A stretch of DNA of 64,000 bases from Amphiscolops sp. MND2022 (lineage: Eukaryota), in contig OZ076409.1 in the NCBI GenBank assembly GCA_964187785.1, positions 32,614,001 to 32,678,000 on the forward strand, read 5' to 3'. Within the stretch, counting starts at the first letter, position 1; each line of letters starts with the position of its first letter. Below, one piece after another: positions 1-64,000 of the stretch. The position numbers and the translations under genes were made by a program. Under the pieces are notes generated by a model. The model was not told the DNA's origin and did no database searches. It saw only the letters and a list, made by a program, of their open reading frames with translations.

Positions 1-1576
1 ACCGAGCAGTTGCGTTCATAATACTTCAAATCTTAGTCAAATTGCAAAGAAAATCATAAAAGGAAAGTTCATATCTGCCTTATATCCAGAAGATTTCCAA
101 GGTGCAGCGCCCTCTGGGGACGCTATCATACTTTTATCTAGTGACGAAGATGAACTCATGGACAGCCTGAGCCTGACATCGGTGTTCAATTTACAACTTC
201 CGTCTGAAGGAGGAAAAAGACGAAGAGATTAGTCTAATGGCTATATGCTTCGAAATGGAAATGTCAGCGCCAATCCCCATCCCAGGACCATCTTATGCAG
301 TAAAAGCTAAGGAGGAAGTTGTCCCCACTGGGCTTCCAAAATATGGAATGCAGACGAGGCCGGTCACACCAAGACCGATGTTCGATCCCTTTTACTTCTC
401 TTTAGGAAAAGGAAACGGGCCTATCCCCAAAGACGAGAGACTCAGGGATTGTAATCCTATTACATTATGCAAAAATTTAGTTCTTATGGTAGACACTCAA
501 CTGTCTCCTCCACCGCATGAGAGAAGACCGAACTTTGACACACGTCCTACAGTGTAATGAGACGCCCATGGCTATCAACACCAAAGGCCTGATCAAGTCT
601 GGAATCAGACACGAAACATTTCCAAGGAATGGGACTAAGCGGGACTCACTCACTAGCTGGTTGTTCTGAGTGCGTAATATGTGTAAAATCTGTCGAACAG
701 ATCAAAGATGAGGCAGTCATTGACTATCTACAGAAAACTGCAAATCGTAACGTGTCTCTACAGCAATTCAATGCGAGGAGGATAGCTTTCCTAGAAGGGA
801 TGGAAATTGGTACTTTTCTATTACTCCCAGGGGGAGTGTCGCAGGCTGCCGCCTGTGATGGCAATCTGTACACGATCGACTCAAGCCGATAATTCGCCCT
901 GCAGGGCACATTGCCACTACAGTGAAACTTTTAAACTGCTAGTAATAATTTTGAAACTTTTACATGTTATAAAAATTTACATATAAAATTTTGCATGTAA
1001 GTATAGTGAATGATATAATATGTTGAATATTTGACAGCAAGCTATACTGACAGGCAGAAAGGAAACGAGTTCAATTGTATGCCTGTTCAGTATAGTTAGC
1101 ATAGCCAGTCGTGGCATTTTAGCCAATCAGGGCCCTTCATTCATTTACCGATGCTTTAATTTATAGTGCAGTACAAATACTCGATTTGAATGGACGCGCA
1201 AGGCAATATGGTCTTTCCGGTCCTAACATGTGGATTGGTTGATGCTGTTTTATTTCACACCATTTAGTTGTTAAATTATGCCTTACGCGATAATTAGACA
1301 TGCAAGTCAAGTATGAACGTACATGTAGTGTTGCGATATATATGAAATGTTCATGGTGGCTATGAAATGTTTGATAATAATCAAAGTGGACTGAAGCGAT
1401 CAATCGACCAAATAGACCTTTGAGCTATGAAGCTGTAGGTCTCATCCAATGAAACGAAACTTGGTGATATAGTGATACAAAGAAAAGCCCAACTTGGTCA
1501 AAATGCCAAGTGCGGCTTACATGAATTGAATTACCTGACATCACAAACTAGTAAAACAGTACTATTTTACTTGTGT

Positions 1577-2456
1577 TGTAATTTAGGCCACACGTCACTC
1601 CCCCCGCGGTGCTTAGCACGTTGCTCTTTGATCGTGCCGCCCTGCTAGTCTGAGTGACGTCATGTTCTATATTTAGAATTTTGAAGGACGTCTTCTTTTA
1701 GATTTGATCTATTTTTAGTATCATGAGCATAATAATTTTGCATGTCATTCCCACTAGGGTATGTATACCCAAGTCCGCCTGACAAAGGACAATCATAACT
1801 TTGCAGTTGTTTGATGCATTACGTTTAAATTGATTGACCCAAAGTTGAAACAATTGTCTTCAGGAACGATTTAAAAATTTTCTCCTGGAGCAACATTTTC
1901 AAAGCCTTCTACAAGGAAACAAAAGGCGAAAGCTAGGAAGTCAAGAGAACTAGATCTGTTGTCCGATTACGGTAACATGGATATAATGTTCGGAGACAGA
2001 AATTCAAACTCTAGAGAAAGAGATTTAGGCAGTCTCATTAATGGTTCAGAGGGGCGACAGGACCTTCAGACTTTCTCAAATAGAGAAGGTTCATCTCATG
2101 AAAATGAGATCAGAGACTTCAGTAATCGAAATGAATCAGATAGAGAAGGCAGACTAATAGAGTCAATTAATATGCTGTCTGGGGAGATGAATGCTAGAAT
2201 GTCTCGGGAAATGGAGACTATGATGACTTTATGCAAACCCAGATCAGTGGGGGTTTAAACTCTGCTATTAGTGAGAGAATAATACCTGAGGTACAAAACA
2301 TGATGGAAAATCCGCCTTTGGCCCGACAAAGCATTGAGCCTCGTTCGTCTTTAAATGAGGATGGTATTGGAAAAGTGCGGAAAAATGCAAAACTTACAAA
2401 GAAGGACTCTAGGTCCTCTTGTTTCTTGGGAGATCATACGGACAATACTCCATACA
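1577..2456 (+). mobile_element. LTR-like segment (TGTA...TACA, ~880 bp), copy 1
   Basis: Begins TGTAAT, ends CCATACA; contains an inverted pair ACGTCACTC/GAGTGACGT, a TATA-like tract and the start of a gag-like ORF. No matching TSD and no PBS after it. Confidence 0.5.
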
Positions 2457-4159
2457 ACTATGGAAATGAAATGTGGTACCCTTCGGAAGGAAGCATCAGA
2501 GAGTGCTTGCTAGTGAGGTAGTCAGGTTTTGAGAAATTCTGTAAAGTACTTGTTTTTGGATTAGAAAGTACTTCTTTATGCAGATTGTTTCAGAGACTGG
2601 ATGTTAAGTACATTAAGAGGACGCTAATGGAGCTGCAGATATTAGGTCTTTTAGAGAGGATAAAAACTGGATGGTGAAGACTTTGTTAGAGCTGTGAGCA
2701 GTTGTATATGAGATAATTAGTTTACCGTGTAGGTAGGGTAAAGAATATAAATTAGATACAATAGCATTCAAGATACATAAGCTAAGTTTCGACATTCAAC
2801 ACATGAGTGGGGAGGGGGTGATTGCTTATAATGTACAGCTATTTTATTCGACCGGCTTTTGAAAAAAGTGAAAAATGAAGAAGGGTCGTGGAAATAAACA
2901 GGTGATTGCCTGAGTTTGGTTAAATAGATTTGAGGCGTTTTAATATGATGAAAGAGTAGAGTATCTGGTTAAAAGTTTGACGAAACAGAGAGAATGAGAA
3001 AAATTATTTTTACAAAGAACTCAACACTGAGTTGTATGTCAAGGTGTCATCGAGTCGTGTATAATCATTCTTTCCTTACCTGAGTTTCGAGCGAAAATGC
3101 AAATTTTAGCTTGAGACAGTTTAAAAGAACGGAGTTGGGTCTTAAACTATATGTTGAGTTGGAATGGGACTAAGCGGGACTCACTCACTAGCTGGTTGTT
3201 CTGACTGCGTAATATGTGTAAAATCTGTCGAACAGATCAAAGATGAGGCAGTCATTGACTATCTACAGAAAACTGCAAATCGTAACGTGTCTCTACAGCA
3301 ATTCAACGCGAGGAGGATAGCTTTCCTAGAAGGGTTGGAAATTGGTACTTTTCTATTACTCTCAGGGGGAGTGTCGCAGGCTGCCGCCTGTGATGGCAAT
3401 CTGTACACGATCGACTCAAGCCGATAATGCGCCCTGCAGGGCACATTGCCACTACAGTGAAACTTTCAAACTGCTAGTAATAATTTTGAAATTTTTACAT
3501 ATGTTATAAAATTTTACATATAAAACTTTGCATGTAAATATAGTGAATGATATATTATGTTGAATATTTGACAGCAAGCTATACTGACAGGCAGAAAGAA
3601 AACGAGTTCAATTGTATGCCTGTTCAGTATAGCTAGCATAGCCGGTCGTGGCATTTTAGCCAATCAGGGCCCTTCATTCATTTACCGATGCTTTAATTTA
3701 TAGTGCAGTACAAATACTCGATTTGAATGGACGCGCAAGGCAATATGGTCTTTCCGGTCCTAACATGTGGATTGGTTGATGCTGTATTATTTCACACCAT
3801 TTAGTTGCTAAATTATGCCTTACACGATAATCAGACATGCAAGTCAAGTATGAACGTACATGTAGTGTTGCGATATATATGAAATGTTCATGGTGGCTAT
3901 GATATGTATAATAATAATCAAAGTGGACTGAAGCGATCAATCGACCAATTAGACCTTTGAGCTATGAAACTGTATGCAAAGTAATTAATGAAAGGACGAA
4001 CAGGGCACTCTGTCAAAACCGGTCTCATCCAATGAAACGAAACTTGGTGATATAGTGATACAAAGAAAAGCCCAACTTGGTCAAAATGCCAAGTGCGGCT
4101 TACATGAATTGAATTACCTGACATCACAAACTAGTAAAACAGTACTACTTTACTTGTGT

Positions 4160-5040
4160 TGTAATTTAGGCCACACGTCACTCCCCCCGCGGTGCTTAGC
4201 ACGTTGCTCTTTGATCGTGCCGCCCTGCTAGTCGGAGTGACGTCATGTTCTGTATTTAGAATTATGAAGGACGTCTACTTTTAGATTTGATCTATTTTTA
4301 GTATCATGAGCATAATAATTTTGCATGTCATTCCCACTAGGGTATATATACCCAAGTCCGCCTGACAAAGGACAATCATAACTTAGCAGTTGTTTGATGC
4401 ATTACGTTTAAATTGATTGACCCAAAGTTGAAACAATTGTCTTCAGGATTATATTAAAAATTTTCTCCTGGAGCAACATTTTCAAAGCCTTCTACAAGGA
4501 AACAAAAGGCGAAAGCTAGAAAGTCAAGAGAATTAGATCTGTTGTCCGATTACGGTAACATGGATATAATGTTCGGAGACAGAAATTCAAACTCTATAGA
4601 AAGAGAATTAGGCAGTCTCATTAATGGTTCAGAGGGGCGACAGGACCTTCAGACTTTCCCAAATAGAGAAGGTTCATCTCATGAAAATGAGATCAGAGAC
4701 ATCAGTAATCGAAATGAATCAGATAGAGAAGGCAGACTAATAGAGTCAATTAATATGATGTCTGGGGAGATGAATGCTAGAATGTCTCGGTAAATGGAGA
4801 CTATGATGGACTTTATGCAAACCCAGATCAGTGGGGGTTTAAACTCTGCTATTAGTGAGAGAATAATACCTGAGGTACAAAACATGATGGAAAGTCCGCC
4901 TTTGGCCCGACGAAGCATTGAGCCTCGTTCGTCTTTAAATGAGGATGGTATTGGAAATGTGCGGAAAAATGCAAAACTTGCAAAGAAGGACTCTAGGTCC
5001 TCTTGTGTCTTGGGAGATCATACGGACAATACTCCATACA
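4160..5040 (+). mobile_element. LTR-like segment, copy 2
   Basis: Near-identical to 1577-2456 within tandem unit 2. Confidence 0.5.
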
Positions 5041-6743
5041 ACTATGGAAATGAAATGTGGTACCCTTCGGAAGGAAGCACCAGAGAGTGCTTGCTAGTGA
5101 GGTAGTCAGGTTTTGAGAAATTCTGTAAAGTACTTGTTTTTGGATTAGAAAGTATTTCTTTATGCAGATTGTTTCAGAGACTGGATGTTAAGTACATTAA
5201 GAGGACGCTAATGGAGCTGCAGGTATTAGGTCTTTTAGAGAGGATAAAAACTGGATGGTGAAGACTTTGTTAGAGCTGTGAGTGGTTGTATATGAGATAA
5301 TTAGTTTACCGTGTAGGTAGGGTATTGAATATAAATTAGATACATTAGCATTCAAGATACATAAGGTAAGTTTAGACATTCAACACATGAGTGGGGAGGG
5401 GGTGATTGCTTATAAAGTACAGCTATTTTATCCGACCGGCTTTTGAAAAAAGTGAAAAATGAAGAGGGGTCGTGGAAATAAACAGGTGATTGCCTGAGTT
5501 TGGTTAAATAGATTTGAGGCGTTTTAATATGATGAAAGAGTAGAGTATCTGGTTAAAAGTTTGACGAAACAGAGAGAATGAGAAAAATTATTTTTACAAA
5601 GAACTCAACACTGAGTTGTATGTCAAGGTGTCATCGAGTCGTGTATAATCATTCTTTCCTTACCTGAGTTTCGAGCGAAAATGCAAATTTTAGCTTGAGA
5701 CAGTTTAAAAGAACGGAGTTGGGTCTTAAACTATATGTTGAGTTGGAATGGGACTAAGCGGGACTCACTCACTAGCTGGTTGTTCTGACTGCGTAATATG
5801 TGTAAAATCTGTCGAACAGATCAAAGATGAGGCAGTCATTGACTATCTACATAAAACTGCAAATCGTAACGTGTCTCTACAGCAATTCAACGCGAGGAGG
5901 ATAGCTTTCCTAGAAGGGTTGGAAATTGGTACTTTTCTATTACTCTCAGGGGGAGTGTCGCAGGCTGCCGCCTGTGATGGCAATCTGTACACGATCGACT
6001 CAAGCCGATAATACGCCCTGCAGGGCACATTGCCACTACAGTGAAACTTTCAAACTGCTAGTAATAATTTTGAAATTTTTACATATGTTATAAAATTTTA
6101 CATATAAAACTTTGCATGTAAATATAGTGAATGATATATTATGTTGAATATTTGACAGCAAGCTATACTGACAGGCAGAAAGAAAACGAGTTCAATTGTA
6201 TGCCTGTTCAGTATAGCTAGCATAGCCGGTCGTGGCATTTTAGCCAATCAGGGCCCTTCATTCATTTACCGATGCTTTAATTTATAGTGCAGTACAAATA
6301 CTCGATTTGAATGGACGCGCAAGGCAATATGGTCTTTCCGGTCCCAACATGTGGATTGGTTAATGCTGTATTATTTCACACCATTTAGTTGCTAAATTAT
6401 GCCTTACACGATAATCAGACATGCAAGTCAAGTATGAACGTACATGTAGCGTTGCGATATATATGAAATGTTCATGGTGGCTATGATATGTATAATAATA
6501 ATCAAAGTGGACTGAAGCGATCAATCGACCAAATAGACCTTTGAGCTATGAAACTGTATGCAAATAAATTAATGACAGGACGAACAGGGCACTCTGTCAA
6601 AACCGGTCTCATCCAATCAAACAAAACTTGGTGATATAGTGATACAAAGTAAAGCCCAACTTGGTCAAAATGCCAAGTGCGGCTTACATGAATTGAATTA
6701 CCTGACATCACAAACTAGTAAAACAGTACTATTTTACTTGTGT

Positions 6744-7624
6744 TGTAATATAGGCCACACGTCACTCCCCCCGCAGTGCTTAGCACGTTGCTCTTTGATC
6801 GTGCCGCCCTGCTAGTCGGAGTGACGTCTTGTTCTATATTTAGAATTATGAAGGACGTCTACTTTTAGATTTGATCTATTTTTAGTATCATGACCATAAT
6901 AATTTTGCATGTCATTCCCACTAGGGTATATATACCCAAGTCCGCCTGACAAAGGACAATCATAACTTTGCAGTTGTTTGATGCATTACGTTTAAATTGA
7001 TTGACCCAAAGTTGAAATAATTGTCTTCAGGAACAATTTAAAAATTTTCTCCTGGAGCAACATTTTCAAAGCCTTCTACAAGGAAACAAAAGGCGAAAGC
7101 TAGAAAGTCAAGAGAATTAGATCTGTTGTCCGATTACGGTAACATGGATATAATGTTCGGAGACAGAAATTCAAACTCTATAGAAAGAGAATTAGGCAGT
7201 CTCATTAATGGTTCAGAGGGGCGACAGGACCTTCAGACTTTCCCAAATAGAGAAGGTTCAGCTCATGAAAATGAGATCAGAGACATCAGTAACCGAAATG
7301 AATCAGATAGAGAAGGCAGACTAATAGAGTCAATTAATATGCTGTCTGGGGAGATGAATGCTAGAATGTCTCGGGAAATGGAGACTATGATGGACTTTAT
7401 GCAAACCCAGATCAATGGGGGTTTAAACTCTGCTATTAGTGAGAGAATAATACCTGAGGTACAAAACATGATGGAAAGTCCGCCTTTGGCCCGACAAAGC
7501 ATTGAGCCTCGTTCGTCTTTAAATGAGGATGGTATTGGAAATGTGCGGAAAAATGCAAAACTTACAAAGAAGGACTCTAGGTCCTCTTGTGTCTTGGGAG
7601 ATCATACGGACAATACTCCATACA
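6744..7624 (+). mobile_element. LTR-like segment, copy 3
   Basis: Near-identical to 1577-2456 within tandem unit 3. Confidence 0.5.
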
Positions 7625-7689
7625 ACTATGGAAATGAAATGTGGTACCCTTCGGAAGGAAGCACCAGAGAGTGCTTGCTAGTGAGGTAG
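7126..7689 (+). pseudogene. Gag N-terminus-like ORF relic within the LTR-like segment (open in copy 3; frameshift in copy 1; stop in copy 2)
   Basis: 187-aa ORF preceded in frame by basic STRKQKAKARKSRE; Ser/Asn/Glu-rich with coiled-coil-like MNARMSREMETMMDFMQ; reads out past the TACA end into unrelated sequence. The gag call is inference. Confidence 0.35.
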
Positions 7690-10600
7690 TCAGGTTTTGA
7701 GAAATTCTGTAAAGTACTTGTTTTTGGATTAGAAAGTACTTCTTTATGCAGATTGTTTCAGAGACTGGATGTTAAGTACATTAAGAGGACGCTAATGGAG
7801 CTGCAGATATTAGGTCTTTTAGAGAGGATAAAAACTGGATGGTGAAGACTTTGTTAGAGCTGTGAGCGGTTGTATATGAGATAATTAGTGTACCGTGTAG
7901 GTAGGGTAATGAATATAAATTAGATACATTAGCATTCAAGATACATAAGCTAAGTTTAGACATTCAACACATGAGTGGGGAGGGGGTGATTGCTTATAAA
8001 GTACAGCTATTTTATCCGACCGGCTTTTGAAAAAAGTGAAAAATGAAGAGGGGTCGTGGAAATAAACAGGTGATTGCCTGAGTTTGGTTAAATAGATTTG
8101 AGGCGTTTTAATATGATGAAAGAGTAGAGTATCTGGTTAAAAGTTTGACGAAACAGAGAGAATGAGAAAAATTATTTTTACAAAGAACTCAACACTGAGT
8201 TGTATGTCAAGGTGTCATCGAGTCGTGTATAATCATTCTTTCCTTACCTGAGTTTCGAGCGAAAATGCAATTTTTAGCTTGAGACAGTTTAAAAGAACGG
8301 AGTTGGGTCTTAAACTATATGTTGAGTTGGAGTGAGGTTCGAAAAAGGGTATGGATCTGAATAAGTTCATTTTTTATGGTTCTTACGTCTCGAATTTTTG
8401 AAATTGTTTGCAATTGTTATCTTGTATGTTCCGTTGGGCTTTTGAAAAAGAAAAGGCTAAGTTGGCAGTGATTGACAACTAAAAAATGGCAGAGAAAAAG
8501 TGAGAGGTGTGTGAAAAGAGCAAATAGAATAGGGTAACAACCTTACAAACTTGAAGCTTGATGTAGACGAAGATTTTTAGTTGTCATTTGACCTTCAGCG
8601 TTAATCTTATGCATCTTTTTCTGTACAACGAAAATTAATTTTGATTTGGGAGCTTCAGCAACAAGGAAACGGCATGATCAAAGTCAAAAAAATTCGAAAA
8701 CAAATCAGGTTTTAGTCTACTTTTTGTTCAGAGTTTATTCACATTTGGCGGGTAAAAAGTATTGAAAAATGTTTCCGTTGTGATACGAAGATCAAAAAAC
8801 TTCATTTGAGTAGAAATCATTATGTGAGGTGGCGAAACTTCCATTTGAGAACTAGGAGGAGTGAATTTCAAAAGAAAATTGTGTTTAGATTCGAGGTTAT
8901 AGAGGAGAAAAGTTGAAATATTTTGGAGATGTTCTGAAAAATTCACAATAGCATCATTATTAATATTTTTTTAGTTCAATGTTTTGTTCAGAGAGCAGTT
9001 GGTTTATGTACATATTGTTTCGATGCGGTATTATATTGAGTCAATTTTTGTTTATATACAGCTGTGTGGACAATGCGTTTCGTGGGTGTGCCAGCTTCCC
9101 TGGAAGCAGTTTTGGTCGCTTGGGATGAGGGGACTTTCGTTGTTGCAACTCTTGTGTGAGTTTCCGAACTGCAGGAAATGGTTGAAGATTGACGATGTTG
9201 CAACAGCAACTTCGCGCAACAGTGGGAGAGGCGCAGATGAAGACTATGGAGCACTGAAAGTGGCGCTGTGCAGCATGGAGGCTATTCGTGGCAATGTTGA
9301 AGAAGAAGAGTTTGTAGTTACATATGTAGTAGTCAGCACAGTGGATGTGGGCAATGTAAAAGTTGACGAATTTGAAGAGACGACGACGACAAAAGAGTGT
9401 CCAACATCTTGTGGAGATTGAGATATGCCAGTGTGGGAAGGATAAGGAGTCGAAGAAGGGAGATATCATGATTTGAAGAAGACGAGAATGCGTGATAACT
9501 AAAACAAGTTTTTTGACGAATGTTATTGTATTTGTATTTTTTATTCCGTCGAATGGTAGTTTAAGATGTGTTTTTGTCGTGTTGTGATTAGCTTTATTGA
9601 TAGGAAAGAAGATTAGGAGAAGCGCAGAAACGAATGGAGTATCAGGAGATCCAAGATATATTCTTAGTTTTATGGAATCCGCAACGTTTTTATGGACTGA
9701 CTTCACGAACATGACAACAGAGTGATTTTGGAAAGATTCAGCCTTTTAAATCCTTATGAGAATTCGAAGAGTTTTCAAATTTTGTTTTTTTGAAGACGAT
9801 TCTACGCTTTCTATTCAACGCAATTACTCGAGAATAGAAAGTGAGCAAGAACGAAGCAGAAGAGGACAAGAAAATGGAGAAAAATTTTGTGACAAAATGA
9901 ACATAGTGATTTTGCGAAGTGGTACATTAAACTGGTCATTTTTAAACAAGACGATACAACTGATAAAATTTGCACTTTTTTAAAATGAAAGGTGAAATAA
10001 GTAGCAGTGAGTGATAGAAGAGAAACTGTCGAAATAACGAGAAAAAAGGAAATTTGAAAGCTATGTTTTTTTGAAAGAAGTTTTGGAAAACTTTTTATAA
10101 GGCTTTTTGTGTTTTTGCATTTAACTGAGAAGTGAAATGTGTAAAGTGAAATTTGAGGATGAGTGAAGGTTTAAAAAAGAAAGAATGAAAATAAAGACGA
10201 GGAAGGTTTCAGAAGTTATGATTTGATTGCAGTTTGGTGCAAACATTTGGATTTACAGTTTGTAAGACATAAGAAGGAGGAGGTTGTTGCAGAAAAATTG
10301 TTGAAGGAGGAACATTGGAAGTGGAGATTTCAAGATTAGTAGAAGGAGGAACATGTTTAGGAAGAGCTTTGTTTATTTCGTCGGGAAGATTGGTGGTGGC
10401 TGGAGGAAAATGTTTGTAATAATTTTTTTTCAAAATAAAAGAAGAGAGTTTAGCAATTATGAAAGTTAATTGTGCAATAGAGTTACGTTTATGAACTAGT
10501 GAAGTAAAAAGAGGGCGCGAATGATGATCATGAGGAGTTTGGACTAATTTATTCATCTTCGGAAAGAAATTTGCGACACTGGTAGGTACATGAGTTGGTA

Positions 10601-12199
10601 ATAGGAAATCATCATTTAGGTTGAGCGCTTCTTGTGGTACAAAAAGACATCGAGTAGGATCTTGGTAGGAGGACAGTACATCATAATGTTTAACGGGATC
10701 ATAGTTACGATTAGTGCCTATGGGGCAGAGGTGATTTAAAGAGTAGCGAGAATGGTACGAGAAAGGTGAAGTAAATATATGGTTTTGAAAGATGAAAAGT
10801 TTTGCGGGTGTTTTTGTTCAAGAAAAAGTTGTTAGGTTTGGTGGTGTATTCAACACAAGGAGCGGTTGTAATATCAATTGAGTTGGTGTTAAGGTCACGT
10901 TCAGTTGGTTCTAAAAAGTTGAATTGGAGTTGAAAGAAGCGGATGCGTTCATGTTTCCAAAAAGGGAGTTGTACTAAATTTTTAGAGGCGTATGCAACAT
11001 AATGATCGAAGTTGCGATCATGCGGAAATCTAAATTAATATGTGGTTGGAGTCATGTACAAGGGAGATTGACTTTGAAATTAGGGTGAGTGCGGAGAAAT
11101 TTGTCTGTCATGGTGTTTGTTTGAGAGGGACTTTTTACGGGTTGAAGTACTAGAGGTAGAGTACCGGAGTCCTTGAAAACGGGATCATCATGGATATTAT
11201 CCTTTATTTCTTGGATGTACAGTATAAGTAACATTGTCGATAGTGATTTGGAGGTTTTGTAGGTGGAGGAGTAGGTGAGGTTTGAGGTTTAAGATTAGAA
11301 GAGATAGGTTGAGTATTGGTTGACGAGGAAGGTTGAGTATCAGGTATAGTTGGTTCAGGAGTAGGAATAATTTCAAGATTGATAATTCGGAGTTTTGAGG
11401 AAGGTCAAGAGAGTCAGAGTTAAAACCGAGAGCAGGTGACAATGATGCAATGCTGGAAAGAAGTTCTTTTTCGTGAGTAGATGAAGTCATTTTTTTCTGA
11501 ATTTGAAGTAGGATATTTTCTGATGAAATTAGAGATACAAATGTATTTTGTTTTGGTGACTACGAACGGTTTGTAAAGTGTGATGGTGAGATGAGGTGAT
11601 ACAATATTGTGGGCAGAAAGAGTGCTGAAACGTTATGTGCGTAGGAGAGTATAGACGATACAAAGCAAGACAGTCGAAAGGTAGGAGGTGGGCGAAAAAG
11701 GGTAAAATTTTGCAGCTTTGAAAAAGAAAGCAACTTTCAGCGTTGGTGAAATAGCAACCGAACGATGAGCAAAGATGGAGAGAAGTGATGAAATGTGTAG
11801 AGGAAGAAGAGATTTAATTTTATTCAGGTGGGAAGCGACAGTATGAATAAATTTGAACGGGGCCATCAGGTTGATTGAATATACTATTGACAGATGTTAA
11901 TGGTACGTCATTAAATTTTATAGGAGGGGGAGTAGAAGGATAAATTTTGGTTGATTGCCAAACATTATGTGTGTTAGAATTATTAGAGGAGTTGTCAAAA
12001 GTAGTAACTAGGAGAAATAGAATTATGGATATAAGGAGGAGAAGATAGTGAAGGTAATTGGAAGTGACGAGGTGAAAGATAGTCAGGAAGAGTATTATGT
12101 AACTTATAATTAGAAGGAGAAGAAGGTGAAGAACTATCAAGTGATGAATGAGTGATAATAGGAGGTTAAGGTGGAGAAATATTAATAGAAGAGAATTTT

Positions 12200-12950
12200 T
12201 TAGGTGATGATCTTTGCTTGATCTTTTTATTTTTAGGACCTAAAATTTCAGATTCGACATTGGGCTTATATTTAAAACTTTTAGATTGTTTTAAAAATGG
12301 GTTGTTATGAGATTCAATGAGACGGTGTGTCAGAATCATCAGAGTCAGAGATAGAATCAAGAGGTTTGATCATGGCAGCCATCATTGGTTTAATTACGGT
12401 TCCGAAAAATCCATAACCAATAGCAGAAACAAGAGAGATTTGTTTATTAAGAATTATCGTGACTGTAAAGGAGCAGTATAGTATGAATATGAAGAGTGTT
12501 GAGGCCAGCAAATAACATTGTTTTAAAAACATGATTAATGGAGTAATCGATTTTAGTATTTAAATGTGCTTCATAACCTATAGTAGCAAAACTGTTGGAG
12601 GAGTTTAGAGCAGGGAAAAGCAGTTTATTTTGATTATGAATGAGTTTACAAGAGATAAGTTAAGAGAATAGTTTATTATCTTCAGGTTGTTCATCTTCAG
12701 GTAGTTGAAGGGGATTAGGTTTGGCTGTGTGCATATTAAATCCTTCTTCGTATGTAATAAAGAGGTCAGGGTATTGTGTGGTATATAAAGGTGTGGGCTT
12801 GTTACAAAAAATTTTACTTTCGGGGAAGATTTCAGAACGAGAGAGTCTGGTTTGAGATTTGGAATCATGATAAGTAGTTTCAGAAGGAATATCAGATTTA
12901 TTATTATTGAGAAAGTGTTCAGTTTCAAGTCAATAACGGGTATTGAGTTC
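12200..12950 (-). pseudogene. Decayed viral/retroelement envelope glycoprotein-like relic
   Basis: Hand translation gives FCNKPTPLYTTQYPDLFITYEEGFNMHT and GYEAHLNTKIDYSINHVF, then a hydrophobic TM-like stretch (CYLLASTLFIFILYCSF). Resembles class III (chuvirus/gB-like) Env carried by some LTR elements; family call by recall only. Confidence 0.45.
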
Positions 12951-15588
12951 ATTCAGAACAAAAATATTCTGAAATTTTCCCAGAGTTTCGTCCTCGGTAT
13001 TCCCAACAACTGGGAGCTAGGGTAGTATTTAGGGTAATGAAATCCCGGAAACAAGTACTCCTTTGTGTGAATTAGTTTTTTGAATCGGCCCAATGCAGTA
13101 GTTGCTTGATCTTTCTTCGTTACTTCTTATCTTTTTAGATTGTCTTGCGACATGCACTTTCAGAATTTTCGATAACGTTGAGCTCGAACCCATAACGATG
13201 GATCTCAGCGATTGTGTTTGCAGAGCAGTTCTCACGAAATTCTACAGAATTACAATGGAAATATTTGTCAAAAATCTTTTGCAGTGAGCTGGATAAAATG
13301 TTCATGAGAATCGCTTTGGAATTTCATAACTTGATGGTAGAGCCGTTTCCAAGTATAATTCTTCCACAAACTGATATACCTCGCAGCTGAGCCATATTCC
13401 TGATACATAGGCCAACTGCGCTGGTTTTGCAATCAAGTGCTTGTGAAATTGGTTTGTGGTAGTCTCTATTATGCTGTGGTGTCTTACTCGACTTCTTAAT
13501 CCAAGTTAGCAAGGGGAAAATCGCTATCTGTTGGCGCTCAAAAGTCGATAAAGACTTTGCGCTTCAAAATCAGAATTCCGTCAAAGTTTTCAGGGAAGGA
13601 CTTGGTGTTCAAATCAGAAATAGTCTCTTTTTTGGTGTTTCTGTCACAATTTAGCTCAATTTTACTGGTTGGTTACCGCGTTTGCGGTAATTCCTGCCGT
13701 TTCATCTTTGTTCATATTTCATCTGCCCATTTACAACTTTTACAAATTCTTCTTTCACAAGGAATACAGTTTCAATGACAATCGTTTGTATGGTTCCCAT
13801 GGAGCTGTCCTTGATTCTTGTTGCGATTTGAGGTACCAACTTTCCATCCTTTACCTGGTTGGAGAGAGAGAAAGCAACGCTGGAGAGATCAAATGTGCAT
13901 AATCCATACCGCCTCCGAAGAGATAACTTTAATCAGTTGTATAGTAATTTTAATTACTTATTTCGTTTTTTTGACAAACGCTTGAATTGAAATAAAATTA
14001 TTTGTTGAGACCTGAATCATTAGACCTGAAATATTTTCAGACTAACGGTATTCTGAAATGTTGAATGAAAAATTCTCTCTCTTTTGGTGTTTATGTCACT
14101 TTTAAGCTCAATTTTATTGGTTGGCAATTGAGTTTCCGAATTAGGATAAGATTCAAGTCAAAATTGTAGCTGAGGTCCACGCTCTCTTCGTAGTAATCCT
14201 GTTCAGTATCCACAGTAATGTCATTAATTTGTTTATGAAAACTGTAAAAATCACCTATTTTATACCTGAGGCAGCGGGATTATTGTTGTTATTTGTTCTG
14301 TAATTTGTTCTGACGTTCCACATTTTAAAAAACCGATTTTGTGAGCCACTTCGATTTTTGGTTACATTACGAACTTTGTGACCTCTGATATACTGATTGA
14401 ATGAGCTGCACTTGAAAGTTTTAGGTGTTTCCGTTTTCGAGACACCTTTTACTGCTTGGTAAAGTACCTCACGGATTTTTTAAAATTTTAATAGGTTACA
14501 ATCGTTGTACTACTACCAACCTGCCCTCAGTATGACTGAACTTTTGACTAAACTACATTAGCTGTCTTTGTGTAGCGTTGTTTTTTCGAGTTTTTCAACC
14601 AAATGATAGTCAATTTATGTGACCTTAAGATTGCAGTTGTTGTTTTAATAAATTATTATTTTCAAATAGACACAAGTATGATCTTTGCTTACTTACCAGT
14701 TATTTTGGCAATAGAGTTCAGATAATTCAAAAAAAAATAGAGAAACCAACTAGTTTTGAGCGCAAATGAACAAACAAAGTGAATTTGATTGGATTCAAAA
14801 TTCGACGTTAGTCACGCGCAATGGTGAAAAAACGCATAAAAACATGGTGAAAGTTTCGTTCAGTCCACGCATGGTTCGTAAACGGAATTCCGATTTCTTC
14901 GTCCGCTCATGAAGGTGGCTAAAGGTTTACGTTTTTGGCCGACTTCTTCGTTTATTCTTAATCGAGAGTAAATATGAAATAGTTCCATCTACTCTTGAAG
15001 CATCTACTTATGTATTTTTATGATAACCAAATAACATATTAGCAAACACAATTCAACAGAAAACTGAAATTTACTTTATATAACATGCAAATAAAACCGA
15101 AAATAAAACTAAAACTGAATCTTTTGTATTGTGAATGCTTTTGACCGTAATCAGTTTTAATTTTTCGAATTGGTGGAACTCATTTCAGTTATTTGAAAGA
15201 GATTTAGTTTTAATGACTTTTGCCCTTTTGTTACTTGGTCTACATTTGCGTGAAACAGAACTTCAATCGGCCCTACAGTGTACCAGTTAGTTTTTTAGTC
15301 GACACCAGTCGCTGATCTGTAGGGTAAGAACGTTAAAAGGCAACAAACTGCAACCACAGCTTTTCAATGAAATTTTTGTATATCAATGTTATTGGAAATA
15401 ATTTCATCCAAATTGATAATTCAATATTATTTTGAAAAACAAAACCCTCATCGCACCATTTCACGTTTTCATATTCACCATTTTGTCTGGTATAAAAATG
15501 AATTCTAATTGCATAGTCATGTAACAGAGGTCCTTAGTGGTAACTAATACTTGAGTTTATATCCAAACTGATACCGATCGTAACTAGA

Positions 15589-15660
15589 GGGTATATAGCT
15601 CAGTTGAATAGCATTCGGCTGCAGCCTAAGAGATCACTGGGTAGAATCCGGGTGCAACTT
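15589..15660 (+). pseudogene. Degenerate tRNA-Cys(GCA) pseudogene
   Basis: GGGTATATAGCTCAGTTGAATAGCATTCGGCTGCAGCCTAAGAGATCACTGGGTAGAATCCGGGTGCAACTT aligns by eye along its length to eukaryotic tRNA-Cys; B box (GGTTCGAATCC to GGTAGAATCC) and stems are damaged. Confidence 0.75.
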
Positions 15661-16380
15661 AACTTTTTTTGTTTGATGATTTCCCCAGAGATTTTCGAAA
15701 TTATCAAATTTGAAGCTTTTATCAGTAAGCTCTTATATGCAATATTTGAAGGCGGATTCAAATCTGCCTTCAAAAAAGATGTTCGATAAAGTGTGGTCCA
15801 CTAATTTTTTCACGAGGTGCCAGGTGTTATGAGAGCCAAAGGAAGTCCTAACAAACTTCACAGTAGATGGCCTGAAAAATATCGATTTTATTAGGCATGT
15901 AGAGACTGACTGTCTAGATACCCTTTTAATTAGTTTTGTAAATTCAAATGTAGTTAACTGCCCTTTTTGTTGAATACCTGTAGATGAAATTTTATATGCT
16001 TAGTTTTATAAAATTTGTAGTTTGTTTTATTTTTTTATTTACGGACAGTGGTGTTAAATGTCTCGCAGAATTTGGATCATTAAATTGAAATCAACAATAA
16101 GTCATTACTTCCATTTAGTCCATTCATCTACAACCGTGTTGTTAGTTACTTGGTTCACTAAACCAATTAGTAATTGGAGAGACGGTTACTTAGCCAGGTA
16201 CAACTTGATAAAATGTTCTAAACTAATTAGGTTGTTGCATGAGTGAAAGGATAAATTACCTTGCGGTAAGTTAAGAAACAAAGCAAGTTGTTCGTACATA
16301 GAGATAAAAGATACTAACAATAGAGTTGAATTCATTTCTCATACCATGTGGTCTATATGTCCCGCTTCTATATGTCCCAG

Positions 16381-16488
16381 GGTATGCGCTGTGTGCGGAA
16401 AGAAAGTTTTGACGAGAATGTGGATAATCCACAACCAACACATCCGGTGCTTCCAGTGCCGTCAAGCCTGGATCCGAGTAATTGAAAG
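16381..16488 (+). CDS. Putative small exon encoding a C-x2-C-x17-C-x2-C zinc finger
   Basis: Flanked by tcccag| and |gtaagt; open frame VCAVCGKKVLTRMWIIHNQHIRCFQCRQAWIRVIE; possible next acceptor ctctctttgcag at ~16742. Confidence 0.4.
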
Positions 16489-16924
16489 GTAAGTTTCACA
16501 GAATCTTGCTTTTGGAAACTGTTTTCGGAGCTGTTTTCACTTTTTCCTTTCGTTTATAAAATTTTGATGCGTCTTTTTTGACGTGTATGTATACCTGGAA
16601 TCATGGATACACACTTAGTTGCAAACTTAAAACAAGATAACTCGAAATAAACCTATTCATGATGTCGTTCGAAAATTATGAGCACTGTGATATACAGGGA
16701 ACCCGTTGACCTTGCCCACTGGGTAAAGTGCTCTCTTTGCAGGCAAGAAGGCTGCCTGCTCAGACTGAAACGATGAGTTAAACGATGGGGAAACAATTGT
16801 CACAATGTGAACCTGTTAGTGTACAATGTGGATTCTCAACCAACACGTCACAAGGTCACAATGTGAACCAGAGCTTTCTGAACTGTTTTTTATTGAATGA
16901 ATTTGTTTACTTGAAAATGGAAGG

Positions 16925-17105
16925 AAAAACAGCGTCGTGTAGTTTTTAGTAATTTCAAAAAAGGCTCTCCCAACAATAATTTTTTTCAAAAACATTTAGT
17001 AATTTCGGATTGTGATTTCGGGTAATTTCGAAACAAAAACAACGGGATGTGATTTCATATGGTTCCAACAAAAAACAGCGGGATGTGATTGCGAGTGTTT
17101 TCAAC
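16925..17105 (+). repeat. Tandem array A of the ~30-bp AAAACAACGGGATGTGATTTCG repeat family
   Basis: Several degenerate units with core CAACGGGATGTGATTTC. Confidence 0.8.
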
Positions 17106-17109
17106 AAAG

Positions 17110-18470
17110 TCGCTTTTCATTGTTGAAGCCACTTCTCGATGTCGGTCTAGCGCAGATTCGTCTCTGAATAATAGTAGGTAAACTCATTCTTCGGGTGCGA
17201 TGTAATCGATAGGCGATTGATTATTTCGAGCATCTTCCGAAGAGCGACTCTCCTACTTGATTAGGAACAGTATCGATAAGACCACTCCCGGTATAGATGT
17301 ATGACTACGAATGGTGCGAAATGGGGAAAGCTGAATTGATGTTTCAAGCCATCCTTGATCTCCTCCTCGGTAGCCAGGGCATTCCGAAAAAATGTTTTTC
17401 CTTTATGAAATTACATCCAAACGCGAAACTTTTTTCAGGGGTGTAGACAAAGTGCATCCTCTCACTCGGTAGAAAAGACAGTCACCACTTCTGAGCACTA
17501 CGTGCCAACTGTCACAATGTGTGGAAGCCAAAAATGTAGATGTTTTCAGGTCACTTCGTTGCCATTTGTCGAAAAATCTTTGATTGCTTTCAATTTTTTT
17601 TCATAATGTAAAAATGCTTTTTGCCCTTGACAACAACGTAAAAATAGATTTTTCAGAGAAATCTTGATGCCAATTTGGCGTTCCAGCCTCTGTCAAAAGA
17701 AAGTAATTACTGATTCCGACTGTGGAATCATATTGATGTCGACGAAAAGTGGGCAAAGCAGCCTTCAAGCGATGTCCATATGAAATATCGCGAACAAGGT
17801 CGGAAAGAGAGTATAAGAGTATATATGGGCCATATTGTTCAGGTGGCCTTCAATGTCCAAGTCAATCACGTTCATTGGATGATAATCTGCATGAAGCGCC
17901 TTGTTCTGGTTGTGAGTCAGAAGATCCATCAAATTAAAATTGTCCTCGAATTTTGCAGAGAAGAAAAGCAAACGTTTATCTTTCTCCTTAACGTAACGCT
18001 TTCCAAAACTTCAAGAAATCTCAACTCATCTTGGAGAATTTCAAGGCCAGGGAGAAGGTATGTCCCATTCCGTAACACAGCTGGTTTTGATTGACGAACA
18101 CGCAATTCTACTACTTCTGCACAAGAGACATCAAAATCGTTAGTGACGTTCTCCACGGTTGAAGACATAAACTATTAAATTGAGTAGAGATTGCCAGGTT
18201 GGATCGATCTGAACTGAAGTTGATTGTTCTGCTGGTGCAAATTCTTCCTCGCTAGGCTGGATCTGAACTGAAGTTGATTGTTCTGTTGGTGCAAGTTCTT
18301 CGTCGTCAGGTTGGATCTGAACTGAAGTTGATTGGGGTTGAAAGTCCTTGCACTTTGTTGTTACTTGATGGCGAGTCAGGTCATGGCGCCTCGTTAACAT
18401 AACTCCACAAAACTCGCACACGTACGAGCCTTTCAGTTTTTCTGAAAAACTTCCAAATGACCAATGCAAA
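17110..18470 (-). pseudogene. C2H2 zinc finger + JmjC histone demethylase (KDM2/KDM7-like), intronless, frameshifted
   Basis: Hand translation across frameshifts: CEFCGVMLTRRHDLTRH ... NYFLLTEAGTPNWHQDFSEKSIF/YVVVKGKKHFYI ... NQRFFDKWQRSDLKTSTFL ... VVLRSGDC/FLPSERMHFVYTPEKSFAFGCNF. Matches the KDM2/PHF8 pattern TDFHxDFGGTSVWYHxxxGxKxFW ... IPSGWIHAVYTP...FGGNF; HxD...H iron ligands are retained. Confidence 0.85.
18198..18335 (-). repeat. 60-nt coding tandem repeat (QSTSVQIQPxxEExAPxE, ~2.5 copies) between the Zn finger and JmjC
   Basis: GATCTGAACTGAAGTTGATTG recurs at 60-bp spacing. Confidence 0.9.
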
Positions 18471-18884
18471 ACGTTTTCTCTTCAGAAACCAAAAGTTTAC
18501 AGAGGGTTCACTGGAAACTGTTGTCGAATTTTCAACTGGTCTTTTTTTACTTTCTAGAAAGACGCTTTTAGGTATTGAAAAAACTAAGTGATAATGATAC
18601 AAAATCTGAAAATAGGTGGGGTAGATTCCAGGTCTTTGGGCTCGATTCCTTGCCTCTTGACAGCGTCAACTCTCTGCGAGGAAGTCTTCCTAGACAAATG
18701 CTGCTTCAGACGAATGGTGGTTTACCAAACTAATGCACACTCGGGGCAAGTACACTTTAGAACTTTCTGGGACTAGATTTTCTGGTGCGCTGAAAAAGCG
18801 ACACTCTTTCAGATTTTTTGAAAAGCTGAATATTTAATTGAAGATAAATATTTATCTAAATGAAAATACATGTAACTATATATC

Positions 18885-19345
18885 TTCAACAAAAAAAACA
18901 ATGAATGTAATTTCGAGCATGTTCCACGAGAAAAACACAACGGGATGTGATTTCGCTTGATTTCAGGGAGAAAACAACGGGATGTGATTTCGAGAAAATT
19001 CCACGAAAAATCAACGGGATGTGATTTCGAGAAAATTCAAGAAAAAACAACGGTTTATGATTTCGAGTGATTTCAACGAAAAAACAACGGGATGTGATTC
19101 CGAGAAAAATCAACGAAAAAACAACGGGATGTGATTTCCAGAAAATTCAACGGAAAAACAACGGGATATAGCTTCAAGAAAATTAAACAAAAAAAACGGG
19201 ATGTGATTTCGAGAACGTTCCACGAAAAAAATCAACGGGATGTGATTTCGAGTGATTTCAACGAGAAAACAACGGGATGTGATTTCGAGAGAATTCAACG
19301 AAAAAACAACAGGATGGGTTTACGGAAAAATTCAACGCAGGAAAC
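18885..19345 (+). repeat. Tandem array B of the ~30-bp repeat family
   Basis: About 14 units of AAAAACAACGGGATGTGATTTCGAGAAAATTC-like sequence. Confidence 0.93.
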
Positions 19346-19519
19346 GCAATTTTTAAAATCCTTATCTGAATCGAAAACCTAGTTTAAAAATAATCAAGTT
19401 TACACTGCCATGATGCTTCATGTCGATTGTAGAACCATCTTTTGTTGGAGTTGAACTCTTTGAAGCAATCAGCACAGGTGTATGTTCTTACGTTCTGATT
19501 TTGAATAACTTGTATGATT

Positions 19520-19690
19520 AAAAGATGGGGATTGATGAACTCATGACAGTTGCGGTAGGTTGGTCAATTTAGTTGATTAAACTAAAAGATAGGGAATTGA
19601 TGAACTGTTGACAGTTATTGTAGGATGATCAAAGTTAATTGAAAAACGTAAATGAATGGGAATTGAATGAACTAATGACAGTTAGTCAAT
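19520..19690 (+). repeat. Three-copy ~64-bp tandem repeat
   Basis: GGG(A/G)ATTGATGAACTnnTGACAGTT recurs at ~19527, ~19592 and ~19658. Confidence 0.8.
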
Positions 19691-21557
19691 AGTTCCTTTT
19701 AAACATGAGAGTTGTCTTCTCCTAGCAGTTTTTTAATTTGAAATTGTTGTACGGAGCACTGTAGAAGTTCGTTTCAGTTTTTTTTGAATTATAATATTTA
19801 TGATTATATTAAATATTTTAATAATAAAGTTAACAGAGCAAATCTGAACACGTCTTGGTAGTTTTAAGGACAACAGTCAAATGAAAATCGACTTCCGTTG
19901 TTCCTCAATACTTCTTTTCAGAATCTTCTAAATCATTCAATTCTCTTCACAACTTTCATTTTCTGCTGTGGATGACTCAAAGTAGTCCCAAAGCAACACC
20001 GAGTATTTGTTTGTTTCTTCAACAACAACATATTACGTTTTTCGAGTCAATCTATTTGTTTTTTTTTCGACATTACTTCTGACTTCTGCTGCGACTCCCC
20101 GACTTTGTTCATTCAATACTTTGCACAACCAGTTTCTAGCATGAAATTAGTTTCCAGTGTTGCTTTCAAAAAATGTTGTATGTGTCACTAAAAGTGCTTG
20201 TACAATTCGTAAACTTTCTGACGTAAACCCTCTAGAAACTGTGAAAATTATTTCCCATTATTAGTTTTTGCTCAAGTGTCTGATAGATACTGATAATAAT
20301 TTCCTGTTTTCTGCTCGTTTTCTCTGAGGTCTCAGGTACTTAGGAAGTTTATGGTTAGGATGATAATGAATTATTGATGTATGTTTTAGTTGTTTCCGTC
20401 TCTTCCTCCTTGGGAGTTTTTTGTTCCCATTATGCTTGTTTGTCCAGGCATCTAAGTTGTTACACTGCAACAAAGTACAATGAACAATACATTTGTCAAG
20501 TGACAAAAGCTGGCAATAACAATTTAAATACTCACGTCCAATTTGCTTGAGTAGATAGTTTTGTACTACTTTCTTCACTCTCAAAATACTTTTCTTTCAC
20601 TTCAGAAAAGTGCCTATTTCTGTACTAGATTTGATGAACTCGTCTACTATTCAGCTCTATTCAACGCACTATTCAAGTTTTTTAGACGTGAGAGTATATG
20701 TGGATTTCATGAGAGTTGATATGACATCTTTCAGACTGACAATTCTGAAGATTCTTGCTTTCTTTGTTTCGGTTCCATGCCCCGGTTCAATGAGTTGGGT
20801 AATAGTAGAGTTGGGTGATAGAGGATATGTGTTGAAGAAACCATAAATCATTCGAAGTAGTTGATCGTGTTTGTTGGCTCGTTGCAAAGCTGTTGACACC
20901 ACGACGCGGATGATCGCAGCCAGGTTGGGATTATAAAGAAATAATTCGAAAGATTGACAACTCAAACATTCGCAATCACAGAATTCTTCTAACATGTATT
21001 TCAGTTCACAAAACAAGTATCACCAGCACCTCAGTATCAAAAATGATAGTTTTAGACTTCTGGAGAGTTGTTTACAAAAAGAGACTTCTGGAAAAAAATC
21101 TTTTGATTCTACAAATTGATAATTTCATCCCTGGCTGCAATTGTGACCGCCGGTGGGTTTCTCATCGTTTTCTCACTAACTGCTTCTAGAAACTAACGAA
21201 ACAAAACCAGCCGGGAGCGGTCCAAGACAAAACAAAATGGTTCGGAGAAAAATGAGAAAATCAATTCTTCTGGTGGTTCGCATCGTGCCAAGAACTCTAA
21301 GTTGGAAAAAACTCTGCTTTTTTGATCGAAAGAAAGTAAAAGAGAATCAGCAATATAGCCAATTAGCAGCCGCGTTGTTTTTTTGTTACAACTAAAAGCG
21401 ACTCTATTTGTTTTCAAAAAGCTGAAGCCTTGCAAAAATTTCCCGATTTCCAAATTTACCTAAATTGGAAAGGACTTCGTTCTGTCTCCTGAATACGACA
21501 TCGGCAAGCCTACTTTTCGTCTTGGTTCTTTTTTTCTTGTCTCATTAAGATTCTCTG

Positions 21558-22420
21558 CTACTCGTCGTCTTTCAACGGGAATCCGGCCTCCTCATATCTC
21601 TTTTTTTCCAAATAGGAGACAGACCCTCTTGCGTTTTTGAACAGCGAGCAGACCTTCCTGGAATCCTCGCTCCATTCGGTAAGACACTTCCTGACTCTGA
21701 AGTTGAACATCGAAGTCTGGAACTTGGTGACCGCTCTACCCATCGGTGACTCACTTGGTGAGTTCCATGAATCGCGTTTTGGTGGGGCGCGAGGTATTCG
21801 TTGAGAGTATGGCACGAGTGGTGTTTGCTGCGCACGAGGCAGTTGCTGCGCAGTCGCTGGAGGGGCCTCTTGTGGTTGATGTAAGGGTGTCCGCGCATGT
21901 ATCGGGGGTGTCCAAACGGTCGATATCTGCAGACAGTCCCGGCCCATATAAAATCTGACGACAGTCTCAACGTTGTGGAAACTGGGCTCCAGTACTGGAA
22001 GTTCTGGCGGCTCATCTTCCAAATGCAAGTCCGACTGTTCATCAAGTGGGGCTTGTGACGATTTCTCGCAGAGGCTGTTTTCGTCCTTTCTTCGTAAATC
22101 TCCAGCACGAGCGCTCTTTCTTCTTCCGTGCTGTTCCGGTGCAAGTTTTTCTACCTCGCTGTCTTCTCACTCTGAGCGGTCTGAGCGAAGTGAGCTTGGT
22201 GAAGCCGTTGCTCACCTTGCTTTTTGTAACGTTCCAGAGACGCTCCCAGAACTTCCGAATCGAATTAGCATTGTAATATACTCTCTCGGTATAGTCTCCA
22301 AAAATTTCCTGGAAACTTTCTTTCATGGACGGTATAGTATTTGCCTGTTTTGTGGTTCGTCGTCGTCAGGGTATTTTCCATACTGTCAATTTCCTCAAAT
22401 TCTTCCCATTTTAATCCAGT
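21558..22420 (-). pseudogene. Tyrosine recombinase C-terminal relic (internally deleted)
   Basis: Hand translation: WEEFEEI...LTTTNHKTGKYY (catalytic Lys loop); YYNANSIRKFWE (HxxR-equivalent); AHFAQTAQSEKTAR*KNL (His/Tyr region with both residues substituted). Homologous to the HKTG motif of the 30428-31114 ORF. Confidence 0.7.
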
Positions 22421-23489
22421 TTTTAATCATTTTTAGAGAAGTATTCGGGAAAGTAATCAAGTTAAAAATTTCATCAAGGATGGTTTAGGTTTTCAATTCA
22501 GTTGGTTAAACAAAAACCTTTTGGTTACCTTAGTACACTTTCTACCGGCGGGGGGAGGTAGATTTGGCTGTTGATTCTAACTTTCAAAAGTATTTAAAAA
22601 CTTATTCATTCAAAGCTTCAACCCCCTTCTGAACTTTGTCTGTGAACTAACTGGATTTTTTCACCGTTTGAATGCTATCCATTGTGTTCTATGAAACTTT
22701 CTCTTAACAACCGGTGGTGGGCGTGTGGAATAACTAATAAATTTTTTGGGACTTCTGGTAAACCCGCCCCCGTCAACGATTTATCCCCCTTACCAGTAAT
22801 GAAGTCCTTTAATTTTCCCTATTCCTTCTAAACTACGACATTGAAAACTGTTGCTGAAGATTTGCTGGTTTTTATTTCGGTTCCATTCCAGAAGTGTCTT
22901 CGCATTCTCATGAAGGTATTTCAATGTTTCAATTTTTCACCCGTAAGGACCCCCCTTCTCAGCACATTATTATTTCTTTCTCTGTAAATGTAAATGGTTT
23001 GATTGGGTTGTTTATACCGCGTCTACATGTAATCATCAAGTTATTCAGCGCGTGCAGCACACATTGTTGAACAGTGTAAAGTTTTGTATTAAGTCTTGCT
23101 TTACAACGTGTATTAGATGGTACGTGCATTACAATGCGTGTTCGCTCAGTGTGTACATTATGCATATACTGGATGTCACTACATTTAGTGCATATGGTTA
23201 TGAACACGTAATCCACAATCAGAATTGTTTTCATAAAATTATGATTTTTTTTTCAATTTTGTGCTGCCTAAACTCCTCAAATCCTTTTGGCAGAATTCAT
23301 TTCTGTTACCGACCAAGTCTATAAAAAGAGTTTGTTTAAAAAATTTACATTTTCGTGGCTGCTACTGAGAGGTGGACAGGTTAGTCTTTGGTTTTTTTAA
23401 ACTTAAACTAGTTTCTGAAATTTGTTCAACATGAGTCCTTGCCCTCTCGTCACCGAATCGGTTTGTTTTCGTAATACAGAATTGAACAA

Positions 23490-24355
23490 TGCGTCTTGAT
23501 TTCGAGTAATGTGAATGAAAAAACAACGTGGTGTGATCGCGAGTGAAAGCACTGAAATCAACGTAGTTTGATTTCGAGTAAAAAAGCCAAATACCAAATG
23601 AGATTTCGAGTAAAATCAATTGAAAAGAAACAACCGTGTTTAATTTGATTAAATTCAACAAGAAACAACGGGTTGTGGTTTTCAGTTTTTTCAGTAAAAA
23701 CAACGGAAAAAGATGTGATTTCGAGTAGAAATAATGAAAAAAAACAGCGAGATGTGATTTCGAGTAGAAATAAGAAAAACAACGAGAAGTGTTTTCGAGT
23801 AGAAACAATGACAAAAACAAAGGGTTGTGATTTTGAGTAGAAATAATGAAAAAACAACGGGTTGTGATTTCGAGTAGAAATAATAAAACAACGGGATGTG
23901 TGTTCAAGTAGAAATAATGAAAAGAAAAACCGGATGTGATTCCGAGTAGATTCGAGAGAAAACGACTGGTTCTGACTTGGAATAGAAGAAATTAAAAACG
24001 CAATCGGATGTGATTTCGAATAGCAATAATGAAAAAAACCTCGGGATGTGATTTCATGTAGAAATAATCAAAAAAACATCGGGATTTGTTTTCGAGTAGA
24101 AATGAAGAAAACAACGGGTTGTGAATTCGAGTGAAAATAAAGAAACAAATAACGGATGGGATTTCGTGTAGAAATAATGAAACACAAACGGGATGTTATT
24201 TCGAGTAGAATTTTTGAAAAATACAATGGGATGTGATTTCGAGTAGAAATAATAAAAACAACGAAATATGTGTTCGGGTAGAAATAATGAAAAAAAACCA
24301 GATGTCTTTCCGAGTAAATTCGAAAAAACAACGGGATGTGATTTCGAGTAGAAAC
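23490..24355 (+). repeat. Tandem array C of the repeat family (~36-37-bp units)
   Basis: About 20 or more units of AAAACAACGGGATGTGATTTCGAGTAGAAATAATG. Confidence 0.93.
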
Positions 24356-25610
24356 TGACAATTTTTCGATTCCCACTAATGCACTTGGAAAAGTTTGTCT
24401 AGTAATCTGACAATTGACGAAGCGCTGAGCAACTTCAAAGTCCCTCGATGTTGGCAAAAAGCTCGACTTCGCTGCTACTCTGATTTCTGCTGGCAACGAA
24501 CTTCTTATCTCTGAGTTGGGCACATTTACAACAGTTTAACAGTTTTACTTGTTGACGGGCTTGTGGGTGACCAAAGAGGCAAATCGTGTGAAGCACTTTA
24601 CGCAATCATAAATACATTTCCTTTGTGACTTGGCGTTCCTGCATCTATAAAAAACCAAGCAGAAACGTCGCTGTCTTTTGTCAAATGTGTCTGAAAGCCT
24701 CTGAACCAGATGCCCATTGATTCGATTCACCACTGAATGGCAAACGAAGCACTCAACGCGGTCATCTGTTTTGATTTTCCTCTCGCAATTCTTCTGAACT
24801 TTGGCAGGAGTTGCAGGGGACGTGGTGGCAAAACGCCAAATTGATTGGACATTGGGCTTGTGGACGTGTCCGCTGAACTTCGCGGTGAATGTTGAGCAGA
24901 AACCTCAAGTACTTCGGCGGGAAGGGGCAATTGGTGCTCCTCCGTATTGCTACAGAATGGGGGCTTGGTTGAGCGGCAACGTCGATTGTCGCTGTCTTCT
25001 TGGAAGCGCACGAAGGGCATTTGCAGTCAACACTGCCAGGTCAAAAGTAGTCATCTAAGTTGCATACTGTTAGTTCTTCCCCTCGCACCGACGCGGTTTT
25101 AGTCTTTATAAAGACTATGGTTGAATTTCTCTTACCACGACAAGTGTACTGGCTACTGGGAATTTGGTTCGCAGTTTTGATTTATGGAACTTGCTGGGCC
25201 TAACTTAACCATGTCGTTGATTCCCAGCCTTTTGAAGTAGGAAAACTGGCTGGATTCTGACAGCTGGACCTTCTTCACTTTAGCACCGAATCCTTTCAAA
25301 CCCCCTATTTCGATGTCCTTCTGAATGTCTTCTGTCGCTATCACAGCCATTTCTGAGAAATCAGTGTAGTTTCCATACGATGGTATTCGTACATAATTCA
25401 CAAACTCCATGCTCTGAATGTAACTTGTGTAGATCATTGAATACAATTTAGCGTGCTTTTTGCCGCTCGAAATCAGCTGCTCCTCTTTAGGGTCTTGACA
25501 GAGTTTGGGATTTGTGGTGAAAACATCGTCAATGAGCTGCTTGTTAATTTTTGCATCCAAAAACCCAGAATCTGCCAGGCTTCGTGGCAATGCGTCGTTA
25601 TCAAATAGTC
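24356..25610 (-). pseudogene. Suv4-20/KMT5B-like SET methyltransferase with post-SET cysteines, followed by a Zn-finger region; truncated at array C
   Basis: AVIATEDIQKD...LKG...QFSYF...LGPASSINQNCEPN, then after a frameshift QYTC...GEELTVCNLDDYF*PGSVDCKCPSC (compare Suv4-20 LGPAAFINHDCRPN...GEEIxCxYGxxFFG...CECxTC). Downstream NRINGHLVQ...FYR...YDCVKCFTRF...HK resembles the Zn finger at 31250-31534. Confidence 0.8.
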
Positions 25611-26889
25611 CTAAAAAACTTCGAAGTTAAATCTAAGACAATAATTTGCATTTCCAGCCTTTGTTTTGACGTTTGGCAGTTTTGGGTTTGGTTTGCTCGA
25701 ACTAAGCACTCATGAGAAGCAGTATTTGGCAAAAAGATGAAAAATACGGTTTTAAAAATACAGACGTTTTAAAACAGACTTTTCTTTTTGCTTACCGTTT
25801 CTTTTAGCTTATTGAAAATGAAGTGTTTCAAGCCGTTCAAAATGTTTTTAACATAAAACACGGTTTTGATTGAAAAAAACGGTTTCAATAACAACCCTCT
25901 TATAATTAATTTCGATTTACTTGTCTTTTTACTAGCTAAGTTACGTAATAATTTTGCAAAACAGGTGTTGAGGTGAACAGAAAAACTCACCTTTTTCCAA
26001 ATCAAATTGTTAGTGCAAAGTGGCAAATCAGATGCCATTTTTACTTTCATATTGAACGTAAAGTGCCATTTTAGAGCCGATGAAAAGATTAACAAAACGT
26101 TCAGAAGTTTAATTCTGTTTTAACAATATTTACCTTCTTGGTTTTTTCCGCTTTGTGGAATTCATTTTGAACGAGGCTCACTGTTACCCTCTTACACAGC
26201 TTGTCGTGATTGCGAATCGTTTCCAGGTCAACAGGGTAATCCATTAGAAGGACAGTTTCAGTGCTTGCATAACTGATGCACTGGACTACCGGGGGTCTTT
26301 CACGCGCCAGAACCTGGGTGAAGTTTGCCATTGCAAGGAAGAATGGGAGTGGGTTGGACTTCTCAGCATGTCTCCGGCAGTCCACATTTTCTAGCTCATC
26401 AACAAAGGTAATGAATGGCTCAGTAATTTGTCCGTTTTTGGACCCCTCAGATTGTCTTCCACAGTCTGCAGTTTCTGACTCTTTGATCTCTCAATGATAA
26501 ATATTGTTCTTTGTTCTTCATTGTTTTTTTTCTTTTGGGAAATCTACCGTGGAAAACAATGTGGTTTTCACAACTGATTTAGTTTTTTGTCAACCTTTCC
26601 GACCTACAAAACTTCAACAAAGTAAAATAAAGCATGAAAGTCATTTTTTTCAATGATTTGTTTTCGAAAGAAAAGTCTGGAGAATAGCAAATATAGTTTT
26701 CAAAAGTTCGTTTTTTCCTCATTTTCGCTTGTGTTTTGTTCAACAACCTTGTTTTGAGTGCCCCGGAGTGTTCTTTGTGGTTATCGTGAAGATTTTGAAG
26801 TGCTCTTCCTCTCAGTTGACGGAGCATTATAATCGATTGAGTTTTGAAATGAGAGATTGCGTTAAAGTGATTGAAAATTTCAGCGGAAT

Positions 26890-27215
26890 TGAGATTCAAG
26901 GTAGTTGATCGCAGAAGCAAAGTTCGTTCTGTGAAATAGAATTCGTTGAAATAAACTATCGGAACTATCGGAACTAAACTAACGTTTCTCAAATTTACTC
27001 ACGGATATAGTTAAGACTGTGAATTCCGAAAGAATAAAGATTCAAAGTAGTTGATCGCAAACGCAAAGTTGGTTCTGTGAAGTCGAATTGGTTGAACTAT
27101 TGGAGAAAAAATTTTCTCTCGTTTTTAGTTGTGTTAAGATTGAGTAGTTGTGTTCAGATTGAGATTTTTAAGGGGTTGAAGATTCAAAGTAGTTAATCGC
27201 AGAACCAAATGTGGT
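26890..27215 (+). repeat. Three-copy ~145-bp degenerate tandem repeat
   Basis: GATTCAA(A/G)GTAGTT(G/A)ATCGCA recurs at ~26893, ~27039 and ~27181. Confidence 0.75.
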
Positions 27216-27824
27216 TTTATGGGTGCTTTCGCGGACGTCTTCGATACTTATGTCCTGTCAAGTACTTGGTAATCCTTTTTTTGGTGTCAAGTACTCGACC
27301 CCTCTACGGGGCCTTCGGTCATTGTTGAATAATATGGAATATTTCATCACAATCAAAGATCCCCAAGCGTACTTTAATCGTTTAAATTTGCACTGATAAT
27401 TGCTTCCTTCCTAGTACCATGGTTGTGGCACAAGGCAGAGCTTTAAATTGTTACGCCGAGTAATTATAAATTAGTATGTCATAATCAACCAAACCACTGC
27501 CTACTTGGTTTGGTCACGTGACTAGGAAACAAGTTGAAGCAATTGCGAAGCCGTTTTGAACCCCAAAACAGTCATGGCGAATTATTGCAACTTGAGGTAA
27601 TTGCTAAAAGTCTTTTACGAGACTTGAGACGAGTTATAAAAAAGATAACCCTTTTACGAGTAACCATTCGTCAATTACTTGGTTACCCAAAAAATGACAA
27701 CAACAGTTATTCTTTCATTTATACTGTGAAAATCATCGTGAGTTGGCAAGATTGGTAAAAGTGACAAAAGGACCCAAAAAACATTTCGTTGCAAAACCAA
27801 ACTCAATTTTTGATATGAAAAATC

Positions 27825-28175
27825 CAATCGCGTTGTTATTTCATTGAAAACAGTCGAAATCACAGCGCGTTGTTATTTCATTGAAGACACTCGAAAGCAC
27901 GTCGCGTTGTTTTTCCCTTGAAATACTCGATATCACATCGCGTTGTTGTTTCATTGAAAACAATCGAAATCACACCGTGTCGTTATATCTTTGAAAAAAC
28001 TCAAAATCACACCGCGTTTTGTTATTTCATTGAAAGTACTCAAAGTCACACCGCGTTGTTCTTTCATTGAAAGACTCAAAATCACACCGCGTTTTGTTAT
28101 TCCATTGAAAGTACTCAAAGTCACACCGCGTTGTTATTTGATTGAAATACTCGAAATCACACTGCGTTTTTTCAC
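27825..28175 (-). repeat. Tandem array D of the repeat family, opposite orientation
   Basis: Units CTCGAAATCACACCGCGTTGTTATTTCATTGAAA are the reverse complement of the CAACGnGnTGTGATTTCGAG core of arrays A-C. Confidence 0.9.
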
Positions 28176-29161
28176 TGCTATTACCTTCCGAGAAATTTTT
28201 TTTTGTATTCTAGAAAGCGCTAGTCTTCGAAAGAAAAAACTAGTAAGCACAATCTCAAGATAAACTTGGTAGTCGTGTAAATGTTTGTTTTTTCATTTTG
28301 ATTCGAACATTATCTAGTCAGATTTGACTCTCCATATTCCTCTTATAGTTAGAATAAAAAATCATTCACTAGAACAATGATTTTACCAAACCATTTTATT
28401 CAAAGGTTATGTTCATTCAAGATGAAAAAAAAATTAAAACAATTAAATCCACTTCTAACTAAAAAGCCATATTACACCACAATACCATAATTCGTCGGGC
28501 AATAAAAATCTCAACGAAAAATTATATTTGCCCAGTATAAGGTAGTTTCAAAGAGAAGAATCTGTTTGGGGATCTTTGTGAAGGGTCTCAAAAATCTGAG
28601 TGAATCTAACTAACAATAAACATTATACTGCGCCTATACATTTTTTTCATTTGTACAAAAAACTATCTACAGGTAATCTACAGTATGGACATCTCTAACA
28701 ATTTCTGTACTTGCTAAGCTATCTAAAAAAGATTTTATACATTCTGTACAGGCTAAATGTAATCTATGTTCCAAATGGAAACTCAGTACTTCTACTAATG
28801 TAGAAATGTCGAAGCGAATCATGCACGAGAGGAGTTCTTCCTGAGGGGTAGTTTGTCTTTTCACCACGTCTTCTTCCGTTTTCTTCCGACTCCTAGAAAC
28901 TTGATATAAATGAACATTTTGATCGTAAAATAGATAAACTCAGGCCTATTGACTTTATTGACTTTATAAACGAATATAATTTCAAACAACTTGAAGGGAG
29001 TTTCATATACCAAGAATATAACTGAATACCCGGTTTGAACAAGTTCGTTTTTAAATTATTTGCTCTCGTGCCATTTTGAAAATTCATCGGATATACTGTT
29101 GGGGGAATACCATGGGGGATGCAAGGTTACGTACCTGGAGCTTTATTGGCCGGGTTAAGAA

Positions 29162-29173
29162 ATGATGATGATA

Positions 29174-29261
<88 letters not shown>
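29162..29261 (+). repeat. (GAT)n microsatellite, possibly the tail of a 5'-truncated non-LTR retrotransposon
   Basis: About 33 near-perfect GAT units directly after a short GC-richer segment (29095-29160). Confidence 0.9.
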
Positions 29262-29847
29262 CATCCGCAAATTATATCAGAGACGCTCCAGCAAAATCAC
29301 GATAGAATTTACAGAGAACGAATCTCGTTTGTTTTCAATGTTTCTACGGACGTGCCTGATGCTCCGTTAATTCATTTTTGAAAACAGTTCCGCTCAAAAT
29401 GATTCAGTTAAATTACAGAGAAAACTTACTTGCATACTTGTGAAATGAGACAAAAGAGACGCTAAGCGCAGTTTTCAGGTCCCTATAGGATACCCTATTG
29501 ATGAATTTTAAACAATCTGTTTTTCGTTGTTTTCTCATCGGGAATGTATTAGTTTATGAAAAAAACTATGTTTAAAATTTATTACGATTTCTTTTTTAGC
29601 TGCTTTCCTATTTTTTAAATCACCATCGTGGGTGACTATAGATACGTTATGCAGGTTTCGAAGTGCTGATACTAGACGCTAAGACTTTTTAGGACAATAA
29701 AATCGTTTCAACGAAAAACTCAAATTTTTCCGTCAACGGCTGAAAAGTACCATAAAACACAAAATAACAAGTCGAAGTAAGGTACGTATACCTAAGAACA
29801 ACTCAAAAAAGTAATGTAAGAACATTTAAAAGCAATTGTAGCCAGTT

Positions 29848-31842
29848 TTAGTATCCCAAACTCTTCATTACGTTGCAGACTTTTTTGACAGCTTTCTCAG
29901 CCAAAATGCTGGCATCCCTCTCACTGGCACTCTGGGCTTGGGCCAATTGTTTGAGCTCCCCACGTGGAATGTAGCGCATGCGGTCGCAAACTTGATGAAA
30001 CAGGAGAATGAGCTGTTTCCTCAGTGGATCGTCAGGGCCTTTGAATTTCAAAAGTTTGACACGAATCTCGGACCATATTTTGGCTTTCTTGGCAAGTGCG
30101 TCAACAGGTTCTTCTTTTGGTGGATTCTTCTTTTTGGCCTTCTTCGGTGGCTCGTACTCGTCAACATCTGGAAACGAGTCGTCATTCGTGAGTATAGGGT
30201 GTCGGATGCGCTGTTTGCTTTGTCCGAATCCTCTGTTCTGTTCTCCTCAGCTGCATCTGGGGTCACGGCGTCTCTGTCATGAATCTCTTCGTCGCATCGT
30301 TCCTCATTTTCATCTTCTCTAGCATTTATTTGATCCTCCACCTCCTCCTGAGGATCCTCAACCCCTGGCATGGGCTTTGGGGGGTCATCGTCCGCAACAT
30401 AACAGTTTTCGGGGTCCTCAATCAAGTTCAATTGTTTGTCGGGAAACTTTGTGATCTCTTCCGTTTTATGGTCTCCTTTAGGTACTTTGCTTGACAAGTG
30501 AATTTTTTGTTACTTGGATATGGAAACGCAAACTTTAGGGCCTCCCCATCTTTTTCTCGAACAAATTTTGCGATCCACTTGCGGTTTTGTTCAGTAATTC
30601 GAATGAAATTGGGGAAGTTGGACCCAGTTTTGTGCTCGAACGTTGTGAGGACTTTCTTATTCTTCATTTCATCAAAATCTTCTTTAGAAAGTTGCAACAA
30701 GGGTCCTATGCGGCAATTCGACTCCGAGTGCACCAGAAAGACCAGCAGACTCAGGTATTCCACATAAGTGAAAGCTTCCTGTGGGTGATTTTGCAGGAGT
30801 TCCTTGACCATTTGCCTGAGATGGGCAACTTGATACAGGTTGGGTACTTTGTCAAACCGCTGTATCATCCTGCTGTTGACTTCCTTTGCAGACTTTTTTG
30901 CTGTGCTTCGTAGTAGTGTCCTCAACTCTTCAGTGATCAAGCCGGGGTTGAAACGATACTCTTTCTGCTTGTAACACTTGCAATACTCAATCAGTCTAGA
31001 CAACTCGAAGAGGAACTTGCGCATGGTTTGGAAGGTGTAATTTTTCTCTAATTTAATCTGATTGAACGCAATTTTGAGGTGCATCGGCTTCCTGAAGTAT
31101 TTTGTCACATCCACAACTCTGATTAGGAATTTTTTTGGAAGCGTGTCAAGGGTTGATCTCCTGAATCAATTCGATTTCCATCGTATTCTGCGAGTAGACG
31201 ATGCACCTGGGAGATGTTTCCAGATGGTGTGGGTACATAGTCCTTGATGTCAATTGGATTCGTCCTTAGAATCCGCTCGCATACGAATAATTTGATGATT
31301 TTTGCAGGATTTTTTGTGCTTCTTTTTCCCCGTAAAACGTACACAACAGGTGTTACACTGATACACCGTTGACGTGCAGATTTGGGTCCTGTGAAACGGT
31401 AACAAAAAATTGTGATGCTTTTTTGAAAGCTGATGCGTTTTCGTCAGATGCTGTCTCATATGGGCATAATTCCTGGAGCAAATTAAACAGGCCTTGAGAC
31501 GATCCTGCTTCGGGCGGTTTCCTCTCAGAGCCAATTTTTTGCATATATCGGAACTTCATGCGGCTTGATTTTGTTTTTTTTTGGCACGACTGGCGTAGAT
31601 GTGGATTGTTCATTCTCAATTGATGGCTCGTTATCATTGTTTGGGACTTGTTCGGCGGTATTTTCTGCATTTTCGTTCTCTGCTTCTTCTAGCATCTGGC
31701 TGGTAACTCGACGAAGCGCATCGTTTGCAATTGGGGAATAACAAAGTCCAGCAACTTCTGTGAGGTTCGACAACTCATCGAATCTTCGTTCTGACATAAA
31801 TGTAAGCAAAGGTAATTTCGAAAATGGAAAAAGTTTCAACAA
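29848..31842 (-). pseudogene. C2H2 Zn finger + tyrosine recombinase gene relic (frameshifts, internal deletion)
   Basis: CLICSRNYAHMRQHLTKTH...YQCNTC Zn finger; a 228-aa ORF with ESNCRIGPLLQL (catalytic Arg), FEHKTG (Lys) and FAFP; the HxxR and Tyr region is missing; acidic linker and helical C-terminal domain follow. Confidence 0.8.
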
Positions 31843-32257
31843 TGAAAGACTGAATTTGTAAAAGTTGACAGAGCGTCTCTTGTATGTATAGTTTCTTTAC
31901 AGGCTGATGAAACAGCAACTATACGCAGTGAAAATAATGTGCAAACAAGCTCATGTGGTAATAATGCTATGACAACTCTGAACGGAGAGCTCTGATTGAT
32001 CAAAAGTGGAGAAAATGTAAGATTGAATTCATCACATGAATGACGTCATCTATGCTAGTATTATAATTCCCTACTGTCGGAACGTCTCTATTGTCTCATA
32101 ATGACATCATTCCGTCTCTATAGCCATTTGACTAAAAACGTACCACGAATTGCATATGAAAACTCAACATTCTTTTTAAATGTAGTTTTTAATTGTAAAT
32201 GAAATTTCTAAAATGAAAAAAAAATCTAATTTTCCAAAAAACATTGGATTTTTTGAC

Positions 32258-32338
32258 TAGACTATCCAACCCCCAGTAAACGGCCCCGAAGAGACGCTTT
32301 GACCCACTTTTTTGAAATTTTCAGTGTCGGATCGTCTA
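32258..32338. mobile_element. Tiny MITE-like element
   Basis: 13-bp imperfect inverted termini TAGACTATCCAAC / GTCGGATCGTCTA (2 mismatches) around an ~55-bp core. Confidence 0.4.
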
Positions 32339-33441
32339 TGATAAACATGATGGTGATGATGACTTAAAGTTAGTGCAGATCGAAAGGAGTACTTAAAACG
32401 GAATTAGTGCAGATCAACAATTTTGTAGATCAGATCAGATATAACTATAACAAGATTGATGAGAGTTCGATTTAATGATGATAATTTGATGATGATACTT
32501 CAAAACATACTTCGAATCAGTGCTTAAAACGGAATTATCGCAGATCAACAATAATGCAGATCAGATAAGCTTATCACGAGAAAGAGCAATCCATTTGCGA
32601 ACCATGTCGGGACTGAACGAATTTTTCATCGAACTACCTTGAAGTCATAATCAATACAGTAACGAACAAAAAATTTATTATGTGTACTTTTACTTATACA
32701 AAAAACTATCAATTGCTGAATGATCCTACTTTTTATGCATCTGTAGTTTTCATATTTTTGAAAGTGAGTCTTTTGAATTGTGATTTCTTTTTTGACCACC
32801 AAAAATTTCTCGTGAACAACTTCGCTTTTTTATTTCACTGGAATTCATTTCATTCGAATTTTGTATCTCAATTCCTTAGTTTCAATGTTGTTTGCTCTTA
32901 TGTTATTTGGGAATCCACCGTGACAATTTTGCAGATCAGTTAATAAAGAGTTTTTGAAGTTCAATGAATAATTACTTTGCTTTCAAACGTAAATCTAGAA
33001 TTTGTTCCATACAGAAAAAAAATTCATTTTTTTGTCTAAAAAGTTTCCCCCCAACCAGGATGGATCGCGTAATGGCGTTGTGAGTTTTGACCTTTGGAGC
33101 GTTTGCTGGGCAAATCTTCCGCTCGGCATGTTTTCTCTATTGCTGTGTTGAGCAGTTTGCTAAAGCCAGCCAAGGTTAGATGGAACCAAGACTCTAAACC
33201 AATTTCTGTTTCCGTTTGCTCTGAAAGAGGAGACATCGTTCCTCACACAGGTCTGGTACAATTCCTCCTCAGCTTTCACTGGAAGGACCGGTCGTTTATC
33301 GACGACGGTTACCATTTCCACGCCCCTCTGCTCCAGTTCACTTCTCACTTTCCGAAGATGAACCGCTTTTTGTTCTGGGGGTTTTTGATACTTGTTTACA
33401 CTTTGGAAACTTTGGAAATTTTTCTTAATTTTTTGAACTAC

Positions 33442-33777
33442 AGTAGTAGTGGAAATCCCGATACTGGCCACAAAAACCCCAAAAATTAAAAGTACTCAAA
33501 ACCATTGATTTTAAGGACTTTTTAGAAAACATATCATTGCGAAAGCTCTCGCAAATCAATGGTTTCCCGAGACGGGCTGCAAAACCCCAAAAATTAAAAG
33601 TCCGCGAAGCTACGCCAAAACCATTGATTTTAAGGACTTTTTAGAAGACAAATTATCAAAAATAGTGTTTTACCATGAAGCAAAATTCACTAACCTCTAT
33701 AGTTTAATGCCAACGTTGCAACCAGCGCTAATGTACAACCAACGTTAATGCACAACCAACGTTAATGTACAACCAGC
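33442..33777 (+). repeat. Left TIR of Polinton 1
   Basis: Reverse complement of 48172-48507 with roughly 8-9 mismatches by eye; contains an internal ~110-bp direct duplication and 17-bp CAACGTTAATGYACAAC units. Confidence 0.97.
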
Positions 33778-33799
33778 AACAATGAAAAATAACTAATGA

Positions 33800-34226
33800 A
33801 TGAACTATTTATCATTCAAAGAATTTGTTGAAAAATACGGACTAAAAAACGAAGCAAATTCTAATGTAAAACTAAAAGAAATACTTGATAGGCTTGGTGC
33901 CTCCAGCAAATTAAATATTCCATGTGGAATATACATGAGAGATGATAAGTTTAACACTACCTGTGGTATAGTTAACTTACATCCCTCAGTGGGAACACAC
34001 TGGGTTATGTTTACAAATCAAAATTATTTTGATTCATATGGATGCCCACCCCCAACTAATATACTTAATCATATTAAAAATGGTATTTATTTCAGAATAT
34101 CAAATTCAGACCAACGACAGTTATTGCGCGGCGTATTGTTTATACACACTGTATCTCACAAATAAAATTGGGTTCAAAAATGTAGTACTAAATTTATACT
34201 ACCAAACTTTCAAACTTAATAAATGA
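33800..34226 (+). pseudogene. Adenain-type cysteine (maturation) protease, one frameshift
   Basis: GIVNLHPSVGTHWV...YFDSYG (His, Asp) and, in the shifted frame, QIQTNDSYCAAYC (Gln, Cys). Confidence 0.92.
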
Positions 34227-34459
34227 AGAAAATTAATAATTATTCAACTCAATATAAAAATATCTCGCACAGCTTCGCGACAGCTAACGCACAAAATTTC
34301 ACACACAGCTCCACAGAACAGTTTCACAATCACAATCAAAATCATGGAAAAAATACAACAAATTTGCGGAAGCTATCGCATAAGAAAACATTATCAAAAG
34401 ATAGGCAAGAATTTATAAATAACATTTCCGCTAGTGGATTCAAACAATTTAATCTATAA
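34223..34459 (+). CDS. Small basic Polinton protein, unknown function
   Basis: TAAATG start; C-terminus QEFINNISASGFKQF conserved in Polinton 2 (~56330-56375). Confidence 0.6.
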   Translation: MKKINNYSTQYKNISHSFATANAQNFTHSSTEQFHNHNQNHGKNTTNLRKLSHKKTLSKDRQEFINNISASGFKQFNL

Positions 34460-34462
34460 TAA

Positions 34463-35694
34463 AAGGATCTATCCACCTTCGTAACTTATGATAAAAAAGA
34501 ATCTCTTCTTTTAAGTATTGCAAAATCTAATCAAGAAATAGTTGAAAATACTCATTCTAAACCACAAGAAACTCTAGAATTTAAAATGAATAAACAAAAA
34601 GAATCTTTCTCATTTGATGTTCCTCTCATTTTAAAAGAAAAATGGATGATGGGAGTAACAAGCTTAGAAGTATACAACACTGTATATAACATTACTGAAA
34701 AGAATAACAAACTACAAATTATTCTGAATGATCAACAACTCAAAGAACTTAATCTTGATAGTGGATTAATACTGTTTGTTGAAGATTTTTACGTTACTTA
34801 TTTTGGTAAACCTTACACACCTAGTGAGTATAATGAATTTGTAGAAAAAGCCAATAAACTTATTACTAATAGTTATTCTAAAAAGAATAAACTCACTAGA
34901 ATAGATTTTGATTATCTAACAAAGATAGTCAAATCACTCAATGAAATATACAATAATCGCCTCAACCAGGAAACAATAAACCAAGAAAAATTAACCCAAG
35001 AAAAACTAAATCGAGAAAGAATAATTAAAGCATACAAAGATCACATAAAACAGGTAAAAATAAATTGGGAAGAAATAAAGTGGGAGGAAATAATTTTGGA
35101 GGAAACAACCCAAGAAAATCACGAAGATGAAGCAAACCAAATAAATCAAATAAATTTACCCCCTTTTGACATTGTTGAAAACGATTTCTTTAAAATTTAT
35201 CTAACACCAGGAGTTTATGAACTAGTTGATATAATAATGCTGTTAAACAAAAAATTAGTGAAAGTGATTATGATTTCAAATTTGATTTAATACCTGACAC
35301 AATATCAATGAAATCAGTTTTAACAACCTCAAACAATGTTCAATTTAACTCCAAGCTCAACACAGTGTTGGGCTTTACACACACAGTGTACCCACCCGGC
35401 ACTCACACTTCAGAAAAACCCTTCATGATAACAACCACCGATAAAGTTCATCTGAAGTGCGACTGCGTAGATGGTTCAATTGTTAATGGTATACGAGAAC
35501 AAATTTTATTTTCTTTCAATTTAAGCGCACCTCCCGGATATAAAATTATAAAAGAAACCACAACTGTTTTGTACAAATCAATTAACAAAACGCGACTGGA
35601 CACCATTCAATTTTTCCTTGAGGACTCTAATCATGATTCAGTTGATTTCAACGGGGAGACACTCACCTTCACAATTCAAATTATTAAAATATGA
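34463..35694 (+). pseudogene. Minor capsid (penton) protein with large internal insertion; start ATG>AAG, one frameshift
   Basis: N-terminal FDVPLIL..W.MGVTSLEVYNTVYNI; TPGVYEL; C-terminal LGF...KVHLKCDCVDGSIVNG..EQILFSF...PPGYKI...VDFNGETLTFTI, typical of Polinton penton/PX. Confidence 0.85.
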
Positions 35695-35748
35695 TGTTGG
35701 GCGATAGCTTTCACGAAGCTCCACAAAAATGATAATTTTTTCTAATAA

Positions 35749-36267
35749 ATGAGTTATAATAATTTTATGAATAATTCATATTGTGTTGGTGGAAAACATT
35801 ATTCTCCCACCACAAATATTTATGGAGATACTACAAACACTGGGATACAGATGGGCAGGCCCGTACACACATTACGTGGCAACTGCGTAACGTGTAACAG
35901 AAAGAAGAGTCTAATTGTATCAGAACGAACAATAGATGGGGAAGGATTGGGAGACTTTTTCAAACCTTTGGGCAAAATGGGCAAGAACGTTGGAAAGAAA
36001 ATACTCAATAGCCCAGGCCGTGCACTAGAAATAGCAGCAAATATTGGAACTGCAGCAGCACGTAAAAATCCTCGAATGATAGCTGCAACTGCTCCTGATA
36101 TTATAAAATTTGTTCATCAAGGGAAAGGGTTATACAAAGCTGAAGGGCTTCGCGAAGGTTTGTCAAGTAAAGGCAGCAAAGCAGGCAGCAAAGCAGCTAA
36201 CACAAGCAACACAAACAGAAAAGCAAGAACTAATGGTGAAGGCCTGTATCTGGGGAAAATCCACTAA
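35749..36267 (+). CDS. Putative virion core/membrane-active precursor with N-terminal Zn-ribbon (DUF5679-like) and protease-type G-x-G sites
   Basis: YCVGGKH...RGNCVTCNRKKSLIV; GEG/LGDFFKPLGKMGKNVGKKIL amphipathic helix; further QGKGL and NGEGL motifs; conserved in Polinton 2. Confidence 0.65.
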   Translation: MSYNNFMNNSYCVGGKHYSPTTNIYGDTTNTGIQMGRPVHTLRGNCVTCNRKKSLIVSERTIDGEGLGDFFKPLGKMGKNVGKKILNSPGRALEIAANIGTAAARKNPRMIAATAPDIIKFVHQGKGLYKAEGLREGLSSKGSKAGSKAANTSNTNRKARTNGEGLYLGKIH

Positions 36268-36280
36268 TTATACTTAATAA

Positions 36281-37317
36281 ATGTATTCAATTCACACCCG
36301 AGATGACTTGGAAAAATTAAAAAATTTACAAGAAACAAAATCTTTAGTACGCAAAGAAAGATTAAAAGAGAAACTAGGGAAGCAAGACTTTCATTACGAT
36401 ATGGAAGAAGTTTTTGAACCTGTTACTACAAAGCAGGTGGAATCAAATGAAAAACAACTACAAGCCATTGAAAATCAGACAAGAGCAATAGAACACAATA
36501 ATAATACTCTTCAAAATTCTATTAAAGAAGGAATAAAACAAAATAATGAAATTACAAATCATAACGCGGAAGCTATCGCGGAACTTCGCAATCAACTTCT
36601 TACAAGTCTTGTTAATTCCAACCAGGTTGATTCTAGTATTGTAAAAACAGTTTCTAATTTACTTAATGACAAAAACAAAAGTCAATTTAGTTTAGAACCA
36701 ATTACGCAGAGCTTCGCACAAGACAATCCTAATTTATTCACAATTAATCCCCATAACCCACAACAAGTACTAATTAAAGGTTCAACAATGACTTTCGAGA
36801 ATGGGAATTCATACAATCTAAATGACCCAGATCTTCAATTGTTTATAAGTAATACACAATTTGACAAACAAATGAATAACTGTGACAATTTATAACTTCT
36901 TAAATGATATGAAATATGATCTAAATTATGGAGATAAAAAATCAATCAGATATTAATTTATTAAAGAATTATACTCTCGCTATCAATTACAAGCACTTGA
37001 TTCACAGGGCTACACACAAGCACATGATTCACAGAGCCAATCACAGAGCTATACACAGGGCTTCACAGGAAGTGGATTAAATGGTGAAAGCTATCGCGAA
37101 ACTTCGCGAAGTTCCACACGAAGCTCCACACAACAGTACATTTTCCTCCCATCTGACCCAGACGAATTAGTGGATCAACTGAAACTACTTTATTTTGAAA
37201 AAGTTGGAGGAAATGACAACCCTCAGCTTAATGAACAAATTATTGCAATTATAGACAAGTTATTGGAGTATGAATGCATATCACCTTCTCAACACCAAAA
37301 TATACGATGCAACTTGA
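36281..37317 (+). pseudogene. Conserved Polinton virion-associated protein (coiled coil; C-terminal LPSDPDELVDQLKLL...GND motif), disrupted
   Basis: ORF 36281-36895 plus downstream frames reading GSGLNG...YIFLPSDPDELVDQLKLLYFEKVGGNDNPQLNEQIIAIIDKLLEYECIS; homolog at 57295-58220. Confidence 0.7.
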
Positions 37318-37330
37318 TCTCCTAATCTCC

Positions 37331-38390
37331 TCAATTACTTAAAGGATCAGTTTGTGGATTAAAGATCTTGTAATTTGGATTAGATTCATTACAAATCCTG
37401 TACCTACTCCCATTTTTATCTTCCAATCTGTTTATTAAAAGGTAGTTGAATTTTTCGTTCCATGCTTCTCTGCACAAACTTTTGAATTCCTCATAAGACA
37501 TATCAAAACCTGATATGTCCCTATGAATATGTCTTACATCTTTCAGTGTTTGTTGAAATAAAATTTTTATATTCGAATTGTTTCTAACTGTCTTTTTTGG
37601 TGCATCAAAATAACTCTGACATAAATAATAAACATCACAAGATTTGTGTCTTCCCCTAGTAAAAAATGGATCAATCAATTTCTGGTTGGAGTCTAACATA
37701 TCATCAAATACTACACAACACCCCCTATACTCTTCCAAATCCCCCACATTTTCTTCCACTTCTATTCCTTGAATATAAAGCTCCACATCCTCATATTGTT
37801 CCGGACTCCTTGTAATGATACGAATTTGTTTCTCTGGATCTTCCAAACGAATCAATCGTAATTTATTCAACAACAAATGAGTCTTACCACAAAATGATGG
37901 CCCAACTATTAATGTTCTATTAGTTTCGTTCACACCACTATTAGCATTAGCTCCCGCATTATCATCATTAGCGATAGCTTTCGCGATAGCTTTCGCGTTA
38001 GCTTCCGCATTATTATTATTATTATTATTGTGTGAAGACTAACCTCGTGGTAACTCTCGCTGTAGCTCTCGTGATAGCTGTCGCGATAGCTGTCGCGGAA
38101 GCAAATCACCCCCAGTATGCTGATTATAGTGCTGATAATAATTATAGTGTTGTTTATAGTGTTGCTTCTTGACGTGTGTCCTTAAATAACTCTTATTTAA
38201 TTCCTTATTACAAAATTCACAACTCACCTTTTTATTAAAACACACTTTGCATGAAGAGTATATTTTACCATTTTTGTATGAATAAAAGGTGTTACAATTC
38301 TTCATAATATTACATTCCTTACATCTTTTTTTTACTACAATCATCACACAAACTTTGTTCACTACTTTTATTACAAATTAAGCAATTCAT
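37331..38390 (-). pseudogene. Packaging ATPase 1 (A32/FtsK-like) with N-terminal Cys/His zinc-finger region
   Basis: Walker A GPSFCGKT, Walker B VVFDD, FFTRGRH, LCQSYF..VRNN. The Zn-finger ORF 38039-38362 is in the same frame, separated by one TAG; the likely start TAAATG at 38390 gives MNCLICNK...CDDC. Confidence 0.9.
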
Positions 38391-38399
38391 TTATTTAGT

Positions 38400-38665
38400 A
38401 AAAAATCACTTAATTCCTCTATTAATCACTATGTAATCACTATGTAATCACTAAGCAAAATCACTAAGAATCACTAAGGTTTCACTAAGTGTCTCTAAGA
38501 GTATTTATTTCTCTAAGATTAAAGATTATAGTGAAATTTAGTGAAAATAAATGCTCTTAGTGAAACCTTAGTGAAACCTTAGTGATTTAGTGAGAAATTT
38601 AGAGATCACTAAATTCCTCTAAGAATCTCTAATTTTCTCTAAACTTCTCTAAGAATCACTATATT
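38400..38665. promoter_or_regulatory. Intergenic array of (T)CACTAA/CTCTAA and TTAGTG motifs forming a long imperfect hairpin
   Basis: AATCACTAAGGTTTCACTAAG...AAGAGTATTTATTT (38469-38516) is the reverse complement of 38538-38587; a degraded version lies at the same position in Polinton 2 (59900-60025). Confidence 0.6.
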
Positions 38666-38740
38666 TTTGCGATAGCTTCCGCTAATTTTTTTTGTTAATT
38701 TCTTGCGATAGCTTCCGCGATAGCTTCCGCTAATTTTTCG

Positions 38741-39955
38741 TTAATTATTCAGTTCATTTTTAGTAAAACTTTTTGCATGATCATAAATTAAATTTTTAAA
38801 GTCCTCTTTAACTGAGTCACTAATTAGTGGTTTTTGCATACGCTCAACGTAGTTGTCTATTTTGGATTCATTTACTCTGATGTTATTTTGTTTGCAATAG
38901 GCTACATAATAATAAGCTATGTTGAGTGGTGTTTTTTCAATTGTCTGGTCGGACATTTCCTCAAGAAATTTTTGAGTCTGTTGTATTCATCACCAGTGAA
39001 AAAGTAACTTTCATAAGCAACAAGTTGTTCTGGACCCCATTTACTTCGTTTGCTCGAATCATAAATTAACTTGTACTTGTTGTCTAATACCTTGTATTTC
39101 TGACTCCTTGTGTCAAATTCAATTATACCATGTTCTAACAGATCGCCGTAGTATTTCCAATTAAACCCGTCTTTGATCGCGGAAGCTAACGCATAAGTTT
39201 GTACAATCGACTCGAAGAAATTATCTGGGTTATTATTGTTAAGTATATTTTGAAGCAATTTTCCCTCACGATTGGAAGAACATCCTTTGCATAGTGAGTG
39301 AGATAAATTACTTGAATCCCCATGTGTCTACCATATCTAAATAAGTCTTCTACTTTTGTTTTAGGACTTTTTATGCACCTGCATCATCCAGTACAACAAT
39401 TTTATTAGTAAGTGATTCAATACTAACTTTCTCCAACTGCAGTAGTGGTACAAAATTTTGAGAGGGAAACTCACGTTCATCTCGCCCGAAAACTACGTAA
39501 GTTCTTTGGCGAAGCTCTGCAACTTGTGCCAAATAATGCTTTAAAAAACTTGTCTTCCCAGAGCCACTACTACCATAAATTATGAAGTGGGAATTGCCAT
39601 GAACTTCAGCTTTACGCGTAGCTTCGTGGGATTCTTTAATTTCCTGTTCGCGCGTAGCTTCGCGTTCCTGGTTCGTCAGATGAGAGTATTTGAACCCTGC
39701 AAATTGTAGTAGTTTTTTATAAATTGTTTTAAACTGTCTAGGGCGAATATAATTCCAATATATTACAACAATAAAACCTATAAATATAATTAAACATACA
39801 ATAAACATAGGATTTGTGATTACTTTATAGATTCGTGTTTTCTGATACCAATACAGTTTGTTGGCTACCGCGCCGTCTTCCGCGCCACCTACCGCGCCGG
39901 CTCCTTCCCCTTGATAATTATTTCTATAGCTCTGCAAGCAATAATCATTATTCAT
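38741..39955 (-). pseudogene. Second A32/FtsK-like ATPase with N-terminal transmembrane helix; frameshifts
   Basis: TM segment PMFIVCLIIFIGFIVVIYW; Walker A YGSSGSGKT; Walker B VVLDD; after a 1-bp deletion KVEDLFRYGRHMGIQVIYLTH...IVREN; continues through ORFs 38917-39258 and 38741-38956. Confidence 0.85.
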
Positions 39956-39978
39956 TTATTTATAAAAAATTGATATAA

Positions 39979-40908
39979 ATGAATCAAAATACAGGGCTTC
40001 GCAAGAAAGAAATTGTTACAGAAATATTCTCTCCTGTAATCAAGAAGTTTCAAGGAATTCAAATACAAACTCACTATAAAGATGAATGTTGAAGTATCGA
40101 TTTAATTGATCACTCAAGTTTAAGCAAATACAACAAAAACTACAAGTTTATTTTCACAATAATTGACAACCATACTAAATATGCATGGGCGATTCCCCTC
40201 AAAGATAAATCAGGAAAAAGTACGACTACTGCATTAAAAAGTCTCATTGAAAAAGAGAAGAGAAAACCACACAAAATATGGAGTGATAGAGGTAAAGAGA
40301 TTTACAACACAACATTTTTACACTATTTAAAAGAGCAAAACATTCAAATTTATTCAACTAATTCAGATTTGAAGGCTGTTTTTGTTGAACGTTTCAATAG
40401 AACACTTCTGGACTTAATCAAAGAACCAATGTTAATTGAGGGTAAAGGTAACTGGTTGAATCACCTTGATGCTGCTTTGGATAAGTATAATGAAAGGGTG
40501 CATGGTACAACAAAAATGACACCTTTTGAAATGAGTTTTTATACACTAATACGTGCGACAGCTACCGCAGCTTCGCCTAACAATAAGAACAATGCAGCAA
40601 AGCTGGCTGCAACGCTGTCTTCGCATAACTTGCACACAGCTTCGCCCAAGTTCCAAGTGGGGGACTTTGTAAGAGTTCCTGACAAAAGGAATATTTATTC
40701 AAAAGGTTATACAACAAATTGGAATAGAGAACTTTTTAAAATACACAGCATCAACAAAACAAACCCAGTAACATACACTCTAAATGATGAAAATGGAGAA
40801 ATTATTCAAGGAAAATACTATGAACATGAATTTTTAAGAAGCATATTCGACTTTGACTCTAACAACAAAACGTTAGAAAGTATGAATATTTTCCACAAGT
40901 TTGAGTAG
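39979..40908 (+). pseudogene. Retroviral-like (rve) DDE integrase with one in-frame TGA (40090)
   Basis: SIDLID (D), IWSDRGKE (D), VERFNRTL (E), FQVGDFVR, KGYTTNW; frame continuous from ATG 39979 except one TGA where Polinton 2 has TGG. Confidence 0.95.
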
Positions 40909-40945
40909 TGTTCCACGTAGTTTCACAGTAATTTTTTTATTATAA

Positions 40946-42178
40946 ATGAACACAGATATGTTTTCTTTAAAAAATAAATACACTCTTGAAAAACCTATTC
41001 ATAAAATTGATTTTATTAAATATAGTCCAAGTAGTTTGACGACAATTAACAATACAAACTCGAATACTACAATTAGTTTCCCAAGAGAAGATGCATACAT
41101 ATGTTTACAAAATAGTTTCATAAGTCTAGAATTTGAATTACTTAAAAACAACGACTCAAGATACACCAACGGCGATGAAATTGGATTGGTTAACTTTGGG
41201 CCAATCTCTCTATTTAGTGAAGCCAAATTAACAACTTCTAGTGGGAAACACTTAGAAAAAGTTGACAATTTGCACTTGATTTCTTTAATGTACAAGTGTT
41301 TGACAAGCACTAGTCAAACTTCCCAGTTATTGTATGGGTTTGAAGAAAATTTGAGTGTCAGAAGACAAGAACTAACAAACAACAAAAATGAGAAAGGAAC
41401 GTTTTGTGAGAATAAAACTAAAAGACTTGTTTGGATTTGCTGATCAAGAAAAAATAACTTATGGGTTGGGCTACACATTAACTCTCAAACGGAACACTAA
41501 CAATGACACCATTTTAAGAAGTGTTGGAGTGGATGCTGCAAAAGTGGTTATTAAAGACATTGGTTGGTATATCCCACACTATGTTCCCAGTATCGAAAAC
41601 CAACAACTTGTCATGGACCAAATTCTAAATAAAGATCCAAATGAATTGAGTTACACGGAACGAATTAGTTTTAGAAAAGATGTTAACACGAATTCGAATT
41701 GGACATTTGAATTAGGATCTTCGGGAACATCGACTCCAACTTTTGTGATTGTTGGATTTCAAGCTAGAAATAAAATTGATTCTCAGGTTCATGATAATGC
41801 AGTGTTTGACCGGTTGCCAATTAGTAATGCTGTTTGTAAAATAGGATCAGAAAATATCCCGGTGATCGGATAGAATGTGATTACGACCGCGACAAATATG
41901 ATCAAGCATACAGTGAAATTGAAAACTTTTATCACTTGAAAAGCGAAACTAACTTACTCAATCCCTTCATTGATTTGAAAAAATTCAGAACAAATTATAA
42001 TTTTCATGTATTTGACCTCAGCAAACAAAAAGATATCATTGCGAGTCAACCAATCCGTTTAGAGTTTAAATTTAATGCTGCCATTGATGTAGCAGATTTC
42101 ATAGCTTATGCACTTGTATGAACCCCAGAACTAATAAGTATTAGTAGTGATGGGCAAAGGCATTTTGACCTCATTTGA
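40946..42178 (+). pseudogene. Major capsid protein (double jelly-roll, hexon/PY-like), frameshifts and a stop
   Basis: Consecutive ORFs 40946-41443, 41388-41873 and 41936-42121 total ~410 aa; motifs LFSEAKL...LEKV, WYIPHYVPS, PTFVIVGFQ, HVFDLSKQ, IRLEFKF match Polinton MCPs. Confidence 0.85.
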
Positions 42179-42358
42179 TTTGATATGAGAGGAATGATGA
42201 ATCATAGATTAATAATTATAAATGATAATAAATGATAATGATAATATTAGAATAAATGATGATAATAAATGATGATAATAAATGATATTTCTATTTATAA
42301 AAGATGTGTGTGAAAGCTATCGCGAAAGCTATCGCGAAGCTGTGCGTCACGATAGTTA

Positions 42359-45300
42359 TCACAATAAATGGGCCCGATCACTTATCAGATTTAAAAGCTG
42401 TTGATGATTCAATTTTTCTTTCAGAGTCCAAATGTTATAGTATATTTCTTCATCACTCAATCCATCACTCAGTTTGGTGTAATACAAACCAACTAATTTT
42501 ATACAAAGTATACAAGGACAATCACCTTTTTGTGTGTGTTTATCCCATGATAAACTTTGTATTGGATTCAAGTACATACGCTTGTCATCAAAAGGATTCA
42601 AAGCTAGCTTATCTTGTTTCTGAACAGTTAGGTTGTGAGCATTACTTCTAATAGAATAATTAGTTTCAGTTGTTGTTTCAGAGTTAAATAATGAATTTAT
42701 AAATTGTGAATAAATTGGTGTATGTTGTATTCCTTTTTGTTTTGACATTTGCGTTAGCTTTTGCGTTGCTTTCTGAACTGTGCTTCCATAGCTAAAAGAA
42801 TATGATTTAGATCTCAAAGCTACGAAGTTGTCTAATTCAATAATTGGTGATGTTTCTATTTTCATTTTACCTATAACTTTCTTGTTAATAGAATTGTTCA
42901 ACTCATGACTTGGGTCGAGCTCGCTGAAATCAAAATCATCTTTGAAGTATTCCAAATCATTTATAAGGTCTCTAGTTTTAATACTTAGATTGAATGAGTC
43001 TGTATCCATGTAATGCAGTTTGACGTCTGTGTTGTAGTATGGCTGCAATTTGTGATAATAAAACTCATACAATAACAACTTACTCAGTTCTAAAACACTA
43101 AACCCCAAGTATATTGGTTTATCAAAAATTACTTTTTCCTTATCTAACTTGTAAACACTGAATTCGGAGTAATGATTAGTGATTCCTTTAAAGCTTAACT
43201 TCGATTGTCTTTTTATTATTTGATCAATATTGGTGTGGGGGATAAACAATAAATTAGTCCGGTCTCTAACATTTTGCATAGTCTTACCAAAGAAAGCGTT
43301 GTTCATTAATTTGTAGAGGTCCTTCTCAAAGTTTGTTTTTGCTTTGGTGCGTTTTTGTGTGTTATGATTAATGTATTTTTCTAACCAAAGTGATTGTTTG
43401 AACCGGTAGATTGTGTGAATCTTTGTTACTTTCATCCCGATCTGGGTGTAAAACTTGAACATCCTGTAGTGCATCATATAATTATATTTATTTGTTAGGT
43501 CACACATAAGTTTCTCGGTTGGTTTGTAGTTGGATTGTTTTACACTGTTCATGTATTCTGAGAAAAGATTTGGATCAGCTTTTGTTTGATCAGGACAAAG
43601 TGGAAAGTTTTCGGTTTTTTCTTTAATTTCTGCTGGATATTCTAAATCACATTCTATAAAGTATCCAAATTCATTGTCATCTGGTGTATTCAAAATGTCT
43701 TCTGTAATTTCTTTCGTCAGTGTAGAATCAGATTCGTGACAGTTCTGCGCGAAGCTACGCATCTTTTAAACGTCTCCAGTAGGAAGGTATTGACTCATTG
43801 CCCATCCATACAAGTTATTTGCAACAATGTACAGTAATTAATATTTTCATTTGACTCAATAAATCTGGGTCCCATTACACTTGAAATTCCTCCGCGAATA
43901 TTATTTTCAAGTAGTAATAACAACTGTTTGTCTTTTATGAAATCTAATTTAATTTTAGTAAGTTTTAAACCAGCTTTCCATGTATAACCAGGTAAAGAGT
44001 AACTGTACAAAGGATTGATGCCGTATTCAAGTGTAGACTTCTCAACAAAGTTTTCGAACACGTCAGTGAGTTGTAGTACATCCATTTTTAAGTACAATTC
44101 TGTTAGTTCTTGTGCTGTTGTAATGTTGTAAGTGTCAATCAATTGTTGGGTTCTTTTTATATCATCCTCACATGGGTAAGATTGTGTTAATGTTGACCAA
44201 TAGTCCTCTTTTGTTAGATTTAGTGCGAAGCTGTGTGGTTCATGTAGGTTGCTAAGATTGAATTTTTCGTATGGATAAGCTAGTTTTTTCTTTAAAAAAA
44301 CATCAGTTAGGCCTTCATTTTGCATATAAGGAAAATCATTTAATGATGTTATAAGTTTTTGTAGACTACTACTCAAAAATCTGTATGAGTCTAAAAACCT
44401 TAAACAACCTACTTGCACACTTACATAATTTTCCATTGACGTTGGTATAATGTTTATTGGTAACTTTAGATTATAAGCTGATGTTAAGAGTTCTTCAAAA
44501 ATTAAATGACAATCATAACCACTGAAATTATGGAAAAATATAGGAACAAACGAACTTGACTTTTTTTACAATTTAAATTACATTTGTTGTGGGCTGCTCC
44601 TCGGTACTTGCCTGTAAGATGATCATGATCTCGAACGTTATGCGAAGCTTCGCCCTCACCGTCTAACTTTCGTTCGCAAAGCCAACACACTTTGGATTGT
44701 TGGAATGATTGGTGTTCTTCAGGAGTTATTTCAAGAGGTAAATTTGTTTCAAAGTAGTTACTAGCAATGTTTTCTAGAGTCAACATTTCATTTACAAACC
44801 ATGTTACACACGATTCACCAAAGTATGAGCTGTAATTATTACCAAATGGTGAAATTATATAAAATCCTACTGCAATTGGAATTTGTTTAAATAATACTTT
44901 GGGCGCAGCTTCGCGGTCGTCTGTTGGTTGATTAATACATTCAAAATCTGCATATACTCTTATTGGTATGGGAACTTTCATATGATAATCTTCGAACTTT
45001 AAGTGATCCTTCCAACTGAATGTGATATTAGTTGGTTGTTGTTTTTGACAACAGTCAATGTGTTGACTGAGAATATCCTCAGAACTAAATGCAGTTAGGC
45101 ATCTTCTACACACCCATTTCATGTGCGAATCCTTATTTATTAGACAATGCAATTTTGTTATTAAGCAATAGTGATTTTGATATAATAATAAATCTATTTG
45201 TGGTTGATCATAGTTTGTGTTGAAATGGATTGGTGTTAAAACTGTTTTTACGTTTAAATACATTTACGTTTAAATTATTTAAGTTTTTGAACTTGGGAAT

Positions 45301-46197
45301 ATCTTTAACTTTCATGGGGAATTCTAAACCATTTAAATTGAGTTTGTTTGTGTGCATTGAAAAATTTGATGTTCTATTTTTATGATCCTCAACGGGAAAA
45401 AGGTGTGCTAGGATGCACCACAAAAAGCAAAATTGATCATCTTTTTTTATATTTATAATTGATTCATTATTCCTTTATTTTTCTGGCAACTCAACCCACG
45501 AAGAAGCTTGAATATCATTGACTTTATAAATTTCTAATATAACATTGATAATACCGTTTAACACAAAACCTGATCCTTCTAATTGTTCATCATCTAATTT
45601 CTGCATTAATATGTTGTGAATATTTGGGTTTGTGCCGAAGGCAATCTGTGTGTGATTGTAATTAAAATCTGATTTAACCCATTTGTGAAATACGTTTTCT
45701 TCTCCATTAACTATTTTCAAAAACTTAGCTAAATAACTCAATTGGAACTTGTATCGGGGAAAGTAATTTTTATTTAGTAAATCATTAATCTGTTCTTCAA
45801 GATGATTTGTTGGATTTACTACTCTCAGTTTAATGTATGTTTTTTCATTCACAATTATTTTTACGTTAGTTCCAGAATCATGTAGTGTATTACCAAATGT
45901 GTTTTTTGTAGTGTTATTTTGACTTCTTAACGTGTGAATTTCACTTTGGAAATGTCTTGAATTACTTATATATTTACCACAATCTTCACACCAAATTTGT
46001 GTAGCTTCGCGTTGTTGTTTGGTTTTGTTTTTATGTTCATCTGAATTTAGATGATTAGACTTGTCAGACAATGGCATAAATGTATTACATTTTTTACAAT
46101 GATATTGATTTAATTTTTGTAAATGTTTTATTGATTTTAGATGATCAGACTTGTAAGTTTTTTTATAATCAGAATTGCAAATACTGCAGTTCTCCAT
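42359..46197 (-). pseudogene. Protein-primed family B DNA polymerase with N-terminal Zn fingers, TP/vOTU-like region and endonuclease VII-like insertion; several frameshifts
   Basis: ExoI VYADFEC, ExoII FHNFSGYD, FLDSYRFL, ExoIII YLKMD; PolA YIVANNLYGWAM (Asp>Val), PolB KLMNNAFFGK, PolC YMDTDS; CWLC...VRDHDHLTGKYRGAAHNKCN insertion; DQFCFLWCI...HYCLI. Confidence 0.95.
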
Positions 46198-46309
46198 TTA
46201 TTTATAATAAATTTATGAATTTAATAGCAGCATAATTTTCAATAGTATATTTTTCAATTATTAGTGTTAATTTTCATTTTATTTTTAATGTTAAAATTGA
46301 ATAAATTAA

Positions 46310-46990
46310 TTATAAAAAATTGTGTGGTTTAAGTGGTATTGTTGGTGGTGTATATGAAGCTACTTGTGATTTTGTATGCGAAGCTGTGTGCGAAGCTGTG
46401 CGCGAAGCTGCGCGTGATTTTGTGTGTGAAGCTGTGTTAGCTGTCGCGCGCGAAGCTACCTGATAATTTTCAAATTGAGTCACAAATCGGTGATATTCTT
46501 TTTCATCTATATGATTATCTTTTAGGCTAGTGACATAAAGTTGTCTAAAGTCGTCAAGAGTCTTCTGAATAATAGTGTACTTAAGTTTATAATTTTGCTC
46601 TTTTTTCTCCAAATAACTGGAACAAATCTTAACAACAATACCAGTTGTACAACCAACTCCTGCAGCGATTGGAACAACTATAATACCCACACCAGTAATA
46701 CTTAGTGAGATTGATGCTGAAGTTGTTCCAATCACTATAATGCCATCGAGGGAGTTAATTAGGTTATTTATCAGCTTGTATTTGTTGTATTTCTGTTTGT
46801 ATTTCTTTTCTTCCATTTCATAATATTTCATCATTAGACTAATGTTTTGAATAGAATTATTGAAACTATTTACTTTTTGTAATTCGCTTTGCAACGCGCT
46901 ATGCAATCGCTTGTTTATCGTTGATTCTACATCATATGGTTTGGGGGGAGAGGCCGTTGGGGTCAGGGAGGGATAGAGTTTTTGTTCCAT
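46310..46990 (-). CDS. Conserved membrane-associated Polinton/adintovirus protein (resembles the ORF annotated gasderminX)
   Basis: Intact 226 aa; LYPSL N-terminus, hydrophobic hairpin GIIVIGTTSASISLSITGVGIIVVPIAAGVG, C-terminal SLKDNHIDEKEY; homolog at 63600-64000. The name is by recall only. Confidence 0.65.
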   Translation of the reverse strand: MEQKLYPSLTPTASPPKPYDVESTINKRLHSALQSELQKVNSFNNSIQNISLMMKYYEMEEKKYKQKYNKYKLINNLINSLDGIIVIGTTSASISLSITGVGIIVVPIAAGVGCTTGIVVKICSSYLEKKEQNYKLKYTIIQKTLDDFRQLYVTSLKDNHIDEKEYHRFVTQFENYQVASRATANTASHTKSRAASRTASHTASHTKSQVASYTPPTIPLKPHNFL

Positions 46991-46993
46991 TTA

Positions 46994-47954
46994 TTAATCA
47001 TATAAAATGAAATTTATTTCCGTTGGTGTTAATTTCATTCTGTGTTTCATATCAACAAGGTCTTTATAGGAATCTTTTTTCAATGACTCCAGAATTGATT
47101 GTCTGGTAGAATATTCTAAATTAGACAGATAAAATTCACCATCTGAAGTAGGTATTGTTTTTCCATACTTTTCCTTTAAATAGGATTCACTAAAAGTTAG
47201 ATAATTTGCAAAAACTTGATCTTTATTGGGAAAGGAAACGAACAAACCTTTGTCATAAAGGAGTTGAATTATGTTGTTAGTTATAGTAATTTTATTTTGA
47301 TCTAGGCTATCAAAAATTTTAATAATTTCATTTTCATTTAAAATCATTCCAGCTTGACCCACTGAACTCAGAAACTTTAAGTTACGGACTGTTAACATTT
47401 CAAAACTATTGTTGTGTATTATATTTAGTACCTCATTTACTAAAGCAATTCTTTGTTCGGCGAAAGATTTTTTCATTTTTTGTTCTAATTTAATTTTGGT
47501 TTTTGAAAGGTCTGAAAACTGGGAATAAATATCATTAATTAACTTTGTGTTTAAAAAAACATCTTGAATTTCCTGTGGGTCTAGTGTTTGATGCGCCTTC
47601 GCGATAGCTATCGCGTCTAGCATTTTTTCTTCTACTTGATTTTCTATGTCATTTTCAAAATCGCGTTGCAAATCTTCTTTCAATTTGGAATGTGTTATTT
47701 GGGCTAATTTTTCTTGACTTTTATCATATCTTTTAGCTTCTGATATTCCCTCAGTTTTAGCTGTTCACTAGAATAACCAAACTTATGAAGAGACGGAGTT
47801 TCATACATTTATTAAGATGAAAAAGTTGAAAAATACAAAACCCATAGGCATGCCATTGGTATTGGTATACATATGGTAAACTCAAAGCCCATCGGGAGTC
47901 CGTTCCACTAAGAGTTTCCACAGCAGGGATTATCCTTTTTAAGAACTGTGCCAT
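46994..47954 (-). pseudogene. Helical protein of unknown function
   Basis: 229-aa ORF plus upstream fragment; C-terminus (TSDGEFYL..LEYSTRQ...YKDLVD.KHRMKLT.TE.NFIL) conserved in Polinton 2 at 63420-63594. Confidence 0.65.
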
Positions 47955-48171
47955 TGGTGATTATTCTCCCATAGCATGTAAGTTGTAACAAAGACTGGGG
48001 GACGTTGGATAGAAGTGAACCCCAAACACTCCGGCCGAAGACTTAACTTTAGTCAATGCTATAACCACTAAGCTATGGGAGACAAATCAATGTTAGTTGT
48101 AGTTATATAAGAATAACGTATGCGCCGGTACATTAACGCTGGTTGTACATAAACGCTGGTTGTGCATTAAC

Positions 48172-48507
48172 GTTGGTTGTACATTAACGCTGGTTGTGCA
48201 TTAACGTTGGTTGTACATTAGCGCTGGTTGCAACGTTGGCATTAAACTATAGAGGTTAGTGAATTTTGCTTCATGGTAAAAAACTATTTTTGATGATTTG
48301 TCGTCTAAAAAGTCCTTAAAATCAATGGTTTTGGCGTAGCTTCGCGGACTTTTAATTTTTGGGGTTTTGCGGCCCGTCTCGGAAAACCATTGATTTGCGA
48401 GAGCTTTCGCAATGATTTGTTTTCTGAAAAGTCCTTAAAATCAATGGTTTTGAGTACTTTTAATTTTTGGGGTTTTTGTGGCCAGTATCGGGATTTCCAC
48501 TACTACT
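48172..48507 (-). repeat. Right TIR of Polinton 1
   Basis: Matches the left TIR; the 17-bp unit array extends further inward (to ~48128). Confidence 0.97.
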
Positions 48508-49492
48508 AACTACTTTACCATGGGTTTTTTGTTGGTACACTGTTGAGCAAAATATCCGCAAAGATAATGATCACTCGAGGAGACTTTTTCACAGCCAAGA
48601 CAATGAGGTTTTGGTACCTCCATGGGTGTCCGTTCTCGTAAAGGGTTCTTGCAGCTAAGACCCAGACGCAGTCTATATTTTTCTCGAAGTCACTCACTTT
48701 GAAAATTTAGCCGTTGGAGCCAGCCATCATTTTTGATATATTTTTTCTTGTTATTGAATAAAATGAGTGTCTGAGTAGTTTGCATATAAGGGTATGATGA
48801 TCAATTTAATGATTTCAAACAAAGGTTTTAATCAGCGGATGATAAAAGTCAAACAATTTTTCTCTGGGGTGGACTCACAAAATTTGAAAGGCGATGACAT
48901 TTTAAAATGACAACTTAGAGTCCTTGATGGTTTAAAATGTTACGATATCAACTTGCGATAGGACTTTAAGATATATAAAACTTCATTCCACCTGAATAAG
49001 TGAGTCCTTTGTAAGCGAAGTTTGACTTTCATTCTCTTACCAAGGTTGAAGTGACATCCGCAAGTCTCAATCCACATATTCCCAATCGGGAATCGAAGAA
49101 GGGTTCAATAGGTATTGGTCATGCTAGCATATATTTTCGCTAGCCTAGATACCTGAGCGGTTTCGTTGTTTTCTGTAAAACACTCTTATGTCAAGAAGCA
49201 AAAAGCCTCGCAGTATAATTTAGCCGATATATGTTATTGTTTTTCATTGCTATGACGGATTCGTGAAACTTCTACGAGTTGAGAAGATGTATCCTACTCA
49301 CCCGGAGTTTCTTCCTATTTTTAAAATTCCACCATAAAATTTAACAAAGGAAACACGGTTCGTAGCATACGTAATCTGCACTAAGTCTTTGTTACCTTTA
49401 CAAAAGAGTGAAATTGAGAGACGTATTTGCTAGAACACCTAATATTGCGTCATTGGATGATTAACTTGCGTACTGTTTGTGTTTTTGCGCAG

Positions 49493-49644
49493 ATGTCTGA
49501 CAACTCTGGACTTGGTGTCTCTGGGGGTGGGCAGCTGTGTGGGCACTGGCATGTACGTAGTGGCAGGCATGGTCGCCCGGGAGATGGCCGGCCCCGGTGT
49601 CATCTTCTCCTTCCTTATTGCAGCCATAGCTTCTCTTCTATCTG
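49493..49644 (+). CDS. Host exon of a cationic amino-acid transporter (SLC7A14/CAT-like)
   Basis: gcag| ... |gttag boundaries; translates (R)[50 protein letters not shown](G), the TM1-TM2 signature of SLC7 CATs, closest by recall to SLC7A14. Confidence 0.93.
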
Positions 49645-49735
49645 GTTAGCACACCACTAAATCTGTAAACATTCATATCCAAAGAAGTCCACCTATTTGT
49701 CTGACCACAGACATCACGCTGAATCGTTCGTTTTT

Positions 49736-50525
49736 TCGTCGGCGCATTCTAGTAGAAAATGAGCCCGACTATTACAGTGTTTAGTTTTTTACAGTGTTTA
49801 GTTTTTTCGTCAGATAGCATAATCTATGGGTAGTGCACACTTTTCACAGAAACTACTAAACTACTGGACCGGCCGAGTCCGGCCAGCAGGAACGCATCCA
49901 AGTTAGTGCAAAGCCCCCTTTCATTTTTTCCATTTTTTAACGTAACATACAAAACCGAACGAGGCTCAAGCTCCTTTACGGTCCCCCTTTCGAATTTGTT
50001 TGGCAATGAAATTTTTTTCAAATTTGTTTTCTCCAAAGGGTCCCCTTTCAAGTTTTTTGATATTTTGCAAGAGGAAGGTTGTTTAAAAATCCCAAACTGT
50101 TCTCCTTTTACATTTTTTGTTCATCGGAACTATGAGACTGTTCAAAATTCTCATTTTTTGTCTGATATAAGGTTTCCTCAATAAGTATCGACCGATAGTT
50201 TTTTTTCGATACTATCCGATTTTCGGAGATGGAGGTTTGAAAAAATATTGCAATATGTCCGAATTTTTGACGTTATATCCGAACTATATTGCGTTATACT
50301 ATCAGGAGGCGAAGGTTCAAAAACAAGCGCTTCCATGTGGCCCAGCACGCTATATCTAAAACTTTTAGGGGGTTTCCGAGCACGAAAGGCATCTTTTGGA
50401 ACTTTCGACACTTTTTATGTGAATTTTTTAAAAAAGTTTTGACAATATTTCCAAGACGTTGCGCTTTTTGGGCCTTAAGTTATAGCGCCGAATTTAGGCG
50501 TTCCGAGCTAGACTAAACGTCTTGT
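49736..50525 (+). mobile_element. Helentron-associated (HINE/DINE-1-like) non-autonomous element, copy 1
   Basis: 5' GTCGGCGC...GAGCCCGACTA hairpin, 3' subterminal GCGCCGA, terminal CGTCTTGT in T-rich context; body homologous to 51671-52256. Confidence 0.7.
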
Positions 50526-50585
50526 TTAAAACAAGACGCCCGCTAAGCACCGGGATATTATCCACAAACGTATCCAAAAACGTAA

Positions 50586-50658
50586 CGCATCAGCACGGGT
50601 TCGAACCCACGACCTCTTGTCTGCTAGACAGACGCACTACCAACTGTGCCACGGTGAC
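50586..50658 (-). ncRNA. tRNA-derived (Ala-AGC-like) segment / SINE head
   Basis: Minus strand GTCACCGTGGCACAGTTGGTAGTGCGTCTGTCTAGCAGACAAGAGGTCGTGGGTTCGAACCC has an intact A box and B box; the acceptor stem does not pair. Confidence 0.65.
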
Positions 50659-51059
50659 TAAAATATCAAAAATTACTATTTACAAAATGGAGTAATAAAA
50701 GGTTTAATAAAGTGGAGATATGGCAGAATTTGAAAAAAAAACGCAACACATATTATGAGTTTCCTCCCCCATTATATGTTGGAGGAAAATAACAAACGTT
50801 TGCGCTAGAGCCCCACCACGTGGTGTAACGACAAGCGCTTAGTGTTTAGCTGGAACAAGAGGTGCAGAAACCAATACCATGAATATAAATCCGGGACTGA
50901 CCACCATGGGATTTTTCCATTTTGCATCCAGAGGGTTGCCGGTCCCGAGGAGGGGTAACCGTCTGAAAGAATGCTCTCCGCCCTGAGTCCAGTCTGTAAC
51001 TGCTGAGAATAACCGGCATTATGCTTTTCTCTTCACAACCACAGTTTGGACAGCCTTTA

Positions 51060-51520
51060 AAAACAATGCCAAGAATAAACAGTGTAAATTTCCATCTTCA
51101 GAGTGATATCGGAATAGTATCTAGAATTGCAACAAACTAGCTCTCGGGCTAGCAAATATGGCTAAACTCAGCAAAAATACATCAAATAGCACATCAAACT
51201 GGCAGTCCACACAGCTACAAGCTGGGCCGCAGGGACTCCCCAGCTTTAAGGATCTCCCCAGGTACCAATCAAGGATCTTTAAGCAAAACGACTCACTTCT
51301 CCTGTTCTCGGTACTTAAGGTAGCATCTTGCTGAAAATCAATGCAAACCGGGGTTAGCACCTCAAAAAGAGTCTTTTTAGGAGTTTTTACCAGTCTTTGT
51401 AGGAGTATCTCCGTGTTTCCGGTTCGTCTCGCTCGGTCTTGCCTCCTCCATTTTGCATTGAAATTGGAGGAAACAGCAAAAAAAGCAATCACAAGCTCAA
51501 TGCCACGTCTCACATCGAAC
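51060..51520 (-). pseudogene. Possible decayed LINE APE-endonuclease fragment
   Basis: Scattered CETW, R-x-H-G and LEDGNLH (GDFN-like) motifs in shifting frames; very degraded. Confidence 0.25.
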
Positions 51521-51670
51521 TAGAACTTTTGACAAAATTTCTGAACATGTCATGTTTCAAAATTGGCTGATTTTGTTGCACCAGAGGGTACCGTTACATC
51601 ACCTAGTCGCTCGAATACGTGCTTCACGAGCAAGAGGTTGTTTGTTCAAATACTACTACAGACGAATTTT

Positions 51671-52256
51671 TAGTCGGCGCATTTTGTCAAAATGAGCCCA
51701 ACTATTACAGTGGCAAGTTTTTTTTTCGTCAGACCACATAATGTATGCGTAGTGGACACTTTTTACAGAACTACTAAACTACTGGACCGGCAAGCGGAAA
51801 CGCATCTAAGTCAGTGAAAAAGGTCCCCTTTCGTGTATTCAATTGTTAACGTAAGATACAAAACCGGACGGGACTACAGGGCCCCCCGTTGAATTTTTTT
51901 CAGCACTGTGCGACTTTTTTCCGAATTCTTTTTTGTCGCCAAAGGGTCCCCCTTCAAGTTTTTTGATATTTGGCAGCAAACTGAAGTTTCAAAAAGCCCA
52001 AAGGGTCTCCCCTTTCAAGTTTTTTGGCACTATGAGACTGTTTCAAAATTCTCATTTTTCGTTTTTTTTTCGAAAACTTCTCCAAAAAAGTTTTCGAAAT
52101 TTTTTTTAATGTCTCCAAAGGGTCCTCCTTCAATTTTTGATATTTTGCAACAAACTGGATTTTCAAAAAGTCGAAAGAGTCCCCTTTTACCATTTTAAAA
52201 ATTTTGCGTTTTTTGAGCCTTAGATATAGCGCCGACTTTAGACGTTCCCGTCTTGT
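51671..52256 (+). mobile_element. HINE/DINE-1-like element, copy 2
   Basis: Sub-TIRs AGTCGGCGC / GCGCCGACT, a 5' partial inverted repeat, 3' stem-loop AGACG-TTCC-CGTCT, T-run flanks, no TSD, internal repeats. Confidence 0.8.
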
Positions 52257-53070
52257 TTATAATTGCAATATCAACCAAATAACTGTTTTATAGCGTATGA
52301 CGTATATAAGTTAACATAATTCGGATATCGTGTTCTTATTTCTGATGTAGTGCCGTTTTTGTCTTTTTTGCATCGTGCCAGGCAGAAAGTGCTCTTCCGC
52401 ATGCAATCAAACCGGATTTTCATCTTTTCAAATTGAACTACTGTAGAACTTTCTAATTTGATGTGAAAATTGTACAAAAAATTAATTTTGGAATATTACG
52501 GTCTTGTGCAACTTACCACCGAGGGGTCCCCGCTCTAATTTTTTTGATGCTTTTAAGTGTGAAAACGTAATTTCGAGCGTTCTCTTTTGGATAACTTTCT
52601 GGAAATGAGAACTATGAGAACGTTCCTGAAGACCGCCATGAGTGTTAAGCACTGAGCAAGAGTTTGTTCATCTGATGTTACACAATGCAACTAGTCTATC
52701 ATGGTCGAAATTTGCTGGTTATTAACATCAAAATGTCGACGAATGGGACGCTCACTCCGAGCTCTACCGAAGGTATTCGCCCTCGCCTAGCTAAGTGTCT
52801 GGTTTCATGGTAACCATTTCAATAGACGTCTTTGTCTAGGCATTCGTGTTGCAGTGTCTACCTACTTGTCCGCAAAATCCGCTATTGCTGTTTTTACTTT
52901 CTTTCTATATTTCATGTTGTGACTTGTTTCTTTGTACCTTTTGTATCTTCATTTTTCACCACTGCTTGTGTTGCGCTGGAGGTTCTGTTTCATTGGCTTG
53001 TCGTATGTGTCAGTTCCATGATCGTTTTGATGTGTAACGTTTTCACTTCGATGAGCTTCTCTCGCAGTTT

Positions 53071-53150
53071 TTGTTGATTTGCTTCAGATTTGCGGATAAC
53101 TATTTGTTGATTGCTTCAGATTTGCGGATAACTATTTGTTGATTGCTTCC
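53071..53150 (+). repeat. ~33-bp tandem repeat, ~2.5 copies
   Basis: TTGTTGATT(T)GCTTCAGATTTGCGGATAACTAT repeated. Confidence 0.85.
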
Positions 53151-55747
53151 GATGCTGCGCACCGCTTGAAGTTGAACAATCTCAAAATGTCATTAAAATG
53201 CTCAGAGTGGCTTTGGGGAAATTTTCATAACATTCAGAGTGGCAATAAAATCCGCTGCAAGGGCAACCTGTGGCCTTCAAAATGACAAAAACACCCGATG
53301 TGATGAACAAAGTCGAAAAGCGTCGCAGTGCCTACTAAAACCAAAGAGGGAGCCTTTGACATAACAAGGTTCGCAAAAAACTATTAGTCCTCGGAAGATT
53401 TCTAACAGACGGCCGTCTGCAGCGGAAGCGCTACTGGCTACGTGAACAAACTGGCGGCGTGAAGAAAAACTCTGTTCGCATACATTCTGTGGTTCGAGTC
53501 CGATGAAATGCTCGACTAAAAACATTAATTTTGCTCTAGACGGCGTTGGAATGACACTATTTTCTTTCGAGAGTCGCACGTTGTACCAAGTGAACAAAAA
53601 AACGGACCGCATTAAAAAATTTTGAGCTCTCAATTTTGACAATATTTGTCAACAATTGTTTCGAAACAATGTTGAGCACTACAATTGAGCCCATCAAGCA
53701 GTTGACACTTTTTGTTGAAGCCCATTGGCTTTCGCACATCAAAAGTGACAACGAAATGACTGATGAAGACGTTTAGACTCTCTGCAGCTTTGAACGACTC
53801 TAAGGTGTGATTACGTAACGAGAGCTTCTTTCTAAGAGCTTCTAATTGAAGGAAAAATTGAAGAATTTACAGAGCTTGTTTTGAATATTACAGACTTGGC
53901 AAATTTTGTGCGTTCAGTTTTTTTGATTCACCTAGTAATGCGATTCATTGTGAAAACTTGCGTTTTGAAGCATGGTGTCTCTCCAGTGGTGATTTTTCAT
54001 GAAGCCGAATTTAGAAAATAAGTCTGAAATAGTAGAATTTAACCTATAGAATTCAGCCTTTAACGTTATATCGGCCAATGTCGAAAACACTGGCTGTATG
54101 ACGTCGTGCCACTCCAGGCCGGCCTTCGTCAAAACCAGCCGCTAATAGTGACACATCGCTCCGCTGCGCTTCGGTCCTGCATTTAGGGCACTAGGGGTAT
54201 GTTAACATAGCTGACTACGTTATAATAATAATTTCGACAAAATCTGACGCGTTTTCAACTTATTGAATTCAATTCGATTTCAAATTTTAGCCAATCAGTT
54301 TGCAGCATAACCAAATATTCTGCTGTTTGAGAGCATTTTTTAATTTTCAGCTGTTAGGGATCTCGGCTGTTTGGGAATTCCTCTCTCCAGTTTCAGTGAG
54401 TTCGAACAAACTTTGAATTTGGAAGTTTAAAACTCGTGATCCTTTTTGTAAGGTAATTCTTGTAAGCTAAATTCGAAATTTTTAACCACTGTGTGTTTCT
54501 GATATCAAAAATTTGCCGCTTCTGAGACTTCACTGTAATTTTGCATTCGTTTCCTCAACGGGAATTTTCTTCATTACACCTTTGAGTTGCTATAGCAAAA
54601 TTTGAAACTTTTTTGGTCCAAGTTTCATGCTTCCAAATAACGGTTCAGTTACTCTATTGGGTAATTTAGAGGTAATTGAAAAATATAATCTGGAAACAAA
54701 TGCAAAATTAATTTCAATAAGATTTTCGAGAATTAAACAAACGCGCATTTTACTACTTAGCCAGGCACTTGATTTATTTGCAAAGAAGGAAGATAGATAT
54801 TTCTATTCGTTTTTCAACGATTGTGTTTACTACTGAAAAAGAATGTGGAACATCAATTAGATGGCGTTATAACGTTTACACTTTTTTCAAGTTTTTATGA
54901 CACGCACTTGTCTGTATCGCTCGAGAGTAGTATACGAATTCCTGATCCTGATGAACCAAACCATCAAAAATAGGTAATTTTCCAAAGCTATCATCAAAAG
55001 TACCGTTTTTTACAATACAAAATAACAGAAAAAAATTAACATTTTTACAAAATTAATCACTCAGGCATTCCATCAAAATTAAGCATATTTTGAAGGCGAA
55101 TCATCAAAAGTTAGCGTTTTTTCGCAACTAAAAATTCGCAACAAAAGCAAAAATCAATGAACAAAAAGTGTCATTGAAAATGTTTGTCACAAGGAAAAAC
55201 TCACTAACCTCCAAAATGGTAATAGAGAAAACTTGTGTAGCAAAATTTTTTTTGGAATTAAAGTAGCATTAAAGTGGAAACAAGTGCATGGTATTAATGT
55301 AAAACTGGAATAACATCAAGTGGAACATCACATGCCAAAGGCGCTTCGCATGCCAAAGGCGCTTCGCATGCTAAAAGCGCTTCGCATGTTGAATTTTCCG
55401 AGACAAATGAAAAAACCGATACAAAAATCTCAAACTTGAAAAAACCGATACAAAAATCTCGGGAAAATTTTAAAATTCATTTCACAAAATCTTTTATACC
55501 TAATTTTAGTACATGGGAAAACATATTTTACTCAATATCTCAACGGGAAATAATTTTATTGAAAAACGTCAGTATTAAAAGTTGTAGATAATCAAAAGTT
55601 ACACATATACTGCTTCTGAATGTTTTTATACAATCAACCCAGCAATCAGCACTTGCCAAAACAGGTGTGAAAATGGTTTTCCCATTGTTTTGAAAATGAG
55701 TGATTTTAACAATGAAAAAAATGAAATCGATGAAAAATAACTATTAA

Positions 55748-56152
55748 ATGAAATATTTATCATTCAAAGAATTTGCTGAAAAATAATGGATTAAAATTGA
55801 AGAAACTTCTAATGTAAAAATAAACGAAATCCTTAATGAAATAACTATTCCGTGTGAAGTGTATATGAAAGATGTTACTTTTACCACAATAGGTGGAATA
55901 GTTAACTTACATTCAACTAAAGGAACACATTGGGTTATGTTTTCTGATAAGTTTTATTTTGATTCATATGGATGCCCACCCACAACTAATATACTCAATA
56001 ACATTAATAATGGTATTTATTCAGAAAATCAAATTCAGAAAAAAATGATTGGTATTGTACAGCGTATTGTTTATATGTGTTATATCTTGCAAATTCGGTG
56101 ATATAATAGGCTTTAAAAGTGCAGTACTAAATTTATACCACCAAAATTTATG
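55748..56152 (+). pseudogene. Adenain protease relic (Polinton 2)
   Basis: GIVNLHSTKGTHWVMF...YFDSYGCPP. Confidence 0.9.
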
Positions 56153-56431
56153 ATTAATAAAGGAAGAAAATTATTACTTATTCAGCTCAATCTAAAACTG
56201 TACAGCGAAGCTGCCCTTCTTCGGTACAAAATCATACGAAGCCAGATTATCAAAATCATCATGAAAATCAATTTGATAATAAAAATAATCCGAATGGTAT
56301 TCCGAAAAACAAATTATTAGAACAAAATCAAGAATTTATAAACAACATATCTGCTAGTGGATTTAAACAATTTCATGAAACTTAATTCGGCGAAGCTTAG
56401 AAAAATGTTTTTTTTTTGCTATAGCAATTGA

Positions 56432-56790
56432 ATGGATCAAACTTCAAATTTTGTAATTAGGTGATAAAAAAGAATATATTTTGTTGAGTATTGCAAAGTT
56501 GGTTATTGTTGAAAAAACCTTAAACAAACCTCAGGAAACTCTAGAATTTTAAATGACTAAGCAAAAAGAGTCTTTTTCATTTGATGTTCCCTTGGAGCTG
56601 CCAGAACAATTGATGATGGGAGTAACAAGTTTAGAAGTATATAAAACAGGTTATAATATAACTCCCATCAACAATAAACTCAAAATTCTTCTGAAAGACG
56701 AATAACTCAAATCATATCAAATTCCAACCATAACCCAGTTGATTTCAATTCGAAACATTACCATTTACAATTCAAATCGTTAAGATTTAA
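56432..56790 (+). pseudogene. Penton relic with large internal deletion (Polinton 2)
   Basis: KQKESFSFDVPL...MGVTSLEVY joins almost directly to the C-terminal VDFN...TIQIVKI. Confidence 0.75.
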
Positions 56791-56852
56791 TTCTAATACA
56801 AACCAAAGGTTTGTGCGAAGCTTAGAAGAAATCAGAAAATTTTTTCCAATAA

Positions 56853-57253
56853 ATGAGTTTCAATAATTTTGAAAGTAATTCATATGGTGTTGGTGGAAAA
56901 CATTATCCAGCTACCACATATATTCGTGGAGATTTTACTCAAAATAGAAAAATTGGCATGCCAGTTAAACTATCAAGAGGTACTTGTTCAACTTGTAAAA
57001 GAAATAAATCCCTTGTAGCATCAGATCAAACTATACAAGCAGAAGGATTGGGTGATTTTCTTAAACACCTAGAAAAAGCTGCTAAGGGTGTCGGAAAAAA
57101 ATATTAAACAAGCCGGGTAGAGCACTAGAGATTGCACCAAACATTGGAATTGCAGCAGCAAGTAAAAATCCAAACCTTATTGCTCCAACAGCTCCTGATA
57201 TTAAAAAATTTGTTCATCAAGGAGAGAGTTTATATTTGGGTAAAATTCATTAA
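56853..57253 (+). pseudogene. Homolog of 35749-36267 (Polinton 2)
   Basis: VGGKHY...RGTCSTCKRNKSL...AEGLGDF...YLGKIH. Confidence 0.85.
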
Positions 57254-57294
57254 TTAGGTCATAAATTAAACCTAACTTGAAAATTATTACAAAA

Positions 57295-58220
57295 TAAATA
57301 TATTCAATTGATAATCGAGATGATTTAGAAAAACTAAAAATTTGCAAAAAAAAAACAAAATCTCTACTCCGTGAAGAAAGATTGAAAGAGAAACTTGGGA
57401 CGCAAAACTTTCATTACAATATGGAAGAAGTTATTGAACCCGTTACTGAAAACCAGAAACAAAGCCAAAACCAAAAACAAAGGTAGAATCGGAAAAGGAA
57501 ATACTATCACTACGAGATTCTACCCAAACTACAACACAAGCAATGCAAGAATCAGGTAACGCTTTGAACAAAAATTTACAAAAATCAATTAAAAAAGGAA
57601 TACAAGAAAATGATGAAATTCCAACTGTATTAATCAGCTTCATACAGATCTCATTAATTCAAACCAAGTTGATTCTAGTATAGTTAGGACAGTTTCTAAT
57701 TTGCTTAATGTTGGAAACAAAAGTCAATTTAGTTAAGGACTCGTTGAATGTAATCCAAATTTATTCACAATTAACCCCCACAACCCCAAACAAGAACTAA
57801 TAAAAGGCTCAACGATGACTTTCCAGAATGGTAACCCATATAATTTAACTGATTCGAATGTTTCATTTTTTATAACTAACACACAAATTGACAGAGAAAT
57901 AGATAACGTGGGTCTAATTCAATCCTTTCTACTTGACATGAAGTATGACATTAGCACTAGAGATAAAACATCTGATAAAAAAATTTTTTATTAAAGATTT
58001 TTTGCAACCGGGGAGTGCATTGAAATTTCCGTCTAGCAGGTGTAAATCTCCGATTTATACCTTTCTTCCATCTGATCCAGATGAGCTAGTTGATCAATTA
58101 GAAAATACTTTATTTTGAAAAAGTACGAGACAATGATAATCCTGAACCCAATGAACAAATCATAGCAATTGCAGATAAACTCCTGGAATGTGATTGTATT
58201 ACAACAAATCAACACCAAAA
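57295..58220 (+). pseudogene. Homolog of 36281-37317 (Polinton 2)
   Basis: RDDLEKL...NSNQVDSSIV...NPHNP...KGSTMTF; LPSDPDELVDQL. Confidence 0.8.
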
Positions 58221-58349
58221 TGTGCGAAGCGCCTTCGGTATGCAAAGCACCTTCAGTATGCAAAGCACCTTCGGTATGCAAAGCACCTTCGGTATGCAAA
58301 GCACCTTCGGTATGCAAAGCACCTTTGGTCTTTATTTCATGAATCATGA

Positions 58350-59887
58350 ATCTGTTTGAAAAGGATCCGTTTCTGGTCTAAAGATTTTGTATTCTTTACT
58401 AGATTCATTGCATATTTTTTTTTCTTAACATTTTTATCTTCTAACCTCTTCATTTCTAAATAATTATTTTTTTCCATGCTTCACTGCATAATTTTTTGAA
58501 TTCATCATAAAACATATTAAAACCAGCTATGTCTCTGTATATATGTTTTCCATCTTTCAATGTTTGTTGAAATAAAATTATGATTATTACTATTATTGCG
58601 TATGGAGCGCTTAGGTAAATCAAAGTGTGACTGTGAAAGACATTAAACATCGAAATCACTAAATCTTCCTCTAGTAAAAAATGGATTTATTAGTTTTTGA
58701 TTACTATCCAACATATCATCAAATATAACACAACAATTTTCAAAAGCTAGTGTTGTTCTATCTTCTAGATCTTCTTCCACTGAAATGTCTTCTATTTCAA
58801 TGTTGCTGTATTGTTCAGGACTCCTCGTAATGGTACGTATTTTTTGTTCAGGGTTATCCAAGTGAATTAATTGTATTTTGTTTAATAACAAATGGCTCTT
58901 ACCACAGAAAGAAGGACGAACTATTAATGTTCTATTATTTTCAAAAGTATTTATAATATCATTTTCAGTATTTATTACGCGAAGCGCCTTCGGGATGCGA
59001 AGTCAGATTACCGGAGGCGCTCTGCGTATTATTCGAATGAAGTTGTTTTGTAAGACACCGTTCGGTATGTTTTGATAAACTTATTTTATTGAAATCACGA
59101 TTACAGTATTCACACATCACTTTTTATTGAAACATTCTATGCATGTACCATACATGTTTCCATTTTTATATGAATAGTAATCTGTCTTCATTATTTTTCA
59201 GTCCTTACTAAGGTAAATCAAAGTATGACTGTGAAAATATTAAACATCGAAATCATTAAATCTTCCTCTAGTAAAAAATAGATCTATTGGTTTTTGATCA
59301 CTATCCAGCATGTCATCAAATACAACACAACAATTTTGGAAAGCTAGTATTGTTCTATCTTCTAGATCTTCTTCCACTGAAACGTCTTCTATTTCAATGT
59401 TGCTGTATTGTTCAGGACTCCTCGTAATGATACGTATTTTTTGTTCAGGGTTATCCAAGTGAATTAGTTGTATTTTGTTTAATAACAAATGGCTCTTACC
59501 ACAGAAAGAAGGACGAACTATTAATGTTCTATTTCTTTTACAAATTTATTTATAATATTATTTCCATTATTATTGTTTATAATATTACGCGAAGCGCCTT
59601 CGAGATGCGAAGTAAGATTACCGGAGGCGCTCTGCGTATTATTCGAATGAAGTTTTTTGTAAGACACCGTTCGATATGTTTTGATAAACATATTTTGTTG
59701 AAATCACGATTACAGTATTCACACATCAACTTTTTTATTGAAACATTCTTGTATGTACCATACATGTTACCATTTTTGTATGAATAGTAATCTGTCTTCA
59801 TTATATTACAGTCCTTACATCTCTTTGTTTACTTCAACCGTCGCACCGTGAAGTTTCACTACTTTCATTACAAACTAAGCACTTCAT
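58350..59887 (-). pseudogene. Zn-finger ATPase 1 relic with ~600-bp internal tandem duplication (Polinton 2)
   Basis: RTLIVRPSFCGKSH, FDDMLDS and FFTRGRF each occur twice (58612-59208 and 59209-59818). Confidence 0.88.
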
Positions 59888-60101
59888 GTATTTAGTTAAG
59901 AAAATCACTAAATTACAAAGCGAATTCACTAAGGGCATATCTTCTCACGTGCAGAGGTACAAGGCTTAGTGAAAATATATGCTCTTAGTGAATTTGCTTA
60001 GTGATTTTACTAAGAAATTACTAAAAAATCATATCTATTGTTTTTAATAATTTATATCAAAGACTCCTTATAATGTTTAATTAAATTTATTTATATAATA
60101 T

Positions 60102-61114
60102 TTATATACTTTTACTAAACCTGGTTGCCTTGGCTAAAATTATACCCTTAAATTCCTCTTTAAGTTTGTCTGAAAGTAGTGGTTGTTGTATACGCTCTTT
60201 ATAATCGTCAATTTTGGATTCATTCACCTCTATTTCATTTAGTTTACAATACTCCACATAACAAAAAGCAATCTTTTCATGGGTTATTTCTATTGTTTGA
60301 TCCGAAATTTCCTCCAAAAAGATTTTATATTTATTATATTCATCACCAGTAAAATAATATGATTCATAACACTCATTATCCTCGGGATTCCGTTTATGTT
60401 TAGTTGTATTATATACTACCTGTTACTTCTGGTTGAGTATTTTGTGCTTTGTGATCTAGTATCTTATTCAATTATACCAAATTCTAACTGATCACGGTAT
60501 TGTTTCCTCTTGAGAACTTTGATTGAATATGTGTTTGTAATTGTTTCAAAGAAACCATCTGGGTTGTTAATTGTTATAAATAATTTAAAACAATTCTCTC
60601 TCACTATTGGGAGAACATCTTTTGCCTAGAAAGCAAGATAAATACTTTGTATATTATGATGTCTACCAAACCGAAATAAGTCTTCCACTTTTGTTTCAAG
60701 GTTTTTATATGCACCTGCATCGTCTAGAATTATCGTTTTACTAGCAAGTGATTCAATATCAAACTTTTCTAACTGCAGCAACGGTACATACCTATCAGGG
60801 CATATGTTTTCATCTTCACCAAATACTATAAAGATTGATTTAGTTTGATCTAAATAATACTTTAGGAAAGATGTCTTACCTGACCCGCTAGTACCATAAA
60901 TTGACATATGACAGTTTGTATTACTGACTGGTTGGGGTTGGGGTAGTTCTTCTGGTTGATTAGTTAAATGAGATTATTTAAAACCCTCGATTTTTTTTAG
61001 TTTTTGGTATAATTTTTTGTAATGTCTAGGTCTAATATAATAATATAATACCAATATTTATCTAAAATTACAATAAAAATTACACATGATAAACCTATAT
61101 AAATTTTTCATTCA
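60102..61114 (-). pseudogene. ATPase 2 relic (Polinton 2)
   Basis: YGTSGSGKTSFL, IILDDAGAY, EDLFRFGRH, and C-terminal SDQTIE...NESKID. Confidence 0.88.
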
Positions 61115-61252
61115 TTTATTTAAAAAATACACAAACCAAAGGTTTGCAAACCAAAGGTTTATGCGAAGCACCTTCGGTACACGAAGCGCTTTCGGTAAAG
61201 TATAATAACTTTATCACCGATTAAGGGAAAAACTCCAAATTAATAAAAGAGT

Positions 61253-62102
61253 ATGAAAAAGAAATTGCGAAAAAATTATTCTCTCCTGTATTCAAGAAGT
61301 TCCAAAGAATTCAAATACAAACTCACTATACTATAAAGATGAGTGTTGGAGTACTGATTTGCTAGAGTGGTCTAATTTATCACAATACAAGAAAGATTTC
61401 GATTTTTTTTTCAATTTTTGACAATCATACTAAATATGCATGGGCGATTCCTCTTAAAGGTAAGTCCAGAAAAAGTAGAACAACTGCAATAAAAAGTCTT
61501 ATTGAAAAAGCCAAAAGAAAACATCATAAAATTTGGTCGGATAAAGCTAAATAGTTTTATAATAAAACATTTTTAGATTTTCTTAAAGAGCAAAACATTC
61601 AATTTTATTCAACTATTTCAGATTTGAAAGATGTTTTTGTTGAAAATTTCGATAGAACAATTTTAGATATTTTCAAAGAACCATGGTATATTGAAGGTAA
61701 AGAGTGTTGATTGAATAATTTTGATGCTTCTATTGAATTATATAATAACCGTGTCCATGGTACAACAAAAATGACACTGTTTGAAGACAGTAACAATAAA
61801 CTAATTCCTAGTTTTATTAATCATGATAATAATAAATTGCACAAGTTCCAAGTGGGAGATTTTGTAAGAGTTCCTGATAAACGCTATTTATTTTGTAAAG
61901 GTCATACAACTATTAGGAACAGAGAACTTTTTGAAATACTTTAAATTTACAAAACGAGTCCAGTAACTTATACTCTAGAAGATAAAAACAGAGAAATTGT
62001 TCGAGGAGAATATTTTGAACAAGAACATTTAAGAAGTGTATTCAACTTTGAATCTAAAACAAAACGTTAGAAAATATGAGTATTTTCCATAAATTTGAGT
62101 AA
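61253..62102 (+). pseudogene. Integrase relic (Polinton 2)
   Basis: DECWSTD, TKYAWAIPLK, IWSDK, VHGTTKMT, FQVGDFVRVPDK. Confidence 0.9.
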
Positions 62103-62119
62103 TTTTAAATTAGTAAATA

Positions 62120-63594
62120 ATGGCATTTCATAATTTTGGTTATAGTGTCGAGAGCTTGCAAAAAGATAAGATTGAGAATCTTGAAAAAGAATTAGAATCA
62201 CAAACCAATTTAATTAACAAAACACTTAATGATATGTCCGATAAATTAGAAACGTTCAACAACCTGAAAATGCCGAAAGCGCTTTGCGTGTACACGAAAT
62301 TCAATTCATCAACGGTGAAACAAATATGAAAATTAATGCAAAGTTATTCTTAGAGATAAATTAAAGAATAGAAGATATAAAATAAAATTTGAAACATTTA
62401 GAACAAGATATTAAAAATAAATTACTAGAAAAGAAGAAGGAAATAATTTTGGATGCTGCCAAGTTAGTAGAAGAACAACAAACTATTTTACGTAATCACT
62501 TCGAGAGAAACCTTTTTTCGGAATTGGAAAAATGTAAACGTGAAGCTGTCGAAGATAATATTCAATTACTATATAATAAAGAATAGTTTGATTTATTTGA
62601 AAGTAAAGACCAAAGTTTTAATGCGTATCTAACCTTCACAAACCAATACTTGTTGGAACAAGACGGGAACGTCTAAAGTCGGCGCTATATCTAAGGCTCA
62701 AAAAAGCGCTAAGTTTTTAAACTTGTAAAAGGGGGGACCCTTTCAGCTTTTCGAAAATTCAGTCTGTTGCAAAATATCAAAAAAATTGAAGGAGACAAAA
62801 TAAATTTCCGGAATTTTTTTGAAGAAACTTTCGGAAAAAAACGAAAAATGAGAATTTTGAAACAGTCTCACAGTGCCGAAAACTAGAGAGGGGGGCCCTT
62901 TGGGCTTTTTGAAACTTCAATTTGCTGCAAAATATTAAAAAACTTGAAGGGGGGACCGTTTGGCGACAAAAGAAAAACTTGAAAATTTTTTGAAAAAAAA
63001 TCAAAAAAAACGAAAAATGAGAATTTTGAAAGTCTGACAGTGCCGAAAAACTAGAAAGAGGGACCCTTTGGGCTTTTTGAAACTTCAATTTGCTGCAAAA
63101 TATTAAAAAACTTGAAGGGGGGACCGTTTGGCGACAAAAGAAAATTCGAATATAAAGTCGCACAGTGCCGAAAAAAATTCAAATGGGGGACCCTGTAGTC
63201 CCGTCCGGTTTTGTATCTTACGTTAAAAATTGAGTTCACGAAAGAGGGGACCCTTTGCAGTAACTCAGATGTGATTCCGCTTGCCGGTTCAGTACTTTTA
63301 GTATTTCTGTAAAAAGTGTCCACTACGCATACATTCTGTGGTCTGACAGAAAAAAAAAGAAAAAAAAATTGCCTCTGTAATAGTCGGGCTCATATTGATA
63401 AAATGCGCCGACTAAAAATACGGAACAAAAACACAAACATCAGATGGTGTGTATTATTTACCTGACCTACTCTATTCAACAAGACAAACCGTGTTGAATA
63501 GTTTGAAGAAAGACCTGTACAAAGATATTGTCGACCTTAAATATAGAATGAAACTAACCGATACTGAGCTCAATTTCATACTTTTTGAAAACTA
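62120..63594 (+). pseudogene. Homolog of 46994-47954, interrupted by a HINE
   Basis: IQLLYNK...KDQSFNAYLTF..YLLE [insertion] KYGTKTQTSDGVYYL...STRQ...YRMKLTDTELNFIL. Confidence 0.8.
62658..63415 (-). mobile_element. HINE/DINE-1-like element, copy 3, inserted in a Polinton 2 gene
   Basis: Reverse complement of 51671-52256 with extra internal repeat copies; removing it restores ...TTG GAA AAA TAC GGA (LEKYG); inserted in an A/T run with no TSD. Confidence 0.88.
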
Positions 63595-63597
63595 AAA

Positions 63598-64000
63598 GTG
63601 TAAAAGTTTATCAATTTTTCAAATATCAAAGATTCCGTAAATGCAAATTAGAAACCAAGTTTTTAATATAAAAAATTGTGTGAAAAATTACAACGTAGTT
63701 TGAATCCAGATGGTTTTGATATACGATTGAAAGAAAAAATAGTTTTATTATTTCAATTCAAAATATAAAAAACTTGAAAAGTTTTATAATCAGGAAGCTG
63801 AAAAGTATAAAAATTAAGACATATAAAATTATAAACGGTTTAATTCAATGTTTTGATGGAGTTTTATTATTGGGTGTTTCTTAAACATGTATCACGTTAA
63901 GTGTTACCGGAGTGGGACTGGTTGTGGTACCCATCGCGAGTGGTGTAGGTGCAGGAGTATCCTTATTCAGTAAGCTTATTGGTGAGTATCTGAAAAGAAA
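63598..64000 (+). pseudogene. Homolog of 46310-46990 (Polinton 2), runs off the window
   Basis: EAEKYK...FDGVLLL...LSVTGVGLVVVPIASGVGAG...EYLKRK. Confidence 0.8.

Follow-up and report, generated by a model that had tools for sequence, protein, structure and literature searches.

Genomic setting of the element

A Polinton/Maverick element (element 1) was identified at positions 33442-48507 of the window, the term used here for the whole 64,000-nucleotide stretch of DNA that was analysed (Amphiscolops sp. MND2022, contig OZ076409.1). Both ends of the element are present and several of its genes are broken. The terminal inverted repeats (TIRs) at 33442-33789 (plus strand) and 48160-48507 (minus strand) are 348 nt long and 96% complementary, and each contains one TCACTAA site. 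The element has AGTAGT termini and a 6-bp target-site duplication (AACTAC), which are the AGT-type ends and 6-bp duplication of Polinton/Maverick elements.

The gene set of element 1 comprises a protease, a minor capsid protein, an integrase, a double jelly-roll capsid protein and a protein-primed DNA polymerase (PolB), and thus includes the protein-primed PolB and rve integrase that mark Polinton/Maverick elements. The integrase matched the Pfam family rve (E 1.7e-9) and the capsid protein is of the double jelly-roll type (Pfam, E 2.2e-8). PolB, which is a fragment, matched DNA_pol_B_2 below the cut-off (E 3.8e-5) and was recovered by tblastn with the PolB proteins of L015 and L021 (E 1e-115). 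The minor capsid protein and the protease showed weak matches to L021 only (E 9e-5 and 2e-5, respectively). The TIRs, target-site duplication, PolB, rve integrase and double jelly-roll capsid agree with the Polinton setting proposed earlier by a sequence-only reading of this DNA.

The IMG/VR contig L021 (positions 3-14587), which encodes PolB, a protease, both capsid proteins and a single ATPase of the Gln type, is the closest free relative of element 1 found in this analysis. Zinc fingers at the N-terminus and a domain resembling endonuclease VII (Pfam E 3.2e-6) are also encoded in the PolB region of element 1 (44502-46197, minus strand). A Pfam search recognised no envelope glycoprotein or internal-membrane module in element 1. 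Two further proteins, neither of them matched in Pfam or PHROGs, are candidates for membrane activity: one of 226 aa that contains a long hydrophobic stretch (46310-46990, minus strand) and one of 172 aa that is basic and contains an amphipathic segment (35749-36267, plus strand).

A second element (element 2, 55730-62101) is a degraded and truncated relative of element 1, with about 70% nucleotide identity, and is collinear with it from protease to integrase. Long inverted repeats of a host repeat family (51663-52257 and 62657-63422) bracket element 2. The element flanks look eukaryotic, with repeats and an exon-like transporter fragment. Elsewhere in the window, a 2584-nt unit is repeated three times in tandem at positions 1-8000, with 97-98% identity between the copies, several 37-nt satellite arrays lie in both orientations at 16917-28168, and an open reading frame at 30428-31165 (minus strand) gives the impression, from its sequence, of a tyrosine-recombinase fragment.

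The two ATPase genes

Two tandem ATPase genes, as the sequence-only reading had placed them, occupy positions 37331-39955 of the window on the minus strand, in the order ATPase 2 (39955-38741), a gap of 350 nt and ATPase 1 (38390-37331). ATPase 1 consists of N-terminal zinc fingers, a low-complexity linker and an A32-class ATPase with a Gln sensor. The copy in the window carries the motifs GPSFCGKT, VVFDD, TRGRH and YLCQ, and is interrupted by one frameshift near the start and one in-frame stop between the fingers and the ATPase. ATPase 2 (38741-39955) consists of a single N-terminal membrane helix, an A32-class ATPase with a His sensor and a conserved C-terminal domain. Its helix is predicted at residues 49-67 (39755-39811, minus strand), with a Kyte-Doolittle hydropathy of 2.74 over 19 residues. 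The motifs GSSGSGKT, VVLDD, RYGRH and IYLTH are followed by a C-terminal extension. Walker A lies at 39551-39574, and the arginine finger and sensor (RYGRH and IYLTH) lie at 39294-39338, both on the minus strand, in the same register as GRH-x9-Q of ATPase 1. Comparison with natural relatives by tblastn located three frameshifts in the window copy of ATPase 2, because of which its motifs fall in different frames. Walker A, Walker B and the RGRH/RYGRH arginine-finger motif, which the earlier reading had reported for both ATPases, are all present.

Remnants of both genes also recur in element 2, as had been claimed, and are more degraded than in element 1. The ATPase 2 remnant lies at 60108 to about 61060 and the ATPase 1 remnant at 58362-59887, both on the minus strand. 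The latter includes a partial tandem duplication of the finger-ATPase 1 gene with a spacing of 597 nt, the copies of which are 95% identical. Comparison of elements 1 and 2 gave a dN/dS of 0.16 over 209 codons for ATPase 2 (upper bootstrap bound 0.27) and of 0.14 over 184 codons for ATPase 1 (upper bound 0.25), at a dS of 1.4-1.6, which is near saturation. Both ATPase genes are under purifying selection.

Class of the two ATPases

ATPase 2 contains the Walker A, Walker B, arginine finger and polar sensor of the FtsK/HerA-A32 class. The Pfam family Pox_A32 (PF04665) scored above the cut-off in proteins P0004, P0052 and P0121-P0123, and was matched by 21 of 22 diverse members of the ATPase 2 family. 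AlphaFold models of P0004 and of the distant member P0280 (mean pLDDT 60.6 and 77.8, respectively) had viral A32-type ATPases as their first matches, and entries from IVa2, Klosneuvirinae and Mimiviridae were among the fold matches of ATPase 2. The best solved structure was STIV2 B204 (4kfr; Z 15.8, rmsd 2.6 A over 167 residues), followed by VirB4 (Z 14.7), HerA (14.3), TcpA (13.6) and FtsK (12.2). The Pfam families FtsK_SpoIIIE and TrwB_AAD_bind matched ATPase 2 below the cut-off and in the Walker A region only, searches of PHROGs and of PDB sequences gave Walker A matches only, and a search of Rfam gave no match. The profile and fold matches to the A32/FtsK-HerA class rule out a different P-loop class for ATPase 2.

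ATPase 1 likewise has Walker A, Walker B, the arginine finger and a Gln sensor. Its match to Pox_A32 was below the cut-off (E 3.6e-4), and its profile matched the ATPase of the Polinton-like virus (PLV) L021 (E 7e-17). A profile comparison between ATPase 1 and ATPase 2 aligned 113 columns at 27%.

Close natural relatives

Since both genes are broken in the window copy, the finger fusion and the membrane anchor were checked in natural relatives. A 194-aa first piece of ATPase 2 served as the query, and 125 longer proteins were obtained among 2774 candidates. The best 120 of these 125 are 341-416 aa long and 49-91% identical, all come from ENA, and their source contigs are mostly tens to hundreds of kb in size. 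For ATPase 1, 540 relatives were obtained among 1660 candidates.

The N-terminal hydrophobic helix attributed to ATPase 2 lies within the same open reading frame in all of the best 120 relatives (19-residue window at least 2.28, median 2.83), so the helix as a separate open reading frame is ruled out by these intact proteins. The highest such window among the best 120 of the 540 ATPase 1 relatives was 1.69. The helix lies upstream of a strict match to Walker A in 110 of the best 120 ATPase 2 relatives, the strict pattern having been missed in the other 10, and a second hydrophobic window was found in none of the 120. The C-terminal side of the helix is the more positive in 115/120, and an N-out/C-in topology is therefore predicted.

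The earlier observation that His replaces the usual Gln in ATPase 2 extends to 115 of the best 120 relatives, in the register GRH-x9; the family majority at this site is LAH, and the T of IYLTH is a minority variant. In the same register the sensor is Gln in 112 of the best 120 relatives of ATPase 1. The fusion of zinc fingers to ATPase 1 was likewise found in natural proteins, with at least two CxxC pairs, Walker A and GRH in one open reading frame in 93 of the best 120. The C-terminal extension noted in ATPase 2 is a conserved domain: column conservation in 86 relatives was 0.94 for this domain, 0.89 for the core, 0.87 for the helix region and 0.40 for the linker. The ESM Atlas gave no recognised relative of the domain (best 0.76).

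The best-120 lists of the two ATPases have 25 of 119 distinct source-contig sizes in common (shift control: mean 0.023, maximum 1), equal size being a proxy for the same contig that says nothing on adjacency. One of the common source contigs, of 15,099 nt, is element-sized. In 23 unambiguous pairs the distance matrices of ATPase 1 and ATPase 2 were correlated (Mantel rho 0.54, p 0.0001), and all four motifs are kept in both proteins in 18 of the pairs. Two ATPases are standard within the Polinton family of element 1. The close ATPase family may come from one single host assembly.

Distant relatives and phylogeny

Among 1.84 billion representatives, a profile search found 312 matches at E 0.001, and most of the 150 of these that were listed are fragments of the close ATPase 2 family. 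An additional search gave 15 matches. From these searches and cluster look-ups a distant set of 28 proteins was picked by hand, mostly full-length and including some near-duplicates. The sensor His is present in all 28 and a hydrophobic window of at least 2.3 precedes Walker A in 25; two of the three exceptions are shorter calls, for which the full cluster member has the helix. Common to these distant proteins are the C-terminal domain and, downstream of the helix, an F-x-G-[FY] motif. In 22 diverse members the Lys of Walker A, the DD, the arginine finger and the His show little or no variation. The distant relatives share 28-63% core identity with P0004, and ATPase 1 shares 22-24%.

In three core trees, which are built with few references (6-8 IMG/VR proteins) and have long branches, the ATPase 2 family forms one group (support 99/94, 92/88 and 86/96), and ATPase 1, on a long branch, groups with Gln-type Polinton/PLV ATPases (88-90). 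P0124 and L005 are absent from the first tree because they did not fit the trimming pattern, and L005 and L027 were omitted from the third. ATPase 2 falls outside the clade that three virophage-type ATPases form (100/99). A recent duplication is ruled out by the identity of about 23% between ATPase 1 and ATPase 2. AU tests did not reject a single clade of the two (p 0.086 and 0.148), and the two genes may go back to an old duplication. ATPase 2 belongs to a deep, apparently undescribed membrane-anchored subfamily of A32 ATPases.

The sequence-only reading had pointed to the His of ATPase 2 in place of the usual Gln. This His is not a special mark, since three virophage-type ATPases (L002, L004 and L008, with VYH or VFH) and a poxvirus-like ATPase on a 245-kb contig also have His.

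Locus searches with either ATPase or with PolB gave no true relative in viral contigs, genome contigs and a first metagenome scan, and one locus search gave only virophage-type and giant-virus ATPases, which are without the helix. One candidate, L001, proved to be an unrelated AAA+ protein of a giant virus.

The intergenic repeat array and distant loci

The gap between the two ATPase genes of element 1 contains a repeat array that is absent from the earlier account of this DNA. At 38426-38661 the array has 16 exact copies of TC[A/T]CTAA, arranged as six on the plus strand, six on the minus strand and four on the plus strand, mostly spaced by 10-13 nt. The 350-nt gap thus holds 16 of the 47 TC[A/T]CTAA sites of the window, and outside the two ATPase gaps there are at most two sites per 350 nt. 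A shorter array of five sites (two plus, three minus) lies in the same place in element 2 (59905-60004). The pattern was picked after the array had been seen and its Poisson value is therefore inflated; the fair tests are the recurrence in element 2 and an unbiased scan of 350-nt tiles, in which the array tile has the densest 6-mer repeat of element 1 (15 copies, the next tile having 8) and ties for first in element 2 (6 copies). The array is a candidate zinc-finger binding site or packaging signal. It may also be an operator or promoter element of ATPase 1, because it lies directly upstream of this gene.

DNA was obtained for two distant loci, L009 and L010 (2 of 262 candidate stretches), and in both a multi-zinc-finger gene adjoins an ATPase of the anchored family, the gene context of the distant members resting on these two short contigs. 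The metagenomic locus L009 (275-3178) carries a multi-zinc-finger gene, an array and a 513-aa anchored ATPase, in that order. The array between the finger gene and the ATPase consists of seven copies of a 20-nt palindrome with TCAACTAA. An upstream open reading frame of L009 has a motif that we take to be that of PLV fibre-like proteins. In L010 (2-1219), the anchored-family ATPase is followed by a stand-alone 214-aa multi-zinc-finger gene. The finger genes of both loci end without a fused ATPase, and their fingers show a weak likeness to those of ATPase 1 (E 0.002; best domain 0.02) under heavy composition bias.

Possible roles of the two ATPases

Both genes occur family-wide with their motifs kept, they travel together, and the array lies between them in both elements. 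The reading favoured here, tentatively and at a little under an even chance, is that the two ATPases and the array form one DNA-packaging module in which ATPase 1 recognises the array and ATPase 2 is a pump held at the membrane. The zinc fingers of ATPase 1 would bind the intergenic array much as IVa2 of adenovirus is linked to packaging repeats. ATPase 2 would be an ATP-driven DNA pump held at the membrane where particles assemble, with its helix as the predicted anchor and the ATPase predicted on the cytosolic or nucleoplasmic side. We infer the ATPase activity, a pathway shared by the two proteins and the choice of membrane. The earlier suggestion of a second, membrane-associated motor is upheld in part: purifying selection and the retention of the catalytic motifs speak for a functional second motor at the membrane, and packaging, egress and DNA transfer are not told apart.

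According to one rival account, ATPase 2 derives from a separate virus lineage that uses a membrane and has no other packaging motor, and it was acquired with the finger gene and the array. ATPase 1 would be the Polinton's own ATPase and would now serve chiefly to regulate by DNA binding, with the array as its operator. This is less likely than the favoured reading. ATPase 2 is nearer to distant metagenomic proteins (28-63%) than to ATPase 1 (22-24%), the trees recover a single ATPase 2 group (86-99), with ATPase 1 beside the Gln-type Polinton/PLV ATPases (88-90), and the finger genes of L009 and L010 lack an ATPase fusion. A mainly regulatory ATPase 1 sits poorly, however, with the retention of Walker A, DD, GRH and Gln in most of its relatives (Gln in 112 of the best 120) and its dN/dS of 0.14, and the AU tests (p 0.086 and 0.148) leave a clade of the two ATPases unrejected. 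It is also conceivable, though distinctly less probable, that ATPase 2 works independently of capsid filling, as a pump for element DNA across the cell or nuclear membrane similar to coupling proteins or inovirus gp1, with the finger-bound array as its loading site. FtsK and the conjugative coupling proteins likewise combine an N-terminal anchor with an FtsK/HerA motor in the cytosol, the structure scores of VirB4, HerA, TcpA and FtsK are Z 12-15, and finger gene and array are linked to the ATPase in distant relatives. However, ATPase 2 has one helix only, viral packaging ATPases are its best matches in both sequence and structure, the TrwB and FtsK Pfam scores are below the cut-off and confined to Walker A, and element 1 has a full capsid set and no recognised channel or relaxase gene.

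Slightly less probable again is a role without DNA translocation, as a membrane-tethered scaffold or nucleotide switch (an assembly or egress factor, or a host-interaction protein). Such a role would suit a protein that is most conserved in a C-terminal domain (0.94) for which no relative was recognised, and in which the sensor Gln is replaced by His. Against it, the Walker A Lys, DD, arginine finger and His are (nearly) invariant in the 22 diverse members, His is shared with virophage-type packaging ATPases, and the FtsK/HerA sensor is described, in the available part of PMC11703096, as a polar residue that is mostly glutamine. Finally, both genes are broken in both window copies, as would be expected if the pair were a recent duplicate or pseudogene fragments joined by chance, but this explanation is scarcely credible and is already refuted by more than 100 uninterrupted natural relatives of each gene; the identity of about 23% between the ATPases, the purifying selection and the deep family of the same layout also speak against it.

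A wider proposal, itself rather unlikely, is that ATPase 2 represents an undescribed and widespread lineage of viral DNA pumps with a membrane anchor, which gives Polinton-type elements, together with a finger adaptor and an array, a membrane route for DNA. If true, this route (packaging through a host membrane or extrusion across it) would be a missing mechanism for Polinton exit from the cell or nucleus.

Comparison with known systems

Element 1 resembles the described Polinton/Maverick elements (adintoviruses) in its protein-primed PolB, rve integrase, protease and capsid genes, and its ATPases share with their packaging ATPase (Pox_A32) the FtsK/HerA-A32 core, with Walker A, hhhhDD, GRH and a polar sensor. 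It differs from them in having two ATPases, of which one is anchored and the other fused to fingers. Some Polintons in Repbase may carry an annotated additional ATPase; if so, a pair of ATPases would be less novel, but the anchored family would be no less so. Among PLV/Polinton-like loci with an A32 gene, 5 of 5 (two of them near-copies) have one ATPase, without a hydrophobic helix. One ATPase per Polinton element is given in the available portions of PMC8097293, PMC10748475, PMC8502044, PMC3671162 and PMC4642659. A full-text literature search found no description of a Polinton with two ATPases or an anchored ATPase in the accessible parts of its sources, which included 10.64898/2026.06.19.733378, 10.1101/2024.03.25.586562, PMC10120064, PMC8877843 and 10.1101/2025.02.07.637071. 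Dual ATPases are already standard within the family of element 1, and no report of them was found for Polintons generally.

Several A32 paralogues per genome are a feature that element 1 shares with giant viruses such as medusavirus, which has three A32-like ATPase genes, two of them in virions (PMC6450098, in part). Giant viruses have genomes of hundreds of kb and an internal membrane, whereas element 1 is a 15-kb integrating element, and the excerpted text of PMC6450098 describes no N-terminal anchor, finger fusion or array.

STIV/STIV2 B204 and PRD1 P9 serve in packaging through a membrane, and B204 is the best structure match of ATPase 2. Membrane attachment of the STIV and PRD1 ATPases is via separate proteins. 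B204 and P9 consist of a soluble motor domain only, in contrast to the anchored ATPase 2, according to the portion of PMC11703096 at hand. The same portion states that viral FtsK/HerA packaging ATPases are found in viruses that move DNA through a lipid membrane, and that the viral members are mostly a bare motor domain, with membrane segments in filamentous phages.

Inovirus gp1/Zot, FtsK/SpoIIIE and the coupling proteins (TrwB and TcpA) are membrane-anchored motors of the FtsK/HerA class (Z 10-14). In inovirus gp1 the helix comes after the ATPase. FtsK and the coupling proteins have multi-pass anchors and extra domains, whereas ATPase 2 is anchored by a single N-terminal helix and its C-terminal domain is unrelated to theirs; the multi-pass membrane domain of FtsK/SpoIIIE and type IV coupling proteins is absent from ATPase 2. 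Adenovirus IVa2 is a packaging ATPase tied to a repeated cis signal, the packaging A-repeats. IVa2 is not known to have zinc fingers or an anchor, and in adenovirus the signal is found at an end of the genome, whereas the array of element 1 is internal and flanked by the two ATPase genes.

According to PMC8097293 and PMC10748475, particles of Maverick-Polintons have yet to be observed, and the proposed module touches the open question of how these elements select, package and export their DNA. The finger-fused ATPase, the array and the anchored ATPase would be concrete parts for DNA selection and membrane coupling in a 15-kb element. The sensor His is shared by virophage-type ATPases, and several A32 paralogues also occur in giant viruses. 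The anchored, His-sensor A32 subfamily, paired in a Polinton with a finger-fused ATPase and an array, is real and family-wide, and the phased array between the two ATPase genes and the finger-gene neighbours of the distant relatives are new here. An anchored, His-sensor branch is thereby added to the A32 family, whose members have been described, except in filamentous phages, as minimal soluble motors.
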